Assembly (NCBI GenBank): GCA_049969495.1
Contig: JBMFOT010000004.1
Coordinates: 11,906 to 75,905, forward strand
DNA: 64,000 nt
DNA from: Armatimonadota bacterium
GTDB lineage: Bacteria; Armatimonadota; HRBIN16
Direction of reading: 5' to 3'
Shown: piece after piece, positions 1 through 64,000 of the stretch
Layout: each line of letters begins with the position of its first letter
Numbering within the stretch: the first letter of the stretch is position 1
Program-made: the position numbers and the translations under genes
The notes under the pieces: model-generated
What the model was told of the DNA's origin: nothing
The model's input: only the letters and a program-made list of their open reading frames with translations
Database searches by the model: none

Positions 1-390
1 CAGATTGTGGGCACGATTAGGCTACGAGTACTGGGCGATGCATCTGGCTATCTAGTATGCTTTGTGCGCGACTGCACCTCTTGTATCCAAACAGACCTTG
101 CAGCCTTGCATCGTGAAGCGATAAAGTACGGCGTCGCTGTCGTCGTCATAATGCCTGCTACACCTAACAGCGAGACGCATCTGACAGGTGCAAACGGGGT
201 CATACCTGTTGTCGTAGATGGGGATGGGCAACTGACCACAAAATTCAATGCGGTTTGGAATGGGCGTACATACCTCCTCTCACCACAAGGAAGGCTCTTG
301 TGGGTGCAGAGGCGCTGGGGTCCGGGGTACCGACCCGATCGAGATGCGGGGTTGATAAAGTGCCTTCAGGAGCTGGGAGGAAAGCAATGA
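1..390 (+). CDS. thioredoxin-fold redoxin (TlpA/AhpC-TSA-like thiol-disulfide oxidoreductase), 5' end probably upstream of window
   Basis: CxxC motif (CTSC) followed by a redoxin-like core (VAVVVIMPAT...GVIPVVVDGDGQL...LLSPQGRLL). Reading frame is open to the window edge. Stop at 388-390 overlaps the next start. Confidence 0.5.
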   Translation, partial: QIVGTIRLRVLGDASGYLVCFVRDCTSCIQTDLAALHREAIKYGVAVVVIMPATPNSETHLTGANGVIPVVVDGDGQLTTKFNAVWNGRTYLLSPQGRLLWVQRRWGPGYRPDRDAGLIKCLQELGGKQ

Positions 391-986
391 GGCGGGTAGA
401 GGCATTTACCATTTTGGAACTGCTCGTGGTGGTTGCTATTATCGGTGTGCTGGCGGGCATTTTGCTGGTGGCTTTCCATGCAGCCAGAGAACGTTCCAAA
501 CTCACTGCTTGCCTTTCCAACCTGCGGCAGATTGGAACAGCTCTCAGTCTCTACCGGCAAGACTACGACGGGGCTGATGCGATTGCTGGGCATGAGATGG
601 AATACTGGCAGTTGGGCTTACCTTCTTTCTCTCAGTTTGAACAGTTTCGCAGGCAGTACGTGAAGGATGATAGGGTATTCCATTGCCCGGGCTATTTCGG
701 CTGGATAGACCCTTTTACCTATGTGGGGTTGCCCCTGCAACGTGTCAACACCTACCAGTGGTGTGTGGACAGTGAGGACATGCCTGTTCCTGAGGAGCAG
801 CGATTTGCGAAGAGGGTCGCCAGAATGGGAGACCGGGTTGTGGTGTGCATTTGTGAGGTGCATAATCCTCCCGCGTCCCTTGATGCCCCAAGTACCGCGC
901 GCAAGCGCGTGAACATCCTGCGTCTCAGCCAGCAAGTGGAATCAAAGTGGGTGCCACTCCGCTCCACAGTCGTGGAGGGTTGGTAA
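387..986 (+). CDS. prepilin-type N-terminal cleavage/methylation domain protein (DUF1559-like pseudopilin family)
   Basis: N-terminus MRRVEAFTILELLVVVAIIGVLAGILL is a class III (type IV pilin) signal with the invariant E after the cleavage site. ATG 387 overlaps the upstream stop (ATGA). Confidence 0.7.
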   Translation: MRRVEAFTILELLVVVAIIGVLAGILLVAFHAARERSKLTACLSNLRQIGTALSLYRQDYDGADAIAGHEMEYWQLGLPSFSQFEQFRRQYVKDDRVFHCPGYFGWIDPFTYVGLPLQRVNTYQWCVDSEDMPVPEEQRFAKRVARMGDRVVVCICEVHNPPASLDAPSTARKRVNILRLSQQVESKWVPLRSTVVEGW

Positions 987-1013
987 TATCGCTACATGAG
1001 GAGGGTATTGCAT

Positions 1014-1403
1014 ATGAGCATTCGCGAACAACACATCCTGAGGGTGCTGGATGCCGGTATACTCGCGGCCACGCTCCTTATCTTCTTTCAAGTAATGGGT
1101 GTACCTCAGGTTCTTACCTGTCCTGCACAAACCTGCGTGGGAACCAACCCGTGCCCTCCTGCAATCCCCAATCAGTGTGGCTTCACTGTTAGCGGCGTCT
1201 GGCCTGCCTGTGCGACACGTGAAGGCGGATGTTGCCAGTATGGCTGCAGAACGTGGAGGCTGACAGGGACAGCACCCGAATGTCAGAATGTGCAGTGGGT
1301 GATTTGTACGTTTGCCTCAGCCTTGGTTGGAGGGGTGTGCAGTTCGAATCAGTGCATAGAACCACAGCCTCCTCCGCCGCCACCGCCTCCTATTTACGTT
1401 TAA
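1014..1403 (+). CDS. hypothetical Cys-rich membrane-anchored protein with poly-proline C-terminus
   Basis: SD GAGGAGGG 9 nt upstream of ATG 1014. One TM helix, then a Cys-rich (12 Cys) segment ending PPPPPPPPPIYV. Confidence 0.45.
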   Translation: MSIREQHILRVLDAGILAATLLIFFQVMGVPQVLTCPAQTCVGTNPCPPAIPNQCGFTVSGVWPACATREGGCCQYGCRTWRLTGTAPECQNVQWVICTFASALVGGVCSSNQCIEPQPPPPPPPPIYV

Positions 1404-1470
1404 TGCTAAAAATCGGCTCGCTGGGGACGACATCTCCAGCAAGTCTTACCACAGGGGGTGTATCACGCTG

Positions 1471-2049
1471 GTGAGATGTTTTGGGTATCTGCGTAAATAC
1501 AGGGTTCACCTGTTGCTCGCAGGGGTAGGGATACTGGTCCTGGGCTATCTCCTGTACAGGTGGCTATCGCCGCCATCGGCGGAAGAAGTTATGCATGCCA
1601 CCCTGGTCGCGTTACAAAGAGGAGACGTACAAACACTATATCGCCTCACCCACCCCGAGGAGTTGCGCTCTTTGAACCTGACCCCGCAGGCAATAGACGC
1701 CCTGTTAAGAACCGGCGTCTGGTATAAAGGTTATCCCAAACCTCTGGGGAAACCGGTGTTGCCACAACCACAGCCTCGCGACCAGCTCCGTTGGCTCGTG
1801 CCTCTGTCGCAGAAACCGGACCTTGTCATCCCGGTTTATCAGTCCGAGGATGGCCGGTGGTATCTTTCTTTGAGCCAGATGATGGCGATGATGAATGCGC
1901 TGACCTACCGCTTGGACAACAGAGCGCCTTCCTACTGGACAGTGGCGGAACGCTACGGCGTGCCGGGCTACTATACGCAGAGCATCATAACGGGCGAAAG
2001 GAAGCTGGTGCGCCGGCCAGGTGCCTCATCCTCTTCAACGCCCCAGTGA
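1471..2049 (+). CDS. hypothetical signal-anchored protein
   Basis: Long ORF with an N-terminal TM helix (LLLAGVGILVLGYLLY). No recognisable domain. 3' end overlaps the convergent GT2 gene by 15 nt. Confidence 0.4.
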   Translation: MRCFGYLRKYRVHLLLAGVGILVLGYLLYRWLSPPSAEEVMHATLVALQRGDVQTLYRLTHPEELRSLNLTPQAIDALLRTGVWYKGYPKPLGKPVLPQPQPRDQLRWLVPLSQKPDLVIPVYQSEDGRWYLSLSQMMAMMNALTYRLDNRAPSYWTVAERYGVPGYYTQSIITGERKLVRRPGASSSSTPQ

Positions 2050-2889
2050 TGTAAAGTAACGCCTCCTCCAGAACACGAACGCGCTTCCTGCCCACGCTGT
2101 CGCCATCGCCAGACCAAGCCAGCCGACTGGACGATGCATCACCGTCAGCCAGGCAGATACTGCTATCAGCGTCAGCCACACTTGCCATCCGCGCCACCAC
2201 ATCAGCGAGACGGGCAACAGGTCCACTATCGCACGAAGGTACCGACTGGCTCCGAAACGGCTGCGCCCGCGACGACGCACCACGTGAGGAACTGGCGATT
2301 CACTCACGCGGTATCCCATTCGCGCTGCCAGGATGGGCAGGTAGCGGTGCATCTCGGAGACCATCCACCGCTGCAGGTTTTCTGCCACTTCGCGTTTCAT
2401 CGCTTTGGTGCCGCAGTTCACGTCGTGCAGAGGGATGCCCGTCAGCCAGTTCAGCACGGCGTTGAACAGGCGTGAGGCGAGCACCCGAAAAGGGGTATCT
2501 TGCCGCTGCTGTCGCCACGCCACCACCAGATGCGCCTCGCCGGACTGCACCCGCGAGATCAACATGGGCAACACTTCGGGAGGCTCCTGCAGGTCGGCGT
2601 CTGTGGTCACCAGGATACTTCCCCGCGCGATGGCGAAACCGGCGGACAGCGCGGCGGTCTTCCCGCGTCGGCGAGGCAGCCGCACCGCACGGACGCACAC
2701 CGGCTGAGGCTGTTGGAGCAATATCTCTAATTGTTCTGGCGTGCTGTCGGTGCTGCCGTCGTCCACGTAGATAATCTCGCCGGACATATCCATTCCCGTC
2801 AGCACCTTCGTCAGGCGTGCGTGCAGCTCCGGCAGGTTCGCCTCCTCGTTGTACATGGGCACGATAATGCTCGCCTGCGGCGCGCTCAT
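2035..2889 (-). CDS. GT2 polyprenol-phosphate glycosyltransferase (Dpm1/ArnC/GtrB-like) with C-terminal TM helices
   Basis: IIVPMYNEE...YVDDGSTD...TDADLQ GT-A motifs. C-terminal membrane helices typical of the ArnC/GtrB family. Confidence 0.8.
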   Translation of the reverse strand: MSAPQASIIVPMYNEEANLPELHARLTKVLTGMDMSGEIIYVDDGSTDSTPEQLEILLQQPQPVCVRAVRLPRRRGKTAALSAGFAIARGSILVTTDADLQEPPEVLPMLISRVQSGEAHLVVAWRQQRQDTPFRVLASRLFNAVLNWLTGIPLHDVNCGTKAMKREVAENLQRWMVSEMHRYLPILAARMGYRVSESPVPHVVRRRGRSRFGASRYLRAIVDLLPVSLMWWRGWQVWLTLIAVSAWLTVMHRPVGWLGLAMATAWAGSAFVFWRRRYFTSLGR

Positions 2890-4484
2890 TGTGGCTTCGC
2901 CTCCACCCGGAACAGGTCAAACTGCTCGCGGTAGCGGTCGGGTAGCCATCGGAAAGGGGGCGCGCCCCGGAGCGAAGCATAGAAGCCCGCCTTCGGTGGC
3001 AGGGTCGCCAGGTGCGCCGGTGCGGTCATCTTTACGCTGTCTTCGTACAGCAGATGCGGCACTAGGGAGGGAGGCACGATTGCATCGCCACCCTCTGTGG
3101 GTATCGCTACCAGAGTGCCCTCGGCGGGCAGGCGGTTTGCGCTCACCTGCTGTAATCCGGCACGTCGGGCGTAGTACATCCACCCCCAGTGCCCCACGAA
3201 TGCCTGCGCACCGTGTTCCTTCGCCAGCAACTGCGCCCCCCGTCGATACACATCCGCTATCTGCATGTCGCACCAGCCTGCGTAGATGCCGAAGGCGGCT
3301 TGTAGCGCTGCTACCGTCGAAAGGGTCAGCCGTTTGCCCCAGCGCCACTGCCCCTCGGGAAGCCACAACAACACCAGCGGCGGAATGGCAGGCAGGAGAT
3401 GCCTCGCTGCGGCGAAGGGCGCACCAACGCCAATCGCGAGGAGCACCCACGCCGTCCACAGCACAGGGAAAGCCTGCTCTCGCCACGCTTCCCACGCGCG
3501 GAAGAGGGTCAAGACCAGCAGGAACGCCCCCGCCGCGTTCCAGAAGGCGGCTTCCGCGTCCCCTGCAGGCATGAACTGCTGCCATCGCCACCAGCCCACA
3601 GCCAGTGCGACTATCAGCGCGAGCACAAACACCTGTCGCCGTTTGCAGACGATGCCTGCCCAAAGCCATAAGAGCCACACTCCACCCAACCCTGCCAGCG
3701 TGCCCCACAGCCGATCACCAAGAGGCGTGCTGACATCGGAACGCTGCATGGTTGTCCAGAAGTGCAGCCGTCCGTGCACCAGCAGGTTCTGCGCGCACCA
3801 CAGGGCGAAAGGCAATAATGCAAGCATCCCCCACCACAGATGGCGAGGGCGTCTCTGCAGGAGCGCGTACGCTCCCAGTAACACCACTGCTCCCAGTGCC
3901 GAGTACTTCATCAATGCAGCACAGCCGGTTACCAGCGCGCCCCAGCCCATACGCCGGCTGTCTCCGGTATCACTACCCAGCACGAACCACGCTGTACCCA
4001 GCGTCCACAGGGCGACCATTGGCACATCGCGCATCAGGTTGGGGGAGACGATGGTTGCCGGATTCAGCATCACCAGTGCGGTGGCAAAGGTTTCATTGAC
4101 CTCAAAACGCCGTGCCAGCAGCAGCACACCCCACCAGAGCAAAATCTGCCATAGGAGCATGGCGGTATGCATCAGCCACTCGCGCTCTCCGCCAGCGAGT
4201 ATCCACAGGGCGAGATAGTAGCTGAGCAGTGGCGGGTTGGTGGTGACGTGGAAGGTGGGTTTGACCGCGCCGTCCCAGTCCAGCTCGCCGGAAAGCGGAT
4301 TCAGCGGGTTTCGCAGCACCTGCTGGGCGATATGCAGTACCACCGTGTCGTCGACGTGAAAGGGTTTCTGGATGAAGGCAATTTGAACGCTCAGTGCAAC
4401 CACCAGCACCCACCACGCGCCGGTAGGCACAGGACGATGAAGTACTTGCTGCGGTACACTCTCTGTCGCTTGCTGCTTGCCCAT
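2886..4484 (-). CDS. GT-C fold polyprenol-phosphate-sugar dependent glycosyltransferase (PMT/ArnT-like, GT39/GT83)
   Basis: Polytopic membrane protein (more than 10 TM helices) with a DD motif in the first loop (FHVDDTVV). 4-nt overlap with the upstream GT2 gene. ATG at 4484 has a better SD than the GTG at 4580. Confidence 0.7.
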   Translation of the reverse strand: MGKQQATESVPQQVLHRPVPTGAWWVLVVALSVQIAFIQKPFHVDDTVVLHIAQQVLRNPLNPLSGELDWDGAVKPTFHVTTNPPLLSYYLALWILAGGEREWLMHTAMLLWQILLWWGVLLLARRFEVNETFATALVMLNPATIVSPNLMRDVPMVALWTLGTAWFVLGSDTGDSRRMGWGALVTGCAALMKYSALGAVVLLGAYALLQRRPRHLWWGMLALLPFALWCAQNLLVHGRLHFWTTMQRSDVSTPLGDRLWGTLAGLGGVWLLWLWAGIVCKRRQVFVLALIVALAVGWWRWQQFMPAGDAEAAFWNAAGAFLLVLTLFRAWEAWREQAFPVLWTAWVLLAIGVGAPFAAARHLLPAIPPLVLLWLPEGQWRWGKRLTLSTVAALQAAFGIYAGWCDMQIADVYRRGAQLLAKEHGAQAFVGHWGWMYYARRAGLQQVSANRLPAEGTLVAIPTEGGDAIVPPSLVPHLLYEDSVKMTAPAHLATLPPKAGFYASLRGAPPFRWLPDRYREQFDLFRVEAKPQ

Positions 4485-4602
4485 AGTATTCCCTAACGCA
4501 ATTCTTTTCCCCGCCGTCCGGTAGAGAATCCTGCCAAACAGGAACTTCCTTGTCCTTTGTGAAACTGTATCCGTACCCACTTTACCAACGAGGAGCAGGA
4601 GA

Positions 4603-5409
4603 ATGGGTTCATTGAAGATTGGAGTTGCGCTGTGGTCGCTGTCGGCAGGGGAGACGGAGGAGAGGCTGGTGAACGCTTTGCAGACGGCGGCGGAGCTAGG
4701 TTTTCAGGGAGTGCAGCTGTGGAACGTTGCCAGCTACGGACCCTGTGTGTTAGACCCCGATAACTGCCAGGGCGCGCAGCGTGCTGAGTGGCGCAGGCGG
4801 GTGGAATCGTTCGGGTTGCAAATCAGTGGATTCTGTGCGCAAATGTCCGGTCCCACGCGCTTTGGCGGATTCGATGAGGCGGAGGGCATCGAGGAACGCA
4901 TCGCAAAGACGCAACGGTGTATCGAACTGGCGGTAGACATGGGCTCGCCAATTGTCACGACACACCCGGGCGTTATCCCTGAGCATAAGAGCGACCCTAT
5001 CTACCCCATTATTCGCGGCGCGATAGAGCAGGTAGCCAAACACGCCGAGAAGGTGGGAGGCATCTTCTGCATCGAGACGGGCATGGAGCCTGCGTCCGTG
5101 TTGAGGCAGTTTATTGAGGACATCGGCAGTCCTGCGCTGAGGGTGAACTACGACCCGGCGAACATGCTGTGGTATGGTGTGCTGGAGGGTGTGCGTGAGC
5201 TGGCTCCGTATATCGTGCACACGCACGCCAAAGACCGCCATCCCGATACGGGCAAACCCACCGTCGGGCAAGGGGCGGTGCCGTGGGACGAGTATATCGC
5301 CCTGCTGAAGTCCATTGGTTACGATGGGTGGTATGCGGTGGAAGACGAAAGCGGGCAAGATGTGGTAGAGTCTTTACGGCAGGGGCGAGAGTTTTTGGAA
5401 CGGTATTAA
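4603..5409 (+). CDS. sugar phosphate isomerase/epimerase (xylose-isomerase-like TIM barrel)
   Basis: GVALWSLS...GFQGVQLW...HPG...IETGMEP...YDPANM...HTHAKD motifs of the AP-endonuclease 2 / xylose isomerase-like fold. SD GGAGCAGGAG upstream. Confidence 0.75.
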   Translation: MGSLKIGVALWSLSAGETEERLVNALQTAAELGFQGVQLWNVASYGPCVLDPDNCQGAQRAEWRRRVESFGLQISGFCAQMSGPTRFGGFDEAEGIEERIAKTQRCIELAVDMGSPIVTTHPGVIPEHKSDPIYPIIRGAIEQVAKHAEKVGGIFCIETGMEPASVLRQFIEDIGSPALRVNYDPANMLWYGVLEGVRELAPYIVHTHAKDRHPDTGKPTVGQGAVPWDEYIALLKSIGYDGWYAVEDESGQDVVESLRQGREFLERY

Positions 5410-5412
5410 GCG

Positions 5413-5691
5413 ATGAATCAGAACATACGCTGTCCGAAGTGTGCGGCAGAGGTCAACGATCCCACGCAGCCGTGTCCGCAGTGCGGTTATGTGATCGAGC
5501 ATCCCCAGCGCAAGCGGTACCAGAGGCAGGTGATAGCATCTGGGGTAACGGTATTGCTGGGCTATGCGCTGGGAATGGCAGGCACAGCAACGCGATTGGA
5601 TGTACTGGGCATTACAGGGCTGGCGATGGGTTTTGTAGGTGGAGTGTGGCTGATGGTGTCGCTCTACCTTCTGCTGCGTACAGGGGTATGA
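5413..5691 (+). CDS. zinc-ribbon domain membrane protein
   Basis: CPKC...CPQC double CxxC at the N-terminus, followed by two TM helices. Confidence 0.5.
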   Translation: MNQNIRCPKCAAEVNDPTQPCPQCGYVIEHPQRKRYQRQVIASGVTVLLGYALGMAGTATRLDVLGITGLAMGFVGGVWLMVSLYLLLRTGV

Positions 5692-5701
5692 ACGGATACG
5701 G

Positions 5702-5731
5702 TTGACGCCGTGTCTGGTGGCAGGTTATAAT
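5702..5731 (+). promoter_or_regulatory. near-consensus sigma70 promoter upstream of the CelD-like GNAT operon
   Basis: TTGACG (5702-5707), 18 nt, TATAAT (5726-5731), then GGAGG at 5744-5748. Confidence 0.5.
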
Positions 5732-5756
5732 CAGTCGGCAAGAGGAGGAGGCTGGC

Positions 5757-6824
5757 ATTCGCGTCGTCGTTGCTGGTGAGGATTGGGAGCAGAGCCTGTG
5801 CTCCGTGTGGCGCGAGCTACAGGCGGTGAACCCGCAGGTTTCGCCTTTTCAGACGTGGGAGTGGGCGAGTCTGTGGTGGAAGCACTTTGGCAAGGGCAAA
5901 AGGGCGCAGGTGCTGTGCGTGCAGGAGGGCGGCGAAACGGTAGGCGTTGCCCCGTTGTATGCCAGCCGGACGGGCATGGGTAGAATGCTACGCTGGATGG
6001 GCACGGGCATTTCGGACAGGCTGGGCATCATCGCGGCGCCTGAATGTGAACGAACGGTTGCCGAGCGGGTGGCGGATTGGCTGGAAAGCTGGTGCTGCGC
6101 CGACCTGCACCAGATGGCGGACGGCTCGTGGATGGCTCGTGCTGCGGAGGCGCGAGGCTGGCACGTAGTGGGGCAAGAGAAGTGTCCGTATGTGGTGTTG
6201 CCCGAAACGTGGGATGCCTACTGGGGGTCTTTAAGTAAAAAGACGCGCTTCAACCTCGGCTATGCCCAGAGGCAGATGCAACGAGATTTCGGTGATGTGC
6301 GCCTGGATACCGCCGATTCAGAGGAGCTGCCAGCCGTGCTGGAGGCGTTGTTCGACCTGCACACGCGCCGGTGGCGACAGCGGATGTTGCCCGGGGGGTT
6401 CTTCCATCCGCGTGTGCGGCAGTTCCATCGCGAATGGGCGCAGTGTGCTTTGCGCAATGACTGGTTACGCCTTCACACGCTGTGGGCGGGCGGAGTGGTT
6501 CGGGCGGTGCTGTACGTATTTCACTTTGGGCGGCGTGCGTATTACTATCTGGGGGGCTTTGACCCCGTGCTGGCTCGCTATAGCATGGGTACGGTGCTGA
6601 CCGCCTACGCCATCCGTCGGGCGATAGAGGAGGGCTGTGTGGTGTTTGACTTCCTGCGCGGCGACGAGCCGTACAAGTATCGGTGGAAGCCACGCATCCA
6701 GTGGCATCGGCGGGCGTGCTCTGCGCGAGGTGCACTTGCATGGGCATGGCGCAAACGGGTAGACTGGGAAACCCGCTTGTGGTGGTGGCTACAGGCGCGT
6801 TTACACGGGAAGGGGGCATCGTAG
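5757..6824 (+). CDS. GNAT-fold acetyltransferase, CelD/BioF2-like (Acetyltransf_6)
   Basis: N-terminal WEW..LWWKHFG and C-terminal GGFDP...YKYRWKP motifs of the CelD-like family. First canonical in-frame start is GTG 5805. A strong SD (GGAGG at 5744-5748) sits 8 nt before an in-frame ATT at 5757, and the family N-terminus is encoded between 5757 and 5805. Confidence 0.65.
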   Translation: MRVVVAGEDWEQSLCSVWRELQAVNPQVSPFQTWEWASLWWKHFGKGKRAQVLCVQEGGETVGVAPLYASRTGMGRMLRWMGTGISDRLGIIAAPECERTVAERVADWLESWCCADLHQMADGSWMARAAEARGWHVVGQEKCPYVVLPETWDAYWGSLSKKTRFNLGYAQRQMQRDFGDVRLDTADSEELPAVLEALFDLHTRRWRQRMLPGGFFHPRVRQFHREWAQCALRNDWLRLHTLWAGGVVRAVLYVFHFGRRAYYYLGGFDPVLARYSMGTVLTAYAIRRAIEEGCVVFDFLRGDEPYKYRWKPRIQWHRRACSARGALAWAWRKRVDWETRLWWWLQARLHGKGAS

Positions 6825-7193
6825 ATGCGGTTTATCACGTTTCTGCTGGCGGTGGCGGCGTGTGCGGGGGTAGTGTATAATACTCAGCAGCTGCGTGAGC
6901 TTCGCCAGCAGGTGGAGCAGATACAGGTGAAGCTTGCCAGCCAGCAGAAGGGTACGGAACCTGCAGGCATCGCCGAGGCGAAGCAGCGTCTCCAGCGTGC
7001 TGTGCAGCTGATGAGCGCAGGGAAGCTGGATGAGGCGAAGAGGGAGCTGGAACAGGGCAGTAAAGCGCTTGCGGCGGTTGCGAACCGAAACGGCGATACC
7101 CAGCATACCCTTCGGCAGTTGCAACAGATGATGGAGAGCGCACGCAAGGAGCTGGCGCGCTTCTGGTCAGGCAAACAGGAGAAAACGCCATGA
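6825..7193 (+). CDS. hypothetical signal-anchored coiled-coil protein
   Basis: Starts 1 nt after the upstream stop. N-terminal hydrophobic helix, then a Q/E/K-rich coiled-coil. Overlaps the next start (ATGA). Confidence 0.5.
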   Translation: MRFITFLLAVAACAGVVYNTQQLRELRQQVEQIQVKLASQQKGTEPAGIAEAKQRLQRAVQLMSAGKLDEAKRELEQGSKALAAVANRNGDTQHTLRQLQQMMESARKELARFWSGKQEKTP

Positions 7194-7966
7194 CACGCAC
7201 AGCATGGTTCGGGCGGATTGGGTTGCTTTTTCTCGTCGTGTCGGCGATGCTCTCGCTCATGAGCTGTCGCGGCACGAACCTGCTGAGCAAGCAGGACGAG
7301 ATTCAGATCGGCAAAGAGGGCTCGGCGGCAATTGAGAAGGAGTACAAGCTGGACACCAACCCCGAGCGCGTGGCACTGGTGCAGGAAATCGGGCAGCGTG
7401 TGCTACAGGGAATGCGCCAGACGGAAGGCAAGCGCGCGCCGGATTTCCCCTTCACCTTCAAGGTGCTCGATAGCAAGGAGATAAACGCGGTCTCTTTGCC
7501 AGGGGGTCCGGTGTACGTTTTTCGCGGGTTGATGGAGCAAGTTGGCGACGACAGGGACATGCTGGCGGCGGTAATTGCGCACGAGGTAGGGCACATCGTG
7601 GCGCATCACGCGGCAAAGCAGATTTCCAGCAGCATTCTGGCGGACATCGCTATCTCGCTGGGCACGAAGGGCAGCGCACAGAAGGTGGCAAGCATTGCTA
7701 CCTCGCTAGTGATGCTACAATACAGCCGCGACGACGAGTACGATGCCGACCGTCGAGGCATCCTGTACACCCATGCTGCCGGTTACGATCCGGAAGGGCT
7801 GGTGCGCTTCTTCGAGAAGCTGCAGAAGCTGGAGAAAAGCCCCATGAAGGGACTGCTGGCGAACTTGCGCACCCACCCGCTGACAGAGAACCGCATCCTG
7901 CGGGCGAAGAAGCTGATTGCCCAGTTGCCTGATCGACAATCTCCGAGCGCGGCGCCGGGGCAATGA
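7190..7966 (+). CDS. M48 family zinc metallopeptidase lipoprotein
   Basis: Lipobox LMSC. HEVGH zinc motif with downstream E...D ligands (M48/Ste24-like). Confidence 0.8.
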   Translation: MTRTAWFGRIGLLFLVVSAMLSLMSCRGTNLLSKQDEIQIGKEGSAAIEKEYKLDTNPERVALVQEIGQRVLQGMRQTEGKRAPDFPFTFKVLDSKEINAVSLPGGPVYVFRGLMEQVGDDRDMLAAVIAHEVGHIVAHHAAKQISSSILADIAISLGTKGSAQKVASIATSLVMLQYSRDDEYDADRRGILYTHAAGYDPEGLVRFFEKLQKLEKSPMKGLLANLRTHPLTENRILRAKKLIAQLPDRQSPSAAPGQ

Positions 7967-8640
7967 GAGTTACCGCTATCATCCCCGCCTACAACGAGGA
8001 GACACGCCTGCCCCGAGTGCTGGAGGCGGTGCGCGCGGCGTCGCTGGTGGACGACATCGTGGTGGTCAGCGATGGTTCTCTGGACGGCACTTATGAGGTT
8101 GCTCGCCGCTTCGACGGGGTGCGTGCGCTACAGCTTCCTCAGAATCTCGGCAAGGGGGGAGCGATGCATGTCGGAGCGTGCCATACCGATTCGCCGGTGA
8201 TTGTGTTTCTGGACGCCGATTTGATTGGGCTGACCCCCGAACACGTGGATAGCCTTGTGGAGCCGGTGCGCTATGGCGACGCCGATATGACGCTTGGGGT
8301 GTTTCGTGGTGGCAGACGTGCTACCGACCTCGCGCAGAAGCTGTTTCCCTTCGTGAGCGGTCAGCGGGCTATTCGGCGGGAGCTGTTTCTGGAGGTGCCC
8401 AACGTGCAGTTCGCCCGCTTTGGCGTGGAGACGCAAATCACACGCTGGGCGGTGCGCCAGCGGTGGCGGGTACAGTATGTCGCGCTATATGGCGTCACGC
8501 ATCCGATGAAGGAGGAGAAGCTGGGGCGACTGCGCGGCACGGTCGCTCGCCTGCGCATGTATGCCGATATCGCTCGCATCCTGCTGGACGGGCGCGCCCC
8601 TGCTCAGGCGAGACGACTGTTTCGGCTGAAGAATAAGTAG
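7963..8640 (+). CDS. GT2 family glycosyltransferase
   Basis: IIPAYNEE...VVSDGSLDGT...LDADL GT-A motifs. Start overlaps the upstream stop. Confidence 0.75.
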   Translation: MRVTAIIPAYNEETRLPRVLEAVRAASLVDDIVVVSDGSLDGTYEVARRFDGVRALQLPQNLGKGGAMHVGACHTDSPVIVFLDADLIGLTPEHVDSLVEPVRYGDADMTLGVFRGGRRATDLAQKLFPFVSGQRAIRRELFLEVPNVQFARFGVETQITRWAVRQRWRVQYVALYGVTHPMKEEKLGRLRGTVARLRMYADIARILLDGRAPAQARRLFRLKNK

Positions 8641-8655
8641 CAGGGGGCGTGTGCG

Positions 8656-8841
8656 CTAGTACAAGTGCGCGGTCATTCCATTGCAGAGAAGCACACCATT
8701 GACGGATAAAGTCGTTCCCATCCTCTGTACGATTTGAATGTCGAGTTGGGAGTAATCCTGTTTCAGCTTTTGGAGCTCTGCTGCCCACTGCGGATTTTTC
8801 TCCACAAAGGTATAGCTATCGAACTTCTTTTCGATGTCCAA
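8656..8841 (-). CDS. small hypothetical protein in low-GC segment (TTG start)
   Basis: 61-codon ORF with protein-like composition inside a roughly 48% GC island. No SD. Weak support. Confidence 0.2.
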   Translation of the reverse strand: MDIEKKFDSYTFVEKNPQWAAELQKLKQDYSQLDIQIVQRMGTTLSVNGVLLCNGMTAHLY

Positions 8842-8970
8842 CGCAACCCGGGGACTGCCTTCGCAGGATTCGTGCCAACGCCAGTTGGCTTCGCCACAGG
8901 AGAACGGCTTCAGCTGTGCGGGGACACCTCAACAGCTCGGACGGAGCCTCGCCCTCTCATTAGAAAAGGT

Positions 8971-9000
8971 TGACAAATGTCTGCTTTTCTGCTGTACAGG
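8971..9000 (+). promoter_or_regulatory. candidate promoter of the phage head module
   Basis: TTGACA at 8971-8976 followed by a weak -10 (TGTACA). It lies 20-45 nt upstream of the SD GGAAGGAGGTGA and ATG 9019. Confidence 0.25.
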
Positions 9001-9018
9001 GTGGAAGGAGGTGAGCGC

Positions 9019-9793
9019 GATGGAAGTGGAGCGGGAGGCGAAGCTGTTTGAAGCCGGCTCCTATCCGGACAAGGGGCTGGAAGTGAGCGAGGAGCAGTTG
9101 CAGGCGCTGGTGGAGGGCTTTACCGCGCCGGTTCCGCTGATGGTAGAGCATCTGTCGCAGGGATGGCAGATTGGGCAGTTGAAGCGGTTGTGGCGACGGG
9201 GCAAGGAGCTGTTCGGGCGGCTGACCCTGCTGCCGGAGGCGGAGGCTCTGCTCAAACGGTTGGGCGTTCGTGGCATTAGTGTCGCGGTGACGCCTGATGT
9301 GAAGCGGATTGTAGAGGTATCGGTGACGGCGACGCCGCGGGTGGCGGATGCGCGCCTGCTCAGTGCGGGCGCGTTAACCTTTTCTGGGGAGATACTTTTG
9401 ACGGAGGTGACCGCGTTGGAACAGGATATGGAGGCGTTGCGCCAGCGGGCGGAGGCGGCAGAGTTTGCCCTGCGCGAGCGGCAGGTAGAGGAGACGCTGC
9501 AACGATGGCTTCGGCAGGGAAAGCTGACGCCGGCGACGCGCGAGATGGCGAAGACGCTGCTTCTGGAGGGTACGCAGACGGTGACCTTTGCAGGCGGTAG
9601 TGTAAGCATGGCGGAGGTGTTCGCCCGTTTTGTGGAGGCGTTGCCGCCGATGGTGCGTTTTGGCGAGGTGGCGCCGGCGGGAGAACCGGAGCATACACTG
9701 AGCGCGGAGGAGGAGGCGTTCCTGCGCAAGTACTGGGGCGACCTTTCGCCTGAGCGGATTGCCCGTTATCTGTCGGAAGGAAGGAGGCGATAG
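9019..9793 (+). CDS. phage head maturation protease/scaffold protein, Mu gpI-like
   Basis: SD GGAGG 8 nt upstream. Sits directly upstream of DUF2190 and gpT genes. C-terminal helical region carries a GKLTPATREMAKTLL motif reminiscent of Mu gpI. Confidence 0.55.
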
Positions 9794-9796
9794 GAG

Positions 9797-10210
9797 ATGG
9801 CAGCGTTGACGAGCGCGTACGACCCACAGGACAAGCCGGGCGAGCTGGTGAGCTACAAGGTAGGGGCGAACACGGTGATTTATAAAGGCGCGCTGGTGAG
9901 CGTGCGCAGCGATGGCTACGCCTACCCCTCGCGCAGCGGCACCGGTAGCGACGTGTTCGTAGGGGTGGCGTTCGAGAGCGTGGACAACACAGGCGGTGCG
10001 GCGGGCGCGAGGTCGGTGCGCGTGTGGAAGAGCGGCACTTACGTGTACAACGGCAGTGGCTTCACACAGGCGAGCGTGGGGCAAGCGATGTACGCAGCGG
10101 ACGACAACACGCTGACCACCACTTCTACCAACAACCAGCTGGTGGGCTACGTGGTAGAGGTGCTTTCGGCGACGCAGGCACGCATTCGGATCGACAACGC
10201 GGTACGGTAA
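9797..10210 (+). CDS. DUF2190 family phage protein (capsid cement/decoration-like)
   Basis: VFVGVAFESV...GTYVY...LTTT.TNNQLVGYVVEV...ARIRI pattern typical of DUF2190 proteins, which sit between protease and major capsid genes. Confidence 0.55.
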   Translation: MAALTSAYDPQDKPGELVSYKVGANTVIYKGALVSVRSDGYAYPSRSGTGSDVFVGVAFESVDNTGGAAGARSVRVWKSGTYVYNGSGFTQASVGQAMYAADDNTLTTTSTNNQLVGYVVEVLSATQARIRIDNAVR

Positions 10211-10224
10211 GAGGAGGATAGACG

Positions 10225-11151
10225 ATGCCAGCGATTACACGGAGCGAGATGGGCGTCCTGCTGGAGGCAGGTTTGCGTGCGGACTTCTTCGAGGCGTATC
10301 GGCGGCAGGTGGAGTCGGCGATTTACCCGCAGATTGCAACGGTGATTCAGACCGAGCTGCCCGCGCAGAAGTACGGGTGGCTGGGCAGTGTACCCGCGAT
10401 GCGCGAATTTGTGGACGAGCGCATGCCGAAGGGCTTGCGAGTAACTCATTACACCATTCAGGACACGGTGTGGGAGAGCACGATAGCGGTGGAGAGGCGC
10501 GCCCTGGAGGATGAGCAGATCGGAGCCATCCGGCTACGGGTGCAGGATTTGGGGCGCGAGGCGGCACGGCACAAGGACTATCTGGTGGTGAAAGCGTTGC
10601 TAGACGGGTTCAGCCAGGCGTGCTATGACGGTCAACCGCTCTTCTCGAATGCACACTCGGAGGGCGAGAGCGGCGCGCAGAGCAACGTCACTACCCAACC
10701 GCTGAATCCAGACAGCTTGCAGAGTGCCATCTCCACCATGATGCTGTTCAAGGACGACCAGGGCGTGCCTCTGGGCATTCTGCCGGATACGTTACTGGTG
10801 GGCCCGCGTTTGCGCTGGGCGGCGATGGAGCTGCTGGAGTCGCAGGTGGTAGTGGTTAAGGCGGGCACAGGCGACAACACGCCGTATCGCAACGTGCTGC
10901 AAGGTGCGCTGAGGCTGGTGGTCAGTCCGTATATCACGGGCAATCAGTGGTTTGTGCTGGACACCAGTCGGGCGGTGCGCGCGGTAATCCTGCAGGAGCG
11001 GTCGGATGTGCCGGTAGAGTTCTCGGCATTAGAGGACCCGTCGGTGAGCGAGAGCGTGTTTTTGCGGGACGTGGTGTATTACGGTGCGCGAGCGCGTTAC
11101 GGCGTGGGCTACGGCTTGTGGCAGACCGCTTACGGCAGCAACGCGAGCTAA
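10225..11151 (+). CDS. Mu-like prophage major head subunit gpT
   Basis: Size and sequence features match the Mu gpT family (PF10124-like), including the C-terminal ...YYGARARYGVGYGLWQ region. Strong SD GAGGAGG. Followed by a GC-rich palindrome. Confidence 0.8.
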   Translation: MPAITRSEMGVLLEAGLRADFFEAYRRQVESAIYPQIATVIQTELPAQKYGWLGSVPAMREFVDERMPKGLRVTHYTIQDTVWESTIAVERRALEDEQIGAIRLRVQDLGREAARHKDYLVVKALLDGFSQACYDGQPLFSNAHSEGESGAQSNVTTQPLNPDSLQSAISTMMLFKDDQGVPLGILPDTLLVGPRLRWAAMELLESQVVVVKAGTGDNTPYRNVLQGALRLVVSPYITGNQWFVLDTSRAVRAVILQERSDVPVEFSALEDPSVSESVFLRDVVYYGARARYGVGYGLWQTAYGSNAS

Positions 11152-11164
11152 CCCTCACCCCCTG

Positions 11165-11192
11165 CCCCTCTCCCAACGCTGCGGGAGAGGGG
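11165..11192. terminator. REP-like palindrome after the major capsid gene
   Basis: CCCCTCTCCC-AACGCTGC-GGGAGAGGGG, a perfect 10-bp stem. Same family as the elements at 13822-13851 and 32983-33012. Confidence 0.5.
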
Positions 11193-11195
11193 TGT

Positions 11196-11310
11196 TCGCT
11201 ATGCATGAAGAAGGCACTGAGAAAAATACTTCGTGTCTTAGTGGTGAATAACCACAAAGGCACTAAGGCACTAAGAAAAATACTTCGTGTCTTTGTGTCT
11301 TAGTGGTGAA
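11196..11310. repeat. low-GC imperfect tandem duplication (about 45-bp unit ending TAGTGGTGAATAA)
   Basis: AAGGCACTGAGAAAAATACTTCGTGTCTTAGTGGTGAATAA and AAGGCACTAAGAAAAATACTTCGTGTCTTTGTGTCTTAGTGGTGAATAA, joined by CCACAAAGGCACTAAGG. Confidence 0.6.
11205..11303 (+). CDS. possible 32-aa cationic repeat peptide (MKKALRKILRVLVVNNHKGTKALRKILRVFVS)
   Basis: ORF spanning the tandem repeat. Only a weak SD. Could be non-coding. Confidence 0.15.
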   Translation: MKKALRKILRVLVVNNHKGTKALRKILRVFVS

Positions 11311-11323
11311 TAAGAGGTGCATA

Positions 11324-11569
11324 ATGGACATCGGCATTCAGGTTTTGACGCTTATCGGGGCGATGGTGTCGGCGCAGTGGGCGTTTGCGCGGTTGACGTT
11401 GCGCGCGCTGGAGCGCATCATTCAGGCACAGGAGCAGACGCTTCGGGAGCACCTGACACGGCTGGAACAGGCGGTGCGGGGAAACACGGAGGCGCTTCAG
11501 GCTCTGAAAGAAACTCTTGCCTGCGTAAGGTTAAGCCATGCACGCTGGGCAGCAAGCAGAAAGGAGTGA
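11324..11569 (+). CDS. hypothetical small protein (hydrophobic N-terminus plus coiled coil)
   Basis: SD AAGAGG 6 nt upstream of ATG 11324. 81 aa. Confidence 0.45.
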   Translation: MDIGIQVLTLIGAMVSAQWAFARLTLRALERIIQAQEQTLREHLTRLEQAVRGNTEALQALKETLACVRLSHARWAASRKE

Positions 11570-11571
11570 GG

Positions 11572-12639
11572 ATGTTGCGATTCACCGATACAATGGGACG
11601 ATGGCAGGCGGTGCGGAGTGACGCGCCTTTTCCGGTAGCGGGTGGGCAGGTTCTGCACTGGCTGAACGACGACTTCAACACCGTGCTGGATACCGATATG
11701 TGGGAGGTGGTGTCGGGCAGCCCCGCTGTTGCCAGCGGCGAGCTGACCGTCGCCAGCGGCGTCGTGTTGCTCAGCAAAAAGTCGTTCCAGCCGCCATGCC
11801 TGATTGAATGCGTGGAGATGATGACCGCCCGCGCATCAACCGATAACTTCCGCATCGGCTTCTACACGGATGACAACAACCTCGTGGAGTGGAGCGCGAC
11901 GGGCACGGATCAAGCCCGCATGGACGCGCGGATGTCGGCGGGCGGTGTGGTCTCTGACCAGACGATTATCAACGTGGGTGCAGCGAACCTCTCCTACCGT
12001 CTTGCTTCCATCTACGTCGGACTGGGTGAAGCGGTCTGGGCGTATAGGACTATCAACAGCCAACTCGTACGCAATGAGGTGTATCGGATCGCTGAGAGCG
12101 GTATTCCTTCCGGCCCGTTCCGCGTCCGACTGGCAGGTCTTGCAGGCACCAGCACGTTGAAGGTGCATCGCGTGACGGCGTATCAGCTGGCGGAAACCGT
12201 TCCCCCTGGCGCGTTGGGTCATCACGTGGACGGGATGGCGTTGCCGGTCAGGCTGACCAACACGCCGTTTGCCACACAACCTTCCACCACCGCACTGGGT
12301 AGCATTCAGTCCACCACCGATACCTTCTCGTCACTGGCAGTGGGCACGGTGGGGACTGGCAGCAACCGCGCCTTCTACTCGGAGCAGTGCCACATCCAAG
12401 CGCATTTTCAGGGCGACCAACCGTTTAGCGCGTGGGTGGAAGCGCAGATCGATGGCACGAACTGGCAGGTGGTGTGGTATGGTCAGAGCATTGACGCCAC
12501 GACCGATGCGGTGCTTCGGTACTACGCGCAGAGCCCCATCATGCAGATATATGGTTCACGCAACTTCCGCGTGAAGGTGAAGAACACGGGAGCCGCTGCG
12601 GGCACCTTCAGGGGCACATTGGTAGCGACGATGCTATAG
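11572..12639 (+). CDS. hypothetical beta-rich phage-associated protein
   Basis: SD AAGGAG. ATG 11572 lies 2 nt after the upstream stop. 355 aa. No recognised motif. Confidence 0.5.
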   Translation: MLRFTDTMGRWQAVRSDAPFPVAGGQVLHWLNDDFNTVLDTDMWEVVSGSPAVASGELTVASGVVLLSKKSFQPPCLIECVEMMTARASTDNFRIGFYTDDNNLVEWSATGTDQARMDARMSAGGVVSDQTIINVGAANLSYRLASIYVGLGEAVWAYRTINSQLVRNEVYRIAESGIPSGPFRVRLAGLAGTSTLKVHRVTAYQLAETVPPGALGHHVDGMALPVRLTNTPFATQPSTTALGSIQSTTDTFSSLAVGTVGTGSNRAFYSEQCHIQAHFQGDQPFSAWVEAQIDGTNWQVVWYGQSIDATTDAVLRYYAQSPIMQIYGSRNFRVKVKNTGAAAGTFRGTLVATML

Positions 12640-12641
12640 GG

Positions 12642-12824
12642 GTGATGGTGATGAAGCGCATTCTGAAGCCGCTGATTATCCGGTGGTTAGATGAGCGGGC
12701 GTTGCGGCTGCCGCACTCGGTTAGGGAGAAGCTGGCGGATCGGTTGCAGGTAGAGGTCGCGCTCATCACCGCCGTAGAGGAAGCGATACGCGAGCAGATC
12801 ATCAAGAGCATACAGGAGTGGTGA
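12642..12824 (+). CDS. hypothetical small protein
   Basis: Tightly packed after the upstream gene. 60 aa. Confidence 0.35.
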   Translation: MMVMKRILKPLIIRWLDERALRLPHSVREKLADRLQVEVALITAVEEAIREQIIKSIQEW

Positions 12825-12827
12825 GAG

Positions 12828-13034
12828 ATGAGGGCATACGTGAAGGCTATCGGCACGAGCAACGTCACCCTCGTGGACATAGACAGCGGGGAGCGGTTCA
12901 GCGCGGGACTGGCTGCCATCCAGAAGCTGTTCGGTGTGGAGCTGAAGGAGGGCGACGTGTGGGAGTTCTACGCGAGCAAGCGTGACGACATCGCGGAGAA
13001 CTTCAAGCGGTGGCAGCTGGTTCAGCAGGCGTAG
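12828..13034 (+). CDS. hypothetical small protein
   Basis: SD GGTGAGAG upstream. 68 aa. Confidence 0.4.
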   Translation: MRAYVKAIGTSNVTLVDIDSGERFSAGLAAIQKLFGVELKEGDVWEFYASKRDDIAENFKRWQLVQQA

Positions 13035-13047
13035 GAGGTAGCGGTGG

Positions 13048-13467
13048 ATGGCGATTACGGTCACACGAGAGGCGGTGAAGCGCACCGCGGCGGTATCGTC
13101 CACCGCTTACGATGCCCAGGTCGATGCGCTCATTACCGACCTGGTTCCGGTGATAGAGTACACGCTGTCGTCGGACGCGCTGGCGGATAGCACGCTGGAG
13201 CCGGTGCTCAGTCGGGGCGCGACGGAGATTATCGCGGGCGAGTTTCTGGCACAGCGGTTGCGCGAGGAGGGGGCCACCGAGGCGTTCGAGGCGGGCGGCG
13301 TACGGGTGGGTGAAAGCCCTCAATCGCGCGCCGATTTGGGCGACCCGTACGGCCTGATTCAGCGTGGGTGGGCGCGGCTCATGCCTTTCCTGAAGCCGGT
13401 ATACACGCAATCCACCACGCGCAATCGGGAGCGGCAGGTTTCAGAGCAGACGATGCTGGGCTGGTAG
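13048..13467 (+). CDS. phage head-tail connector candidate (gp36/DUF1320-like size and position)
   Basis: 139 aa, directly downstream of the head genes. Assigned by size and synteny only. Confidence 0.35.
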   Translation: MAITVTREAVKRTAAVSSTAYDAQVDALITDLVPVIEYTLSSDALADSTLEPVLSRGATEIIAGEFLAQRLREEGATEAFEAGGVRVGESPQSRADLGDPYGLIQRGWARLMPFLKPVYTQSTTRNRERQVSEQTMLGW

Positions 13468-13782
13468 GTGAGGGAGATGTCGGCGCGAGCAGAACGGCTG
13501 AGGTCGCTGGTGAAGCGGCATGGTGAAGATGTGGTAGTGAACGGTACGCGCACGGTGCGCATGGTGGTGTTCGTGGCAACGAGCGGGCTGTTGCGCAGTC
13601 TGTTTACCGACAACGACCTACTAACTTTCAGCCGCCCGATGTGGGCAGGGGTGGTGGCGGCGGACGAAGTGCTGAACGAGGGCGATAGCATCTCCCGCGA
13701 CGGAGTGAGCCACACAGTGCGGAGGGTGATCACCCTGAAAAGCGGAAATGCCCCCGCTGTGAAGGTAGCAGTGTGGTGGTAG
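13468..13782 (+). CDS. phage head-tail joining protein candidate
   Basis: 104 aa. ATG overlaps the upstream stop. Assigned by position in the module only. Confidence 0.35.
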   Translation: MREMSARAERLRSLVKRHGEDVVVNGTRTVRMVVFVATSGLLRSLFTDNDLLTFSRPMWAGVVAADEVLNEGDSISRDGVSHTVRRVITLKSGNAPAVKVAVWW

Positions 13783-13851
13783 GGGCAACCCCCTGTGGTT
13801 GCCCCTATCCCCCTGTGGTTGCCCCTATCCAACCATGCGACGGGAGAGGGG
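13782..13851. terminator. cluster of REP-like palindromes between convergent genes
   Basis: GGGGCAACC-CCCTGT-GGTTGCCCC hairpin, a tandem copy of CCCTGTGGTTGCCCCTATCC, then CCCCTATCC-N11-GGGAGAGGGG. Confidence 0.5.
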
Positions 13852-13858
13852 CGTTCAA

Positions 13859-15361
13859 TTATTCATCTCCGACTTCCCCGAAGTTGCGCACCAGAATGCC
13901 GAAATCGAACAGGGTGATTTCGCCGTCGCCGTCGAAGTCGGCGGTGGGTTCAAAGCCCTCCTCTCCCTCCAGTTTACCGAACGCGCTGACCAGTTTGCCG
14001 AAATCGAACAGCGTCACCTCGTTATCGCCGTCGGCGTCGCCGTTGGCGAGGTTCAGCGTCAGAGTTCCTGCCGGCACGGTGATACCCGTCAGCACGCGGC
14101 GCAGGGAGCGGTCTGCCTTGAAGGCAAGGGTATAGGTTGTCGGCGTGAGGATGAGGTCAAACGTGCCATCGGCGTTCAGTGTCGGACTGAAAGTGAGCAG
14201 GGTTTCGCCCGTTGCTGCCGAGCGCACTTCCACCTGCAGAGGCAATCTGGAGTAGTCGCCCGTGTATCCGTCCATGTTCACAGTGACGGCAGTAGGTACC
14301 GGTGTCATCAGGAAGGCACGGGTGATGCCGTTGTGCGCACCGTAGCCGGTAATCTGTCCGAAGTTGTTGATGGCACGCGCTTCGTTAAGCACCCAGCCGG
14401 AACCTGCAGGCAGGAGGTCGTTGAGGTTGCGAAGCACGCCGTCTACCCACAGGAAGGCACGCAAGGAGACGTTGTCCGATAGATAGGAGTGCCCTACCAC
14501 GTGCCCGAGTTGATTGATACCGAAGGCGCGTCCTGTGTTGCCCCCCAGTGTGCCCAGATCGATGACGGTGGTACCTTCCCACAGTACGGGACGGGTGAGG
14601 GTGCTGGTTCCCACGCGCGTGTTGGAGAAGCCCACCACCTGCCCTCGGTCGTTGATGCCGAAGGCCTCGGAGATCGTGCCGTTTGGCAGATAGGGCAGGG
14701 CATCAGTGAGCGGGTTGATAGCGGCGTAGGGCTGTGTACGGAAAGCGCGTCGGCTGCCTGCCGAGCCGGAGCCTCCCACCACCTGTCCGAGGTTGTTGAT
14801 GTCGTTGGCTAGGCTGATTTCGTCGGGATTGCCGGTGATGTTACCGAGGTCAAACCAGTCCCACCAGCCGCCCGGGTTGTAACTCCAGCGGAAGGCGTGG
14901 TACACCCCGTCGGGGTTGATAGCAGACCATCCCACGACGTGTCCGGTGTTGTTAATGCCGTACGCTCTGCCCTGCCAGGTGTTGGGGATAGGACGCAGGT
15001 CTACCATCTCGCCCGGGTCTGCCTGGCGGTTGCCGTTAAGGTCTTGCCAGATAAAAGGATGGCGTGCCTGCGCGGTGTCGGTCCAACCCACGACCTGCCC
15101 CAAGTCGTTCACGTCGCGCCCTTCGCTGGCAGTGCCCGACAATACCCCCAGGTCAATCATCACACCACCTGTCCAGAAGAAGGCGTGTCCATCCGACCAT
15201 CCGACGACTTCGCCGAGGTTGTTGATGCCGTAGCCGCGGCTTTGCCCGTTCGCGGTGATCGCGCCCAGGTCGGTGATGGTATACTGTGCGTGGGCGACGG
15301 AGAGGCTTAGCGCGAAGGAGAACGCGCAGGCGAACACGTAAAGGGTTGGTAGGCGAACCAT
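13859..15361 (-). CDS. secreted HAF-repeat protein with C-terminal CarboxypepD_reg-like plus dockerin module
   Basis: Signal peptide. Repeated GINNxGxVVGWS/GINDRGQVVGFS units (HAF family). C-terminal DADGDNEVTLFDFG...DFDGDGEITLFDFGILVRNFGEVGDE double EF-hand (dockerin type I-like). Confidence 0.75.
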   Translation of the reverse strand: MVRLPTLYVFACAFSFALSLSVAHAQYTITDLGAITANGQSRGYGINNLGEVVGWSDGHAFFWTGGVMIDLGVLSGTASEGRDVNDLGQVVGWTDTAQARHPFIWQDLNGNRQADPGEMVDLRPIPNTWQGRAYGINNTGHVVGWSAINPDGVYHAFRWSYNPGGWWDWFDLGNITGNPDEISLANDINNLGQVVGGSGSAGSRRAFRTQPYAAINPLTDALPYLPNGTISEAFGINDRGQVVGFSNTRVGTSTLTRPVLWEGTTVIDLGTLGGNTGRAFGINQLGHVVGHSYLSDNVSLRAFLWVDGVLRNLNDLLPAGSGWVLNEARAINNFGQITGYGAHNGITRAFLMTPVPTAVTVNMDGYTGDYSRLPLQVEVRSAATGETLLTFSPTLNADGTFDLILTPTTYTLAFKADRSLRRVLTGITVPAGTLTLNLANGDADGDNEVTLFDFGKLVSAFGKLEGEEGFEPTADFDGDGEITLFDFGILVRNFGEVGDE

Positions 15362-15471
15362 TTGGTTTGTCGCTCCTTTCTTGCAGTGAAACTTGCCCGG
15401 ATAGGGGTGGGCGAAATCTATGCCGAGCTGGCGAAGCTATCATAGCACTGGACACTTGGATTTGTCAAGCG

Positions 15472-16749
15472 ATGGCGAATACAGAAATCGTACGTGCTGA
15501 AGATATATGGGCGGGATACGGTGCAACGCCTGTATTAAAGGGCATCCACCTGAGTATCTCGCGCGGTGAGTTTGTGGGCTTGCTGGGACCGAATGGCAGC
15601 GGCAAGTCCACCCTGTTGCGCGTGCTCAGCGGGGTGTTAAAGCCGCAGAGAGGACAGGTGTGGCTGAACGGACAACCGCTGGCTCAGCTGCGGGCGAAGG
15701 AGGTAGCGCAGAGGCTGGCGTTTGTGCCCCAGCGTGAGGAGGTGGCGTTCGGTTTCACCGCGTGGGAGGTGGTATTGTTAGGGCGTGCGCCGTACATCGG
15801 CTGGTGGGGCAAAGAGCGCGCGGAGGACACGCAGGCGACTCGGCGAGCGATGGAGCGCACGGACAGCCTGTCGCTGGCGGAGCGGACTTTCGGCACGCTG
15901 AGCGGCGGAGAGCGTCAACGGGTGGTGCTGGCGCGTGGGTTAGCGCAAGAGACGCCTCTGCTGTTTCTGGACGAACCGTTGACGCACCTGGACGTAGCAC
16001 ATCAGGTGAGCACGCTTTCGCTGCTGCGCCAGCTCAATCGTGAAGAGGGGTTAACGATACTGGCGGCGCTGCACGACATCAACCTCGCTTCGGAGTTCTG
16101 CGACAGGCTGGTTGTGCTCCGGCAGGGGCAGCTGGTGGCGGACGGCACTCCCCCAGAGGTCATCACGCCTGCTTTGCTGGCGCGGGTGTTCGGTTTAGAT
16201 GCGTGGGTACGGGTGAATCCGGCGACGGGACGTCCGCATGTGTTGCCGCGCACGTTGCAGCACGTGGAGGCGCAGGCGGGCAACGGCAGGCGGGTGCATG
16301 TGGTCTGTGGCGGGGGTACGGGTGCGGGGTGGATTAGCACACTGGCGCGAGCGGGATGGCATCTTTCGGTAGGGGTGCTGCATCTGCTGGACAGCGACGA
16401 GGAGGTGGCGCAGGAGCTGGGCGCAGAGGTGATTACGGAGGCGCCGTTCACGCCCATCTCAGCCGAGAGCCTTGCCTTACTGCGCGAGGCACTGGCAAAG
16501 GTGGAGGCGATACTCGTTGCGCCGGTAGCGTTTGGATACGGCAACCTCGCGAACCTGCAGGCAGTGGAGGAGGTGCAACGGGCAGGCAAACGGGTGCTGC
16601 TGGCGGACTGCAACTGGCAGGAGCGCGACTTTACCGGCGGGCAGGCGTTGGAGATGATAGAGCGGCTGAAGGCGAACGGGGCGCAGGTGGTTGATACGCC
16701 GGAGGAGGCGCTGGCGGTGCTGGAGACACTTTCAACGGATGAGAGGTAG
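15472..16749 (+). CDS. ABC transporter ATP-binding protein (FecE/FepC/BtuD-like) fused to an uncharacterised roughly 165-aa C-terminal domain
   Basis: Walker A GPNGSGKST, signature LSGGERQRV, Walker B LLFLDEP, H-loop ALHDIN. The C-terminal domain carries a glycine-rich VHVVCGGGTGAG motif. No SD before ATG 15472. Confidence 0.75.
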   Translation: MANTEIVRAEDIWAGYGATPVLKGIHLSISRGEFVGLLGPNGSGKSTLLRVLSGVLKPQRGQVWLNGQPLAQLRAKEVAQRLAFVPQREEVAFGFTAWEVVLLGRAPYIGWWGKERAEDTQATRRAMERTDSLSLAERTFGTLSGGERQRVVLARGLAQETPLLFLDEPLTHLDVAHQVSTLSLLRQLNREEGLTILAALHDINLASEFCDRLVVLRQGQLVADGTPPEVITPALLARVFGLDAWVRVNPATGRPHVLPRTLQHVEAQAGNGRRVHVVCGGGTGAGWISTLARAGWHLSVGVLHLLDSDEEVAQELGAEVITEAPFTPISAESLALLREALAKVEAILVAPVAFGYGNLANLQAVEEVQRAGKRVLLADCNWQERDFTGGQALEMIERLKANGAQVVDTPEEALAVLETLSTDER

Positions 16750-16752
16750 CAT

Positions 16753-17850
16753 ATGGTGTTTTCGCAACTATGGCGTCGTGTAAGGCGGCGCGGACTGGAC
16801 AGGGAGCAGGCGGCGGTGGAACCCATCGCCGCCCTTCGTTTTGGTGGCGCAGGGGATGCGGACGACCTGCTGCGCACGCGCGGGGAGCGGGTGTACGAGG
16901 AGATGCTCACCGACGCGCAGGTGCAGTCTGCGCTCACCACCAAGAAGTTCGGCGTGCTGGACGCGGACTGGCAAATCGTGCCCGGTGGCGAGGACGAGCG
17001 ATCACAACGGGCGGCGGAGCTGGTGCGCTTTGCGCTGGGGCAGCTGCGCGGTTCGGTGACCCGCATCCTGCTGAACGCGCTGGACGCCTTAGCGCACGGC
17101 TATGCGGTGCAGGAGATTAACTACACCCTGTGCGAGCAGGAGCCGTGGCGCGGGATGGTGGTATGGCAGAGCATCAAGAGCAAACCGCCCCGCCTGTTTC
17201 GGCTGGAGACGGACGAGTTCCGAAACCTGAGGGCATTATACCTGCGACTGCCGGGCGGTGAGGAGAAGCCCCTGCCTGCCGAGAAGTTTGTGGTGTATTC
17301 GTACAACGGCAGTTACGAATCGCCGACGGGGCGTAGTGACCTACGCGCGGCATACAAACACTGGTGGGCGAAGGGATTGCTGTTGAAGTTCTGGCTGTTA
17401 TCGCTGGAGAAGTTCGGTGCGCCGACGGTCAAAGGGGTGGTGCCGCGCCATGTGCCCGAGGCGGAGCGGCGGGAGCTGTTAGAGGTGTTGGATCGTATCC
17501 AGCAGGAGACGGCAGTGGTGCTGCCGGAGGACGTGCAGATTGAGTTGTTAGAGGGCAAGTCACCTGTTGGCGCGGCGTATCTGCAGGCGGTGCAGTTTCA
17601 CAACAAGGAGATTGCGCGGGCGATATTGGGGCAAACGCTGGCGACCGACGAAGGGATGCGCACCGGCTCGCTCGCACTGGGCAAGGTGCACTATCGCGTG
17701 ATGCAGCTCTATTTTCGCGCCTTGCGCAGGGACCTGGCTGAGCAGGTGATGGAGGAGCAGCTGTTCCGTCGGCTGGTAGAGCTAAACTTCGCCGACGCGA
17801 AGACGCCGCGATTCGTATGGGTGGAGAGAGAGGTTGCAGGGGAGGGGTAG
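16753..17850 (+). CDS. Mu gp29-like phage portal protein (DUF935), short form
   Basis: AILGQTLATDEGMRTGSLALGKVHYRV and KHWWAKGLLLKFWLLSLEKFGAPTVKG motifs characteristic of DUF935. 365 aa, against roughly 450-520 for typical family members. Confidence 0.6.
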   Translation: MVFSQLWRRVRRRGLDREQAAVEPIAALRFGGAGDADDLLRTRGERVYEEMLTDAQVQSALTTKKFGVLDADWQIVPGGEDERSQRAAELVRFALGQLRGSVTRILLNALDALAHGYAVQEINYTLCEQEPWRGMVVWQSIKSKPPRLFRLETDEFRNLRALYLRLPGGEEKPLPAEKFVVYSYNGSYESPTGRSDLRAAYKHWWAKGLLLKFWLLSLEKFGAPTVKGVVPRHVPEAERRELLEVLDRIQQETAVVLPEDVQIELLEGKSPVGAAYLQAVQFHNKEIARAILGQTLATDEGMRTGSLALGKVHYRVMQLYFRALRRDLAEQVMEEQLFRRLVELNFADAKTPRFVWVEREVAGEG

Positions 17851-17963
17851 GCATCCTCGTTACTTTACCGTTTTTTGTCCAATCCCCGCAAAGTGCGCAA
17901 TAGGTATGGCACTCCTCTTGCACTATTTCAGGGTGGAAACACCTTATGAAGGAGGAGTGTCTG

Positions 17964-18665
17964 ATGAGTCGATGGATTTTGAGCCTTGCAGTTGGGCTTG
18001 CGCTTGCCAGCAGTGCCTGCGCAGTGACCATCAGCCTGCACAGTTACGATACCAGCTACACCGCCGATACCGTTCTGGACGGCAGCACCCGTTGGGTCTA
18101 TATCGGCGCAATACGCCTGAATATTACGGGAGACCCCTTGCCAAAGGAAGCGTGGTGTGTGGACCTGAAGCAAGCGGTGGCGAGTGGTTCCTGGGACGCC
18201 GTGCAAAAGAACACCATCGCTACTGCGCTGGACGATGGGCGTCGTGCGGACTGGGCGATGGGCGCGTTGTGGAAGAACCGCCCCTCCGCTATCGATGCAC
18301 GGGGGCGTGCTGCGCTACAATTAGCGATATGGGAGGCGTTGTACGATGGTTTCGGCGCGAATCCGTTCAGCAGTGGACGCTTTCGCGTGACGAACGTGTT
18401 CAACGGCACAAACCGCAGCTCTACCGATAGCCTGACCCTGACGCTGGCGCAGAGCTATCTGCAGGCATGGAACGGTCTGGGCGTTCCGAACGGCGTTCTG
18501 TACGACGCTCCCTTGCCCGGTGCGGGCACACGCTCGCAGGATTTCATCCTGACACCGGGAGGGGGATTTACCCCTCAAGCGGTTCCTGAAGGGGGGACGC
18601 TTTCGCTGACGCTAGCCGGGTTGCTGGGTGTAGGCGGTCTGTTGAGGCGGCGGATAATGATGTAG
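17964..18665 (+). CDS. PEP-CTERM sorting domain secreted protein
   Basis: SD GAAGGAGG 8 nt before ATG 17964. Signal peptide. C-terminal VPEGGTLSLTLAGLLGVGGLLRRR, which is a PEP-like motif, a TM helix and an Arg cluster. Confidence 0.7.
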   Translation: MSRWILSLAVGLALASSACAVTISLHSYDTSYTADTVLDGSTRWVYIGAIRLNITGDPLPKEAWCVDLKQAVASGSWDAVQKNTIATALDDGRRADWAMGALWKNRPSAIDARGRAALQLAIWEALYDGFGANPFSSGRFRVTNVFNGTNRSSTDSLTLTLAQSYLQAWNGLGVPNGVLYDAPLPGAGTRSQDFILTPGGGFTPQAVPEGGTLSLTLAGLLGVGGLLRRRIMM

Positions 18666-18719
18666 CCCGCTCGCGGGGAGGGCTGGGGTGGGGGCTAAAC
18701 CGGCTCACCGAAAAACATC

Positions 18720-18741
18720 GGGCAACCACAGGGGGTTGCCC
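18720..18741 (-). terminator. intrinsic terminator for the minus-strand GNAT operon (inverted copy of the 13782 REP element)
   Basis: GGGCAACC-ACAGGG-GGTTGCCC. On the minus strand the hairpin is followed by GATGTTTTT. Confidence 0.55.
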
Positions 18742-18757
18742 CTACCGCATGGATGCG

Positions 18758-19735
18758 CTAAATCTGCCGAGACGCAGGATAGTATCGCTTCCACACGCGG
18801 AAGCCGATTTTGCCGTAGAAATCCACTAGGTCGGTCCAGTCGATTGCCATGCGTTGTGCGCCCTGCTGCTTTACGTACTCCACACCCTTGCAGAGCAGCG
18901 CCAGTCCCAACCCTTTCCCCCGCGTGCTCTGGGCAAGACCGATGGGTCCCAACCCGCCGTACGCTTCGCCCAGCAGCTGTCGCCAGTAGATGGATGGCCC
19001 GATGCGTTTGGAGCCGCGATGGAAGGTATGGCAGAACCCCACCACCTCATCCCCTTGCGTGAGGATAAGGATGTCGCGAGGGGTGTCCTCTACCTCCAGC
19101 CTCTTTGCGGTCTCGTAGTACCACCTGCCGGGAAACTCCTGCTGCAGGAAACGGAGCAGAGCGGGCACATCATCGGGGGTGCAGGAGCGTATGGAGTACT
19201 CCTCGCGCAGGCGTTGCAGATTCGCCTCCACCTCTTCGGGCACGCGATAGTCCGCCAGTTCGCGCGCCAGGTCCACTGCAACATGTTCGCCGATAGCGAA
19301 CCCCACCTCCCGCAGGAGCTGCTGGTGGAGGGTTTGCTCAGCGGGGACGCCGGGGAAGAAGTGGGCGGGGTCGGAGCCGTAGCTTACCCGCTTTCTCCCC
19401 TTCGCTTTCAGCCAGTCCAGCGCAATTTGCAGGAGCAGGCGGGCCGCCTGTAAGCCTTCCTCATTGGGCAGGAAGGCAAGCGCGCCGATCCACCCCTGCT
19501 CGGGCATCATGCCCGCCGAACCCAGCGGTTCTTTGCACACCTTCGCGTGCGCGTACGCCAGCAGGTTGCCCCTGGCGTCTTCCGTTACCCAAACCGCCTC
19601 CGGGTCGAAATGGGCATCCCGCAGCACGTTCTGTTCAAACAGAGCGGAATCCAGCGGGAACTGTTCGCCCATGCACCGGTTCCACAGATTCAATACCGCC
19701 CGTTCGTCTCCCGCACGCAAAAGGCGTATCTGCAT
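18758..19735 (-). CDS. tandem GNAT-domain N-acetyltransferase
   Basis: Two GNAT cores (R/Q-x-x-G-x-G/A motifs: GRKRV...; RGKGLGLALL). Confidence 0.75.
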   Translation of the reverse strand: MQIRLLRAGDERAVLNLWNRCMGEQFPLDSALFEQNVLRDAHFDPEAVWVTEDARGNLLAYAHAKVCKEPLGSAGMMPEQGWIGALAFLPNEEGLQAARLLLQIALDWLKAKGRKRVSYGSDPAHFFPGVPAEQTLHQQLLREVGFAIGEHVAVDLARELADYRVPEEVEANLQRLREEYSIRSCTPDDVPALLRFLQQEFPGRWYYETAKRLEVEDTPRDILILTQGDEVVGFCHTFHRGSKRIGPSIYWRQLLGEAYGGLGPIGLAQSTRGKGLGLALLCKGVEYVKQQGAQRMAIDWTDLVDFYGKIGFRVWKRYYPASRQI

Positions 19736-19737
19736 CT

Positions 19738-20304
19738 TCAGTGTCCCACTCTCTGTCCGTATTTATCTATCTGGGTTCGCAAATGGGCGTCATAGCGAGC
19801 CACGATGTCACGGGTCAGGATGATGCGTTCCAGTAGGTCACCCTCATCGCCTTCGATAACCTGCATCACGTGCGCCGGTGCGAACAGCTTCTCGAAGGGG
19901 TCCTCTTGCGGATTGCCATCTTGTTCGGAGAGCACCTGCCGGATGATGGGAGCCATCGCACGGCGCACGGGGGCGTAGTGCTCCGTGAACCAGTTTCGCA
20001 CCTGCTGGTACTGCTCGTCACAACCGTCGTGCACGGTGTCACGCGCTGCCCAGCACAGCACGTCTACCAGTTGTTCATACTGTTCGTAAAAAGCAAGAAA
20101 CTGCTCGCGCTGACGCCGGTACTGCGCCAGCGGGTCGGTGCGCTCCAGAATCCAGTGCGCCACCAGAGAGACCCCATCCTGTACCCGTGTGGTAAACGCC
20201 CTCATCCCCCGTACTGCCCAGAGATAACAACGGCGAATGAAATAATAGCGTACCCACTGCGCACGTAGCCAGCGAACCTCAGCGCCCTCTTGCGAACGAT
20301 GCAT
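19738..20304 (-). CDS. hypothetical protein
   Basis: Long ORF 3 nt upstream of the GNAT gene on the same strand. No motif recognised. Confidence 0.45.
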   Translation of the reverse strand: MHRSQEGAEVRWLRAQWVRYYFIRRCYLWAVRGMRAFTTRVQDGVSLVAHWILERTDPLAQYRRQREQFLAFYEQYEQLVDVLCWAARDTVHDGCDEQYQQVRNWFTEHYAPVRRAMAPIIRQVLSEQDGNPQEDPFEKLFAPAHVMQVIEGDEGDLLERIILTRDIVARYDAHLRTQIDKYGQRVGH

Positions 20305-20343
20305 GGTCGCCTCCTTCTCTCTTTCGATTCGCGGTGCAGAGGA

Positions 20344-20661
20344 CTATCCACCCGCACTGCGCTGCACAAAATTGAGCCGTAAGTCGGTCAGCAGACGCTC
20401 CAAATCGCGGCGCTGTGAGTCGGTGATATGGGGTTTCAGTACCTCTGTCAGCGCCGCCACACCGTCGATGGCAATCTTCGCCTGTGGCAGGTCCGTATGC
20501 AACTCCCCCGAGATGGGGTCTTTCCACAGGCCCATCTTAATCCATGCTTGAGCCTGCAGTTCCCCAATCAGCCACAAGACGAGGTTTACCACATCCACAG
20601 GTTCCTTCTGAACCTGTTCTTCCTGCGTGGCTTGCTCAGATTGCGCCTGCGGTTCCTCCAT
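20344..20661 (-). CDS. DUF1844 family protein
   Basis: VNLVLWLIGELQAQAWIKMGL...LPQAKIAIDGVAAL...LRLNFV pattern. The ATG at 20661 has an SD. The longer TTG ORF does not. Confidence 0.6.
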   Translation of the reverse strand: MEEPQAQSEQATQEEQVQKEPVDVVNLVLWLIGELQAQAWIKMGLWKDPISGELHTDLPQAKIAIDGVAALTEVLKPHITDSQRRDLERLLTDLRLNFVQRSAGG

Positions 20662-20719
20662 CTCAGCACCCCCAGCAGTGTCACCGATTATATCACACCT
20701 TCCTCGGGACGGCAACTGT

Positions 20720-23700
20720 TCATCTGTCTGCTTGTAGCTTAAAATGATAGTCGCCGGAGCCCACTTCCACTATCATCCAATCGCCATCATCACGTGCGCT
20801 TCTCACGCCGGGTACTCTGGGCACAAACGCGCCGTTGCGCCATACCTTGCCTTCCGCCTCCGTCAGGATGGGGTGTGCGATGCCCAGCTTGGGGATGTAT
20901 ACCGTTGCGGAGCTGTTGGCAGGCACGATGACACTCAGCAGAAAAGCGTCGGGACGCTTCTCCCAGCGTACCCCTACCCTGCCGCGCACGGTATCTACAG
21001 AGGCTTGCGCCCAGCGCAGGTCACCAACAGGATGCGGGCGTACGATGAAATGTTCCCAATCGCCTTGTGAAGCATCGGGCTGAATGCCCGCCAGCGCCTC
21101 ATAGAACCATGCGCTAACCAGCCCGAACGCAGGGTGGTTGTGCGAGTTCATACCCGGGCCGACCTCATACTTCCACAGCTCCCAGATGGTGGTCGCGCCC
21201 ATTCGCACCATGTAGCCCCAGCTGGGGTAGGTATCCTGTGAGGCAACTAGATAGGCGATGTCCGCGCGTCCCAGCATGGTCAGCGTATCCAGCAGGTAGC
21301 GTGTGCCAATGAACCCCGTGCTGAGGTGTCCTTTGTGGTTCACGGTAATGTCGTGTACCACACTGTCCAGCACCTTCTGCCGGTGTTCCTCCGGCACAAT
21401 GCCCAGATAAAGCGGGAAGATGTTGGAGAACTGGCTGCCGTTGCCGTACTGACCGCTCTGCGCGTTCCAGAAGCGTTTATTAAAGGCGTCGGCGATGCGT
21501 TCGCACAGGGCGCGGTACTCTCGCTCGTCGGTGTGTTTGCCCAGCACATGCGCGATGTCCGCCAGCACCTTCACGCTCAGGTAGTACGTGCCTGTGGAGA
21601 TAAGGTCTTTGGGCGTTTCCACCACCGCCACCCAATCGCCGTAGTTGTTGCGGGTGAGGATACAGTTCTCTCCTGCCTCCCGGCGCAGCATCTCCACGTA
21701 GCGCTTCATGCCCTCGTAGTGTTCTTCTAGCAGATATGTTGCACCCGTGTGGCGATACATATCCCAGCAGATGAATAGATATGCCCCTGCCCACTGCGGG
21801 TCGCCCGGGTTAGTGCCCCATACGTGGGGCACGGTGTCGGGAATGCGCCCGTCCTCGCCCTGCGCGTCGGCGATGTCGCGTAGGAACTTCACGTAGGCGG
21901 ATTCGGCGGTGAAGTTGTACAAGCCCATGTTGGCGGTCATCTGGGCATCGCCCATCCAGCCCTGTCGCTCGTCGCGCTGGGGACAGTCGGTGGGGATGCT
22001 GTGCCAGTTGGTGCGGTACCCCCACTGGGCGTTGCGCTGAATCTGGTTGAGTAGTTCGTTAGAGCACTCGAACTGCCCGCGTTGTGTAAAGGAAGTATGT
22101 ACCACTCTTCCTTCAATATCTTCCGGCTTCAGGGTGCCCGGGTAGCCCTCTACCTGCACGTAGCGGAAGCCGTGGTAGGTGAAGCGTGGCTCGTAAACCT
22201 CTATCCCCTTGCCTTTCAGGATGTAGGTATCGGTCGCTCTGGCGGAGCGCAGGTTTTGCTGGTTCACCAGCCCGTTCTCGAACAGCACTTCGGCGTGTTT
22301 GAGAGTCACGGTAGTGCCTGCGCTGCCTTTCACTTGCAGACGGCACCAGCCGGAGAAGTTCTGTCCGAAATCCACCACGAACACGCCCGGTCGCGGCTCG
22401 GAAATCCATTTGGGCTTGAGGGTCTGCGTCACCTTGATGGGCGGCATCATTTGCGCCGAGAGCGTCGCGCCTGGCGGGTCACTGAGCAATACCGGTTGCC
22501 ATTCCCCCTGCCGTTCGGCGAAGCCGGGTTCGCACCAGCCGGGTTGCTCCAGCCGAGCGTCGTACGTCTCGCCATGATACAGGCTGTTGTCCAGAACGGG
22601 ACTCTTTGCCCAGCGCCATTCGCCGTCGCTGAGGATAATTTGCTCGGTGCCGTCGGTGTATTCGATATGCATCTGTAGCAGCAAATGGGGTTTGCCCTTC
22701 CACCAGCCGTTGCCCAGTAGTGCGCCCACACAGTTATCGCCCCGTTTCAGCAGAGGAGTGACATCGTAGGTGCTGTAGTAGATGCGCTTGTGAAAGTTCG
22801 TGTAGGGCGGGTCCAGCACACGGTCGCCTACCCTCTTGCCGTTGAGATAGAGCTCATAATAACCCAAACCGGTGACGTAGGCGCGAGCGCGTTTGACCCT
22901 GCCTGTCACCCTGAACTCGCGTCGCAGCATGGGAGCGTACGTATCCGACGGACGGGATTCGCGCACCCCATCGGTGAGCATCGCCCGCGCCCAGTCGTTC
23001 TCCTCGATGCTGTCCATGTTCCAGCTGTCGGTGGTTACGGTAGCGTAGAGGGCGAGGTTTGTCCCTGCCGCGTCCAACACTTCCATCTCCGCCAGCGCCG
23101 CCAGCGGGCGCGTATCGGCGGGGTGGTGTAGTTTGGTGATAACCAGTCGCACATAGCGCGCCTTCTGATCGCCCACGTCGATGGCAAACGGTTTTGCGCC
23201 CGGATTGGGCACGTCGGCTTGCGTGTAGTCGGCGAGAAGGCGCGAACGGGTGAAGTCGGGCTCGTCGCTGGCTTCGAGGCGGAAGCGCACGGGAAAGCCG
23301 AAGCCGGGTTCGTCGCGCACCCAGTTATGCGGGCGGGCGGGGTAAAGCACCACCCGCCGGAACTGCACCGACCGGCGCAGGTCTAACTGCACCCATTTGG
23401 TCACGTCCACGCTGTCCGCAAACTGTGAGTGCCAGCCGTTTCCACCCGCTCGGGGCACGGCAATCCACTTCGCCTGCCACTCGTCGGGGTGCAGCAGAGC
23501 GGTTTCGAAGGTGGCAGGCTGGCTGTACGCACTGGCGACACCGTTGTGGTCCCATATCCGCACGCGCCAGTAGTAAGTGGTTCTGCTCTGCAGAGGTTTG
23601 CCCTCGTAGCGGACATGCAGACTCTGCGAGGATGCCACCTTACCGCTATCCCACATATCCGCTTTGCCATCGCGAAGCAGCTCCGGTCTGCTGGCGACCT

Positions 23701-23905
23701 GAATCTGGTATGCGCTCTGGCTGGCGCCGCGCTCCTGATGTTGCATCTGCCACGAGAAATGCGGCTGGAGGGTGTCTATTCCCAGAGGATTTTGCGACCA
23801 ATCGGTGAGAAGATGAGCGACGCTAAGACGACGCTTCGACTCGCCCGGTAGCGCAAGCATTAATAAAAGCACAGGAACAAGTAGCCAATCCGTTCGCAAC
23901 TTCAC
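20720..23905 (-). CDS. secreted alpha-L-rhamnosidase (GH78) with discoidin-like insert
   Basis: Signal peptide. N-terminal GH78 motifs (QPHFSW, YYWRVRIWD, FETALL). Catalytic six-hairpin region (WMGDAQ...YEEHY...). Confidence 0.85.
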   Translation of the reverse strand: MKLRTDWLLVPVLLLMLALPGESKRRLSVAHLLTDWSQNPLGIDTLQPHFSWQMQHQERGASQSAYQIQVASRPELLRDGKADMWDSGKVASSQSLHVRYEGKPLQSRTTYYWRVRIWDHNGVASAYSQPATFETALLHPDEWQAKWIAVPRAGGNGWHSQFADSVDVTKWVQLDLRRSVQFRRVVLYPARPHNWVRDEPGFGFPVRFRLEASDEPDFTRSRLLADYTQADVPNPGAKPFAIDVGDQKARYVRLVITKLHHPADTRPLAALAEMEVLDAAGTNLALYATVTTDSWNMDSIEENDWARAMLTDGVRESRPSDTYAPMLRREFRVTGRVKRARAYVTGLGYYELYLNGKRVGDRVLDPPYTNFHKRIYYSTYDVTPLLKRGDNCVGALLGNGWWKGKPHLLLQMHIEYTDGTEQIILSDGEWRWAKSPVLDNSLYHGETYDARLEQPGWCEPGFAERQGEWQPVLLSDPPGATLSAQMMPPIKVTQTLKPKWISEPRPGVFVVDFGQNFSGWCRLQVKGSAGTTVTLKHAEVLFENGLVNQQNLRSARATDTYILKGKGIEVYEPRFTYHGFRYVQVEGYPGTLKPEDIEGRVVHTSFTQRGQFECSNELLNQIQRNAQWGYRTNWHSIPTDCPQRDERQGWMGDAQMTANMGLYNFTAESAYVKFLRDIADAQGEDGRIPDTVPHVWGTNPGDPQWAGAYLFICWDMYRHTGATYLLEEHYEGMKRYVEMLRREAGENCILTRNNYGDWVAVVETPKDLISTGTYYLSVKVLADIAHVLGKHTDEREYRALCERIADAFNKRFWNAQSGQYGNGSQFSNIFPLYLGIVPEEHRQKVLDSVVHDITVNHKGHLSTGFIGTRYLLDTLTMLGRADIAYLVASQDTYPSWGYMVRMGATTIWELWKYEVGPGMNSHNHPAFGLVSAWFYEALAGIQPDASQGDWEHFIVRPHPVGDLRWAQASVDTVRGRVGVRWEKRPDAFLLSVIVPANSSATVYIPKLGIAHPILTEAEGKVWRNGAFVPRVPGVRSARDDGDWMIVEVGSGDYHFKLQADR

Positions 23906-23949
23906 CCTTCCTCCTTGCGGTTGTTGATATGGCTATTCGCTCCTGCCGG

Positions 23950-24699
23950 TCAGGTTCCTGCAATCTCTCGGTCAAGCGAGAGAATGGTTTGCAGCTGCCG
24001 AGCATTGTCGGGAGCGTAGCCGTTGGTGTCGTTGTTAAAGTACACGTATACCTGCTGTACCTGCTGGAGCAGATCGCGGATATGCGCAGCGAGGTCGTGC
24101 AGCTCCTCTGTGCTGTAACAGTAGTCATATGCCTGCGTTACCCCGTGCAAGCGGACGTAAGCAAACGGGGCGGTCACCGTCCAGTTTACCGGATAGCGAG
24201 GGTAACTGATGGTGCAATGCGCCACCCCCAGCGCACGGAGCATCTCGTACACCTCGTCGCACTCCCACGATGGGTGACGAAACTCCACCGCGACGCGCAC
24301 ACCCTCGGGGAACAACCGGAGGAACCCTTCCAGCAGCGGCACATCCTTGTGTAGCCCGGGCGGCAATTGCGCCAGGATCACTCCCAGCTTTTCCTCCAGC
24401 AACCTCAGTCGCTGCATCCATCGCTGTACGACCGGTTGGCAGTCGCGCAGGCGTTGCACATGCGTCGCCTGCCTGGAGAGCTTGGCAGCAAACACAAAGT
24501 GTTCCGGCGTCCGCCGGTGCCAGCTGAGCACCATGTTCTCAAAGGGCAAACGGTAAAAACTGCTGTTAATCTCGACGGTAGGAAACGCTCGTGCGTAGAA
24601 GGCAAGCCACCCTTCGCGTTCCAGTTCTGGTGGATAGAAGATACCCTGCCAGTGATCGTAGCTCCAGCCGGAAGTGCCGATAAGCACACGCGGTGCCAT
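23950..24699 (-). CDS. DUF72 (YecE-like) family protein
   Basis: IGTSGWSYDHWQGIFYP...FYARAFPTVEINSSFYRLP...VEFRHPSW motifs. Confidence 0.8.
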   Translation of the reverse strand: MAPRVLIGTSGWSYDHWQGIFYPPELEREGWLAFYARAFPTVEINSSFYRLPFENMVLSWHRRTPEHFVFAAKLSRQATHVQRLRDCQPVVQRWMQRLRLLEEKLGVILAQLPPGLHKDVPLLEGFLRLFPEGVRVAVEFRHPSWECDEVYEMLRALGVAHCTISYPRYPVNWTVTAPFAYVRLHGVTQAYDYCYSTEELHDLAAHIRDLLQQVQQVYVYFNNDTNGYAPDNARQLQTILSLDREIAGT

Positions 24700-24727
24700 G
24701 CGAAGCCCCCCTGTCTGCAGTATCCTC

Positions 24728-24757
24728 TTGACGATTCGCCCTCAGCTCCGATATAGT
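24728..24757 (+). promoter_or_regulatory. sigma70-like promoter upstream of gmhB
   Basis: TTGACG-N18-TATAGT, followed by SD AGGAGG and TTG start at 24790. Confidence 0.4.
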
Positions 24758-24789
24758 CCTTTTGGAGAACGTCAGAAGGAGGTGAACGC

Positions 24790-25368
24790 TTGAGCGAGAA
24801 AACAACCCGCCCTGCGCTGTTTCTGGACAGAGACGGTGTGATTAACGCCGACCCGGTAGAGTTCGTCACCAGTCCGGAGGAGCTGCAGCTGTTGGCTTGC
24901 TCAGCGGAGGCGATAGCGCGTTTCAATGCGCTGGGCGTGCCGGTGATTGTTTGCTCGAACCAGTCAGGAGTAGCAAAGGGGCTGTACACGCTGGAGACGC
25001 TGGAGCAAATCAGCGAGCGGCTACAGGAGATGCTGCGCGAATACCATGCGCATATCGACGCCTTTTACTATTGCCCGCACGATGATATGGACAACTGCGA
25101 TTGTCGGAAGCCTAAACCGGGGTTGCTACTTCGGGCGGCAAGGGAGCACGCTATCGCGCTGGAGAAATCGGTGTTCGTGGGCGATTCGTGGAGGGACATC
25201 ATTGCGGGACGCGCAGCGGGTGTAAAAACCGTGCTGGTGCTGAGCGGTCACGTGAAGCCGGAGATGCTTGATTCCCCCGAAATAACGCACCACCCACCCG
25301 ACCACATTGCGCCGGACCTTAAAGGGGCGACGGAGTGGATTCTACGCCAGCTGAACAGTTCGGAATAG
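24790..25368 (+). CDS. gmhB: D,D-heptose 1,7-bisphosphate phosphatase (HAD, histidinol-phosphatase-like)
   Basis: FLDRDGVIN...CSNQSGVAKG...YCPH..D.CDCRKPKPG...VGDSWRDIIAG motifs, including the Zn-binding CxH...CxC. Confidence 0.75.
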   Translation: MSEKTTRPALFLDRDGVINADPVEFVTSPEELQLLACSAEAIARFNALGVPVIVCSNQSGVAKGLYTLETLEQISERLQEMLREYHAHIDAFYYCPHDDMDNCDCRKPKPGLLLRAAREHAIALEKSVFVGDSWRDIIAGRAAGVKTVLVLSGHVKPEMLDSPEITHHPPDHIAPDLKGATEWILRQLNSSE

Positions 25369-25373
25369 CGCGC

Positions 25374-26834
25374 ATGTGCTGGTTTGCCGTGCTGCTTTTG
25401 CTGGGGATGCTGGTTAGCGATGCAAGGTCAGCCCCCTCCCCCTCAGAAGACGAAGCATGGCGACTGCTGGCGCGTCGCGTGGAGGCTCAGCAGTTTCGCC
25501 ACTTCACTGCGGAAGGGGATGCGGAGGTACAGTGGGGTATCCGGCGCGTGCGGGCACAGCGCATCGAGGGTGATATGGAGAGCGGCTGGATTACAGCCAC
25601 AGGCGGTGTGTTCTTCTTGGATGAACGGGGAACGCTCCGCGCCTCGCAGATGCGCTTTAATCTAAAGACATACGAAGGCGACCTATCCGATGTGCACGGT
25701 GAGATAGAGGGTATATTCATCACCGCCGAGTCCCTGCACTCCGATGGCAACCTGCTGACCATGCAGCACGTGACGCTGACCACCTGCGACAAGCACCCCC
25801 CCGATTTCCTGCTGTCTGCACGCAGCCTGAGCCTGAGCCCTGCTTTGCGGTTGCGTGCCCGTCATGTGTCACTGTCGGCGTGGGGGCATCGGTGGGTCAC
25901 TGTGCCGTATCTGAGCCGACGCATCGGCAGGCGCGAGCCGGGCGAACCGCTGTTACCGCAGATAGGCTACTCGCGCCGACGGGGGCTGATGGTGTACTAT
26001 GGCGACCTGCTGCCGCAGAGGTGGGGGCAGGTGCGCTACGGGTTGCGGGTATTCACCCGGCATGACCCCGAGATACGGGTGGACCTGCTGCGCAGGCTGG
26101 ACCATGCCGGTGACCAGGAACCCCTGCGCCGCCTGGAACCCACCGAGCGGCCCGGCGTGTCTTTTCTGGAGACTATCGGCACTCACGACTGGCGTACCTC
26201 GCTGGATAAGGGGATAAAGCAAGGGGCGTTCCTCTCCGTGCAGGCGAATTCACCGGTGGAGAATCTCCAGCGTACCGACCTTTATCTACGCGGTGCGGAA
26301 CTAGGCTACCAGACTGTTCACCCTGTGGGCGGTGGACTGCTGGAGACAGAGTGGAAGCTGGGACGGCTGAGGGAAAGCCCCACACTGGTTACCGCCAATC
26401 GTGCGCTTGCGCTCCTGCGCTGGCAATCCCGAACGCTGGAGGTGGGCAGGCAGGTTGGTACCGACGTGGTTCTGGAGGCGAGAGCGGGCGCGTACTCCGG
26501 CTCCGAGATGTACAGCTGGGTGCGGGCGCAGTGGGGTGTCTACTGGGATGCGGGAGAGCGCGTACAGCTGGGGGCGGGGCTGGCCCTCGCCGCTACGAGC
26601 GGCTACAGCCCGTTTGTGTTCGACCGGCTGGAAACGCGAAGGGAGGCGCGCTTCCGCCTGCGCCTGACCGAACGCTGGGGCGTGGATGTTCTGGGAATAT
26701 GGGATATCGAGCACCACCGCTGGCGTGACTGGCAGGTTGCTCTATCGCCACCGGCGCATTGCATTCAGCCGCGCATCCTGTGGAGCTACCAGCAACGCCA
26801 GCTGCAGGTGCAACTTAGCCTGGTGAGCAGGTGA
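25374..26834 (+). CDS. LptD/OstA-like LPS-assembly outer-membrane protein (short form)
   Basis: Signal peptide. OstA-like N-terminal region and a LTTCDKHPPDFLLSARSLSL motif (LptD TTC...P.W motif). Beta-rich C-terminus. Confidence 0.5.
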   Translation: MCWFAVLLLLGMLVSDARSAPSPSEDEAWRLLARRVEAQQFRHFTAEGDAEVQWGIRRVRAQRIEGDMESGWITATGGVFFLDERGTLRASQMRFNLKTYEGDLSDVHGEIEGIFITAESLHSDGNLLTMQHVTLTTCDKHPPDFLLSARSLSLSPALRLRARHVSLSAWGHRWVTVPYLSRRIGRREPGEPLLPQIGYSRRRGLMVYYGDLLPQRWGQVRYGLRVFTRHDPEIRVDLLRRLDHAGDQEPLRRLEPTERPGVSFLETIGTHDWRTSLDKGIKQGAFLSVQANSPVENLQRTDLYLRGAELGYQTVHPVGGGLLETEWKLGRLRESPTLVTANRALALLRWQSRTLEVGRQVGTDVVLEARAGAYSGSEMYSWVRAQWGVYWDAGERVQLGAGLALAATSGYSPFVFDRLETRREARFRLRLTERWGVDVLGIWDIEHHRWRDWQVALSPPAHCIQPRILWSYQQRQLQVQLSLVSR

Positions 26835-26880
26835 TAAGCGGGGGCGCACGGGTTACTTAATCCGCGCAGATGGTGGAGTA

Positions 26881-27969
26881 CTACGCTGCCTTTCTCAGTG
26901 GTTCCCGATCCGGTAGGGAGAAAACGTCATCGTCCGGCGCACTCGTTTTGAATGTGGCTTGCAGGTTTTGTATCACCGTCTGCCACACACCGGTAGGGAT
27001 ACTGAAAAACGCTTTGACCACCTGGGGGTCAAACTGCATGCCGGCGCACCTCTCCAGCTCGGCAAACGCCTCCTCCAGAGAAAGAGCCTTGCGATAGGGG
27101 CGGTCGGAGATCATGGCATCGAGCGCATCCGCGACGGCGAAGAGGCGTGCGCCGAGAGGAATCTCCTCGCCGCGCAACCCTTGTGGGTAGCCGTTGCCAT
27201 CCCACTGCTCATGGTGGCACAGTACCACCTCGCGTGCTGAGTCCTGCAGAGAACGCACCTTCATGCACATTCGATACCCGATAACGGGGTGCTGGCGCAT
27301 GATTTCCCACTCGGCGGCGTTCAGCGGACCGTTTTTGAAGAGAATGCTGTCGGGGATGCCGATTTTGCCCACGTCGTGCAGCAATGCGCCACGCTCGATG
27401 TTGGGATGTTGCTGGTGCGGGACACCCATCGCTTCGGCAAGTATCATCGTGTAGGTGGTAACCCGTTCGCTGTGCCCCTCTATCTCTCGCTCACGTGTCT
27501 CGAGCGCGCTCAGCAGTGCCTCCAGCATGTCGGAATACGCTTCGTTCAGTTTGCATAGATACTGCTTCTGCTCCTCCATCCAGATACTGTGGCGGCGGAT
27601 GTTGCGCTCTATCACGATAGGCAGTTCGTGCGCACGCCACGGCTTGGTGATGAAGTCGCTGGCTCCGCTGTCGAGCACTTCACGCAGCACCTCGATAGAA
27701 TCGTCTCCCGTCATAATGACAATAGGGATTTCGGGGTACTGCTGGCGTATCTGTTTGGCGAGCATTTTGCCTCCCATGCCGGGCATGTGCAGGTCCGACA
27801 GGCATACGTCTACACGCTGCTGTGCCAGTATCTGCAAGGCTTCTTGGCTACTGTACGCTCCGCTCACCATATAGCCATACGAACGCAAGACGCGCTCGAT
27901 GGCTTCAACCACCAGCGGCTCGTCGTCTACAACCAGCACGCGGGATTGAGTTGCAATAGCGCTTTTCAT
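26881..27969 (-). CDS. response regulator with HD-GYP phosphodiesterase output domain
   Basis: REC domain (VLVVDDE...D54-like SDLHMPGMGG...KP). HD...HHE.WDG.GYP motifs. The ATG at 27969 has SD GGGAAG. The longer ORF would run into the repeat array. Confidence 0.8.
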   Translation of the reverse strand: MKSAIATQSRVLVVDDEPLVVEAIERVLRSYGYMVSGAYSSQEALQILAQQRVDVCLSDLHMPGMGGKMLAKQIRQQYPEIPIVIMTGDDSIEVLREVLDSGASDFITKPWRAHELPIVIERNIRRHSIWMEEQKQYLCKLNEAYSDMLEALLSALETREREIEGHSERVTTYTMILAEAMGVPHQQHPNIERGALLHDVGKIGIPDSILFKNGPLNAAEWEIMRQHPVIGYRMCMKVRSLQDSAREVVLCHHEQWDGNGYPQGLRGEEIPLGARLFAVADALDAMISDRPYRKALSLEEAFAELERCAGMQFDPQVVKAFFSIPTGVWQTVIQNLQATFKTSAPDDDVFSLPDREPLRKAA

Positions 27970-27996
27970 TAGACTTCCCATTCGTGATCGAGATAA

Positions 27997-28207
27997 TGAG
28001 ATGTCTCGCTCAGCATGACACAAAACATGCCTTTTCCCTGTCATTCTGAGCGCAAGCGAAGAATCTCAGAGATGCTTCACTGCGTTCAGCATGACAAAGA
28101 GAGCGAGATGCTTCGCTCACGCTCAGCATGACACAAAACAGCTTCTGTTGCACCATAGGTGCAACACTCAACACCCCCCAGCGGCTGCCTCAGCATGACA
28201 ACTTACA
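27997..28207. repeat. array of 4 GCTCAGCATGACA boxes (two forming a 14-bp-arm inverted repeat) plus GAGATGCTTCGCTCA direct repeats
   Basis: Boxes at about 28009, 28085, 28123 and 28190. Inverted partner TGTCATTCTGAGCG at 28039-28052. Confidence 0.6.
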
Positions 28208-28230
28208 TTATCGGAAGACAGACAAATTGT

Positions 28231-28470
28231 TTACAGGGTGTTGCCGAAGCGTTCCACGTACTCCCGTAGCATGACGAGGCAACGTTGCAGGCAGTAGCGT
28301 GTAATCGCTTGCAGGTCAAAGCAACCGTCCAGCGCCGCTTCGCGGATGTTTGGGGGAACCACATCCAGATAAGGCAGGTTCGCAGGGAGAGGAACAAGAA
28401 TACGTTCCGGCATTTTCCACAGACGTACCTGGCTCTCAAATTGCGGAGACCACTGCACAGCAACCTCCAT
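28231..28470 (-). CDS. hypothetical small protein
   Basis: 80-aa ORF starting at MEVAVQW. The longer version would overlap sdhB. Weak support. Confidence 0.25.
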   Translation of the reverse strand: MEVAVQWSPQFESQVRLWKMPERILVPLPANLPYLDVVPPNIREAALDGCFDLQAITRYCLQRCLVMLREYVERFGNTL

Positions 28471-28559
28471 CAGCCACTGTCTGCCGTCGGTAGCGGTATA
28501 GAACTCCTGGTGAGTAACAGAAGCGGGGAGATTTTCTCGTGTTCCCCCCGCTTGCGTGT

Positions 28560-29330
28560 TTACTTCGCCAACCATTTGCGCAGTCGGTTTATGGTGATGT
28601 CGCGGTTCAGCTCGGCGATGGCCCGGGTCAACGGAATCTCTTTCGGGCAGACCTGCACACAGTTCTGGGCGTTGCCACAACCGGTCAACCCATCGGGTCC
28701 TGCCAGCACGTCAAACCGCTCGTCTTCCAGCGTTGCCCCCACAGGGTGCAGGTTGAACAATCTTACCTGCCCCAGCGCGGCGGGCCCGATGAAGTTGGAG
28801 TGTGAGTTCACATTGGGACAGGCTTCCAGACAACATCCACAGGTCATGCATCGGGCGAACTCGTAGCGTAGCTCGCGGATGCTGTCGGGAATGCGCGGAC
28901 CGGGTCCCAGGTCGTGTGTGCCGTCGATAGGAACCCATGCCCGGATGCGCTTGAGCGTCTCGAACATCTCGCTGCGGTCCACGATTAAGTCTCGCACCAC
29001 AGGGAATTTGGTCATGGGCTCCAGGGTGATTTCAAGGTGTTCACCAGCCCGCTTACCCACCTCGTCCACCAGCGCAGAGCACGCCTGGCGTACCCTGCCG
29101 TTAATCACCATGGTGCAGGTGCCGCATACCTCTTCCAGACAAGCGGCTTCCCATGCGGGGGCGGTAGTGGGCTTCCCCTGGCGGGTGACCGGGTTGCGCT
29201 GAATCTGCATCAGGCAGAAGATGACATTCATGCGCGGCTTGTATGGCACTTCGAACTCTTCCCAGTATGGCGCGCTCTGCGGGCTCGCCTGTCGTTTTAT
29301 CTTCAGTACCACGCTCTGGATGCCGTCCAT
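28560..29330 (-). CDS. sdhB: succinate dehydrogenase/fumarate reductase iron-sulfur subunit
   Basis: 2Fe-2S (CGTC), 4Fe-4S (CMTCGCCLEACP) and 3Fe-4S (CGNAQNCVQVCP) cysteine clusters. Confidence 0.85.
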   Translation of the reverse strand: MDGIQSVVLKIKRQASPQSAPYWEEFEVPYKPRMNVIFCLMQIQRNPVTRQGKPTTAPAWEAACLEEVCGTCTMVINGRVRQACSALVDEVGKRAGEHLEITLEPMTKFPVVRDLIVDRSEMFETLKRIRAWVPIDGTHDLGPGPRIPDSIRELRYEFARCMTCGCCLEACPNVNSHSNFIGPAALGQVRLFNLHPVGATLEDERFDVLAGPDGLTGCGNAQNCVQVCPKEIPLTRAIAELNRDITINRLRKWLAK

Positions 29331-29333
29331 ACG

Positions 29334-31223
29334 CTACTCTCCCTTATCATCCTTTACGCCGACAAGTTCGGCGGGTTGGGCTGCAGTAGAGATGGTCGCT
29401 TTCTTGTCCACGTCGTACTTGCGGATACGCGGCGGAATCAGCGAGGTGTCCACCGACTCGTAGAAGATGTGCGGACCGTCGGGCGTGTAGCTTGCCATCG
29501 TGGTCTTGAGCCACTCCGCATCGTTGCGTTCTGGATACTCGGGTTTGTAATGGGCGCCCCGGCTCTCGTTGCGCAGCAACGCGCCGCGCGTAATCACCTG
29601 CGCCAGTATCAGCATGTTGCGCAGGGCGCGGGTAAACGGCACAATCTGATTCGTCCACAGCGACGAGTCGTTGATGTTGATGCGCTTCCACCGCTCCATC
29701 AGTTCCAGAATCTTCTGCTCGGTCTGCTGGAGCCGGTCGTTATAGCGCACCACAGTGACGTTGTTGGTCATCCACTCACCCAGCTCCTGATGCAGTTTGT
29801 ACGGGTTCTCGTCGCCGGTCATCGTCAGCAGCTGCTGATAGTCCTGCTCATGGCGCTGGCGTTCGCTCTCATACAGCGATGCCGGCAGGCTATCGGCGGA
29901 GTTCTCCAACCCCTGCACATAGCGCACCACCGCGTTGCCCGCTACCTCGCCGCCGAAGATGCACGCCAGCAGGGCGTTCGCGCCCAGACGGTTCGCCCCG
30001 TGATACTGATACTCGCATTCGCCCGCTGCGTACAGACCGGGGATGTTGGTCATCTGATTGCGCGTGCTCTCGGGGTGCAGGAAGCCGTCGGGGGTGCGTT
30101 CATAGTCCACCCACAGTCCGCCCATCGAGTAGTGCACCGCCGGAAACACCCGCATCGGCACCTCGCGCGGGTCGTCGCCCACAAACTTGGTGTAGATTTC
30201 AATGATACCCAGCAGCTTGCGCTCTATCAGGTCACGGGGCAGATGCGTGATGTCCAGATACACCTCGTTGCGCCCCATGATGCCGCGCTTCTGGGTAACG
30301 CACACCTCGAATATCTCACGGGTGGCGATGTCGCGCGGTACCAGGTTGCCGTACGCGGGATACTTCTCTTCCAGGAAGTACCAGCGGTCGCTCTCAGGGA
30401 TTTCGCGCGGCGGTCGTTTGTCGTAAGGGTCTTTGGGCACCCAGACACGCCCGCCCTCGCCGCGAATCGCCTCCGACATCAGGCGCAACTTGTCTTCGCC
30501 CGGAATGGCGGTGGGATGCACCTGGATAAACTCGCCGTTGGCGTAGTACGCCCCCTGCTGGTAGCAGATGCTCGCTGCGGAACCGGTGTTGATGATGGAG
30601 TTGGTGGATTTGCCGAAGAGGTACCCGGGGCCACCTGTCGCCATCACCACCGCATCGGCGCGGAAGGCGCGAATCTCCATTGTGTGCAGGTTCTGCGCCA
30701 CGATGCCCCGACATCTGCCCTCCTCATCGCGCACGATGCCCAGAAACTCCCAGCCTTCGTACTTATTAACCAGCCCTTCCACCTCAAAGCGACGCACCTG
30801 CTCGTCCAGCGCGTACAGCAGTTGCTGACCGGTGGTAGAGCCGGCGAAGGCGGTACGGTGGTGTTTGGTTCCTCCGAAACGGCGGAAGTCCAGAAAGCCT
30901 TCCGGTGTGCGGTTGAAGGGCACGCCCATGCGGTCGAGCAGGTAGATAATGCCCGGAGCACGATAGCACATGCTTTTGACCGGCGGCTGGTGCGCGAGGA
31001 AATCGCCACCGTAGATGGTATCGTCAAAGTGCTCGTCGGGGCTATCGCCCTCGCCTTTGGTGTTTACTGCGCCGTTAATGCCTCCCTGTGCGCACACCGA
31101 GTGACTACGCTTCACTGGAACCAGCGAAAACAGGTCCACCGGCAACCCCTGCTCGGCGATTTTGATGACCGTCATCAGCCCGGCAAGCCCACCGCCGACG
31201 ACGATTGCACGTTGCTTTGCCAT
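29334..31223 (-). CDS. sdhA: succinate dehydrogenase/fumarate reductase flavoprotein subunit
   Basis: FAD-binding GGGLAG. Covalent-FAD His region (RSHSVCAQGG). HPTA and RGEGG motifs. Confidence 0.9.
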   Translation of the reverse strand: MAKQRAIVVGGGLAGLMTVIKIAEQGLPVDLFSLVPVKRSHSVCAQGGINGAVNTKGEGDSPDEHFDDTIYGGDFLAHQPPVKSMCYRAPGIIYLLDRMGVPFNRTPEGFLDFRRFGGTKHHRTAFAGSTTGQQLLYALDEQVRRFEVEGLVNKYEGWEFLGIVRDEEGRCRGIVAQNLHTMEIRAFRADAVVMATGGPGYLFGKSTNSIINTGSAASICYQQGAYYANGEFIQVHPTAIPGEDKLRLMSEAIRGEGGRVWVPKDPYDKRPPREIPESDRWYFLEEKYPAYGNLVPRDIATREIFEVCVTQKRGIMGRNEVYLDITHLPRDLIERKLLGIIEIYTKFVGDDPREVPMRVFPAVHYSMGGLWVDYERTPDGFLHPESTRNQMTNIPGLYAAGECEYQYHGANRLGANALLACIFGGEVAGNAVVRYVQGLENSADSLPASLYESERQRHEQDYQQLLTMTGDENPYKLHQELGEWMTNNVTVVRYNDRLQQTEQKILELMERWKRININDSSLWTNQIVPFTRALRNMLILAQVITRGALLRNESRGAHYKPEYPERNDAEWLKTTMASYTPDGPHIFYESVDTSLIPPRIRKYDVDKKATISTAAQPAELVGVKDDKGE

Positions 31224-31244
31224 GGAGTATCACCTCTTAAGCCT

Positions 31245-31895
31245 CTAGCGAAATGCGAACAGTGCCGACCACCCCAGCGCGGTCAGCAGCACGAAAATAA
31301 CCGCACACACCTTCGCGCACCCGCGCTGCGCCCGCTCGCTGATAGTAATGCCCCAGCGAATGCAGAAGTTCCAGATGCCGTTGGACAGGTGGAAAGTTGC
31401 GGAGGTAATTCCCAGCAGGTAGAACGCTACCACCCACGGATTGGCGAAATACTGCACCATACCGTCGTAGTGGAGGTTCGTACCGTATAGCCGGTGGCTG
31501 ATGGTGGTACCCCATACGTGCGCCGCGATATAGACGACCAGGATAATACCCGTGATGCGTTGCCACAGGTACATCCAGTTGCGCCAGTAGCCGTACCGTC
31601 CCACGTTCACCTGTCCATGCGCGGTGATTACCAGCCCATACAGTGCGTGGAACAGGATGGGGATAAAGATGAAGCCCCATTCCAGGATGTGCAACAGATG
31701 GCGGGGCATCGTCTTGTTAAAGAAGTCAATCACCGCGTTGTAGTGCGCGGGGCTGGCGAGCGCGAAGGAGTTGAGCGTCAAATGCTGAACCAGAAAAATG
31801 CCAACAGGCACAATACCGGACAACGAGTGCAGCCTGTGCAGGATGTGATTGTCGGCTGCAATGACCGATGTACGATGCGCTGCTGCGATAGCCAT
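31245..31895 (-). CDS. sdhC: succinate dehydrogenase cytochrome b subunit (5-TM, B. subtilis-type SdhC)
   Basis: 5 TM helices with conserved His residues. Directly upstream of sdhA. ATG 31895 has SD GAGGGA. Confidence 0.75.
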   Translation of the reverse strand: MAIAAAHRTSVIAADNHILHRLHSLSGIVPVGIFLVQHLTLNSFALASPAHYNAVIDFFNKTMPRHLLHILEWGFIFIPILFHALYGLVITAHGQVNVGRYGYWRNWMYLWQRITGIILVVYIAAHVWGTTISHRLYGTNLHYDGMVQYFANPWVVAFYLLGITSATFHLSNGIWNFCIRWGITISERAQRGCAKVCAVIFVLLTALGWSALFAFR

Positions 31896-32045
31896 GCTTT
31901 CCCTCACCAGTAAGGTTGCGTGCTTGAAGCATTTCCATTATACATCGAGTGTTTAAGAATGCGCAAATATTGCCCACCGAAAAGTATTGATTGAGGTACA
32001 ATCTGAGTATCAGCGGGTGAAGTATGTGAGGATGGCGGGTTCAAT

Positions 32046-33092
32046 ATGGAGCGTATCGTTCTGGCTTCGCCGCGTGGGTTTTGCGCCGGGGTGTCGTACG
32101 CGATAGAGGTGCTGGACCTGGCGATTAAGGCATACGGCACACCGATATACATGCGCCACGCGATTGTACATAATGAGCATGTGGTGCGCTCGTTCGAGCG
32201 ACGCGGGGTCATCTTTGTGGAAGAGGTATCGGAAATCCCGCGCGGCTCAACGGTTGTTCTCAGCGCGCACGGTGTGTCGCCACAGGTACGCCGCGAAGCG
32301 GCAGAGCGCAACTTGCGCGTCGTCGACGCCACCTGTCCCCTGGTCTCCAAGGTGCACCGCGAGGTACAGCGTTTTGCTTCGCAGGGCTATCACATCCTTT
32401 ACATCGGGCACGCTGGACATGTAGAAGCCTTGGGCACGATGGGACACGCCCCCGGGCAGATTACGCTGGTGCAGACGGTAGAAGACGCCGAGCGTGTACA
32501 AGTGCCGGACGGCAAGCTTGCAGTTGCCACGCAGACCACCCTGAGCGTGCACGAGGTGGAACGTGTGATGGCGGTGCTCAGACGACGTTTCCCGCACCTC
32601 GAAACACCTCCCAAAGAGGACATCTGCTATGCGACCACCAACCGCCAGAAAGCGGTCAGGGAGCTGGCAAAAGTGTGCGACCTGATACTGGTCATCGGCA
32701 GCCGCTCCAGCAGCAATTCCAACAGGCTGCGCGAGGTAGCAGAGGAGGCGGGCGTGCCCGCGTATCTGTTGCTGGAGCCCGAAGAGGTGCTTCCTGAATG
32801 GCGCACCGACTACCGCTCGGTAGGCGTTACCAGCGGTGCCTCCACGCCGGAAAGCTCGGTGGAGGCAATCATCGGCGAACTGCTGAAAGAGCATGAGCAC
32901 GTTCCCGTGCAGACCCTGGAGACCACCCGGGAGGACATCGCTTTTATCCCCCCGCGCACGTTGATTGCCAGCGCGAGTGTATCCCCCTCTCCCGAAGCTT
33001 CGGGAGAGGGGGCAAGGGGGCGAGGGTTACTCGTCCCCCATCGCGCCGAAGTTGCGAACCAGAATGCCGAAGTCAAACAGGGTGACCTCTAA
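32046..33092 (+). CDS. ispH: 4-hydroxy-3-methylbut-2-enyl diphosphate reductase, with a roughly 40-aa C-terminal extension
   Basis: SPRGFCAGV, ATCPLV and TTNRQ motifs with three conserved Cys. The ORF reads through the palindrome at 32983-33012. Confidence 0.85.
   Translation: MERIVLASPRGFCAGVSYAIEVLDLAIKAYGTPIYMRHAIVHNEHVVRSFERRGVIFVEEVSEIPRGSTVVLSAHGVSPQVRREAAERNLRVVDATCPLVSKVHREVQRFASQGYHILYIGHAGHVEALGTMGHAPGQITLVQTVEDAERVQVPDGKLAVATQTTLSVHEVERVMAVLRRRFPHLETPPKEDICYATTNRQKAVRELAKVCDLILVIGSRSSSNSNRLREVAEEAGVPAYLLLEPEEVLPEWRTDYRSVGVTSGASTPESSVEAIIGELLKEHEHVPVQTLETTREDIAFIPPRTLIASASVSPSPEASGEGARGRGLLVPHRAEVANQNAEVKQGDL
32983..33012. terminator. perfect 30-nt palindrome between convergent ispH and the lectin-dockerin gene
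   Basis: CCCCCTCTCCCGAAGCTTCGGGAGAGGGGG. Same family as the element at 11165. Confidence 0.5.
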
Positions 33093-35081
33093 ATCTCCGT
33101 CCAAATCGGCATCGGGGTTCCAGTTGCTATCGCCGGGCATGGAGCCGAACGCCGCTACCAGCCCACCGAAGTCAAACAGGGTGACCTCGTTGTCGCCGTC
33201 GATATCGCCGTTGGTGAGCGAGACATCCTGCCCGGTGACTTCCTCCGCCAGCCCAAGCGTAACACCTGTCAGGTTCACACGCAACCAGTGGCTGGCTTTG
33301 AAGGAAACCTCGTAGGTGCCCGGCTCTACCCACAGCGAGTAGTCGCCGTTGCGGTTGGTGAAGACGGTGCGGGTCTCTTCGCCACCGCCCTCCTTGCGCA
33401 AACGCACAGAGATGGGAACCAGCGATGGGTCACCTCCGTAGTCGCCCAGTGCGATATTTCCGCGGATCACCGCCAGCTTGCCATACAGCACAAAGGCGCA
33501 GTTCCAGCGGTCCTTCGGGTCTTGTCCCGCTTTAGGCTGGATGCTGTTTGGTGCGTACACCTCGAAGCCGGGGTTGGGGAAGGAGCGTGAACGCCACATG
33601 AAGTCCTGCTCTATTTCGGAGGGTTGGAGGTCGGCGCCGGTCAGCCACGCGAGCGCGCTGAAACCGGTAGTGTTGCCTGCACCGATGCCGTCCGAGTAGA
33701 TGGTCAGATAGTAATCACCTCCGGGCAGGAAGATGTCCAGGTTAGAGTAGCGGTGCAGCCAGTCCTCGCCGCCCGGAATGCGCGGGTCATTCACGCCAGC
33801 GGAGTATGCGCCCAGCACGCCCTGAGCCACCTGGTCGCCATCTACCGGTCGATTCAAGCCGGTACGTCGCCAGATGATGTAGCGCACGTTCGCACCCTGG
33901 TAACCATCCACCACAAACCAGTCGGCATCCACCTGGCTGATGACCGCACCGCCTGGCGGGATGCGGAAGGGAATGGCGGACCATCGCTGGGGCAGCGTCG
34001 CCGAATAGTTACCAGAGATGTAGCCCAGGTACACCTCCTGGTTGTTGGAGATGACCGTCTTCGGTGCGCCCGTGTCCCACACCACGCTTTTCGTGGACTC
34101 GTAGACCGCTGTGACGATGTGGTTGTCGTCCAGCGTGATCTGCAGTTCGGGGTCGCCGGAGTAGTCGACGCCGTCAATCTGCCATTTCTCGAACTCGTTA
34201 CCGTCGGGCGCAAAAGTTGCCGCGTTCAACGTAACAGGTGTGCCTGCCGGATACACGCGCACGAAGGGGGTCACCCCATTGCCGGTGCCCACCAGGTCGG
34301 CAGGTGCAGAGACGCTAACGCCCTCGTAGGGGTTGTCGCCCAGAATAATCAACGTGCGGGCAGGCGAGGTGAACGGCGTCAGCGTCCAGTTGAGCACATC
34401 GGTGTTTTCATAGGCGAACACCGTGCGTCCACTAAAGCCTACCCATGCGGAGCCGGAGCTGTCGAGCACGCCGGCGGCTGCGAGGTCAACAGCGAGTGTC
34501 AGCACCGCTTCGTTATCCACAGAGACGGTCAGCCAGCCTCCTGCATAGTCAATGCGTGCGGTGTGCACGCCTTCGTCATTAATGTTGATGGTGTTGGGGA
34601 AGAGGCTGGTGTATGTGCTCAGCGCGCCGTTGACATACACAGCAACCACGTTGGGGAAGTCGCCCTCTGGCAGACTGAAGAGAGTGGCAAAGCTCACGGT
34701 CACGGTTCCCGCGGTGCCCCTCTCATCAACGTTCAGGTTCGTCGAAACGTTCTGGATGTGGAATCCCAACCCGTGGCCCAGACCGTCCTCAGGCGACTGT
34801 CCATGCAACTGGAACCGGAAGGTGGTGGAGAAACCGTTTGTCAGGTTCTGCTTGGTGGTGTACCAGGCAGATCCCTGCTGATTCATGCGGTTTTCGGTCA
34901 GGCGGAGCCGGTTCGCGGTGACCTGGGCTGTACCCACCAGATTCAATCCTACCGAAGAACTGAAATCGGGGTAGTTAATCTGCGCGAAGGCGGGCACAAC
35001 TAGAAACGTAGCCAGCACCCAGCACAGCAAACCAATTGCATACCGGGTAGCACGAGACATCTGGATACCTCCTCCTTTCAT
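33027..35081 (-). CDS. secreted L-type-lectin-like protein with C-terminal CarboxypepD_reg-like plus dockerin module
   Basis: Signal peptide. N-terminal legume-lectin-like beta-sandwich signature. C-terminus DIDGDNEVTLFDFG...DLDGDLEVTLFDFGILVRNFGAMGDE. Confidence 0.7.
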   Translation of the reverse strand: MKGGGIQMSRATRYAIGLLCWVLATFLVVPAFAQINYPDFSSSVGLNLVGTAQVTANRLRLTENRMNQQGSAWYTTKQNLTNGFSTTFRFQLHGQSPEDGLGHGLGFHIQNVSTNLNVDERGTAGTVTVSFATLFSLPEGDFPNVVAVYVNGALSTYTSLFPNTININDEGVHTARIDYAGGWLTVSVDNEAVLTLAVDLAAAGVLDSSGSAWVGFSGRTVFAYENTDVLNWTLTPFTSPARTLIILGDNPYEGVSVSAPADLVGTGNGVTPFVRVYPAGTPVTLNAATFAPDGNEFEKWQIDGVDYSGDPELQITLDDNHIVTAVYESTKSVVWDTGAPKTVISNNQEVYLGYISGNYSATLPQRWSAIPFRIPPGGAVISQVDADWFVVDGYQGANVRYIIWRRTGLNRPVDGDQVAQGVLGAYSAGVNDPRIPGGEDWLHRYSNLDIFLPGGDYYLTIYSDGIGAGNTTGFSALAWLTGADLQPSEIEQDFMWRSRSFPNPGFEVYAPNSIQPKAGQDPKDRWNCAFVLYGKLAVIRGNIALGDYGGDPSLVPISVRLRKEGGGEETRTVFTNRNGDYSLWVEPGTYEVSFKASHWLRVNLTGVTLGLAEEVTGQDVSLTNGDIDGDNEVTLFDFGGLVAAFGSMPGDSNWNPDADLDGDLEVTLFDFGILVRNFGAMGDE

Positions 35082-35147
35082 GATTGGAAGTGCTACAGGT
35101 ACACCGTTGGCACCAAAAGTATATTACAAACACCACAAAAACGCAAG

Positions 35148-37658
35148 CTATCCTCCCGTTGTCGGTTCCCCTAGCCTTTGCAGGCTCTCTTTCGCGATGG
35201 TGTTGTTGGCATCGCGCTTGAGCACCTCGCGATATTGCTCGATGGCTTTCTGCTTTTGCCCTGCCTGCTCGTACATCCCTGCCAGACGCAGGCGGGTAGG
35301 AATGTCCTGCGGATAGCCCGCCAGAATGCGTTCGTAGATGCTGGCGGCTTTGAGGGGTTCATTGCGCTTTTCATATATTTGTGCTGTGCTGCGCAGCGCC
35401 TGCAGGTCAGCGCCGTCTATCTGCAGCACCTGCTCGTAGCTCCGGAGGGCGTCCTCCTCTTTGCCTGCCTCCTGCTGCAGCTGAGCCAGCGTCAGCCATA
35501 TTCCTTTTTGTTTCGGATGCTTCTGCGACAGTGAAGCCAGCAGTGGTATTCCATCGGCGGGTTTGCCCCGGTCGCGGTAAAAGTTCGCCAGGGCGCGTAC
35601 CGCCGCTTCATTCGTGGCATCACGTTCAATGATGGGCGTGACCAGAGCAGGAAACTGTTCCTCTTGCTTTAGTTGCACGAGACACCTCTGCAAGCCGCTG
35701 TATGCCCCGGGTTCGGTGGGTGCAACCTGCAGAATCTGTTCGTAAACCCGCTTCGCCTCTTCCCACTTTTGCTGTTCTTCGTAGGTGCGTGCTAGCAGAG
35801 TGCGCAGATAAGTATCTTTGGGCAGCTCTTTGATCCCTTGCTGGTACACCGCTATCGCGTCGTCTATGCGCTGGTGTTTCTTGTACAGAGAGGCAAGCAT
35901 CCCATAAAGGCGGGGCTCTTTGGGCTGGCGGGCAATCAGCTTGCGGTATTCCTGCACCGCTGCTTCAGTCTTGCCCTGATTCTCCAGCAGACGCGGGATG
36001 TTCACCAGGTAGAACATATCATTGGGGGTGATCTTTTCGATTTCCCGCAGCGCCTGAAGTGCGTCGTCTATTTTGTTCTGGCGCTCCAGAGCGACGGACA
36101 GCCGCCACCACGCCACTACATTTTTCGGGTTCCTCTGCACCACCCGGCGCATCTCGGTTGCCAGCCCGGCGTAGTCCTTATCCTGCTCGTACAGGTCGGC
36201 AATGAAGAACAGCACCTGTGAGTTGTTGGGCTGAATATCCAGCACCTGCCGGTAGTAGCCCAGCGCGTCTTTGCTGCGTTTCAGGCGAGCACACATTAGC
36301 CCGGCACCGTTCAGCGCGCCCAAATGTTTGGGGTCGATTTTCAGAATGCGCTGGTAGCGTTTGAGTGCCTCTTCGTATTGATTCGCCTGTGCCAGCACGT
36401 CTGCCACCTGCATCAGCACGCCCACGTTACTGGGAAACTGCCGCTCTGCCTTCTCCAGCTCACTGATCGCCTGCGGAATCTTATCCCGCTGTAGCCACAC
36501 GCGGGCACTGCGCAGCAGCGGCTCGGGGTTGTTTGGTTCCTGCTTTTGCCATTGCTCGTACTCCTTCAGGGCGTCGTCCCAGCGTCCCTGCGTTTCGGCA
36601 ATGTACGCCAGCCCCATCAGCGCGTTTACGTCCTGGGGGCGCATCTGGCGCAGCTTTTCGTACTCGCGTTTGGCGTTGTCCAGCTGGTTCTGGTTCAGCA
36701 GGCACAGTGCGAGGTTTGCCTGCGCCGCCACGTTTTTCGGTTGCGATTGCAAGACCTTGCGAAAGGCGATTTCCGCCTCGCGATACTGTTGCATGTTGAA
36801 GTGCGCCTGCCCGATGGCGAACCACAATCCCGCATCGTCGGGGTGCGTTTTCACCAGTTTCTCCAGCAGCTGCAGAGACTCTCGATGCTGATTCATACGC
36901 CCCAGCACCACCGCCAGGCGCAGGGTCAGGTCCTCGTTCTGGGGTTGCAGAGACAGAGCGCGGCGGTAGGCGTCGCGTGCCTGGGATAAATCGCCTGCAA
37001 TATCGCACGCCATTCCCAATCCCGCCCACGCCGCAGGGTTTTTCGGCTCTTGCTTGGTAATCTTCTTCAGAATGGGTATTGCCTTATGCGGCTGGCGCAT
37101 CTGCAGGTACACGTAGGCGAGGTTGAACTGGGTGTTGGTGGCTTTAGGGTTCAGCTGACTACTGCGCAGGAGGCTCTTCTCCGCCTCCGCAAAACGCTTC
37201 TGGGAGAGGTAAATCACCCCTAACACGAAGTGCCCTTCCGCGCTTTTGGGGGCGAGCTGCACGCCCTTCTGCGCCATCTGTGTCGCCTCACGCCATTTTT
37301 TCTGCTGGGCAAGGGCGGTCGCAAGTCGGAAATAGCCCTCCGGCAGTTTAGGCATGGCTTTGACCACCTGCCGGAACTGCGCTTCGGCAGATGGGAAGTC
37401 TCCCTGCGCCATGTAAATCTCACCCAGATTGAAACGCGCCATCGGTGTGTTGGGTTGCAGCTTGAGCAGCTCCTGATACGCCGCAATGGCTTCCTTCGCC
37501 TTACCTGCTCGCTGCAGCGAGACCGCCTTTTCGAACAGGGCGATAATCTTTTTGTCCTTCTCAGAGAGCTGCGGAGGCGCGGCGGAAACCCAGGCAAGGC
37601 AAACCGAGAGTATGTATATCAGAACGAAGATGACAGGTTGTTTCCTCATGTTCACCAC
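35148..37658 (-). CDS. tetratricopeptide (TPR) repeat protein, secreted or membrane-anchored
   Basis: N-terminal hydrophobic segment, followed by more than 20 TPR units (W-LG-Y-A-F-A-P motif pattern). Confidence 0.8.
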   Translation of the reverse strand: MVNMRKQPVIFVLIYILSVCLAWVSAAPPQLSEKDKKIIALFEKAVSLQRAGKAKEAIAAYQELLKLQPNTPMARFNLGEIYMAQGDFPSAEAQFRQVVKAMPKLPEGYFRLATALAQQKKWREATQMAQKGVQLAPKSAEGHFVLGVIYLSQKRFAEAEKSLLRSSQLNPKATNTQFNLAYVYLQMRQPHKAIPILKKITKQEPKNPAAWAGLGMACDIAGDLSQARDAYRRALSLQPQNEDLTLRLAVVLGRMNQHRESLQLLEKLVKTHPDDAGLWFAIGQAHFNMQQYREAEIAFRKVLQSQPKNVAAQANLALCLLNQNQLDNAKREYEKLRQMRPQDVNALMGLAYIAETQGRWDDALKEYEQWQKQEPNNPEPLLRSARVWLQRDKIPQAISELEKAERQFPSNVGVLMQVADVLAQANQYEEALKRYQRILKIDPKHLGALNGAGLMCARLKRSKDALGYYRQVLDIQPNNSQVLFFIADLYEQDKDYAGLATEMRRVVQRNPKNVVAWWRLSVALERQNKIDDALQALREIEKITPNDMFYLVNIPRLLENQGKTEAAVQEYRKLIARQPKEPRLYGMLASLYKKHQRIDDAIAVYQQGIKELPKDTYLRTLLARTYEEQQKWEEAKRVYEQILQVAPTEPGAYSGLQRCLVQLKQEEQFPALVTPIIERDATNEAAVRALANFYRDRGKPADGIPLLASLSQKHPKQKGIWLTLAQLQQEAGKEEDALRSYEQVLQIDGADLQALRSTAQIYEKRNEPLKAASIYERILAGYPQDIPTRLRLAGMYEQAGQKQKAIEQYREVLKRDANNTIAKESLQRLGEPTTGG

Positions 37659-38578
37659 TCCTTCATCAGTTCCGCCACCTGTTGCACGTCTTTATCCATC
37701 TGCGCCTTCAGCGACTGTAAAGACTCGAACTTCCGTTCGTCGCGCAGGCGGTAAAAGAAGGCGAGGTGTACCTCCTCACCGTACAGACTGCCTGAAAAAC
37801 CCAGCAGGTACGCTTCGATGGTGCGCTTCGTGCCGTCCACAGTAGGGCGCACACCGATGCTGATTGCCGCTGTGTAGCTGTTGCCTGTGCGCGGGTGTAG
37901 TAGTTTTCCCGCGTAGATTCCATCCTTCGGTACCAGCTGGGGCGCGCGCAGGTTCAGGTTTACCGTCGGGTAGCCCAGTTTCCTGCCCAGCTGCTGCCCG
38001 CGCACCACCACACCTTCCAGCACATACGCTCTGCCCAGCATGGCAGATGCCTCCTGCACCTCACCGTCCAGCAGTGCCTGGCGGATTCGGCTACTGCTGA
38101 TGCGCTCGCCACGATACAGCACGTCCGGTACATCCTCTACCTCGAAGCCGAAACGCGCCTGTACCTCCTGTAAATAATCCACACTGCCCATCCGTCGATG
38201 CCCGAAGCGGAAGTCCCTGCCCACCACGATACGACGCGCGTTCAATCGCCGCTGTAGTACCGAGCGCAGGAACGCTTCGGGATGCAGTGCGGAGAAATCA
38301 TGGTCGAAGCGTAACACCAGCACGTCCTGTACCCCGGTCCCCAGCAGCAGGCGCAGGCGGCTGGTCAGGGTGGTTAAATAGGGTGGTGCGTTTTCGGGTT
38401 GGATGGCTTCCTGCGGGTGGCGGTCAAAGGTGACCGCAACGGCAGGGATATGCAGTTCCTGCGCACGCTGGATAGCCACGCGAATAATTGCCTGATGTCC
38501 CCGGTGCACCCCGTCGAAGGAGCCGATGGTCACGACGCTGGCACGCAGGCTCAACGAACGCGGGTCGGAGCCGCTCAC
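37652..38578 (-). CDS. ribF: bifunctional riboflavin kinase / FMN adenylyltransferase
   Basis: GSFDGVHRGHQ nucleotidyltransferase motif. C-terminal riboflavin kinase motifs (GYPTVN, PTVDG...EAYLLGF). Confidence 0.85.
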   Translation of the reverse strand: MSGSDPRSLSLRASVVTIGSFDGVHRGHQAIIRVAIQRAQELHIPAVAVTFDRHPQEAIQPENAPPYLTTLTSRLRLLLGTGVQDVLVLRFDHDFSALHPEAFLRSVLQRRLNARRIVVGRDFRFGHRRMGSVDYLQEVQARFGFEVEDVPDVLYRGERISSSRIRQALLDGEVQEASAMLGRAYVLEGVVVRGQQLGRKLGYPTVNLNLRAPQLVPKDGIYAGKLLHPRTGNSYTAAISIGVRPTVDGTKRTIEAYLLGFSGSLYGEEVHLAFFYRLRDERKFESLQSLKAQMDKDVQQVAELMKEW

Positions 38579-39513
38579 CCCAGGTCCTCCTCCACGCTAC
38601 GCGGACGATACAGCACGTGCTCCCCAAAGACCTTGTAGGGCCATACCTCGTCGCGGCGCACGGTAGCAATGGCGAACAGGTCGCCTGACGCATCCAATAC
38701 GGCGATGTACGGGGGCTTATCCTCCGGCAGAGGCACAGGCGGAAACGGTTTCGGTTTGACGAATCTACCCAGCCGAAACAGACGCAGCACGCGAGGGTGA
38801 GGTGTCCAGACAGGAAGAATGCCCTCTATCGCCTTCGCCATCGGGATGAGATGGTCTGCAGCGTTGCCCGCTTCCAGCTGCTGCAGGGTTGCCGCCTTCT
38901 CGGCGCGGAAGCTGCCGATTGCGGTGCGCACCAACCGCTTCATGGTTGCTCCTGCGCCCAGCGCATCGCCGATGTCCGCACAGAGGGTGCGGATGTAGGT
39001 TCCGGTAGAACACTCCACTTCGATGTCCGCCTCGGGGTGTTCGCCGGGCGAGAAGCGCAACAGTTCCAAACGATACACCTGCACCTGACGAGCCTCTCTG
39101 GGCACGACCTTCCCCTCCCGGGCGAGGTCATACAGCCTCCTGCCCTCATGGTGTACCGCCGAGTGCATGGGCGGGATCTGCTCGATCTCTCCCGTGAAGC
39201 GGGGCAGCACAGCCTCCAGCATCTGGCGCGTGATACCGCTGGCATCGGTGCTGGCAATCACCTTCCCTTCCATGTCCTGCGTGTCGGTCTGCACACCCAG
39301 CACCATCGTCGCACGATAGGTTTTGGGAAGCCATTGCAGAAATTCGTTCAGGCGGGTGGCTTTGCCCAGACAGATGAGCAATACCCCTTCCGCACCGGGG
39401 TCCAGCGTGCCGGTGTGTCCAGCCCGTCGTACACCGAGCAGTCGGCGTACGGCGTCTACCGCCTCGCGCGAGGTCATGCCCGCTGGCTTATAGAGGTTGA
39501 GCAGTGCATCCAT
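38575..39513 (-). CDS. truB: tRNA pseudouridine(55) synthase
   Basis: LNLYKPAGMTS...HTGTLDP catalytic Asp motif. PUA-like C-terminus. Confidence 0.85.
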   Translation of the reverse strand: MDALLNLYKPAGMTSREAVDAVRRLLGVRRAGHTGTLDPGAEGVLLICLGKATRLNEFLQWLPKTYRATMVLGVQTDTQDMEGKVIASTDASGITRQMLEAVLPRFTGEIEQIPPMHSAVHHEGRRLYDLAREGKVVPREARQVQVYRLELLRFSPGEHPEADIEVECSTGTYIRTLCADIGDALGAGATMKRLVRTAIGSFRAEKAATLQQLEAGNAADHLIPMAKAIEGILPVWTPHPRVLRLFRLGRFVKPKPFPPVPLPEDKPPYIAVLDASGDLFAIATVRRDEVWPYKVFGEHVLYRPRSVEEDLG

Positions 39514-40469
39514 TCTCGCAGTGCCTCAATCACTTTCTGTTTCACCTCGGCGATGTCACCTTCTACCCAGAACCCTGCCGCCAGTCGATGCCCGCCCCCT
39601 CCGAACTTCTCTGCCAGCTTTGCCATATCGATGCGCTCGTCGCGACTGCGCACGCTCACGCGCACACGCCCCGGCTTCACTTCCCGTAACAGCGCCAGCA
39701 CGACGCTATCACGCACCGCTCGCAGCTGGGTGATGATGCCTTCAGTGTCTTCGTCCGTGGCGCCCAGCTCGGTGAAATCCTCGTGGCTCAGGTAAGACCA
39801 CACCAGCCGCCCCTCTTCTTCCTGCCGGATATGCTCGAGGGCGCGCCCCAGCAGTTTGACGCTGGGGAAAGAGCGTCGTTCAAAAACCTCTTCTGCAATC
39901 TGCGCCGGTGATGCCCCCGCCTCCATCAGGGTTGCGCTCAGGCGGAAGGTGGTCGGCGAGACGTTCATGTAACGATAAAGACCGGTGTCGGTGATGATGC
40001 CGGTGAGCAGGCAGGTGGCGATAGCGGGGGTGATGGGGGCGTCCATCACCTTCAGCAGGCGGTAGACGATTTCGGCAGTGGCGGCCGCTTTGGGCTGCTG
40101 GATACGGATATCGCCGAACGCGCCTTCGGTGACGTGGTGGTCGATATCCACGATGATTCGCGCCGAGAACACCACCTCTTTCGCCTTCCCGATGCGCTCG
40201 GGCATACCGGTATCGCATACCACCGCCACATCGAAGCCGCGTTGCTCGGTGGAGGTGAGTATCTTCTCTGCGCCGGGCAGAAATCGGTATATCTCCGGCA
40301 CGCCGTCACTGCTCAGGGTGATGACTCGCTTGCCCGACCCCTCCAGCGCTGCCTGCAGAGCCAGCGCACACCCCAGCGTGTCGCCGTCGGGGTTGAGGTG
40401 ACAGGCAAGAACCACGCTTTTTGCCTCCCGTAACACCTGAGCAACCTGTTGTAAATGGCGGCGAATCAT
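39474..40469 (-). CDS. nrnA: DHH-DHHA1 phosphoesterase (NrnA-like oligoribonuclease/pAp phosphatase)
   Basis: CHLNPDGD, DHH (IDHH) and DHHA1 GGGH motifs. Overlaps the truB start by 40 nt. Confidence 0.8.
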   Translation of the reverse strand: MIRRHLQQVAQVLREAKSVVLACHLNPDGDTLGCALALQAALEGSGKRVITLSSDGVPEIYRFLPGAEKILTSTEQRGFDVAVVCDTGMPERIGKAKEVVFSARIIVDIDHHVTEGAFGDIRIQQPKAAATAEIVYRLLKVMDAPITPAIATCLLTGIITDTGLYRYMNVSPTTFRLSATLMEAGASPAQIAEEVFERRSFPSVKLLGRALEHIRQEEEGRLVWSYLSHEDFTELGATDEDTEGIITQLRAVRDSVVLALLREVKPGRVRVSVRSRDERIDMAKLAEKFGGGGHRLAAGFWVEGDIAEVKQKVIEALREWMHCSTSISQRA

Positions 40470-40810
40470 TCTTGTTCCAGCTGACGCAACAGCTCGTGTA
40501 CACGCATTCCTGCTTCGATGCCTTCATCCGGCTCGAACTGGATTTCCGGCACGATACGCAGGTGCGCGCGGCGACCGAACTCGCCTCGAATACGCCCGGC
40601 AAGTGCGCGCAATACTTCCAGCGCTTTATCCCGCGCCTCTATGCCCCCCAGCGCGCTCACATACACCTTAGCGTGGCTCAAGTCGCGCGATACCCTTGCC
40701 TGGGTGATGGTCACCCCCGCAAGACGCGGGTCCTTCAACTCGTGCCGTACGATGTCGCTGATTTCGCTAACCAGCAAACTCTCTATCTTGGATACTCTGT
40801 TGCTGCTCAT
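40466..40810 (-). CDS. rbfA: ribosome-binding factor A
   Basis: RVSKIESLL..EISDI...DPRL..VTIT.ARVS.DL..AKVYVS pattern. Confidence 0.85.
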   Translation of the reverse strand: MSSNRVSKIESLLVSEISDIVRHELKDPRLAGVTITQARVSRDLSHAKVYVSALGGIEARDKALEVLRALAGRIRGEFGRRAHLRIVPEIQFEPDEGIEAGMRVHELLRQLEQE

Positions 40811-40813
40811 TTT

Positions 40814-41098
40814 TCACCACAACTCCATATTGACTGCGATCACTTCAATACGCGGGTCGGCGTATAAAAAGTCCAGCGCCTTGTTCAGCACGCTGTTGAC
40901 GTGCTGTTTGTCGTTACCCACGCAGGAAAAGCCCAGCGTTGCCTGCTGCCATTCATCCAGATGGTCTACCTCGGCAGCAGAGAGGTTGAACTTGTTGCGC
41001 AAGGTGTCTAAAGTACTGCGCACCACGTGGCGCTTCTCTTTCAGAGAGGTTGCTTCATAAAGATGCAACTCTACCGTCAGTACGCCGACGACCATCAT
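40814..41098 (-). CDS. DUF503 (YlxP-like) family protein
   Basis: Roughly 95-aa protein between infB and rbfA, starting at MMVVGVLTVELHLYEATSLKEKR, which is typical of DUF503. Confidence 0.65.
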   Translation of the reverse strand: MMVVGVLTVELHLYEATSLKEKRHVVRSTLDTLRNKFNLSAAEVDHLDEWQQATLGFSCVGNDKQHVNSVLNKALDFLYADPRIEVIAVNMELW

Positions 41099-41123
41099 CG
41101 CACCTGCTGGTACTCGGTATCTT

Positions 41124-43088
41124 CTACGAAACCGCTGTTGTGCTCCGCTGAGTAATCGTATGTCCGGCGCGAGAGACTTCTCGCCTCTCGAAGCATTCGA
41201 TGGTGTCACCTTCCTCGAAGTCCGAGAAGCCATCCACCATGATACCGCATTCGTAGCCCTGAGCGATTTCGCGGACGTCCTCTTTCAGGTGGCGCAGGGA
41301 AGCGATTTTGCCGGTGTACAGCAACTCCTTCTTGCGCCAGACACGCGCCTCGGCGTTGCGCACTATCTTGCCCTCGGTGACATAGCACCCCGCAACCGTG
41401 CCGCGCGGCAAGCTGAACACGGCGCGCACCTCCGCCTTACCCAGCGGAAACTCCTCCGTGACCGGCTGTAGCATCCCCAGCATCGCCGCCTTGATATCCT
41501 CTACCAGCTCGTAGATGATACGGTAGGTGCGTACTTCCACACGCTCCTGCTCGGCGACGCGCTGTGCTTCGGGTTCCACCCGCACGTTAAAGCCGATAAC
41601 CAGTGCATTGGACGCCGATGCCAGCATGATGTCGGACTCGGTGATGTTACCCACCGCTGCGTGTAGCACCCGCAGGCGTACCTCAGGGTGTTCCAGTCGC
41701 TCCAGCGCGCTGCGCACCGCTTCCACCGAGCCGTGCACGTCCGCCTTGAGTACCACCAGCAGCTCCTTGATTTCGCCCTCCTTAATCAGGCGACTGAGGT
41801 CTTTCATCGTCACGCGGGCACGCTGGCTGGCCAGCTTCTCCTGGCGGTGGCGTTGCTCGCGCTCCATAGCGATTTGTCGGGCGGTGCGCTCGTCTTTCAC
41901 CACTTCCATCTTTTCTCCCGCATTGGGCACTGCCGACAAGCCGACGACCTCCACCGGCATAGCTGGGGTGGCTTTGGGCACGCGGTTGCCTCTATCGTCC
42001 AGCAGCGCCTTAATGCGCCCATAGGCTTCCCCTGCTACTACCGCATCACCCTGCTTAAATGTGCCTTGCTGCACGATGATAGTGGCGACGGGACCCCTGC
42101 CTTTGTCCAGCTTGGACTCGATCACCACTCCCTTGGCGGGGGCGTTCGGGTCGGCTTTCAGCTCCTGTACCTCGGCGACCAGCAGGATGGACTCGAGCAG
42201 GTCGCCCAGCCCGATACGTTGTTTCGCCGATACGGGCACGAAGATGGTATCACCACCCCATTCCTCCGGCACCACCCCCAGCTCCGCCAGCTGCTGTTTC
42301 ACCCGGTCGGGGTTGGCTTCGGGTTTGTCTATCTTGTTGATGGCGACGATGATAGGCACATTAGCCGCTTTGGCGTGGTTCAGCGCTTCCACGGTCTGGG
42401 GCATCACGCCGTCGTCGGCGGCAACCACCAGCACTGCGATGTCGGTGACCTGTGCGCCTCGCGCTCGCATAGCGGTGAAGGCTTCGTGTCCGGGGGTATC
42501 CAGGAAGGTGATTTTTGCCTTCTCGCCGGCGTGCTCTATCTCCACCTGATACGCGCCGATATGCTGGGTAATACCGCCGTATTCCCCTTCTGCTACGTTA
42601 GTGCGCCGGATGGCATCCAGCAAGGTGGTCTTTCCGTGGTCTACGTGCCCGAGAATGGTCACTACCGGCGGCCGGGGTTGTGGACCGCCTGACGATGCGG
42701 TGCGAGGGCGCACGCTTTCGGGCAATTCTGGCTCTTTTGCCTCTATCCAGCGGATACTATAGCCCAGCTCATACGCGACTCGCTCGATCTGGTCGGCGGA
42801 GAGCTGCTGGTTCAGCCCCGCCAGCACGCCTACTTTCATCAGCTTTTGCTGCACCTGCGTGGACTGTACGCCCAGAGCCTGCGCCAGCTCGCGCACGGTC
42901 AGTGACGGCGGTAGCTCCACTACCGGATGCCCTTTGTCGAGCACCTCGCGCACTGCCTGCGCTGTGGAGATATCTATCAGGCTATCGGCGTTCTCTACCT
43001 CCACGCCCAGGTCGGTTAGCGTGCTGAGCAGCTCGGCAACACTCATCTGCAGGTCTTTTGCTAAATCACCAACACGGATACGGTTCAC
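41124..43088 (-). CDS. infB: translation initiation factor IF-2
   Basis: GTPase G1-G4 motifs ([21 protein letters not shown]). Conserved C-terminal domains. Confidence 0.9.
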
Positions 43089-43381
43089 GAGCGAGTCACC
43101 TCCTCCTCTTCTGCCTGCGCAGCCAGCTGCAGCAGCTGCTGCGCAGTATCCGCTGGCAACGGTACTTTCAGCGACCGCTCCAGCTTCTTCGCCTTCAATG
43201 CTACCTGCACGCAGGACATGCTCCGGCAGACGTATGCCCCACGCCCCGCCCTCTTACCAGTAGGGTCTACAACCACCGCGCCTTCCGGGGTGCGCACGAC
43301 GCGTATCAGTCCCCTCTTCGGCGCGGCGGTTCGGCACGCCACGCACGTTCGTATCGGCGTCCATTTGCGTGTAGGCATCAC
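43085..43381 (-). CDS. ylxR: YlxR/DUF448 family RNA-binding protein
   Basis: RTCVACR...GRGAYVC motif. Located between nusA and infB. Confidence 0.75.
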   Translation of the reverse strand: MMPTRKWTPIRTCVACRTAAPKRGLIRVVRTPEGAVVVDPTGKRAGRGAYVCRSMSCVQVALKAKKLERSLKVPLPADTAQQLLQLAAQAEEEEVTRS

Positions 43382-43406
43382 GAACCCCCAAAGGCTGTTT
43401 TTCTCC

Positions 43407-44486
43407 TCAGGACACGCTTTCCTGTTCCTCTTTGCCTGTTGTCAGCGCGTCTTGGGAAATCTGGGATTCACTTCGAATATCTATTTTCCAGCCGGTCAAG
43501 CGCGCCGCCAGCCGCACGTTCTGCCCCGCTTTGCCGATTGCCAGCGAGAGCTGGTCATCGGGCACGATGACCAGCGCACTCTTCTCTTTCTCGTTCAGAT
43601 GCACTCTCGAAACCTTCGCCGGGCTCAGCGCCTCCGCGATAAACTGCGCCGGATCGGGATACCAGCGGATGATGTCTATCTTTTCATCGTACAGCTCGTT
43701 CACTACCGCTTGCACCCGGGTTCCACGCAGTCCTACGCAACTGCCCACCGGGTCGATATTCGGCTCCTTCGCCCACACGGCGATTTTGGAGCGCGCGCCC
43801 GGCTCCCGGGCTACCGCTTTAATCACCACGCTTCCCTCGCGCACCTCAGGCACCTCCAGCTCGAACAGGCGGCGGATGAGGCTGGGGTGACTGCGCGACA
43901 CGATAATGCGCGGCGACTTCGTGGTCCGCTCCACACGCAGCAGATACACGCGCAGGCGGTCGTGCGGGCGATACGGTTCATTGGGTACCTGCTCCTCAGG
44001 CGGCAGAATGGCTTCCACTCTATCGAGATCGATAATCACGTTCGGCCCTTCCCTGCGTTGCACGAAGCCGGAGAGAGTCTCTCCTACGCGCTCTTGAAAC
44101 TCCTGGTATATCTGTTCCCGCTCCGCTTCGCGGATGCGCTGTACAATCACCTGCTTGGCGGTTTGTGCAGCGATGCGCCCGAAGTCCTCCAGGTCCACCG
44201 GTACAGACACGGTATCCCCAATCTCCGCTTCCGGTTTAAACTTCCGCGCCTCCTCCAGTGTAATCTGGGTATGCGGGTTCTCCACCTCTTCCACGACGGT
44301 ACGCTCACAGAACAAACGAACCCCCGCCTTACTGGAATCGAGGCGAAGGCGCACATCGCCGACAGCGCCACAGTGCTTCTTATAGGCGTTGGTCAAAGCG
44401 GTTTCCAGCGCCTCCCAGAGCACCGCCAGCGGGATGTCCCTCTCGCGTTCCAGCGCACGCAGTATCTCAATGAGTTCGCTATTCAT
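43407..44486 (-). CDS. nusA: transcription termination/antitermination factor NusA
   Basis: N-terminal domain, S1 and two KH domains (GxxG: VGLRGTRVQAV, IGKAGQNVRLA). Confidence 0.9.
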   Translation of the reverse strand: MNSELIEILRALERERDIPLAVLWEALETALTNAYKKHCGAVGDVRLRLDSSKAGVRLFCERTVVEEVENPHTQITLEEARKFKPEAEIGDTVSVPVDLEDFGRIAAQTAKQVIVQRIREAEREQIYQEFQERVGETLSGFVQRREGPNVIIDLDRVEAILPPEEQVPNEPYRPHDRLRVYLLRVERTTKSPRIIVSRSHPSLIRRLFELEVPEVREGSVVIKAVAREPGARSKIAVWAKEPNIDPVGSCVGLRGTRVQAVVNELYDEKIDIIRWYPDPAQFIAEALSPAKVSRVHLNEKEKSALVIVPDDQLSLAIGKAGQNVRLAARLTGWKIDIRSESQISQDALTTGKEEQESVS

Positions 44487-44515
44487 ATCTACCCCTCTCC
44501 GGTTACCTCTTCACA

Positions 44516-44550
44516 GGGTAAGAAAAAGAGTGGGCGAGCCTGCCCACTCT
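44516..44550 (-). terminator. intrinsic terminator/attenuator in the nusA leader
   Basis: AGAGTGGGC-GAGCCT-GCCCACTCT hairpin, followed on the minus strand by TTTTTCTT. It sits about 30 nt upstream of the nusA SD. Confidence 0.5.
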
Positions 44551-44731
44551 CTTCCGAGATTATTGCTACCCCCTTATGCCGCCCTACCTGCACATCATAC
44601 CCTCAACCATCATAAGTATATCATATCGGCAACCTTTTACGCAACTGCGACAGGCGTTTGGGCAGGAGAAACAGCCGGGCAAAGCGTAGAGAAAAACGGT
44701 CAATTCACACGAACACAATAGGAGCACAACC

Positions 44732-44923
44732 ATGGCGAAGCACTCTACAGAGGAGATTGAAGGACGCCCGCGCACGGTGGTGGAGCTGGAACCCGGTGAG
44801 CGTGTGGCGCTGTGTCGTTGCTTCAAGTCCAGCAAGTTCCCCTTCTGCGACGGCACCCATAAGCAGTATCAGGGCATGGGACCGGTTATCGTGCAGGCGC
44901 CGGGGGAGAAAAAGCAAGAGTAG
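44732..44923 (+). CDS. CDGSH iron-sulfur domain protein
   Basis: CRCFKSSKFPFCDGTH (C-x-C-x9-C-D-G-T-H). SD AGGAG. Confidence 0.75.
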   Translation: MAKHSTEEIEGRPRTVVELEPGERVALCRCFKSSKFPFCDGTHKQYQGMGPVIVQAPGEKKQE

Positions 44924-45106
44924 TCTGTTTTTGGTCGCGACAGAGCGCGACCCCCCAAGCGGTACGTGGAAGGCGAGGCTCCTGCCGAGCCGTAATCATT
45001 TTGTCCGATGCGCACTGAAGTGCGCTACTACGGACGGTCCGGCGTTCACGGCTCGCTAACAAGCTCGCCCTCCCCGTGAGACATCTCCGGATTGGTAGCT
45101 AGCGGG

Positions 45107-45481
45107 CTAAAGCTTCTTTGTTTTCGTCTTCTTACGGTACTCGCACACGGGACACTCTTTTTTGTTCTTCTCGCTGTAGTAGCCGCACACTTTGCACTTC
45201 TTCACGAGGCTGGAAAGCTTGACCATCGGCTTCTTGCAGTGCTGGCAATTGCCCGGCTTGTCCGCCATGGCACCACAGCTGGTGCACACGTACGCACCCG
45301 CTTTTGCCATCTGCAGATTGCAGATGGGGCACTTCCCCTGCTTGTCTGCCCCCACTTTGCACATCATGCAGACGTACTGAGGAACGCCCTTGTCTGCCTT
45401 CGGTTTCCCTCCTTTTTGTGCCAGCGCGGCCACATTCAGCAAAAGCACTGCCGCCAGCAAACAGGCTATCGCCTGTCGCAT
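45107..45481 (-). CDS. secreted protein with three tandem Y-x-C-x-x-C...G-x-C-x-x-C Zn-ribbon repeats
   Basis: Signal peptide. Repeats YVCMMCKVGADKQGKCPICNLQM, YVCTSCGAMADKPGNCQHCKKPM and CKVCGYYSEKNKKECPVCEY. K-rich C-terminus. SD GGAGGTGAGG. Confidence 0.6.
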   Translation of the reverse strand: MRQAIACLLAAVLLLNVAALAQKGGKPKADKGVPQYVCMMCKVGADKQGKCPICNLQMAKAGAYVCTSCGAMADKPGNCQHCKKPMVKLSSLVKKCKVCGYYSEKNKKECPVCEYRKKTKTKKL

Positions 45482-45533
45482 GTGTATAAACCTCACCTCC
45501 TTTCAGTAATTTCTCTTCGCCGTGTGGGATGGC

Positions 45534-47555
45534 CTATCCTGCTGCCAGGTATTTTCCCCACCAGTCCACAATCTGTTGCAATCGGTGCACGCGCAGGTCG
45601 GGCGGGCCAGAGCGCGAGAGCCCATGATTGCTCTCCAGCGGATACCGCACCAGCACCGCCTCCTTCTTCTGCACCTTGAGCGCGGCAAACAGCTGTTCCG
45701 CCTGTTCGATGGGACAGCGCAGGTCGCCCTCGCTATGGATGATAAGCAACGGGGTATGGATATTGCCTGCATACTTCAGCGGTGAGTGCTCCCACAGGTG
45801 CTGTGGCTCTGCCCAGGCGTTGCCCCGGAAGTAGTCGCCGCCGGGTAGCAGAGGCAAGTCACAGGTTCCCGCCATGCTGTGCAGATTCACCACACTGCGG
45901 TCGGTGATAGCGGCGCGGAAGCGGTCGGTATGCGACACCACCCAGTTGGTCATGTAGCCGCCGTAGGAACCGCCCATGACGCCCATGCGCGTCTCGTCAA
46001 TATACCCGCGTGCCACCAGCGCATCTACCGCTGCCATCAGGTCGGCGTAATCGGGTCCGCCCCATGCCCCTTTGATAGCGGCAGTGTGTGCTTCACCGTA
46101 TCCCTTGCTGCCGCGCGGGTTGGTGTACAACACCACGTAGCCCTGCGCTGCCAGCAGCTGAAACTCATGGAAAAATACCCATCCGTACTGTGCGTGCGGT
46201 CCGCCGTGTATCTCCAGGATAAGGGGGTACTTCTTCGTCGGGTCAAAGTCGGGTGGGGGCAGAATCCAGCCGTGCACTTCGTTGCCATCGGGCGAGGTAC
46301 AGGTAAACTCTTCGGGAGCCTGTACCTGCACTTCCGCCAGCCACTCGGCGTTGAAGCAGGTAATGGCGTCGGCGTTCTGTATCGCCCCGTCTTCCAGCGT
46401 GCCGGTGAATACCTCGTGAGGTCGCGTGGCCGTGCCTTCGCACCAGGCGAGACACTTGCCATCCGCGCTGAGAGAGAACGTCGTGATGTCGGCACGCTCT
46501 CCACGCAGAGCAACAGGTTCGCCTCCGTCGGCGGGGATGCTGTAAAGCTTCGTGCTGCCCCTATCGCTGGCAAGGAACAGCAACCGTTTGCCGTCAGGCG
46601 TCCACACTGGACGGCTCCCTCCGCCCACGTCGCGCATGTCGCTGAGAGTGAGGTTGCCTAGCGAACGGTCAAATCCCTCCGTGATGTCTCGTGCTGTGCC
46701 GTTGCTCAGGTCGGCTATCCACAGGTGGTCATTGGTAACACCCCAAATGTCCTCTACCTTCGTATGTCCGATATAGGCGATGCGCATGCCGTCGGGCGAG
46801 AAAGCGAGTCCGCTCTTGGGTCCCTTCGGAGCCTCTACCCGCTGCAGGTCGCCGCCTTCGGCAGGAACCAGCCAGATATCTTCGAGGTTGGGATTCAGGT
46901 CGGGGTCTTCACTGCGGTTGCACACAAAGGCAATCTTGCTGCTGTCTGGAGACCAGCTCAGGCCGCTGCAGGATGTCGCCTCGCTCGTGAGCTGCTTTGC
47001 CTCGCCGGTACGAGCGTCCGTCACCCATACCTGATAGTACTCGCCGTCGAAAAAGCCTGCGCCGTCCAGCCGGTAAAACGGACGGGTGATGATACGGGGT
47101 GGGGTGGATAGCCCCTTCTCCTTGCGCTCTTTCACCACCTGTTCGCGCCACTGCTCGGGCGTAAGGCGGAAGGTAAATGCTATCTTCTTGCCGTCCGGCG
47201 ACCAGGCAATTTCACCGATGCTACCTTCCTCCAGCGAGGTGAGTGCACGCGCCTCGCCGCCGTCTACCGGTATCAGGAATATCTGCGATTTCGGCTTCTG
47301 GCGATTGCTGACGAAGGCGATGCTCTTGCCGTCAGGCGACCAGCGCGGCTGACTATCGGCAACCTCGCCGCCGGTAAACTGGCGCACCTCGCGCGTGCGC
47401 AGATTGCAAAGGTATAGATGACTGAAGTATTTGTTCTTCTCACGGTCGGCGGTTTTCACCACGCAGACCACCCGCTCACCATCGGGCGCAATCTGCGCAT
47501 CGCTGACCAGCCAGAGCCGAAATAGGTCGTCGATGGAAATGGTTCTTGGCATCAC
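45534..47555 (-). CDS. S9 family serine peptidase with N-terminal beta-propeller
   Basis: TolB-like propeller repeats (WSPDGK). C-terminal GGSYGGYM nucleophile elbow, with Asp and His. Confidence 0.85.
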   Translation of the reverse strand: MMPRTISIDDLFRLWLVSDAQIAPDGERVVCVVKTADREKNKYFSHLYLCNLRTREVRQFTGGEVADSQPRWSPDGKSIAFVSNRQKPKSQIFLIPVDGGEARALTSLEEGSIGEIAWSPDGKKIAFTFRLTPEQWREQVVKERKEKGLSTPPRIITRPFYRLDGAGFFDGEYYQVWVTDARTGEAKQLTSEATSCSGLSWSPDSSKIAFVCNRSEDPDLNPNLEDIWLVPAEGGDLQRVEAPKGPKSGLAFSPDGMRIAYIGHTKVEDIWGVTNDHLWIADLSNGTARDITEGFDRSLGNLTLSDMRDVGGGSRPVWTPDGKRLLFLASDRGSTKLYSIPADGGEPVALRGERADITTFSLSADGKCLAWCEGTATRPHEVFTGTLEDGAIQNADAITCFNAEWLAEVQVQAPEEFTCTSPDGNEVHGWILPPPDFDPTKKYPLILEIHGGPHAQYGWVFFHEFQLLAAQGYVVLYTNPRGSKGYGEAHTAAIKGAWGGPDYADLMAAVDALVARGYIDETRMGVMGGSYGGYMTNWVVSHTDRFRAAITDRSVVNLHSMAGTCDLPLLPGGDYFRGNAWAEPQHLWEHSPLKYAGNIHTPLLIIHSEGDLRCPIEQAEQLFAALKVQKKEAVLVRYPLESNHGLSRSGPPDLRVHRLQQIVDWWGKYLAAG

Positions 47556-47867
47556 AAGGTTCCTCCTGGTTGCTATGCTACCTCCTGTAGCCGCAACCTT
47601 CAGGTTGTGGCTACAGGATGACGAACAGACGAAGTCAATCGGTCAATATCTACAGAATCATCTGTGGTGGAGCACTATGGCATCTCACATTCGAATTCTC
47701 TCGTGACCGAAGCCGTTCCTGCCTGGCTCATGCTGGTAAGAACAAAGGGTACAATAGGTAACGGTGAGGAAAATCGCGATAGCTGGCATAATTCCTCACG
47801 GAGCGCAACTTTTCGAGCGCGCCCGGTGTCTAATAAGAAATGAAGGAAATGAGGAGGTCGCTTCAAG

Positions 47868-48794
47868 ATGTGGTGGAGAACGATTGCAGCCATCGTAGCG
47901 TTATCCGCTTGCGCTGTCGCCCCGCTGTGGGCACAACCTGCCCCGGGTGAGCCTGAGCCTCCGCCGGAGCCACCCGTGGACGTGCCTTCAGAGCCGGTGA
48001 TGCCACCGCCGCCGCCCGCCGATTTTCAGCCGCCTGCGGCACAGCCTCAGCAGCAATTGCCCCAGCAAGCGCGGCAAACCGGCAGTGACGTGCGACAGGT
48101 TCTGGCAGACGTCGCACAGCGGTTTCGGCTGCAGGTAGTGGTGGACCCGCTGTTGCAGGGGCGGGTGACGCCACCGGCGCAGGCAAAGGACGCTCAGGCT
48201 GCACTGGATGCCGTCGTCAAACAGGTACCTGGCGTCGTCTGGCGCAAGGTGTACCTGCGCGCGGATATGGAGTTGCCCGCTTCCGAGACGCTGGTCAACT
48301 GGGTACGCTCCATCGTGAACCTCGAGGCGCAGGGGCTCATTGTCGCCGATGCTACCGGTAATCGGATCACCTCCTTTGTGCGCAATGTGACCGTATCGCC
48401 GGACTTCGAGCAGCAGCTGGACCAGATGGTTCCGGCGTTCAAGACGCGCCCGGTGTACGTGGTGTTTTACCAGCAACCGATGGTTGCCCAGCAAGCGGGG
48501 CAGCGTGGTAGGCAGGGACAAACACGCGCAGAGGATTTCCTGGCGCTGGAGCAACAGCGGATGCAGTTGTTCATGCAGATGTCGCCGGAGGAGCGTCAGA
48601 GGGCGATGCGCATGGGCATCCAGATGTTCATGAACATGGACCCGTCACTGCGGATGCAGATGATGCAAGAAGGGTTGCGCATGTTCATGAACATGTCCCC
48701 TGAAGAGCGAAGGATGCTGATGGAGCAGGGGATGCAGATGTTCCAGCAGATGATGGGGGGACCGCCTCCCGGTCCACCTGCGCCCGGACGGTAA
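47868..48794 (+). CDS. secreted Pro-rich / Met-rich repeat protein
   Basis: SD GAGGAGG. Signal peptide. PEPPPEPP linker. C-terminal repeats M-x-L/M-F-M-x-M-S/D-P-E/S-E/L-R. Confidence 0.6.
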   Translation: MWWRTIAAIVALSACAVAPLWAQPAPGEPEPPPEPPVDVPSEPVMPPPPPADFQPPAAQPQQQLPQQARQTGSDVRQVLADVAQRFRLQVVVDPLLQGRVTPPAQAKDAQAALDAVVKQVPGVVWRKVYLRADMELPASETLVNWVRSIVNLEAQGLIVADATGNRITSFVRNVTVSPDFEQQLDQMVPAFKTRPVYVVFYQQPMVAQQAGQRGRQGQTRAEDFLALEQQRMQLFMQMSPEERQRAMRMGIQMFMNMDPSLRMQMMQEGLRMFMNMSPEERRMLMEQGMQMFQQMMGGPPPGPPAPGR

Positions 48795-48850
48795 AAATTG
48801 GAAGGCGCGCCTTCGCGCCTTCCACGATACCTGATGAGGGAAGGTGACGA

Positions 48851-49498
48851 ATGGTACTGACAGCTGGCACGCCCACGGAGGCAACAAAAGAGATTACGTT
48901 TAATATGATTGCGCCACTAGACGAAGACATCTTGCTGGTGCGCCGATGCAGCGACGGCGACTCGTCCGCTTTTGAGAAACTGTACCAGAAGTACATGCGC
49001 CTGGTATACAGCGTGGTGTACCGGATGGTGCCCGGTGAGGAAGCGCACGACCTGACGCAGGAGGTGTTCATCCGGGCGTTCAAGAACATCCGCTCCTTCC
49101 GCGGGGACAGCAGCTTCCGCGCGTGGCTGCTGCGTATCGCGCACAACTTGTGCTGCAATCGTCTGCGCGACATGAAGCGAGAGAGGACCGATTCGCTGGA
49201 AGAGATGGCAGAGCGCGAAAACGGCGGTTACGAGCCGGTATCGGACGAGGATTTACAGGCGCATGTGGAGCGCGAGGAGCTGCAACGGAAAGTGCGCGAG
49301 GTGCTGGCGCGTTTGCCCGAAGACTACCGGACAATGCTGGTGCTACGTGACTTCGAGCAGCTTTCCTATGAGGAAATCAGTCACATCACCGGCTTAACGA
49401 TTGCCAACGTGAAATCGCGTTTGCATCGTGCCCGATTGGCTTTTAAGCGTCTTTTTGAACCTTATTATCGAACTTACTGGCAGGGGGTAGGTGAGTAA
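48851..49498 (+). CDS. ECF (sigma-70 group 4) RNA polymerase sigma factor
   Basis: Region 2 (DLTQEVFIRAF...AWLLRIAHNLCCNRLR) and region 4 (LSYEEISHITGLTIANVKSRLHRAR). SD GGAAGGTGA. Confidence 0.85.
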   Translation: MVLTAGTPTEATKEITFNMIAPLDEDILLVRRCSDGDSSAFEKLYQKYMRLVYSVVYRMVPGEEAHDLTQEVFIRAFKNIRSFRGDSSFRAWLLRIAHNLCCNRLRDMKRERTDSLEEMAERENGGYEPVSDEDLQAHVEREELQRKVREVLARLPEDYRTMLVLRDFEQLSYEEISHITGLTIANVKSRLHRARLAFKRLFEPYYRTYWQGVGE

Positions 49499-49500
49499 CC

Positions 49501-49902
49501 ATGCGTTGCGAAGAGGTACAGGATCGACTGAGCGCGCTGATTGACGAGCAGCTGAGCCAGACAGAGCGGGAACAGGTACAGCACCACCTGTACGCGTGTG
49601 AGGACTGCTTGCGGGAATATCAGGAGTTGCGCCGGTTTGTGGAGTTCTGCCGGCAGCTGGAAGCGCCGGAGCCCCGAATTGACCTGTGGCAAGAGTTCCA
49701 GCCGATGCTCGCCGAGATTATCGCCGAACAACGGTTGTCTTTTACCCAGCGGCTGCGCCACCAATGGAGCCGTCTGGTGTCGCAGGTCTGCTACGGCATC
49801 ATCCTGTTCCTGCAGGTGGTAACGTACCAGCTGACCATCACGCTATCGCGCTATATCATGGAACCAGAGCGCCCGGCTTACGGCCGCTCGGCACAGGGGT
49901 GA
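49501..49902 (+). CDS. anti-sigma factor, zf-HC2 type, single TM
   Basis: H-x3-C-x2-C motif (HHLYACEDC) with a C-x-E upstream. One TM helix. Sits immediately after the ECF sigma gene. Confidence 0.7.
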   Translation: MRCEEVQDRLSALIDEQLSQTEREQVQHHLYACEDCLREYQELRRFVEFCRQLEAPEPRIDLWQEFQPMLAEIIAEQRLSFTQRLRHQWSRLVSQVCYGIILFLQVVTYQLTITLSRYIMEPERPAYGRSAQG

Positions 49903-50582
49903 TGACGGTGAGCATCGAAGGCTTCGTGCAGTGGCTGCAAACGCCCTATGCTACCGTACTGTTCACCTTTATTGGGCTGGCGTTTCTGGTGACGGAGTTC
50001 CTCACCCGACCGGTGTGGTCGTGGGTGGGCACGGTGGGCGTGCTGTTTTTAGGAACGGTCTTCGTGGCGCACCTGTGGAGCGGCTCGCACTGGTGGGGTA
50101 TGGCGGTCTTCGCGCTGGGCGCGGCGCTGGTCATTGTCGAGACGCACATCCTGCCTGGGCGAGGAATCTTCGCGCTGCTCGGCTTCCTGTGCATCTTCGC
50201 GGGAATGCGTGAGGCTATCACCATACAATCACATCCCCTCTTCGCGCTGGTGGTCTCTTCGATACTGACCCTGATGAGCATGGTGGTCTTTTTCCTCTAC
50301 CTGCCCAAGAGCCATTTGTGGCGCGAGATGCAGCACCGTATGCAGCTCTCGATGCCCACCGGCTGGGAGGCTCAACGCGAACTGCTCGGTGCGGAGGGAA
50401 TAACCGTGACCGACCTCACTCCGGGAGGCATGGCGCAGATTGGCGGCATCAGCCTGCGCGTGCTCACCGAGCAAGAGTTTCTACCTGCCCACACTCCCGT
50501 GCGCGTGGCGGAAGTGCGCCCCGATGGGGTGGTGGTGGAGCCGTTGAGCAAACCCTCGCACTCCGAAGTGGAGCAGAGTTAA
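49902..50582 (+). CDS. NfeD-like membrane protein (short form, TM region plus C-terminal OB-fold)
   Basis: 4-5 TM helices, then GMAQIGGISLRVLTEQEFLPAHTPVRVAEVRPDGVVVEP. The start overlaps the anti-sigma stop (TGATG). Confidence 0.7.
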   Translation: MTVSIEGFVQWLQTPYATVLFTFIGLAFLVTEFLTRPVWSWVGTVGVLFLGTVFVAHLWSGSHWWGMAVFALGAALVIVETHILPGRGIFALLGFLCIFAGMREAITIQSHPLFALVVSSILTLMSMVVFFLYLPKSHLWREMQHRMQLSMPTGWEAQRELLGAEGITVTDLTPGGMAQIGGISLRVLTEQEFLPAHTPVRVAEVRPDGVVVEPLSKPSHSEVEQS

Positions 50583-50594
50583 TTTGTCGCGCAC

Positions 50595-51440
50595 CTATCC
50601 GTGGCGCCGCGCCCAGGAGTGAAAGTGCTCCTGAAGCCACATCGCGGTTTCCATCATAGATGGCCCTTCGTGGATAATGTTTTGCCCCTTTTGTACCGTA
50701 CCCACCACCACATAAGGCGCAGGGTTCCACCGGTGCCAGCGTCGCTCCTCGATAAGAGCCTTTACGTCCACTGGGTAGTCAGGTTCGGTGTGGAAAAGAA
50801 GCACATCGGGTCTCGCCACTGTTACCTGCTCAAGGTCAGGCACAAAGTAGGCACGACGGTCTCGCCCAAAGATGTTGTCTCCTCCAGTCGCTTCTATTAG
50901 GTCATGGATGAAGCTGAGCGCGCCGACCGTACGCAGATGCCTGCCAAACCACAGCTCGATGTAGACGCGCGGACGACGCGCCGGAGCGGACAGACAGAGC
51001 GTTTGAAACTGCTGTTCCCACCGCTGGCGCAGGCGACGGGCGGATTCCACCTCGTTCACTAGCCCTCCCAGCAGATTCAGGTTCTCCATCACCCCGCTGA
51101 TACTGCTGGGCAGCGGCAGGGCATACACCGGATAACCTGCTTGCGCCAGTTTGATGCCCAGCGTGCGCTGGATGCCGGTGGTGAGCAGTATCAGGTCGGG
51201 GTTTATCTGCCGGAGCAGGGATTCGTCCACACGCAGGTAGTCACCCACCACCGGCAGGTCGTTGGCGGGAATATAGCGGGAGCAATACACGGAGATGCCA
51301 GCCACTCGATGCCCACAGCCCATTTCGAAAAGGGCCTCGGTTAAAGAGGACGCCAGACAGACAATGCGCTGTGGATGGTCCGCGATATCGACGTTCACCC
51401 CCAGCGGTTCACAGAAAACTCGCACCGGATCCCTCCTCAT
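50595..51440 (-). CDS. ABC transporter substrate-binding protein, cluster A-II (BtuF/FhuD/TroA-like)
   Basis: RIVCLASSLTEALFEMG...PDLILL...YALP... Peripla_BP_2 pattern. No adjacent permease or ATPase. Confidence 0.65.
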   Translation of the reverse strand: MRRDPVRVFCEPLGVNVDIADHPQRIVCLASSLTEALFEMGCGHRVAGISVYCSRYIPANDLPVVGDYLRVDESLLRQINPDLILLTTGIQRTLGIKLAQAGYPVYALPLPSSISGVMENLNLLGGLVNEVESARRLRQRWEQQFQTLCLSAPARRPRVYIELWFGRHLRTVGALSFIHDLIEATGGDNIFGRDRRAYFVPDLEQVTVARPDVLLFHTEPDYPVDVKALIEERRWHRWNPAPYVVVGTVQKGQNIIHEGPSMMETAMWLQEHFHSWARRHG

Positions 51441-51570
51441 GAACAGCGCTACGCTCACAGTGTAGCAGTATTTGCAGCGGTTGTAAACCGGCTGGTGTAG
51501 TACCAATCAGGGGTGATACACGATAGCGCTTCCTACACAGGATGACTGCCGTTTAGGCGGGGGGAGGGCT

Positions 51571-51954
51571 TCACAGCTCACGCACGACCCGGGCTGGCAG
51601 AGTCTGTCGTTCGGCAAGAACCTGCTCCACCCGCTCCTGAACCATCTGCTCCATCTGGGCATGAAGTGTCTCGATCTCCTGCTGGAGCTTTTCCACCCTG
51701 TCCAGCAGGTCCAGAATAATCTCCACCCCGGCGAGGTTCACCCCCAGATCGCGCGTCAGTCGCTGAATCTGGCGCAACCGTTCGATATCCGCCTCAGAGT
51801 ACAGACGGTTCTTCCGATTGATGCGCTTGGGACGTATTAAGCCCATGCGCTCGTACATGCGCAGCGTCTGCGGGTGCATATCGCACAGCCTCGCCGCCAC
51901 GCTAATCAGGTAAATCGGTTCGTGCTTGTCGCGAATGCTGTCTGCCATGCTCAC
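51571..51954 (-). CDS. hspR: MerR-family heat-shock repressor HspR
   Basis: MerR HTH ([25 protein letters not shown]). Last gene of the dnaK operon. Confidence 0.8.
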
Positions 51955-51971
51955 ATCCCCCCTGACATCGG

Positions 51972-53003
51972 TTAAACACGAGAAGTCGTTGTCGTGCCGT
52001 GCAGTTGCGCCAGCTGTTGTAGCAGCTCCCGCTCGCGGGAGGTCAACGTGCGCGGCACAGTGACTCGTACTCGCGCATACAGGTCGCCATAGCCGCTACC
52101 CTTCAGGCGAGGCATTCCCTGACCGGCTAACCGGAATACCTGCCCGCTCTGCGTACCGGCAGGCACTTTCATCATCACGCTGCCCTTGAGGGTGGGCACA
52201 CGCACTTCGCCGCCTAAGGCGGCAGTGGTGTAGGGCACGTCCACATCCACATACAGGTCATCCCCCTTCCGCTCGAAGGTGGGGTGCGGACGCATGCGCA
52301 CTATCAGGTATAGGTCACCACGCTGTCCCCCTCGTCCGGTGAGTCCCTCACCGGCAAGGCGGATCTTCGAGCCGTCCTGTACGCCGGCAGGGATTCGCAC
52401 CTCCAGCCGCTTGTGGCGCGGCACGGTTCCTCTTCCCTGACAGTTCGAGCAAACCTGTCCCAGCGTGTAGAAGCCACTGCGCGTACGCGAGGCTCCTGTG
52501 CCTCCGCACTGCGGGCAGGTATCCTGTAGAGTTACCGAGAGCGTGCGCGTTGCCCCGGTATACGCTTCTTCCAGCGAGACCTCTATCGGGTATTCCACAT
52601 CCAGCGAGGCATCGAACACGGGACCAAAATCGGTTTCGGCGGTGCGTTGTCCGAATGCGTCGCCGAACAGCGTGGCGAACAGGTCGCCCAGCCCACCGAA
52701 GCCGAAATCGCGCAGGTCCTGCCAACTGCCACCGCCGGAGAATCCGCCAGGCTGTTGCTGCTGCTCGCTGTAGTATTTCCACATCTCGCCGTACTGGTCG
52801 TACTTCGCCCGCTTCTCCGGGTCGGAGAGCACCTCGTATGCCTCGCTGATTTCCTTGAACTTCTCTTCCGCGCTCTTGTCGCCCGGGTTCACGTCCGGGT
52901 GGTACTTGCGAGCCAGTCGGCGATATGCCTGTTTAATCTCCTTTTCGGTGGCATTGCGCGGCACACCGAGTATGGCATAGTAGTCCTTATATTTGAAGTT
53001 CAT
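51972..53003 (-). CDS. dnaJ: DnaJ-class chaperone (J domain, G/F region, reduced Zn finger, C-terminal domains)
   Basis: J domain with HPD (KYHPDVN). Only two CxxCxGxG repeats ([16 protein letters not shown]). Confidence 0.85.
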
Positions 53004-53030
53004 CGTTGCCTCGCCACCTTCACGACGGGT

Positions 53031-53070
53031 TTATCAAAAGGGGCAGGGCAGCCGTTACCGCCCTGCCCCT
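53031..53070 (-). terminator. intercistronic hairpin/attenuator between hsp20 and dnaJ
   Basis: AGGGGCAGGGC-N10-GCCCTGCCCCT, followed on the minus strand by CTTTTGATAA. Confidence 0.45.
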
Positions 53071-53097
53071 CTATCCTCAGCAGGCAAGGTTGGGGGA

Positions 53098-53553
53098 TTA
53101 CCCAGCCTTCACCTGCACCTTCTTCGGGCGCACCTGCTCCGCTTTGGGCAGGGTGATGGTCAACACACCATCCTTGTAGTGCGCCGTCACCTTCTCGGCA
53201 TCGATGGGCGTGCCGAGTGTGAACGTTCGCTGGAACGTGCCGTAGGCGCGCTCGATGCGCACGTAGTCTTTACGGCGCTCCTCGTCCTGGAACTTGCGCT
53301 CACCCTTGACGCACAGCGTGTCGCCCGTCAGCTCGATCTCCACTTCCTCGGGCTTCACGCCGGGCAGTTCCATGTTAATCGTGATTTCGTTGTCGTCCTC
53401 GCGCACGTCCACTGCGGGCGCCCACACGCGAGGCAGGGTCGGCTCGCTGCGGCGCGCCACCGCGTTGCCGAAGAACTGGTTCATCAGCTGGCTCATCTCA
53501 CGCTCGAAGCGATTCAGCATGTCCACAGGATCCTCCCAGCGCACCAATGCCAT
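53098..53553 (-). CDS. Hsp20/alpha-crystallin family small heat shock protein
   Basis: PAVDVREDDNEITINMELPGVKPEEVEIEL...GTFQRTFTLGTPIDAEKVTAHYKDGVLTITLPK. Confidence 0.85.
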   Translation of the reverse strand: MALVRWEDPVDMLNRFEREMSQLMNQFFGNAVARRSEPTLPRVWAPAVDVREDDNEITINMELPGVKPEEVEIELTGDTLCVKGERKFQDEERRKDYVRIERAYGTFQRTFTLGTPIDAEKVTAHYKDGVLTITLPKAEQVRPKKVQVKAG

Positions 53554-53631
53554 CGTCGTTCACCTCCTTCGTCGTTGAAGTTTTTGGTGCTATCTCATCT
53601 GCCCGCGGTTGCCCGCGGGCAGATATTGCCG

Positions 53632-55455
53632 TTACTCGGACTTGAACTCGGCGTCGATGACCTCGCCATCCCCGGACGAGCTACTGCTGCCTGTCTGTGC
53701 GCCGGTTCCGGCGTAGGTCTGCGACGCCTGCTCATACAACCTCTGCGACAGATGGTACGACTCCTGCTGCAACGCCTCCATTCGCTGCCGAATGAGGCTG
53801 ATGTCGTTCTTGTTGATAGCGTCGCGCAGGTCGGAGATTGCCTGCTCGATGCGCAGCTTCTCGTCCGACGGCACGCGGTCGCCGAGGTCGCGCAACATGC
53901 GCTCGGTCTGGTATGCCAGCGAGTCCGCCTGATTGCGCACTTCGGCTTCCTCGCGGCGTCGGCGGTCTTCCTCCGCGTGCGCCTGCGCTTCCTTCACCAT
54001 GCGGTCAATCTCCTCGCGCGTCAGGTTACTGGAGCCGGTGATGGTAATCGCCTGCTGCTTGCCGGTGCCCAGGTCCTTCGCCGACACGTGCAGGATGCCG
54101 TTGGCGTCGATGTCGAAGGTGACCTCGATCTTGGGCACCCCACGCGGCGCAGGCGGAATACCGGTCAGATGGAACCGCCCCAGCGTCTTGTTGTCGCGCG
54201 CCATCTCGCGCTCGCCCTGCAGCACATGGATTTCCACTTCGGTCTGCCCATCGGCGGCGGTGGTGAAGATTTCGCTCTTGCGAGTCGGAATGGTAGTGTT
54301 GCGCTCGATGAGCTTGGTGAACACGCCGCCCAGCGTCTCGATGCCCAGCGATAGCGGCGTCACGTCCAGCAACACGACGTCTTTCACTTCTCCGCCGAGC
54401 ACGCCCGCCTGAATCGCCGCGCCAATGGCGACCACCTCGTCGGGGTTAACCCCCTTGTTCGGCTCCTTACCGGAGAGTTTGCGCACCAGCTCCTGCACGC
54501 AGGGCATGCGCGTGGCACCACCGACGAGAATGACCTCGTCGATATCCTTCACGTCCAGCTTTGCGTCGGACAAAGCCTGATAGAACGGACCTTTTAGCCG
54601 CTCTACTAGGTCGGCAGTGAGCTCCTCGAACTTGGCACGGGTGAGCTTGTACAGCAAGTGCTTCGGACCCTCGGCGTCGGCGGTGATGAAGGGCAGGTTA
54701 ATCTCCGTCTCCACCATGCTGGAGAGTTCGATCTTCGCCTTCTCAGCCGCTTCGCGCAGTCGCTGCAACGCCTGCGGGTCCTTGCGCAGGTCGATACCCG
54801 TCTCCTTCTTGAACTCATCCGCCGCCCAGTTGACGATGCGCATGTCGAAGTCGTCGCCACCCAGATGGGTATCACCCGAGGTGGCTTTCACCTCGAACAC
54901 ACCATCGCCAACCTCCAGAATGGACACGTCGAACGTACCGCCACCCAGGTCAAACACTAGGATGGTCTCATTGGACTTCTTGTCCAGTCCGTAAGCGAGC
55001 GCAGCAGCTGTCGGCTCGTTGATGATGCGCAGCACCTTCAATCCAGCGATTTCGCCCGCGTTTTTGGTTGCGGTGCGCTGCGCATCGTTGAAGTAAGCCG
55101 GTACGGTAATTACCGCTGCCTCTACCTTCTCGCCTAGGTACGCCTCGGCATCCGCCTTCAGTTTCTGCAGAATCATCGCCGAGATCTCCTCTGGCGTGTA
55201 TTCCTTATCGTCAATGCGGATGCGCTCGCGCGTACCCATTTTGCGTTTAATAGACACAATGGTGCGGTCTGGGTTGATAATCGCCTGTCGCTTGGCGGCA
55301 GCCCCCACCAGACGCTCACCGGTTTTGGTGAACGCCACCACCGACGGCGTCAGGCGGCTCCCTTCGGCATTCGGGATGACCACCGGCTCGCCGCCCTCCA
55401 TGACCGCAACCACCGAGTTGGTCGTACCAAGGTCAATACCTACTGTCTTTCCCAT
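53632..55455 (-). CDS. dnaK: molecular chaperone DnaK (Hsp70)
   Basis: [18 protein letters not shown] and the full Hsp70 architecture. Confidence 0.95.
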
Positions 55456-55518
55456 ATCTATCCTCCGCTTCTATGAGTGCTTTCTTCGGAAGGTTCTCTC
55501 TTGTGATTTCCGTGCATT

Positions 55519-55548
55519 ATTATACCACTTGAGCGTGATGATGTCAAG
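55519..55548 (-). promoter_or_regulatory. dnaK promoter with embedded HspR operator (HAIR-like inverted repeat)
   Basis: On the minus strand: TTGACA (55547-55542), 17 nt, TATAAT (55524-55519). The inverted repeat CTTGACA-TCATCAC-GCTCAAG spans the -35 box and spacer. HAIR consensus is CTTGAGT-N7-ACTCAAG. Confidence 0.7.
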
Positions 55549-55639
55549 TGATTTGAGGGAAATTTTTGAGGGATTTTTGTATGAAGCGTTCTCAAGGCGA
55601 AGCACACACCTGCCGAATATTCCTTATAGGGAGGAACGC

Positions 55640-56017
55640 ATGAGAGAACAGCCCGAGGAATCGGTCTCGCGACGAGAGCTGCGTCGGCAGGTATTCCGCT
55701 GGATACGCATCCATCAGGTGTACTTGCTTCCCAATGGGCACCGCTGGCGCACAAAGACGCTGTATCGCCGCCGGACCATGAAAGAGCAACAACCGGTGGA
55801 GGTGCGGTACCTGTGTGCGCTGCATCCGCATATCGAGCTGGCGTTCCTGCAGCATCCAGTTGACTACACCCTGCCCGGTGTGATTCGCTTCCCACACCCG
55901 GAGCGCCCCGGTCGCTTCCTGATACTGTTTTGCCCGGAGTGTTGCGGTGCAGGTTATCACAGCCTGAGCTTCCCAATGCCGGCCCCGGCTTCAGAGCCGC
56001 CTCCTTCCAGCAAGTAG
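55640..56017 (+). CDS. hypothetical protein
   Basis: SD GGGAGG 6 nt before ATG 55640. 125 aa. Contains CPECCG. Confidence 0.35.
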   Translation: MREQPEESVSRRELRRQVFRWIRIHQVYLLPNGHRWRTKTLYRRRTMKEQQPVEVRYLCALHPHIELAFLQHPVDYTLPGVIRFPHPERPGRFLILFCPECCGAGYHSLSFPMPAPASEPPPSSK

Positions 56018-56077
56018 GAACCTGTCTGCCATATGGTGAAGTTACTGAAAGGCATTCACCGCAATGAGGAGGTTAAC

Positions 56078-57745
56078 ATGCCGTTACCTATTCGCGATGT
56101 GGCGAAGTACTTGGGACTGCTCGACGAAGAGCTGATATTGTACGGGGAACACAAAGCCAAAATTCGCTTGAGTGCACTGGAAAGGCTGGCATCCCGCCCG
56201 CAGGGAAAGATCATCATAGTAACCGCCATTACCCCAACGCCTGCAGGCGAAGGCAAAACGGTTACCACTATCGGGCTTGGCGACGCCTTGCGCCGGATTG
56301 GAGAGCGAGCGACGGTGTGTATCCGAGAGCCCTCGTTGGGACCTGTTTTTGGAGTTAAGGGAGGCGGTACGGGTGGGGGCAAGGCGCAAGCATATCCGGC
56401 GGATGACATTAACCTCCACTTCACCGGCGATATCCACGCGGTGACGGCAGCCCACAACTTGCTGGCTGCCATGATAGAGGCACATATTCATCATGGTAAC
56501 TCTGCGGGTTTCGATGCGCATGGTGTGTGGTGGAACCGTGTACTGGACGTGCCGGACCGCTCCCTGCGCAAAGTGATTACCGGTCTTGGTGGAAAATCCA
56601 ATGGTGTGCCGCGCGAGACAGGCTTCGAGATTACCGCTGCCTCCGAGATAATGGCAGTTCTCTCGTTAAGTACCAGCTGGCATGACCTGCGCCGACGACT
56701 GGGGCAGATTGTGGTAGGGGTTACTCGTGACGGTAGCCCCATCACGGCGGAAGATATCGGTGCTGCAGGCGCGATGAGCGTGCTGATGCGCGATGCGCTC
56801 ATGCCGAACCTCGTGCAGACGCTGGAGGGGGTACCTCTGCTGATACACGCAGGACCGTTTGGCAATATCGCCACAGGATGCAACTCCGTGCTCGCGGATA
56901 GAATCGCTCTCCAGACCAGCGACTATGTGGTAACAGAGGCGGGTTTTGGAGCGGACCTGGGCTTTGAGAAGTTCTGTCATATCGTGTCGCCTGTTCTGGG
57001 CAAGGCTCCCGACGTAGCAGTGCTGGTGGCGACCGTGCGCGCGCTAAAGGTGCATAGCGGGAAGTTTAAGGTAACCTCAGGCAAACCACTTCCCGCCGAA
57101 CTGGACAAAGAAGACCTGAATGCCCTGGAGCAGGGTGCAGAGAATCTGAAGGCTCACATCGACATTGTGCATCGGCTGGGGGTTCCGGTGGTGGTAGCCA
57201 TCAACCGGTTTCCTGCTGATACAGAGGCGGAGGTAGACCTGCTGGGCAAGCTCGCGCTTGCTGCTGGAGCGGATAGCGTAGCGGTATCGCAAAGCTTCGC
57301 GCACGGTGCAGAGGGAGGTATTGCTCTGGCAGAAGCGGTGCGCGACATCTGCAGGCAAAGCACAAGCCAGTTTCAACCGTTGTATCCCGATAACGCTCCA
57401 CTGACACAGAAGATAGAGACCATTGCCCAACAGGTTTACGGTGCAGGCGACGTGCATTATGAAGCAGGCGTGCGGTCGCAACTGAAGCAGTTCGAGAAGT
57501 GGGGTTTTCGTCATCTACCTGTCTGCTTCGCCAAGACGCAGTTCTCGCTGTCGCATGACCCGAACCTGAAAGGTACTCCACGCGATTTCACCCTGCCGGT
57601 CACGGAGGCACAGCTGGCTTCAGGAGCGGGTTTTGTCCGCGTGCTGTGTGGGGAGATAATGACCATGCCGGGGCTGCCTGCTGAGCCGGCTGCCAAGCGG
57701 ATGGACGTTGACGAATGTGGACGCATTACCGGCATGTCCTGGTAG
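56078..57745 (+). CDS. fhs: formate--tetrahydrofolate ligase
   Basis: TPAGEGKTT P-loop and typical FTHFS motifs throughout. SD GAGGAGG. Confidence 0.9.
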   Translation: MPLPIRDVAKYLGLLDEELILYGEHKAKIRLSALERLASRPQGKIIIVTAITPTPAGEGKTVTTIGLGDALRRIGERATVCIREPSLGPVFGVKGGGTGGGKAQAYPADDINLHFTGDIHAVTAAHNLLAAMIEAHIHHGNSAGFDAHGVWWNRVLDVPDRSLRKVITGLGGKSNGVPRETGFEITAASEIMAVLSLSTSWHDLRRRLGQIVVGVTRDGSPITAEDIGAAGAMSVLMRDALMPNLVQTLEGVPLLIHAGPFGNIATGCNSVLADRIALQTSDYVVTEAGFGADLGFEKFCHIVSPVLGKAPDVAVLVATVRALKVHSGKFKVTSGKPLPAELDKEDLNALEQGAENLKAHIDIVHRLGVPVVVAINRFPADTEAEVDLLGKLALAAGADSVAVSQSFAHGAEGGIALAEAVRDICRQSTSQFQPLYPDNAPLTQKIETIAQQVYGAGDVHYEAGVRSQLKQFEKWGFRHLPVCFAKTQFSLSHDPNLKGTPRDFTLPVTEAQLASGAGFVRVLCGEIMTMPGLPAEPAAKRMDVDECGRITGMSW

Positions 57746-57757
57746 TGCACGGCTCGA

Positions 57758-58609
57758 TTACCGCACGATGGTTTCGATAATCCGGGAGAGGTCGTCCAGA
57801 TCGTAAAAATGGATTTCGATGGTGCCCCTGCCGTTAGAGTGGCGTATTTGCACCCGCGTAGCGAGCGTGTTGCGCAACCTGTCCTCCAGCGCAAGTATGT
57901 GGGGGTCCGGGTCGGATGTTTCACGTGAAACAGGAGAGACAGCGGGGGAAAGTTGGCGGCTCGCCGCGCGAGCCGCACGCTCTGTTTCCCTCACGCTCCA
58001 GCCCGACCGCACAGCGCGGTGATACATTTCCCGTCTTGCATCCTCCGGTGCCATCAACAATGCGCGAGCGTGTCCCTCTGAGATTTTGCCCTCTCTTAAC
58101 CCGTTCAGTATCTCTGTATCCAGCGTGAGAAGCCGAAGCGTGTTTGCGACTGCCGTGCGGCTCTTTCCGACCTTTTGGGCTACCTCTTCTTGCGTCATTC
58201 CAAACCGCTCCATTAAGGTGCGATACGCTATCGCCTCGTCGACCGCGTTGATGTCCTCACGCTGCACGTTCTCAACCAGCGCCAGCTCCAGCCGTTCCTC
58301 GTCACTCACCTGCCGTACAATAGCAGGCACTGTAGAAAGCCCCGCAACACGAGCCGCTCGCCAACGCCTCTCCCCTGCGATAAGCTGATATCTGCCGTCC
58401 GGCAACGGCTGGATGATGACCGGCTGAAGTACGCCGTGCTCGCGGATCGACGCAGCAAGATCCTCAATACCCTCTTCGTCTACACCCCGACGAGGCTGAT
58501 CCGGATTTGGCACGATAGCGGAAAGGGGAACCTCCATCACCCCTTCGCTTGCTTCCTCTGCTGCCGAGATGAGCGCAGATAGCCCCCTACCCAATCCTCT
58601 GCGAGTCAT
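57758..58609 (-). CDS. parB: chromosome partitioning protein ParB
   Basis: GLGRGL, LIAGERRWRAA, and HTH plus C-terminal dimerisation region. Confidence 0.85.
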   Translation of the reverse strand: MTRRGLGRGLSALISAAEEASEGVMEVPLSAIVPNPDQPRRGVDEEGIEDLAASIREHGVLQPVIIQPLPDGRYQLIAGERRWRAARVAGLSTVPAIVRQVSDEERLELALVENVQREDINAVDEAIAYRTLMERFGMTQEEVAQKVGKSRTAVANTLRLLTLDTEILNGLREGKISEGHARALLMAPEDARREMYHRAVRSGWSVRETERAARAASRQLSPAVSPVSRETSDPDPHILALEDRLRNTLATRVQIRHSNGRGTIEIHFYDLDDLSRIIETIVR

Positions 58610-59363
58610 GACTCATCACCTCCAGAGCGAACTGTCGGTACGCCTCAGCACCGCGCGATTTCGGGTCGTAGAGCACGACAGGCATCCCGAAACTCGGCGC
58701 TTCGCTTAACCGTACATTGCGCGGTATGACCACCGCTGAAACGATCTCTCCAAAAAAGCCCCTGACCTCGTCCTCTACCTGCTGGGCCAACCGCAAACGG
58801 GGGTCTTTCATGGTCAATAACACGTGCGCTATGCGTAGGCCGGGATTCAACCGACGGCGCACCAGGTCCACCGTGCGCATCAGCTGCGTAATGCCCTCCA
58901 GCGCATAGTACTCGCATTGAATGGGCACAATGGCTTTATCACACGCGGTCAGACAGTTCACCGTCAACAATCCCAATGAGGGAGGGGTGTCAATGAAGAT
59001 ATAAGCATACCTCTCTTTCAACGGCTCTAAAGCGCTCTTGAGCACGTGCTCGCGGCTGATGCGGGTCATCAGCTCAATCTCCGCGCCAGCAAGGTCAAGC
59101 GTCGACGGTACGACATCCAACCCCTGCACTGAGGTGCGCAAGACAACCTCTTCCAGAGGCAGGTCATCTACAAGTACCTGATAGATACTGCGGGAAAGCT
59201 TGCCCTTTTCTATGCCCACTCCGCTGGTCGCGTTTCCTTGAGGGTCCGCGTCCACCAGAAGAACCCGTTGTCCGGTCAGCGCAATCGCGGCTGCAACGTT
59301 CACTGCTGTAGTGGTTTTCCCCACCCCGCCTTTCTGGTTGACAACGGCATACACTGTGCCCAT
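58587..59363 (-). CDS. parA: chromosome partitioning ATPase ParA/Soj
   Basis: Deviant Walker A KGGVGKTT. Full ParA pattern. Confidence 0.9.
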   Translation of the reverse strand: MGTVYAVVNQKGGVGKTTTAVNVAAAIALTGQRVLLVDADPQGNATSGVGIEKGKLSRSIYQVLVDDLPLEEVVLRTSVQGLDVVPSTLDLAGAEIELMTRISREHVLKSALEPLKERYAYIFIDTPPSLGLLTVNCLTACDKAIVPIQCEYYALEGITQLMRTVDLVRRRLNPGLRIAHVLLTMKDPRLRLAQQVEDEVRGFFGEIVSAVVIPRNVRLSEAPSFGMPVVLYDPKSRGAEAYRQFALEVMSHDSQRIG

Positions 59364-59422
59364 CAGTGCATCGCCTCCTTGCCTTTCGGCTTCAACGCAC
59401 CCCGCGCCGATTCCTGCTCCAA

Positions 59423-59451
59423 TTGACTTTTGCTTCCCATGTTGCTACACT
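59423..59451 (+). promoter_or_regulatory. sigma70-like promoter upstream of the EPS locus
   Basis: TTGACT-N17-TACACT about 30 nt upstream of SD GGAGG and GTG 59484. Confidence 0.35.
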
Positions 59452-59483
59452 GAAAGCAATCGCTCAGGAGGTTCTATCGCTCT

Positions 59484-61691
59484 GTGTATCGCGAGCACAG
59501 TGTGCTGGTTCATCTGGCGGACATCCTTCGACGACGGCGCGTATATATTGCTTCATGCTTCGCGCTGGTGTTGTTGGGCACTGCACTCATTACTTTTACC
59601 ATGAGCCCTGTATATCGGGCGAAAGCCATCGTGCAAATTGAACAGCCTTCCGGTTTTGTGTTGCGAACAGATGTATTTGGTGCTGGCTTTACGCGCACCG
59701 TACCTCAGGAACAGGCGGAAATGCTGGATACCTACCCTTATAAGTCGCTGGTGGATGCGATAGTGATTATTTCTGAAAAAGAGGGCATTTTATTGTCTGA
59801 ATATAAAACTCCAGAGAATATACGAACGCTTTTTGAACATATTCTCTGTAAAACGACAGACTCTCCCGATGTAGAAGGATGTATCCTGACGCGCGCAGCA
59901 CAAATCGAAGGGCGCAACCCCCGCGTGCCCAAAGAGGAGGAGGACTTCGAACAAGACATTCAGGGGCGATTAATAGAAGATACCGGCTTGATCGAGCTGT
60001 TCGCAGAGGCGCGTTCGCCACGTCGCGCTCAAGATGCAGCGAATGCTGCTGCTCTGGCGGTCGCCTGGCAAAACGAGCGTCTGCGCAAAGAGGAAGCACG
60101 CAACACCGTCCGTTTCATTCGCAACCAACTGGAAGCGCCCGGAGGAGTAAAACAACAGCTGGCTGAAGCAGACGAAAAGCTGGCATCTTTTCAGCGAGAA
60201 AAGGCTTTTCTGGATGCGAACGAGCAGATACGTGCGCTGATGCAACAGGTGGTGGAGCTGAACAACCGGCAATGGCAGGGCAACCTGCGCTTGACAGACC
60301 TGCGCACGCGCCTCGCCGCGACGCGCCAGCGGCTGGGACTGGAACCCTCTACCCTGGTCTCGCCCACCATCTATGAAAACCCGACGGTGCAGGAAATCAA
60401 AAAGCAGCTGGTAACCGCAGAAGCCGACCTGCTGGCGTTGCAGGCTCAATTTACTGATGAGCACCCTCGTGTTCAGGCCGCTCTCGCCCGCGTCGAGTCG
60501 TTACGAGAGCGGCTCCGACAGGAAGCTGCGCGCATTGAGAGCGTGCAACGTTTGCCGAACCCTGTCCACCAGGAGTTATACAAAAACGTCGCATTGCTCT
60601 CCGCAGATATTGTAGGGCAGGAAGCACAGATGAGAGCGCTGGAAGAAGCCCTGCGTCGTATCCGTCAGCAAATGTTGGCGGTACCGGAAGTGGAAAAGCA
60701 ATTCACCCAGCTCCTGCGCCAGCGACAGGCACTGGAAAAACGTTATCTCTTCCTGATGGAACGGTTGCAAGAGGCGGAACTGACGCAGGCAGTTAAGCTG
60801 GGCAACGCGCGCGTGGTGGAGCTGGCGCAACTGCCCGGTAAACGGGTCAAGCCACGGCGTATCCTGAATATGCTGATGGGCACGATACTGGGGGCACTGC
60901 TGGCTATCGGCTTTGCGCTGCTGCTGGAACAGATAGACCGTCGTGTGCCGTCGGCTCAGCAGGCTTCAGAATGGCTTAACGCGCCGTTGCTCGGCAGCAT
61001 TCCCGCCCTGCGCGACGGGGCAGAGTCCCCTGTTCTGAATCAACCGGCTGCCGTAGAAGCGTTTCGCCATCTGCGCACTACCCTCCGCCTGTCATCACAA
61101 GGTCGCCCTCTCCGTGCTCTTATGGTTACTTCTCCTTCCCCGGGCGATGGAAAGACTTTTGTATCCAGACACCTGTCGGTCAGCATAGCGCAGTCCGGGC
61201 GACGTGTGCTTCTGATAGACGCCGACCTGCGCCTGCCCATGCAGCATCGCTTTGAGAGCATACCGCCGTCGCCCGGGTTGACCAACATCCTTCTCGGAGA
61301 GAGCGGGGCGGAGGAGTGCCTTCGCCATACCAGCGTGGACAACCTCTGGTTATTACCGGCGGGCGATGTGCCTCCGAACCCCACCGAACTGCTGGAAAGC
61401 GCAAAGATGCAGGAGATCTTGGCGCAGTTGAGGGAACGGTACGACATGCTTATTATGGACGTACCGCCCGTGGGTATGTTCGCTGACGCACGTGTGCTCG
61501 CACTTCACAACGACGCTATCCTGATGGTGCTTCAGCCGGGAGCCACTCTGCGCGATGCGGCGCTCCACGCAGTGGAGACCATCCATACTTTGTCGGAAGC
61601 AAGATTTCTGGGTATCGTGGCGAACAGAGTACCTGTCCCAACCAACAGGTACGGACCCTACTATCCCTCTGCAAGGAGGCATGGCTCGTGA
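59484..61691 (+). CDS. polysaccharide co-polymerase / tyrosine autokinase (Wzc/GumC/EpsG-like)
   Basis: N-terminal Wzz domain with TM. Long coiled-coil. Second TM. C-terminal P-loop kinase (SPSPGDGKTFVS, Walker B LLIDAD, DxD). Confidence 0.8.
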   Translation: MYREHSVLVHLADILRRRRVYIASCFALVLLGTALITFTMSPVYRAKAIVQIEQPSGFVLRTDVFGAGFTRTVPQEQAEMLDTYPYKSLVDAIVIISEKEGILLSEYKTPENIRTLFEHILCKTTDSPDVEGCILTRAAQIEGRNPRVPKEEEDFEQDIQGRLIEDTGLIELFAEARSPRRAQDAANAAALAVAWQNERLRKEEARNTVRFIRNQLEAPGGVKQQLAEADEKLASFQREKAFLDANEQIRALMQQVVELNNRQWQGNLRLTDLRTRLAATRQRLGLEPSTLVSPTIYENPTVQEIKKQLVTAEADLLALQAQFTDEHPRVQAALARVESLRERLRQEAARIESVQRLPNPVHQELYKNVALLSADIVGQEAQMRALEEALRRIRQQMLAVPEVEKQFTQLLRQRQALEKRYLFLMERLQEAELTQAVKLGNARVVELAQLPGKRVKPRRILNMLMGTILGALLAIGFALLLEQIDRRVPSAQQASEWLNAPLLGSIPALRDGAESPVLNQPAAVEAFRHLRTTLRLSSQGRPLRALMVTSPSPGDGKTFVSRHLSVSIAQSGRRVLLIDADLRLPMQHRFESIPPSPGLTNILLGESGAEECLRHTSVDNLWLLPAGDVPPNPTELLESAKMQEILAQLRERYDMLIMDVPPVGMFADARVLALHNDAILMVLQPGATLRDAALHAVETIHTLSEARFLGIVANRVPVPTNRYGPYYPSARRHGS

Positions 61692-62752
61692 AAGGGCTGA
61701 TACTCAGCGGTGGCAAAGGCACTCGCCTGCGCCCGATTACCTACACCGGCGCGAAGCAGCTCATCCCCATCGCCAACAAGCCGGTGCTGTTCTACGGCAT
61801 CGAAGCGATACGCGATGCAGGCATTACCGACGTGGGCATTATCGTGGGCGATACGCGCGAAGAGATTATGCAGGCGGTGGGCGACGGCAGCCGATGGGGC
61901 ATTCACGTCACCTATATCCACCAGCCGGAGCCGCTCGGGCTGGCGCACGCGGTCAAAATCGCGCAGGATTTTCTCGGTAACGAGCCATTTGTGATGTATC
62001 TGGGCGATAACCTCGTCAAAGAGGGCATCACCCCCTTCGTGCGCGAGTTCGAGCAGATGCGTCCTCACGCGCAGATACTGCTGGCACATGTGCCCAACCC
62101 GCAGGAGTTCGGCGTGGCGGTGCTGGAGGGTGACAGGGTGGTGCGCCTCGTCGAAAAGCCCAAACAGCCTCCTTCCGACCTCGCGCTGGTGGGCGTGTAC
62201 ATGTTCGACGAACATATCTTCGAAGCGGTCAACGCCATCCGCCCCTCCGCGCGGGGAGAACTGGAAATCACCGACGCCATCCAGTATCTCATCGACCACG
62301 GCTATCAGGTGCGCTCGCACATCATCAGCGGATGGTGGAAGGACACGGGCAACCTCGATGCCATTCTGGAAGCGAACCGCATCCTGCTGGAAGACATCGG
62401 GCGCGACATCCGCGCCGAAGTGGACGCCACATCGCGCCTGCACGGACGGGTCTCTATCGGCGAAGGCACGCGCGTGGTGCACAGTGTGATTCGCGGTCCC
62501 GTTGTCATCGGTGCGAACTGCCTCATCGAAAACGCCTATGTCGGTCCCTTCACCTCCATCGCCGACGGAGTGCACATCGTCGCCAGCGAGATAGAGCACA
62601 GCGTAATACTGGAAGGTTGCCGCATCCTGAACGTTGGCTCGCGTGTGGAGGATAGCCTGCTGGGGCGCAACGTCACCGTCTGCCGTGACGAGGGCAAGCC
62701 GCGCGCGGTGCGGCTCATGCTGGGAGATAATAGTCAGGTCAATCTGCTGTGA
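61688..62752 (+). CDS. sugar-1-phosphate nucleotidyltransferase, long-form (RmlA-like N-domain plus C-terminal left-handed beta-helix)
   Basis: GLILSGGKGTRLRPIT. Hexapeptide repeats in the C-terminus. GTGA start/stop overlap. Confidence 0.75.
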   Translation: MKGLILSGGKGTRLRPITYTGAKQLIPIANKPVLFYGIEAIRDAGITDVGIIVGDTREEIMQAVGDGSRWGIHVTYIHQPEPLGLAHAVKIAQDFLGNEPFVMYLGDNLVKEGITPFVREFEQMRPHAQILLAHVPNPQEFGVAVLEGDRVVRLVEKPKQPPSDLALVGVYMFDEHIFEAVNAIRPSARGELEITDAIQYLIDHGYQVRSHIISGWWKDTGNLDAILEANRILLEDIGRDIRAEVDATSRLHGRVSIGEGTRVVHSVIRGPVVIGANCLIENAYVGPFTSIADGVHIVASEIEHSVILEGCRILNVGSRVEDSLLGRNVTVCRDEGKPRAVRLMLGDNSQVNLL

Positions 62753-63969
62753 AGAGCTGGCAGTTCACCACCCGCTGGTTGCTCAGTTCACAGTTCGCTG
62801 CCCGCGTGCTGGGGCTGGTGAACAACGTGTTGCTGGCGCGATGGCTCGCCCCCGCCTCGTACGGCGATTTCACGCAGGCGATGGCAATTGCCGGGTCGCT
62901 GGCTCCCCTTGCCGATATGGGCGTTTCTGCCATTATCACCCGACACACCGCACGCCGTCCCCATGCCTTTTTCGTGCTAAGCGCAGCCATCGGCTTGCGA
63001 GTGGTGCAGGCATCTCTGCTGTTGGGCGTGGCGATGCTGGCAGCGTGGTGGGTGTACCATGCGCCCTCCCTCAAGGTCGCTCTCGCGCTGGCAGGGGCAT
63101 ACTGGGCGACAGCCTGTGTTCACCAGCTGCTCGCAGGGGTGGCGCGGGCGCGAATGCAGGCGCATCTCGAAACGCGAGCGGTTGTGCTGGAGCGCGTGAC
63201 CACCGTGCTACTGGCGGCAGGGGGGGCTTTGTGGCTTGGCTTGAGCGGAGCGTTGCTGGGAGTGTTGGCTGGCGGCACGCTGGCACTGATATTCTATCTC
63301 CGCCACCTCCCTCTTCCCCGGGCACGGGTGCGCCGACTCACATGGAAAATGTTGCTTGCACTCGGTGCGCCGCTGGCAATTGCCGATGTGTGTCACGGAC
63401 TTATCATGCGACTGGACATCCTCGCCGTTGGGATGCGATACGGGTCGCAAAGCGTCGGTTGGTACGGCAGCGCTAGCACCCTGCTCTGGGCGAGCAATCT
63501 GGTAGCGGGCTCGATGTCGCTGGCGATGGTTCCCGTCGCTGCCTCGCAGGGGAGAGGAGCACATGGGGTCGCCTTGCGAGTGCTTCGGTGGATGCTGGCG
63601 GTCGCGGTACTGCTGACACTGGTGCTGAGCGGTGGAGCGAGGTTCTGGATTAGCCTGCTGTATGGAGCAGAATACGCCCCCGCCTCTGACGCTTTAAGGG
63701 TGTTGGCATGGTGTTTGGTTCCTGCGTCGGTAGTGGCTTGGGGGAACGCGGTGTTGCTGGTATGCCACCGAACAGCATGGGTGGGGGTGGTAGCCGTTGG
63801 GGGGCTGGCGTGTCTTGCGCTTTGCCTGTGGTGGTGGCTCCCACACGGTCTGTTGGGAGCGTGCTACGCCCAGCTAGCCACGCAGTGCAGTATGGCAGGG
63901 TGGCTGTGGTGGTGGATACGAAAAAATAGCCCAGCGGTGAAACTTCGCCCGCCCAAATCGGTCATATAA
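62749..63969 (+). CDS. MOP-superfamily polysaccharide flippase (Wzx-like)
   Basis: 12 or more TM helices, Arg/Trp-rich. Polysaccharide biosynthesis protein pattern. GTGA overlap with the upstream gene. Confidence 0.7.
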   Translation: MKSWQFTTRWLLSSQFAARVLGLVNNVLLARWLAPASYGDFTQAMAIAGSLAPLADMGVSAIITRHTARRPHAFFVLSAAIGLRVVQASLLLGVAMLAAWWVYHAPSLKVALALAGAYWATACVHQLLAGVARARMQAHLETRAVVLERVTTVLLAAGGALWLGLSGALLGVLAGGTLALIFYLRHLPLPRARVRRLTWKMLLALGAPLAIADVCHGLIMRLDILAVGMRYGSQSVGWYGSASTLLWASNLVAGSMSLAMVPVAASQGRGAHGVALRVLRWMLAVAVLLTLVLSGGARFWISLLYGAEYAPASDALRVLAWCLVPASVVAWGNAVLLVCHRTAWVGVVAVGGLACLALCLWWWLPHGLLGACYAQLATQCSMAGWLWWWIRKNSPAVKLRPPKSVI

Positions 63970-64000
63970 AGAGGATTTGAAACAGACTGATGCGGGGAGG

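Follow-up and report, generated by a model that had tools for sequence, protein, structure and literature searches.

Proteins of the NfeD family are widespread, but nearly all that has been understood of them concerns a role as accessories to SPFH/flotillin scaffolds. The locus described here raises the question of what an NfeD gene does when it is fixed in an SPFH-less operon with a sigma factor and an anti-sigma factor, in a poorly studied phylum, and to which signal such an operon responds. The original prediction, made for a 64-kb stretch of DNA (hereafter the window), was a metal or envelope stress sensing module of four co-directional genes, and all four open reading frames were confirmed on the plus strand (Table 1). 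The cluster is most likely a self-activating stress-response operon of hot-spring Armatimonadota, and most likely acts as an autoregulated membrane or envelope stress module in which NfeD is the conserved third component.

Table 1. Coordinates of the gene cluster and its associated features, numbered within the window.
Feature	Position	Strand	Basis
Conserved upstream block: TACAAT (47750-47755), then inverted repeat GTGAGGAA (47765-47772)...TTCCTCAC (47792-47799)	47750-47799	+	
ECF-type promoter GCAACTT-N17-TCTAA (predicted), upstream of G1	47805-47833	+	Motif scan and alignment
Four-gene cluster G1-G2-G3-G4	47868-50582	+	ORF list
G1, secreted protein, 308 aa	47868-48794	+	ORF, signal peptide
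Conserved 11-bp stem-loop directly 3' of the G1 stop codon	48799-48824	+	Fold and alignment
G2, ECF sigma factor, RpoE/AlgU/SigW-like	48851-49498	+	Pfam, NCBIfam, PDB matches
G3, class-I zf-HC2 (ZAS) anti-sigma	49501-49902	+	Pfam
G4, NfeD-family membrane protein, 226 aa; start overlaps G3 stop (TGATG)	49902-50582	+	Pfam, AF2

The four genes are closely spaced, with 56 nt between G1 and G2, 2 nt between G2 and G3 and a 1-nt overlap of G3 and G4, the latter being, from its sequence, a case of translational coupling. The order G1-G4 is repeated in six loci from genomes and about 10 from metagenomes, in which G1 is 68-96% identical, and at one locus (L011) the four genes lie together amid unrelated flanking genes. 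Because the order recurs in so many loci, including one with unrelated flanks, the arrangement is not a matter of chance, and the notion that G1-G4 form one functional unit is supported. The metagenome scan was queried with the NfeD protein and returned matches from the same clade only. The genes flanking the cluster are not conserved with it, as seen in L011, and the flanks carry no ECF promoter motif.

A promoter for the encoded sigma factor had been proposed to lie upstream of G1, and GCAACTT-N17-TCTAA is indeed present there (alternatively read as AAC-N18-GTC) as the single match in the window, where 0.01 would be expected by chance. In an alignment of seven relatives both hexamer regions are invariant while the spacer varies, the conserved core being GCAAC[TC]T-N13/14-GT[GT]TC. 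The same motif is found at all distant loci that carry the sigma, anti-sigma and NfeD genes (the trio), upstream of the sigma gene or of a G1-like gene. The operon is probably autoregulated by its ECF sigma. An equivalent promoter upstream of a nearby gene for a Cys-rich protein (45496) was not found by the motif scan.

Two further elements surround the promoter and G1. All close relatives retain the upstream block, even L011 with its different flanks and L002, in which the trio is deleted, and the arms of the inverted repeat have changed on both sides in L002 and L011. The block gave no Rfam match and folds no better than shuffled sequence. The stem-loop after G1 (MFE -26.1 kcal/mol, z=-3.26) occurs in every relative, with compensatory changes in the stem. 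It has no U-tract on the plus strand and no Rfam match; in L002, where the trio is deleted, TTTTT comes after it. A scan flagged this hairpin as a minus-strand terminator, which was rejected as the A-run is not conserved and no gene ends there on the minus strand.

G2 is an ECF (group 4) sigma-70 factor with sigma2 and sigma4 domains only (Sigma70_r2 4.6e-21, r4_2 1.6e-17; TIGR02937 120.1 bits against a cutoff of 42.9). Its PDB matches are AlgU, RpoE and SigW at 1e-32 to 1e-25 and CnrH at 4e-12. It scores under all named equivalog cutoffs (RpoE, SigW, SigM, PRK11922 and others), the best scores being 134, 130 and 126 bits against cutoffs of 204, 209 and 236, respectively, and its C-terminus ends in FEPYYRTYWQGVGE without a Cys cluster. 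In the cognate anti-sigma, G3, the zf-HC2 domain (35.4 bits, cutoff 22.2) has the ligands C3, H29, C33 and C36 and is followed by a C-terminal hydrophobic helix (approximately residues 93-116) and a tail of about 17-19 residues, with no ectodomain. G3 had been described as a single-pass protein with a zinc- or redox-sensitive H-x3-C-x2-C motif. The motif is there, but the transmembrane helix is only borderline (Kyte-Doolittle 19-residue maximum 1.62), and the corresponding segment is too weak in half of the distant relatives, i.e., in four of the eight loci scored (L014, L016, L017 and L019; 0.47-1.02). Nor is zinc or redox sensing supported as the conserved input, as all four ligands are replaced in the subclade of L015, L018 and L034. 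The lack of an ectodomain, the weak hydrophobic segment and the loss of zinc ligands in one subclade together argue that the anti-sigma cannot sense alone.

G4 contains both an NfeD_membrane domain (PF24961, 50.5 bits) and an NfeD OB domain (PF01957, 34.6 bits), each above its cutoff. The AF2 model (pLDDT 75) has five TM helices and a beta-barrel, and in Foldseek it matched YbbJ of the QmcA-YbbJ complex (E 2.5e-5), PH1510-C (rmsd 1.5 Å, TM 0.84) and PH0471. The start of the gene overlaps the anti-sigma stop as first described, but the protein is not minimal in size, given its five predicted TM helices and OB domain. It does lack the ClpP-like NfeD1b_N domain, which the equivalent genes in L015, L018 and L034 have. 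The OB domain is predicted to be cytoplasmic because of an N-out start, five TM helices, the positive-inside rule and the PspA-like C-terminal fusion in relatives, and this topology speaks against the proposal that NfeD is an extracytoplasmic partner of the anti-sigma.

The pairing of NfeD with a sigma and an anti-sigma instead of SPFH, as originally noticed, extends well beyond the window clade. The order sigma, anti-sigma, NfeD_membrane is kept in nine of nine distant sigma contexts (40-54% sigma identity), all with different flanks, and the NfeD_membrane domain is above the Pfam cutoff in every one of them. These relatives were reached via the sigma factor; a word-indexed search for NfeD homologues recovered only proteins of at least 71% identity. 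Every available source name among the distant trio loci is Armatimonadota. Judged by gene order and domain content, the trio is a conserved three-gene core found across Armatimonadota, and its invariant NfeD part is the membrane domain with five TM helices. The accessory domains of NfeD vary over the trio loci between the OB fold, a PspA/IM30-like coiled coil, an N-terminal ClpP-like domain and none at all, although the PspA-like fusions (L016 and L036) are marginal, with 33.8 and 23.8 bits where the cutoff is 33.9. No Band_7/SPFH gene is present among the scanned ORFs of the window, and the search for one next to the trio in relatives was negative for the called genes within nine distant and about 16 close loci. 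No link between NfeD and an ECF or anti-sigma operon was found in the open-text literature, and the ECF reclassification paper makes no mention of NfeD or Armatimonadetes in its main text.

G1 is built from a signal peptide, whose PLWA|Q site is conserved, a Pro-rich linker, a putative N0/STN-like core (residues 71-155, approximately) and four Met/Gln-rich helices (residues 221-295). A lipoprotein was considered and rejected, since Cys15 of the LSAC sequence is not conserved while PLWA|Q is. The core is modeled with a pLDDT of 87-93, and its top Foldseek matches are secretin N0 domains and a FecR-type anti-sigma (probability 0.96-0.99, all with E>1e-3). Methionine makes up 8% of the protein and 26% of residues 222-297 (20 of 76, with zero His or Cys), a stretch of four helices of about 19 residues, each with an S/D-P-E-E-R cap at its start. 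The sole Pfam match is DUF3106, which is sub-threshold (18.0 bits, cutoff 24.3), with none to LTXXQ (Spy/CpxP/ZraP) or Metal_resist. The DUF3106 literature found concerns eukaryotic transposable elements (Helitrons), with nothing on a G1-type protein. The family comprises 295 representative clusters, with a Met density of 1-29% (median 12%); homologues have L, I, F or W at Met positions, and hardly any His or Cys occurs in the Met-rich C-terminal region throughout. Outside the window clade, G1 was seen linked to the trio at a single Capsulimonadales locus (L013), and the homologue there, in the same operon position, has only 3.4% Met. Moreover G1 can persist without the adjacent trio, as the lineage of L002-L004 has kept it and the ECF promoter motif intact after deletion of most of the sigma, all of the anti-sigma and most of the NfeD gene. 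Judged by this distribution, G1 is accessory to the conserved trio. L032, from the same sample as the trio-less lineage, is a different organism with the full cluster intact.

Conservation of the trio, the shared promoter, the coupling of G3 and G4, the constant TM domain of NfeD and the movement of the genes as a block support an NfeD-centred model of the operon. We tentatively favour an autoregulated ECF operon in which NfeD registers a membrane or envelope perturbation, the anti-sigma then frees the sigma, and G1 and NfeD are the outputs, at a probability that we put just short of even; in it we infer which kind of signal acts, that NfeD physically contacts the anti-sigma, and what G1 does biochemically. 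In the resting state the anti-sigma would keep the sigma at the membrane, with its C-terminal helix docked to or beside the NfeD membrane domain. NfeD, and not the anti-sigma, would register perturbation of the cytoplasmic membrane or envelope, upon which the anti-sigma would be released or degraded, and the freed sigma would transcribe from GCAACTT-N17-TCTAA and so amplify its own operon. In the window clade G1 would be the promoter-proximal output, and the stem-loop past its stop codon probably raises its level relative to the regulators. Located in the periplasm, with an N0/STN-like domain for interactions and amphipathic Met/Gln-rich helices, G1 would most plausibly bind or buffer damaged envelope proteins in the manner of a holdase, and its methionines may offer a flexible, hydrophobic and oxidisable surface. 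The extra NfeD would protect the membrane, as in NfeD-flotillin and Psp systems. There is precedent for NfeD in membrane stress: sigmaW controls the NfeD-flotillin operon yuaFGI (PMC2636767), NfeD stabilises flotillin and aids its capture of unfolded proteins (PMC11222466), and PspA, NfeD and Band-7 genes adjoin in Acidobacteriota (PMC9239133).

A third gene that is conserved in an ECF operon can just as well serve purely as an effector, e.g., oatA in the sigV operon. It is quite possible, although on balance doubtful, that the same applies here and that the cluster is a membrane-stress ECF system with its anti-sigma under conventional control, by regulated intramembrane proteolysis or zinc/thiol chemistry, while NfeD and G1 are co-transcribed protective products and an SPFH partner is perhaps encoded elsewhere in the genome. 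The NfeD-flotillin operon yuaFGI of B. subtilis is a member of the sigmaW regulon (PMC2636767), NfeD contributes to proteostasis by stabilising flotillin (PMC11222466), the PspA-like part fused to NfeD in L016 and L036 resembles an effector domain and the anti-sigma segment of the window clade is TM-like. However, neither the window nor about 25 related loci showed an SPFH gene, the anti-sigma has no sensor domain, half of the lineages have no credible TM helix and the zinc ligands are dispensable. The strict position and translational coupling of NfeD, down to 40% sigma identity, are also more typical of a stoichiometric partner. Other observations count against the favoured model: at 1.62 the anti-sigma segment in the window is strong enough that ordinary regulated intramembrane proteolysis could act on it with no need of NfeD, the match to PspA is marginal, and G1 with its ECF promoter motif survives without the adjacent trio in L002-L004.

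The Met-rich tail of G1 invites two more explanations. A defence against oxidants (HOCl/ROS) like SigF-NrsF-MrpX, with thiol oxidation sensed by the ZAS anti-sigma and the tail serving as a sacrificial periplasmic methionine sink, would agree with the signal peptide and the Met content of the tail (compare the ECF-controlled, periplasmic MrpX with 20% Met; PMC4436054), with the complete C/H/C/C zinc site of G3 and with a DinB_2 gene (thiol-transferase-like superfamily) inserted into the operon of one subclade. It is improbable, as the window holds no MsrP/YedYZ or MsrA/B gene, the family does not conserve its Met density, which is low in the operon homologue of L013, the zinc ligands are missing in three loci, and a simple sink would not need a structured N0-like domain. 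The Cu(I)/Ag(I)/Zn-responsive module of the original prediction, with G1 as periplasmic metal binder in a system like CnrYXH or CorE, could draw on the MxM and MxxxM-type motifs of G1, on a nearby gene for a Cys-rich secreted protein, and on a TroA-like 'helical backbone metal receptor' protein encoded just downstream, convergent on the opposite strand (NF038402, 43.8 bits, cutoff 30). Against this the Met-rich region has no His or Cys, its Met columns change to L, I, F or W and Met-richness is not conserved (1-29% in the family, 3.4% in L013). No match of G1 to CnrX or Metal_resist was obtained at E<=0.01, none in Pfam to CopC, CusF, LTXXQ or CnrX-type families, and none in Pfam or NCBIfam to CusF, CopC/PcoC or PcoE/SilE-type binders. 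The sigma is far nearer to RpoE/AlgU/SigW than to CnrH (4e-12 only) and lacks the Cys-rich tail of the CorE type, a domain of the CnrX, Spy or ZraP type was not found, the window encodes no metal efflux or Cu/Ag/Zn resistance genes, and the flanks neither follow the cluster (L011) nor carry the ECF motif. A metal response is thus very unlikely, and a tempting but unsupported annotation is corrected.

Returning to the NfeD-centred operon, it is tempting to speculate further, if at rather low probability, that the NfeD membrane domain is an unrecognised, SPFH-independent signalling partner of an ECF anti-sigma, which tethers this tail-anchored or peripheral protein by its C-terminal helix and turns membrane perturbation into sigma release; the periplasmic ClpP-like domain of the long forms would then be the dedicated site-1 protease, and the PspA-fused forms would join sensing and repair in a single polypeptide. 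If true, this would be a new Armatimonadota-specific ECF group and the first regulatory function for NfeD. The STN/N0-like domain of G1 could feed periplasmic information into the NfeD/anti-sigma complex. The trio operon offers a clean genetic handle on a stand-alone role of the NfeD membrane domain and a possible route by which a sensor-less ECF anti-sigma perceives membrane stress. The promoter motif can be used for regulon mapping in complete Armatimonadota genomes, and the roughly 300 clusters of the G1 family are now defined for future use as an uncharacterised group of secreted proteins that combine an N0-like domain and S/DPEER helices.

Among known systems the sigma/anti-sigma pair comes closest to RpoE-RseA, AlgU-MucA and SigW-RsiW, whose sigma factors are the best PDB matches of G2 (1e-32 to 1e-25) and likewise consist of sigma2 and sigma4 only. 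Like SigW with RsiW, G2 is co-transcribed with a ZAS-type class-I anti-sigma, and the GGAAC-like -35 and TCTAA/GTC-like -10 elements, together with probable autoregulation, are also shared with these pairs. The present system differs from them in that G3 lacks a periplasmic domain and has no more than a marginal TM segment, the third gene is NfeD and not RseB/RseC, and G2 falls under the equivalog cutoffs. CnrYXH and CorE share with it the combination of an ECF sigma with extra periplasmic or accessory components. Unlike CnrYXH, the cluster has no CnrX-like sensor and no CnrY-type anti-sigma, G3 being ZAS-type, and CnrH matches G2 at 4.3e-12 compared to 2e-32 for the AlgU/RpoE type; unlike CorE, G2 has no Cys-rich C-terminal domain and is followed by an anti-sigma gene. 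SigF-NrsF-MrpX of Azospira suillum (PMC4436054) also combines an ECF system with a secreted protein having a segment of at least 20% Met. NrsF, however, is a different, multi-pass anti-sigma, and MrpX is small and unstructured and has the YedYZ reductase as its partner, whereas G1 contains a folded N0-like domain, no Msr gene lies near it and its family does not conserve the Met-richness.

With the SPFH-NfeD operons (E. coli QmcA-YbbJ, P. horikoshii PH1511-PH1510 and B. subtilis yuaF-floT) the cluster shares an NfeD with membrane domain and C-terminal OB fold, and long ClpP-domain forms occur in related trio operons; the B. subtilis operon is itself sigmaW-controlled (PMC2636767). In contrast to these operons, the SPFH partner gene is absent at every locus examined and the partners are a sigma and an anti-sigma. 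Compared to the Psp response, the regulator is an ECF sigma and not PspF/sigma54 or LiaRS, and G4 has an OB domain in place of PspA. Yet the NfeD membrane domain carries a fused PspA/IM30-like coiled coil in relatives, by marginal matches, and both systems share the idea that a membrane protein may be at once effector and regulator of its own stress response.

The original prediction of a four-gene cluster was correct: the interval 47868-50582 holds four ORFs on the + strand with the domains claimed for them, namely G1 (secreted Met-rich protein), G2 (ECF sigma factor), G3 (zf-HC2 anti-sigma factor) and G4 (NfeD protein). G1 and G2 are separated by 56 nt and G2 and G3 by 2 nt, while G3 and G4 overlap in the sequence TGATG. 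G2 scores 120 bits against the ECF superfamily model TIGR02937 (cutoff 42.9), and is below the cutoff of every equivalog model compared.

Positions of the features discussed, in the window and in related loci (L-numbers)
Locus	Feature	Position	Strand	Description
Window	Mu-like phage cement protein	9797-10210
Window	Mu-like gpT major head protein	10225-11151		3e-65
Window	Mu-like portal protein	16753-17850		1e-72
Window	CxxC-rich secreted protein	45107-45496	-	129 aa
Window	Conserved block	47750-47799		5' of the ECF promoter
Window	ECF-type promoter	47805-47833	+	GCAACTT-N17-TCTAA
Window	G1	47868-48794	+	308 aa; signal peptide, Pro-rich linker, conserved core, Met-rich C-terminal stretch
Window	G1 terminal tail	48761-48794		Gly/Pro-rich
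Window	Stem-loop	48799-48824	+	11 bp, G+C-rich, directly after the G1 stop; -26.1 kcal/mol, z = -3.26
Window	G2	48851-49498	+	Sigma70_r2 and r4_2 domains
Window	G3	49501-49902	+	zf-HC2, 35.4 bits (cutoff 22.2)
Window	G4	49902-50582	+	226 aa; NfeD membrane and NfeD OB domains, each above its own cutoff
Window	TroA-like to DnaK genes	50595-55455	-	Convergent, directly downstream of the operon
L002	Post-G1 hairpin	6975-7010		Followed by TTTTT
L005	Tandem G1-type gene	1985-3403
L014	Gene pair 5' of sigma	1235-2730
L016	Gene pair 5' of sigma	421-2448
L019	Gene pair 5' of sigma	1618-2731
L036	Gene pair 5' of sigma	2825-4820
L018	DinB_2 gene	6061-6573
L034	DinB_2 gene	6120-6659
L035	DinB_2 gene	1238-1777

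Beyond the close relatives the identity of sigma homologues falls abruptly from 80% to 54%, and it is among the distant loci that the conserved part of the cluster becomes visible. The order sigma, small anti-sigma, NfeD_membrane was found in 9/9 contexts with a sigma factor 40-54% identical to G2 and with unrelated neighbours, the third gene exceeding the Pfam cutoff for NfeD_membrane in all nine. What accompanies the membrane domain varies: a C-terminal OB fold (L013, L014, L017), an N-terminal ClpP-like NfeD1b_N domain together with an OB fold (L015, L018, L034), a PspA/IM30-like coiled coil replacing the OB fold (L016 and L036, marginal, with scores of 33.8 and 23.8 bits where the cutoff is 33.9) or nothing further (L019). 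A gene for Band_7/SPFH, the usual operon partner of NfeD, is absent from the window and from all nine distant loci. All sigma homologues with a named source are from Armatimonadota.

The surroundings of these distant trios also show regularities. Just 5' of sigma in L014, L016, L019 and L036, which have no G1, lies a conserved gene pair of unknown function, encoding an N-terminally anchored protein of ~200 aa and a protein of ~285 aa, often with a STAS-domain gene alongside. In L018, L034 and L035 the anti-sigma gene and the long NfeD1b gene are separated by an inserted DinB_2 gene; the subclade with this insertion is the one in which all anti-sigma zinc ligands are lost, and L015, also a member, is without it.

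An alignment of the region upstream of G1 from seven lineages contains two invariant blocks, GCGCAACTTTT and GGTGTCTAATAAGA, separated by a variable spacer. RpoE-type ECF promoters have the form GGAACTT-N16-TCAAA, which the G1 upstream motif resembles. CAACTT-N14-19-GTCTAA has one match in the 64-kb window where 0.01 is expected by chance. Of the two places where a conserved ECF promoter had been suggested, only that upstream of 47868 has one; a relaxed motif scan of the window gave just this site and nothing in the vicinity of the Cys-rich gene starting at 45496. The core GCAAC[TC]T-N13/14-GT[GT]TC is located 5' of the sigma gene in the eight distant loci without a G1-like gene; L013, which has such a gene, carries the core in front of it rather than in front of sigma. 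These observations fit an autoregulated ECF operon in which the conserved machinery is the sigma factor, the anti-sigma factor and the NfeD membrane domain. All relatives have the hairpin after G1, with compensatory changes in its stem, and it has no U-tract except in L002, where the trio is deleted. We infer that it is a partial terminator or a stabiliser raising G1 over the regulators. A second conserved block, 5' of the ECF promoter, consists of GGGTACAAT followed by an inverted repeat, GTGAGGAA...TTCCTCAC, whose two arms vary jointly in L002 and L011. The right arm touches the ECF -35 element and is complementary to the Shine-Dalgarno sequence of G1. The block may serve as an operator, or may combine a housekeeping promoter with a leader switch.

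The nearest G1 homologues are from metagenome-assembled genomes of hot-spring Armatimonadota. Genome and metagenome scans and tblastn recovered the intact four-gene cluster, at G1 identities of 68-96%, in every locus of sufficient length, a single lineage (L002-L004) excepted. As a rule the cluster is flanked by genes for an S9 peptidase and a Peripla_BP_2 protein. The flanks in L011 are wholly different (an MtrA-like gene upstream; DUF418, pgl and zwf downstream), so the four genes move as a unit. In L002-L004 the usual flanks enclose G1 (75% identical) alone; of the other three genes blastn detects ~30 nt from the start of the sigma gene and ~200 nt from the end of the NfeD gene (L002 7061-7400 against window 50376-50717, 66% identity). 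The loss is an internal deletion of ~1.5 kb that spared G1, the promoter and the hairpin. In L002 the hairpin has gained a TTTTT run, giving it canonical terminator form. The ECF promoter motif 5' of G1 is still intact there despite the loss of the trio, which implies a sigma factor encoded elsewhere or a recent loss.

The genes convergent with the operon encode a TroA-like periplasmic binding protein, an HspR-like MerR regulator, DnaJ, Hsp20 and DnaK, a synteny kept in most close relatives, not in L011. The CxxC-rich protein, with dense CxxC pairs and weak zinc-ribbon and rubredoxin-like matches, has its gene beside that of the S9 peptidase in a number of close relatives (6/22 loci checked). 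Mu-like structural genes interleaved with non-phage genes (9797-17850) suggest a prophage remnant.

In G1 the signal-peptide site PLWA|Q is near-invariant among homologues, and Met accounts for 20 of the 76 residues of the C-terminal stretch (26%), which lacks His and Cys. AF2 models residues ~71-155 confidently (pLDDT 87-93) and places four helices at 221-295 (pLDDT 60-70). The best PDB matches by Foldseek are secretin N0 domains (GspD, LspD, InvG) and a FecR-type anti-sigma factor, with probabilities of 0.96-0.99; because every E-value exceeds 1e-3, an N0-like fold of the core is assigned only tentatively. The sole Pfam match, DUF3106, is subthreshold (18.0 bits, cutoff 24.3). The L013 protein encoded just 5' of sigma shares the architecture of G1 and is a true homologue of it (hhalign probability 96%, E 2.8e-9, 197 columns), with only 3.4% Met. 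Searching 1.84 billion representatives with a profile gave a G1 family of 295 clusters. In 145 of these the Met fraction, taken over the 76-residue stretch richest in Met, forms a continuum from 1% to 29% (median 12%), 27 reaching at least 20% and 58 staying below 10%, and His and Cys are essentially absent. Alignments place L, I, F or W of other members in the Met columns of G1, indicating that the methionines take up the hydrophobic positions in amphipathic helices that have S/D-P-E-E-R caps; they reflect a variation in composition and do not make up a conserved set of ligands. Many members (among P0185-P0329, and G1 of the window) have a Gly/Pro-rich tail closing in a basic residue and Pro (RRP, GRP) or in PGR, which could be a sorting or anchoring signal. 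A large subset (~470-520 aa) consists of two tandem copies of the entire N0-like and helical unit; that of L005 is flanked by genes for a GntR regulator and an ABC transporter. Neither L001 nor L005 has an adjoining sigma factor.

The zinc ligands of G3 are C3, H29, C33 and C36. Alignment of nine members shows a conserved anti-sigma domain, the motif EP..D.W.EFAP....AE.R and a short hydrophobic C-terminal motif, G-x-[IVM]-[ILM]-[FW]. The maximal 19-residue hydropathy is 1.62 in the window, 1.68 in L015, 1.49 in L013 and 1.38 in L018, and only 0.47-1.02 in L014, L016, L017 and L019, so that the segment is at best a candidate for a single membrane pass; basic residues lie on either side of it. 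A sensory ectodomain is absent. The subclade of L015, L018 and L034 has other residues at all four zinc-ligand positions, and the zinc or redox chemistry originally put forward can therefore not be an input common to the family.

AF2 models G4 (pLDDT 75) with five TM helices, one amphipathic helix and a barrel of five strands. Foldseek matches it to YbbJ of the QmcA-YbbJ complex (E 2.5e-5), to PH1510-C (TM 0.84, rmsd 1.5 A) and to other NfeD OB domains. Relatives have a signal peptide ahead of the five TM helices, the charges read from the sequence obey the positive-inside rule, and some relatives carry a C-terminal fusion to a PspA-like domain, which belongs to a cytoplasmic protein family. 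The C-terminal domain is thus predicted to be cytoplasmic, on the side of the anti-sigma domain, which contradicts the proposal that NfeD is an extracytoplasmic partner.

An anti-sigma factor without means of sensing, constantly accompanied by a polytopic member of a membrane-proteostasis family, leads us to favour a membrane or envelope stress module with NfeD as coupling partner. NfeD would couple the state of the membrane to the anti-sigma factor and would itself be induced. As the chief alternative, NfeD may be no more than a co-transcribed effector. For the Met-rich clade an oxidant-defence module is possible by analogy with SigF-NrsF-MrpX (PMC4436054). The metal-responsive module originally proposed is the least supported: the sigma factor is by its sequence matches RpoE/AlgU/SigW-like rather than CnrH-like, no domain of CnrX, Spy, ZraP, CopC or CusF type was found, the window has no metal-resistance genes, and the neighbouring gene for a TroA-like binding protein lacks an ECF promoter and is not conserved alongside the cluster.

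Both ECF sigma/anti-sigma pairs and NfeD proteins are well known. In the literature open to searching, ECF Hub group descriptions aside, no obligate linkage of the two in the absence of SPFH was found. In known systems, yuaFGI belongs to the sigmaW regulon (PMC2636767), NfeD stabilises flotillin and aids the capture of unfolded proteins (PMC11222466), and in Acidobacteriota the genes for PspA, NfeD and Band-7 neighbour one another (PMC9239133).
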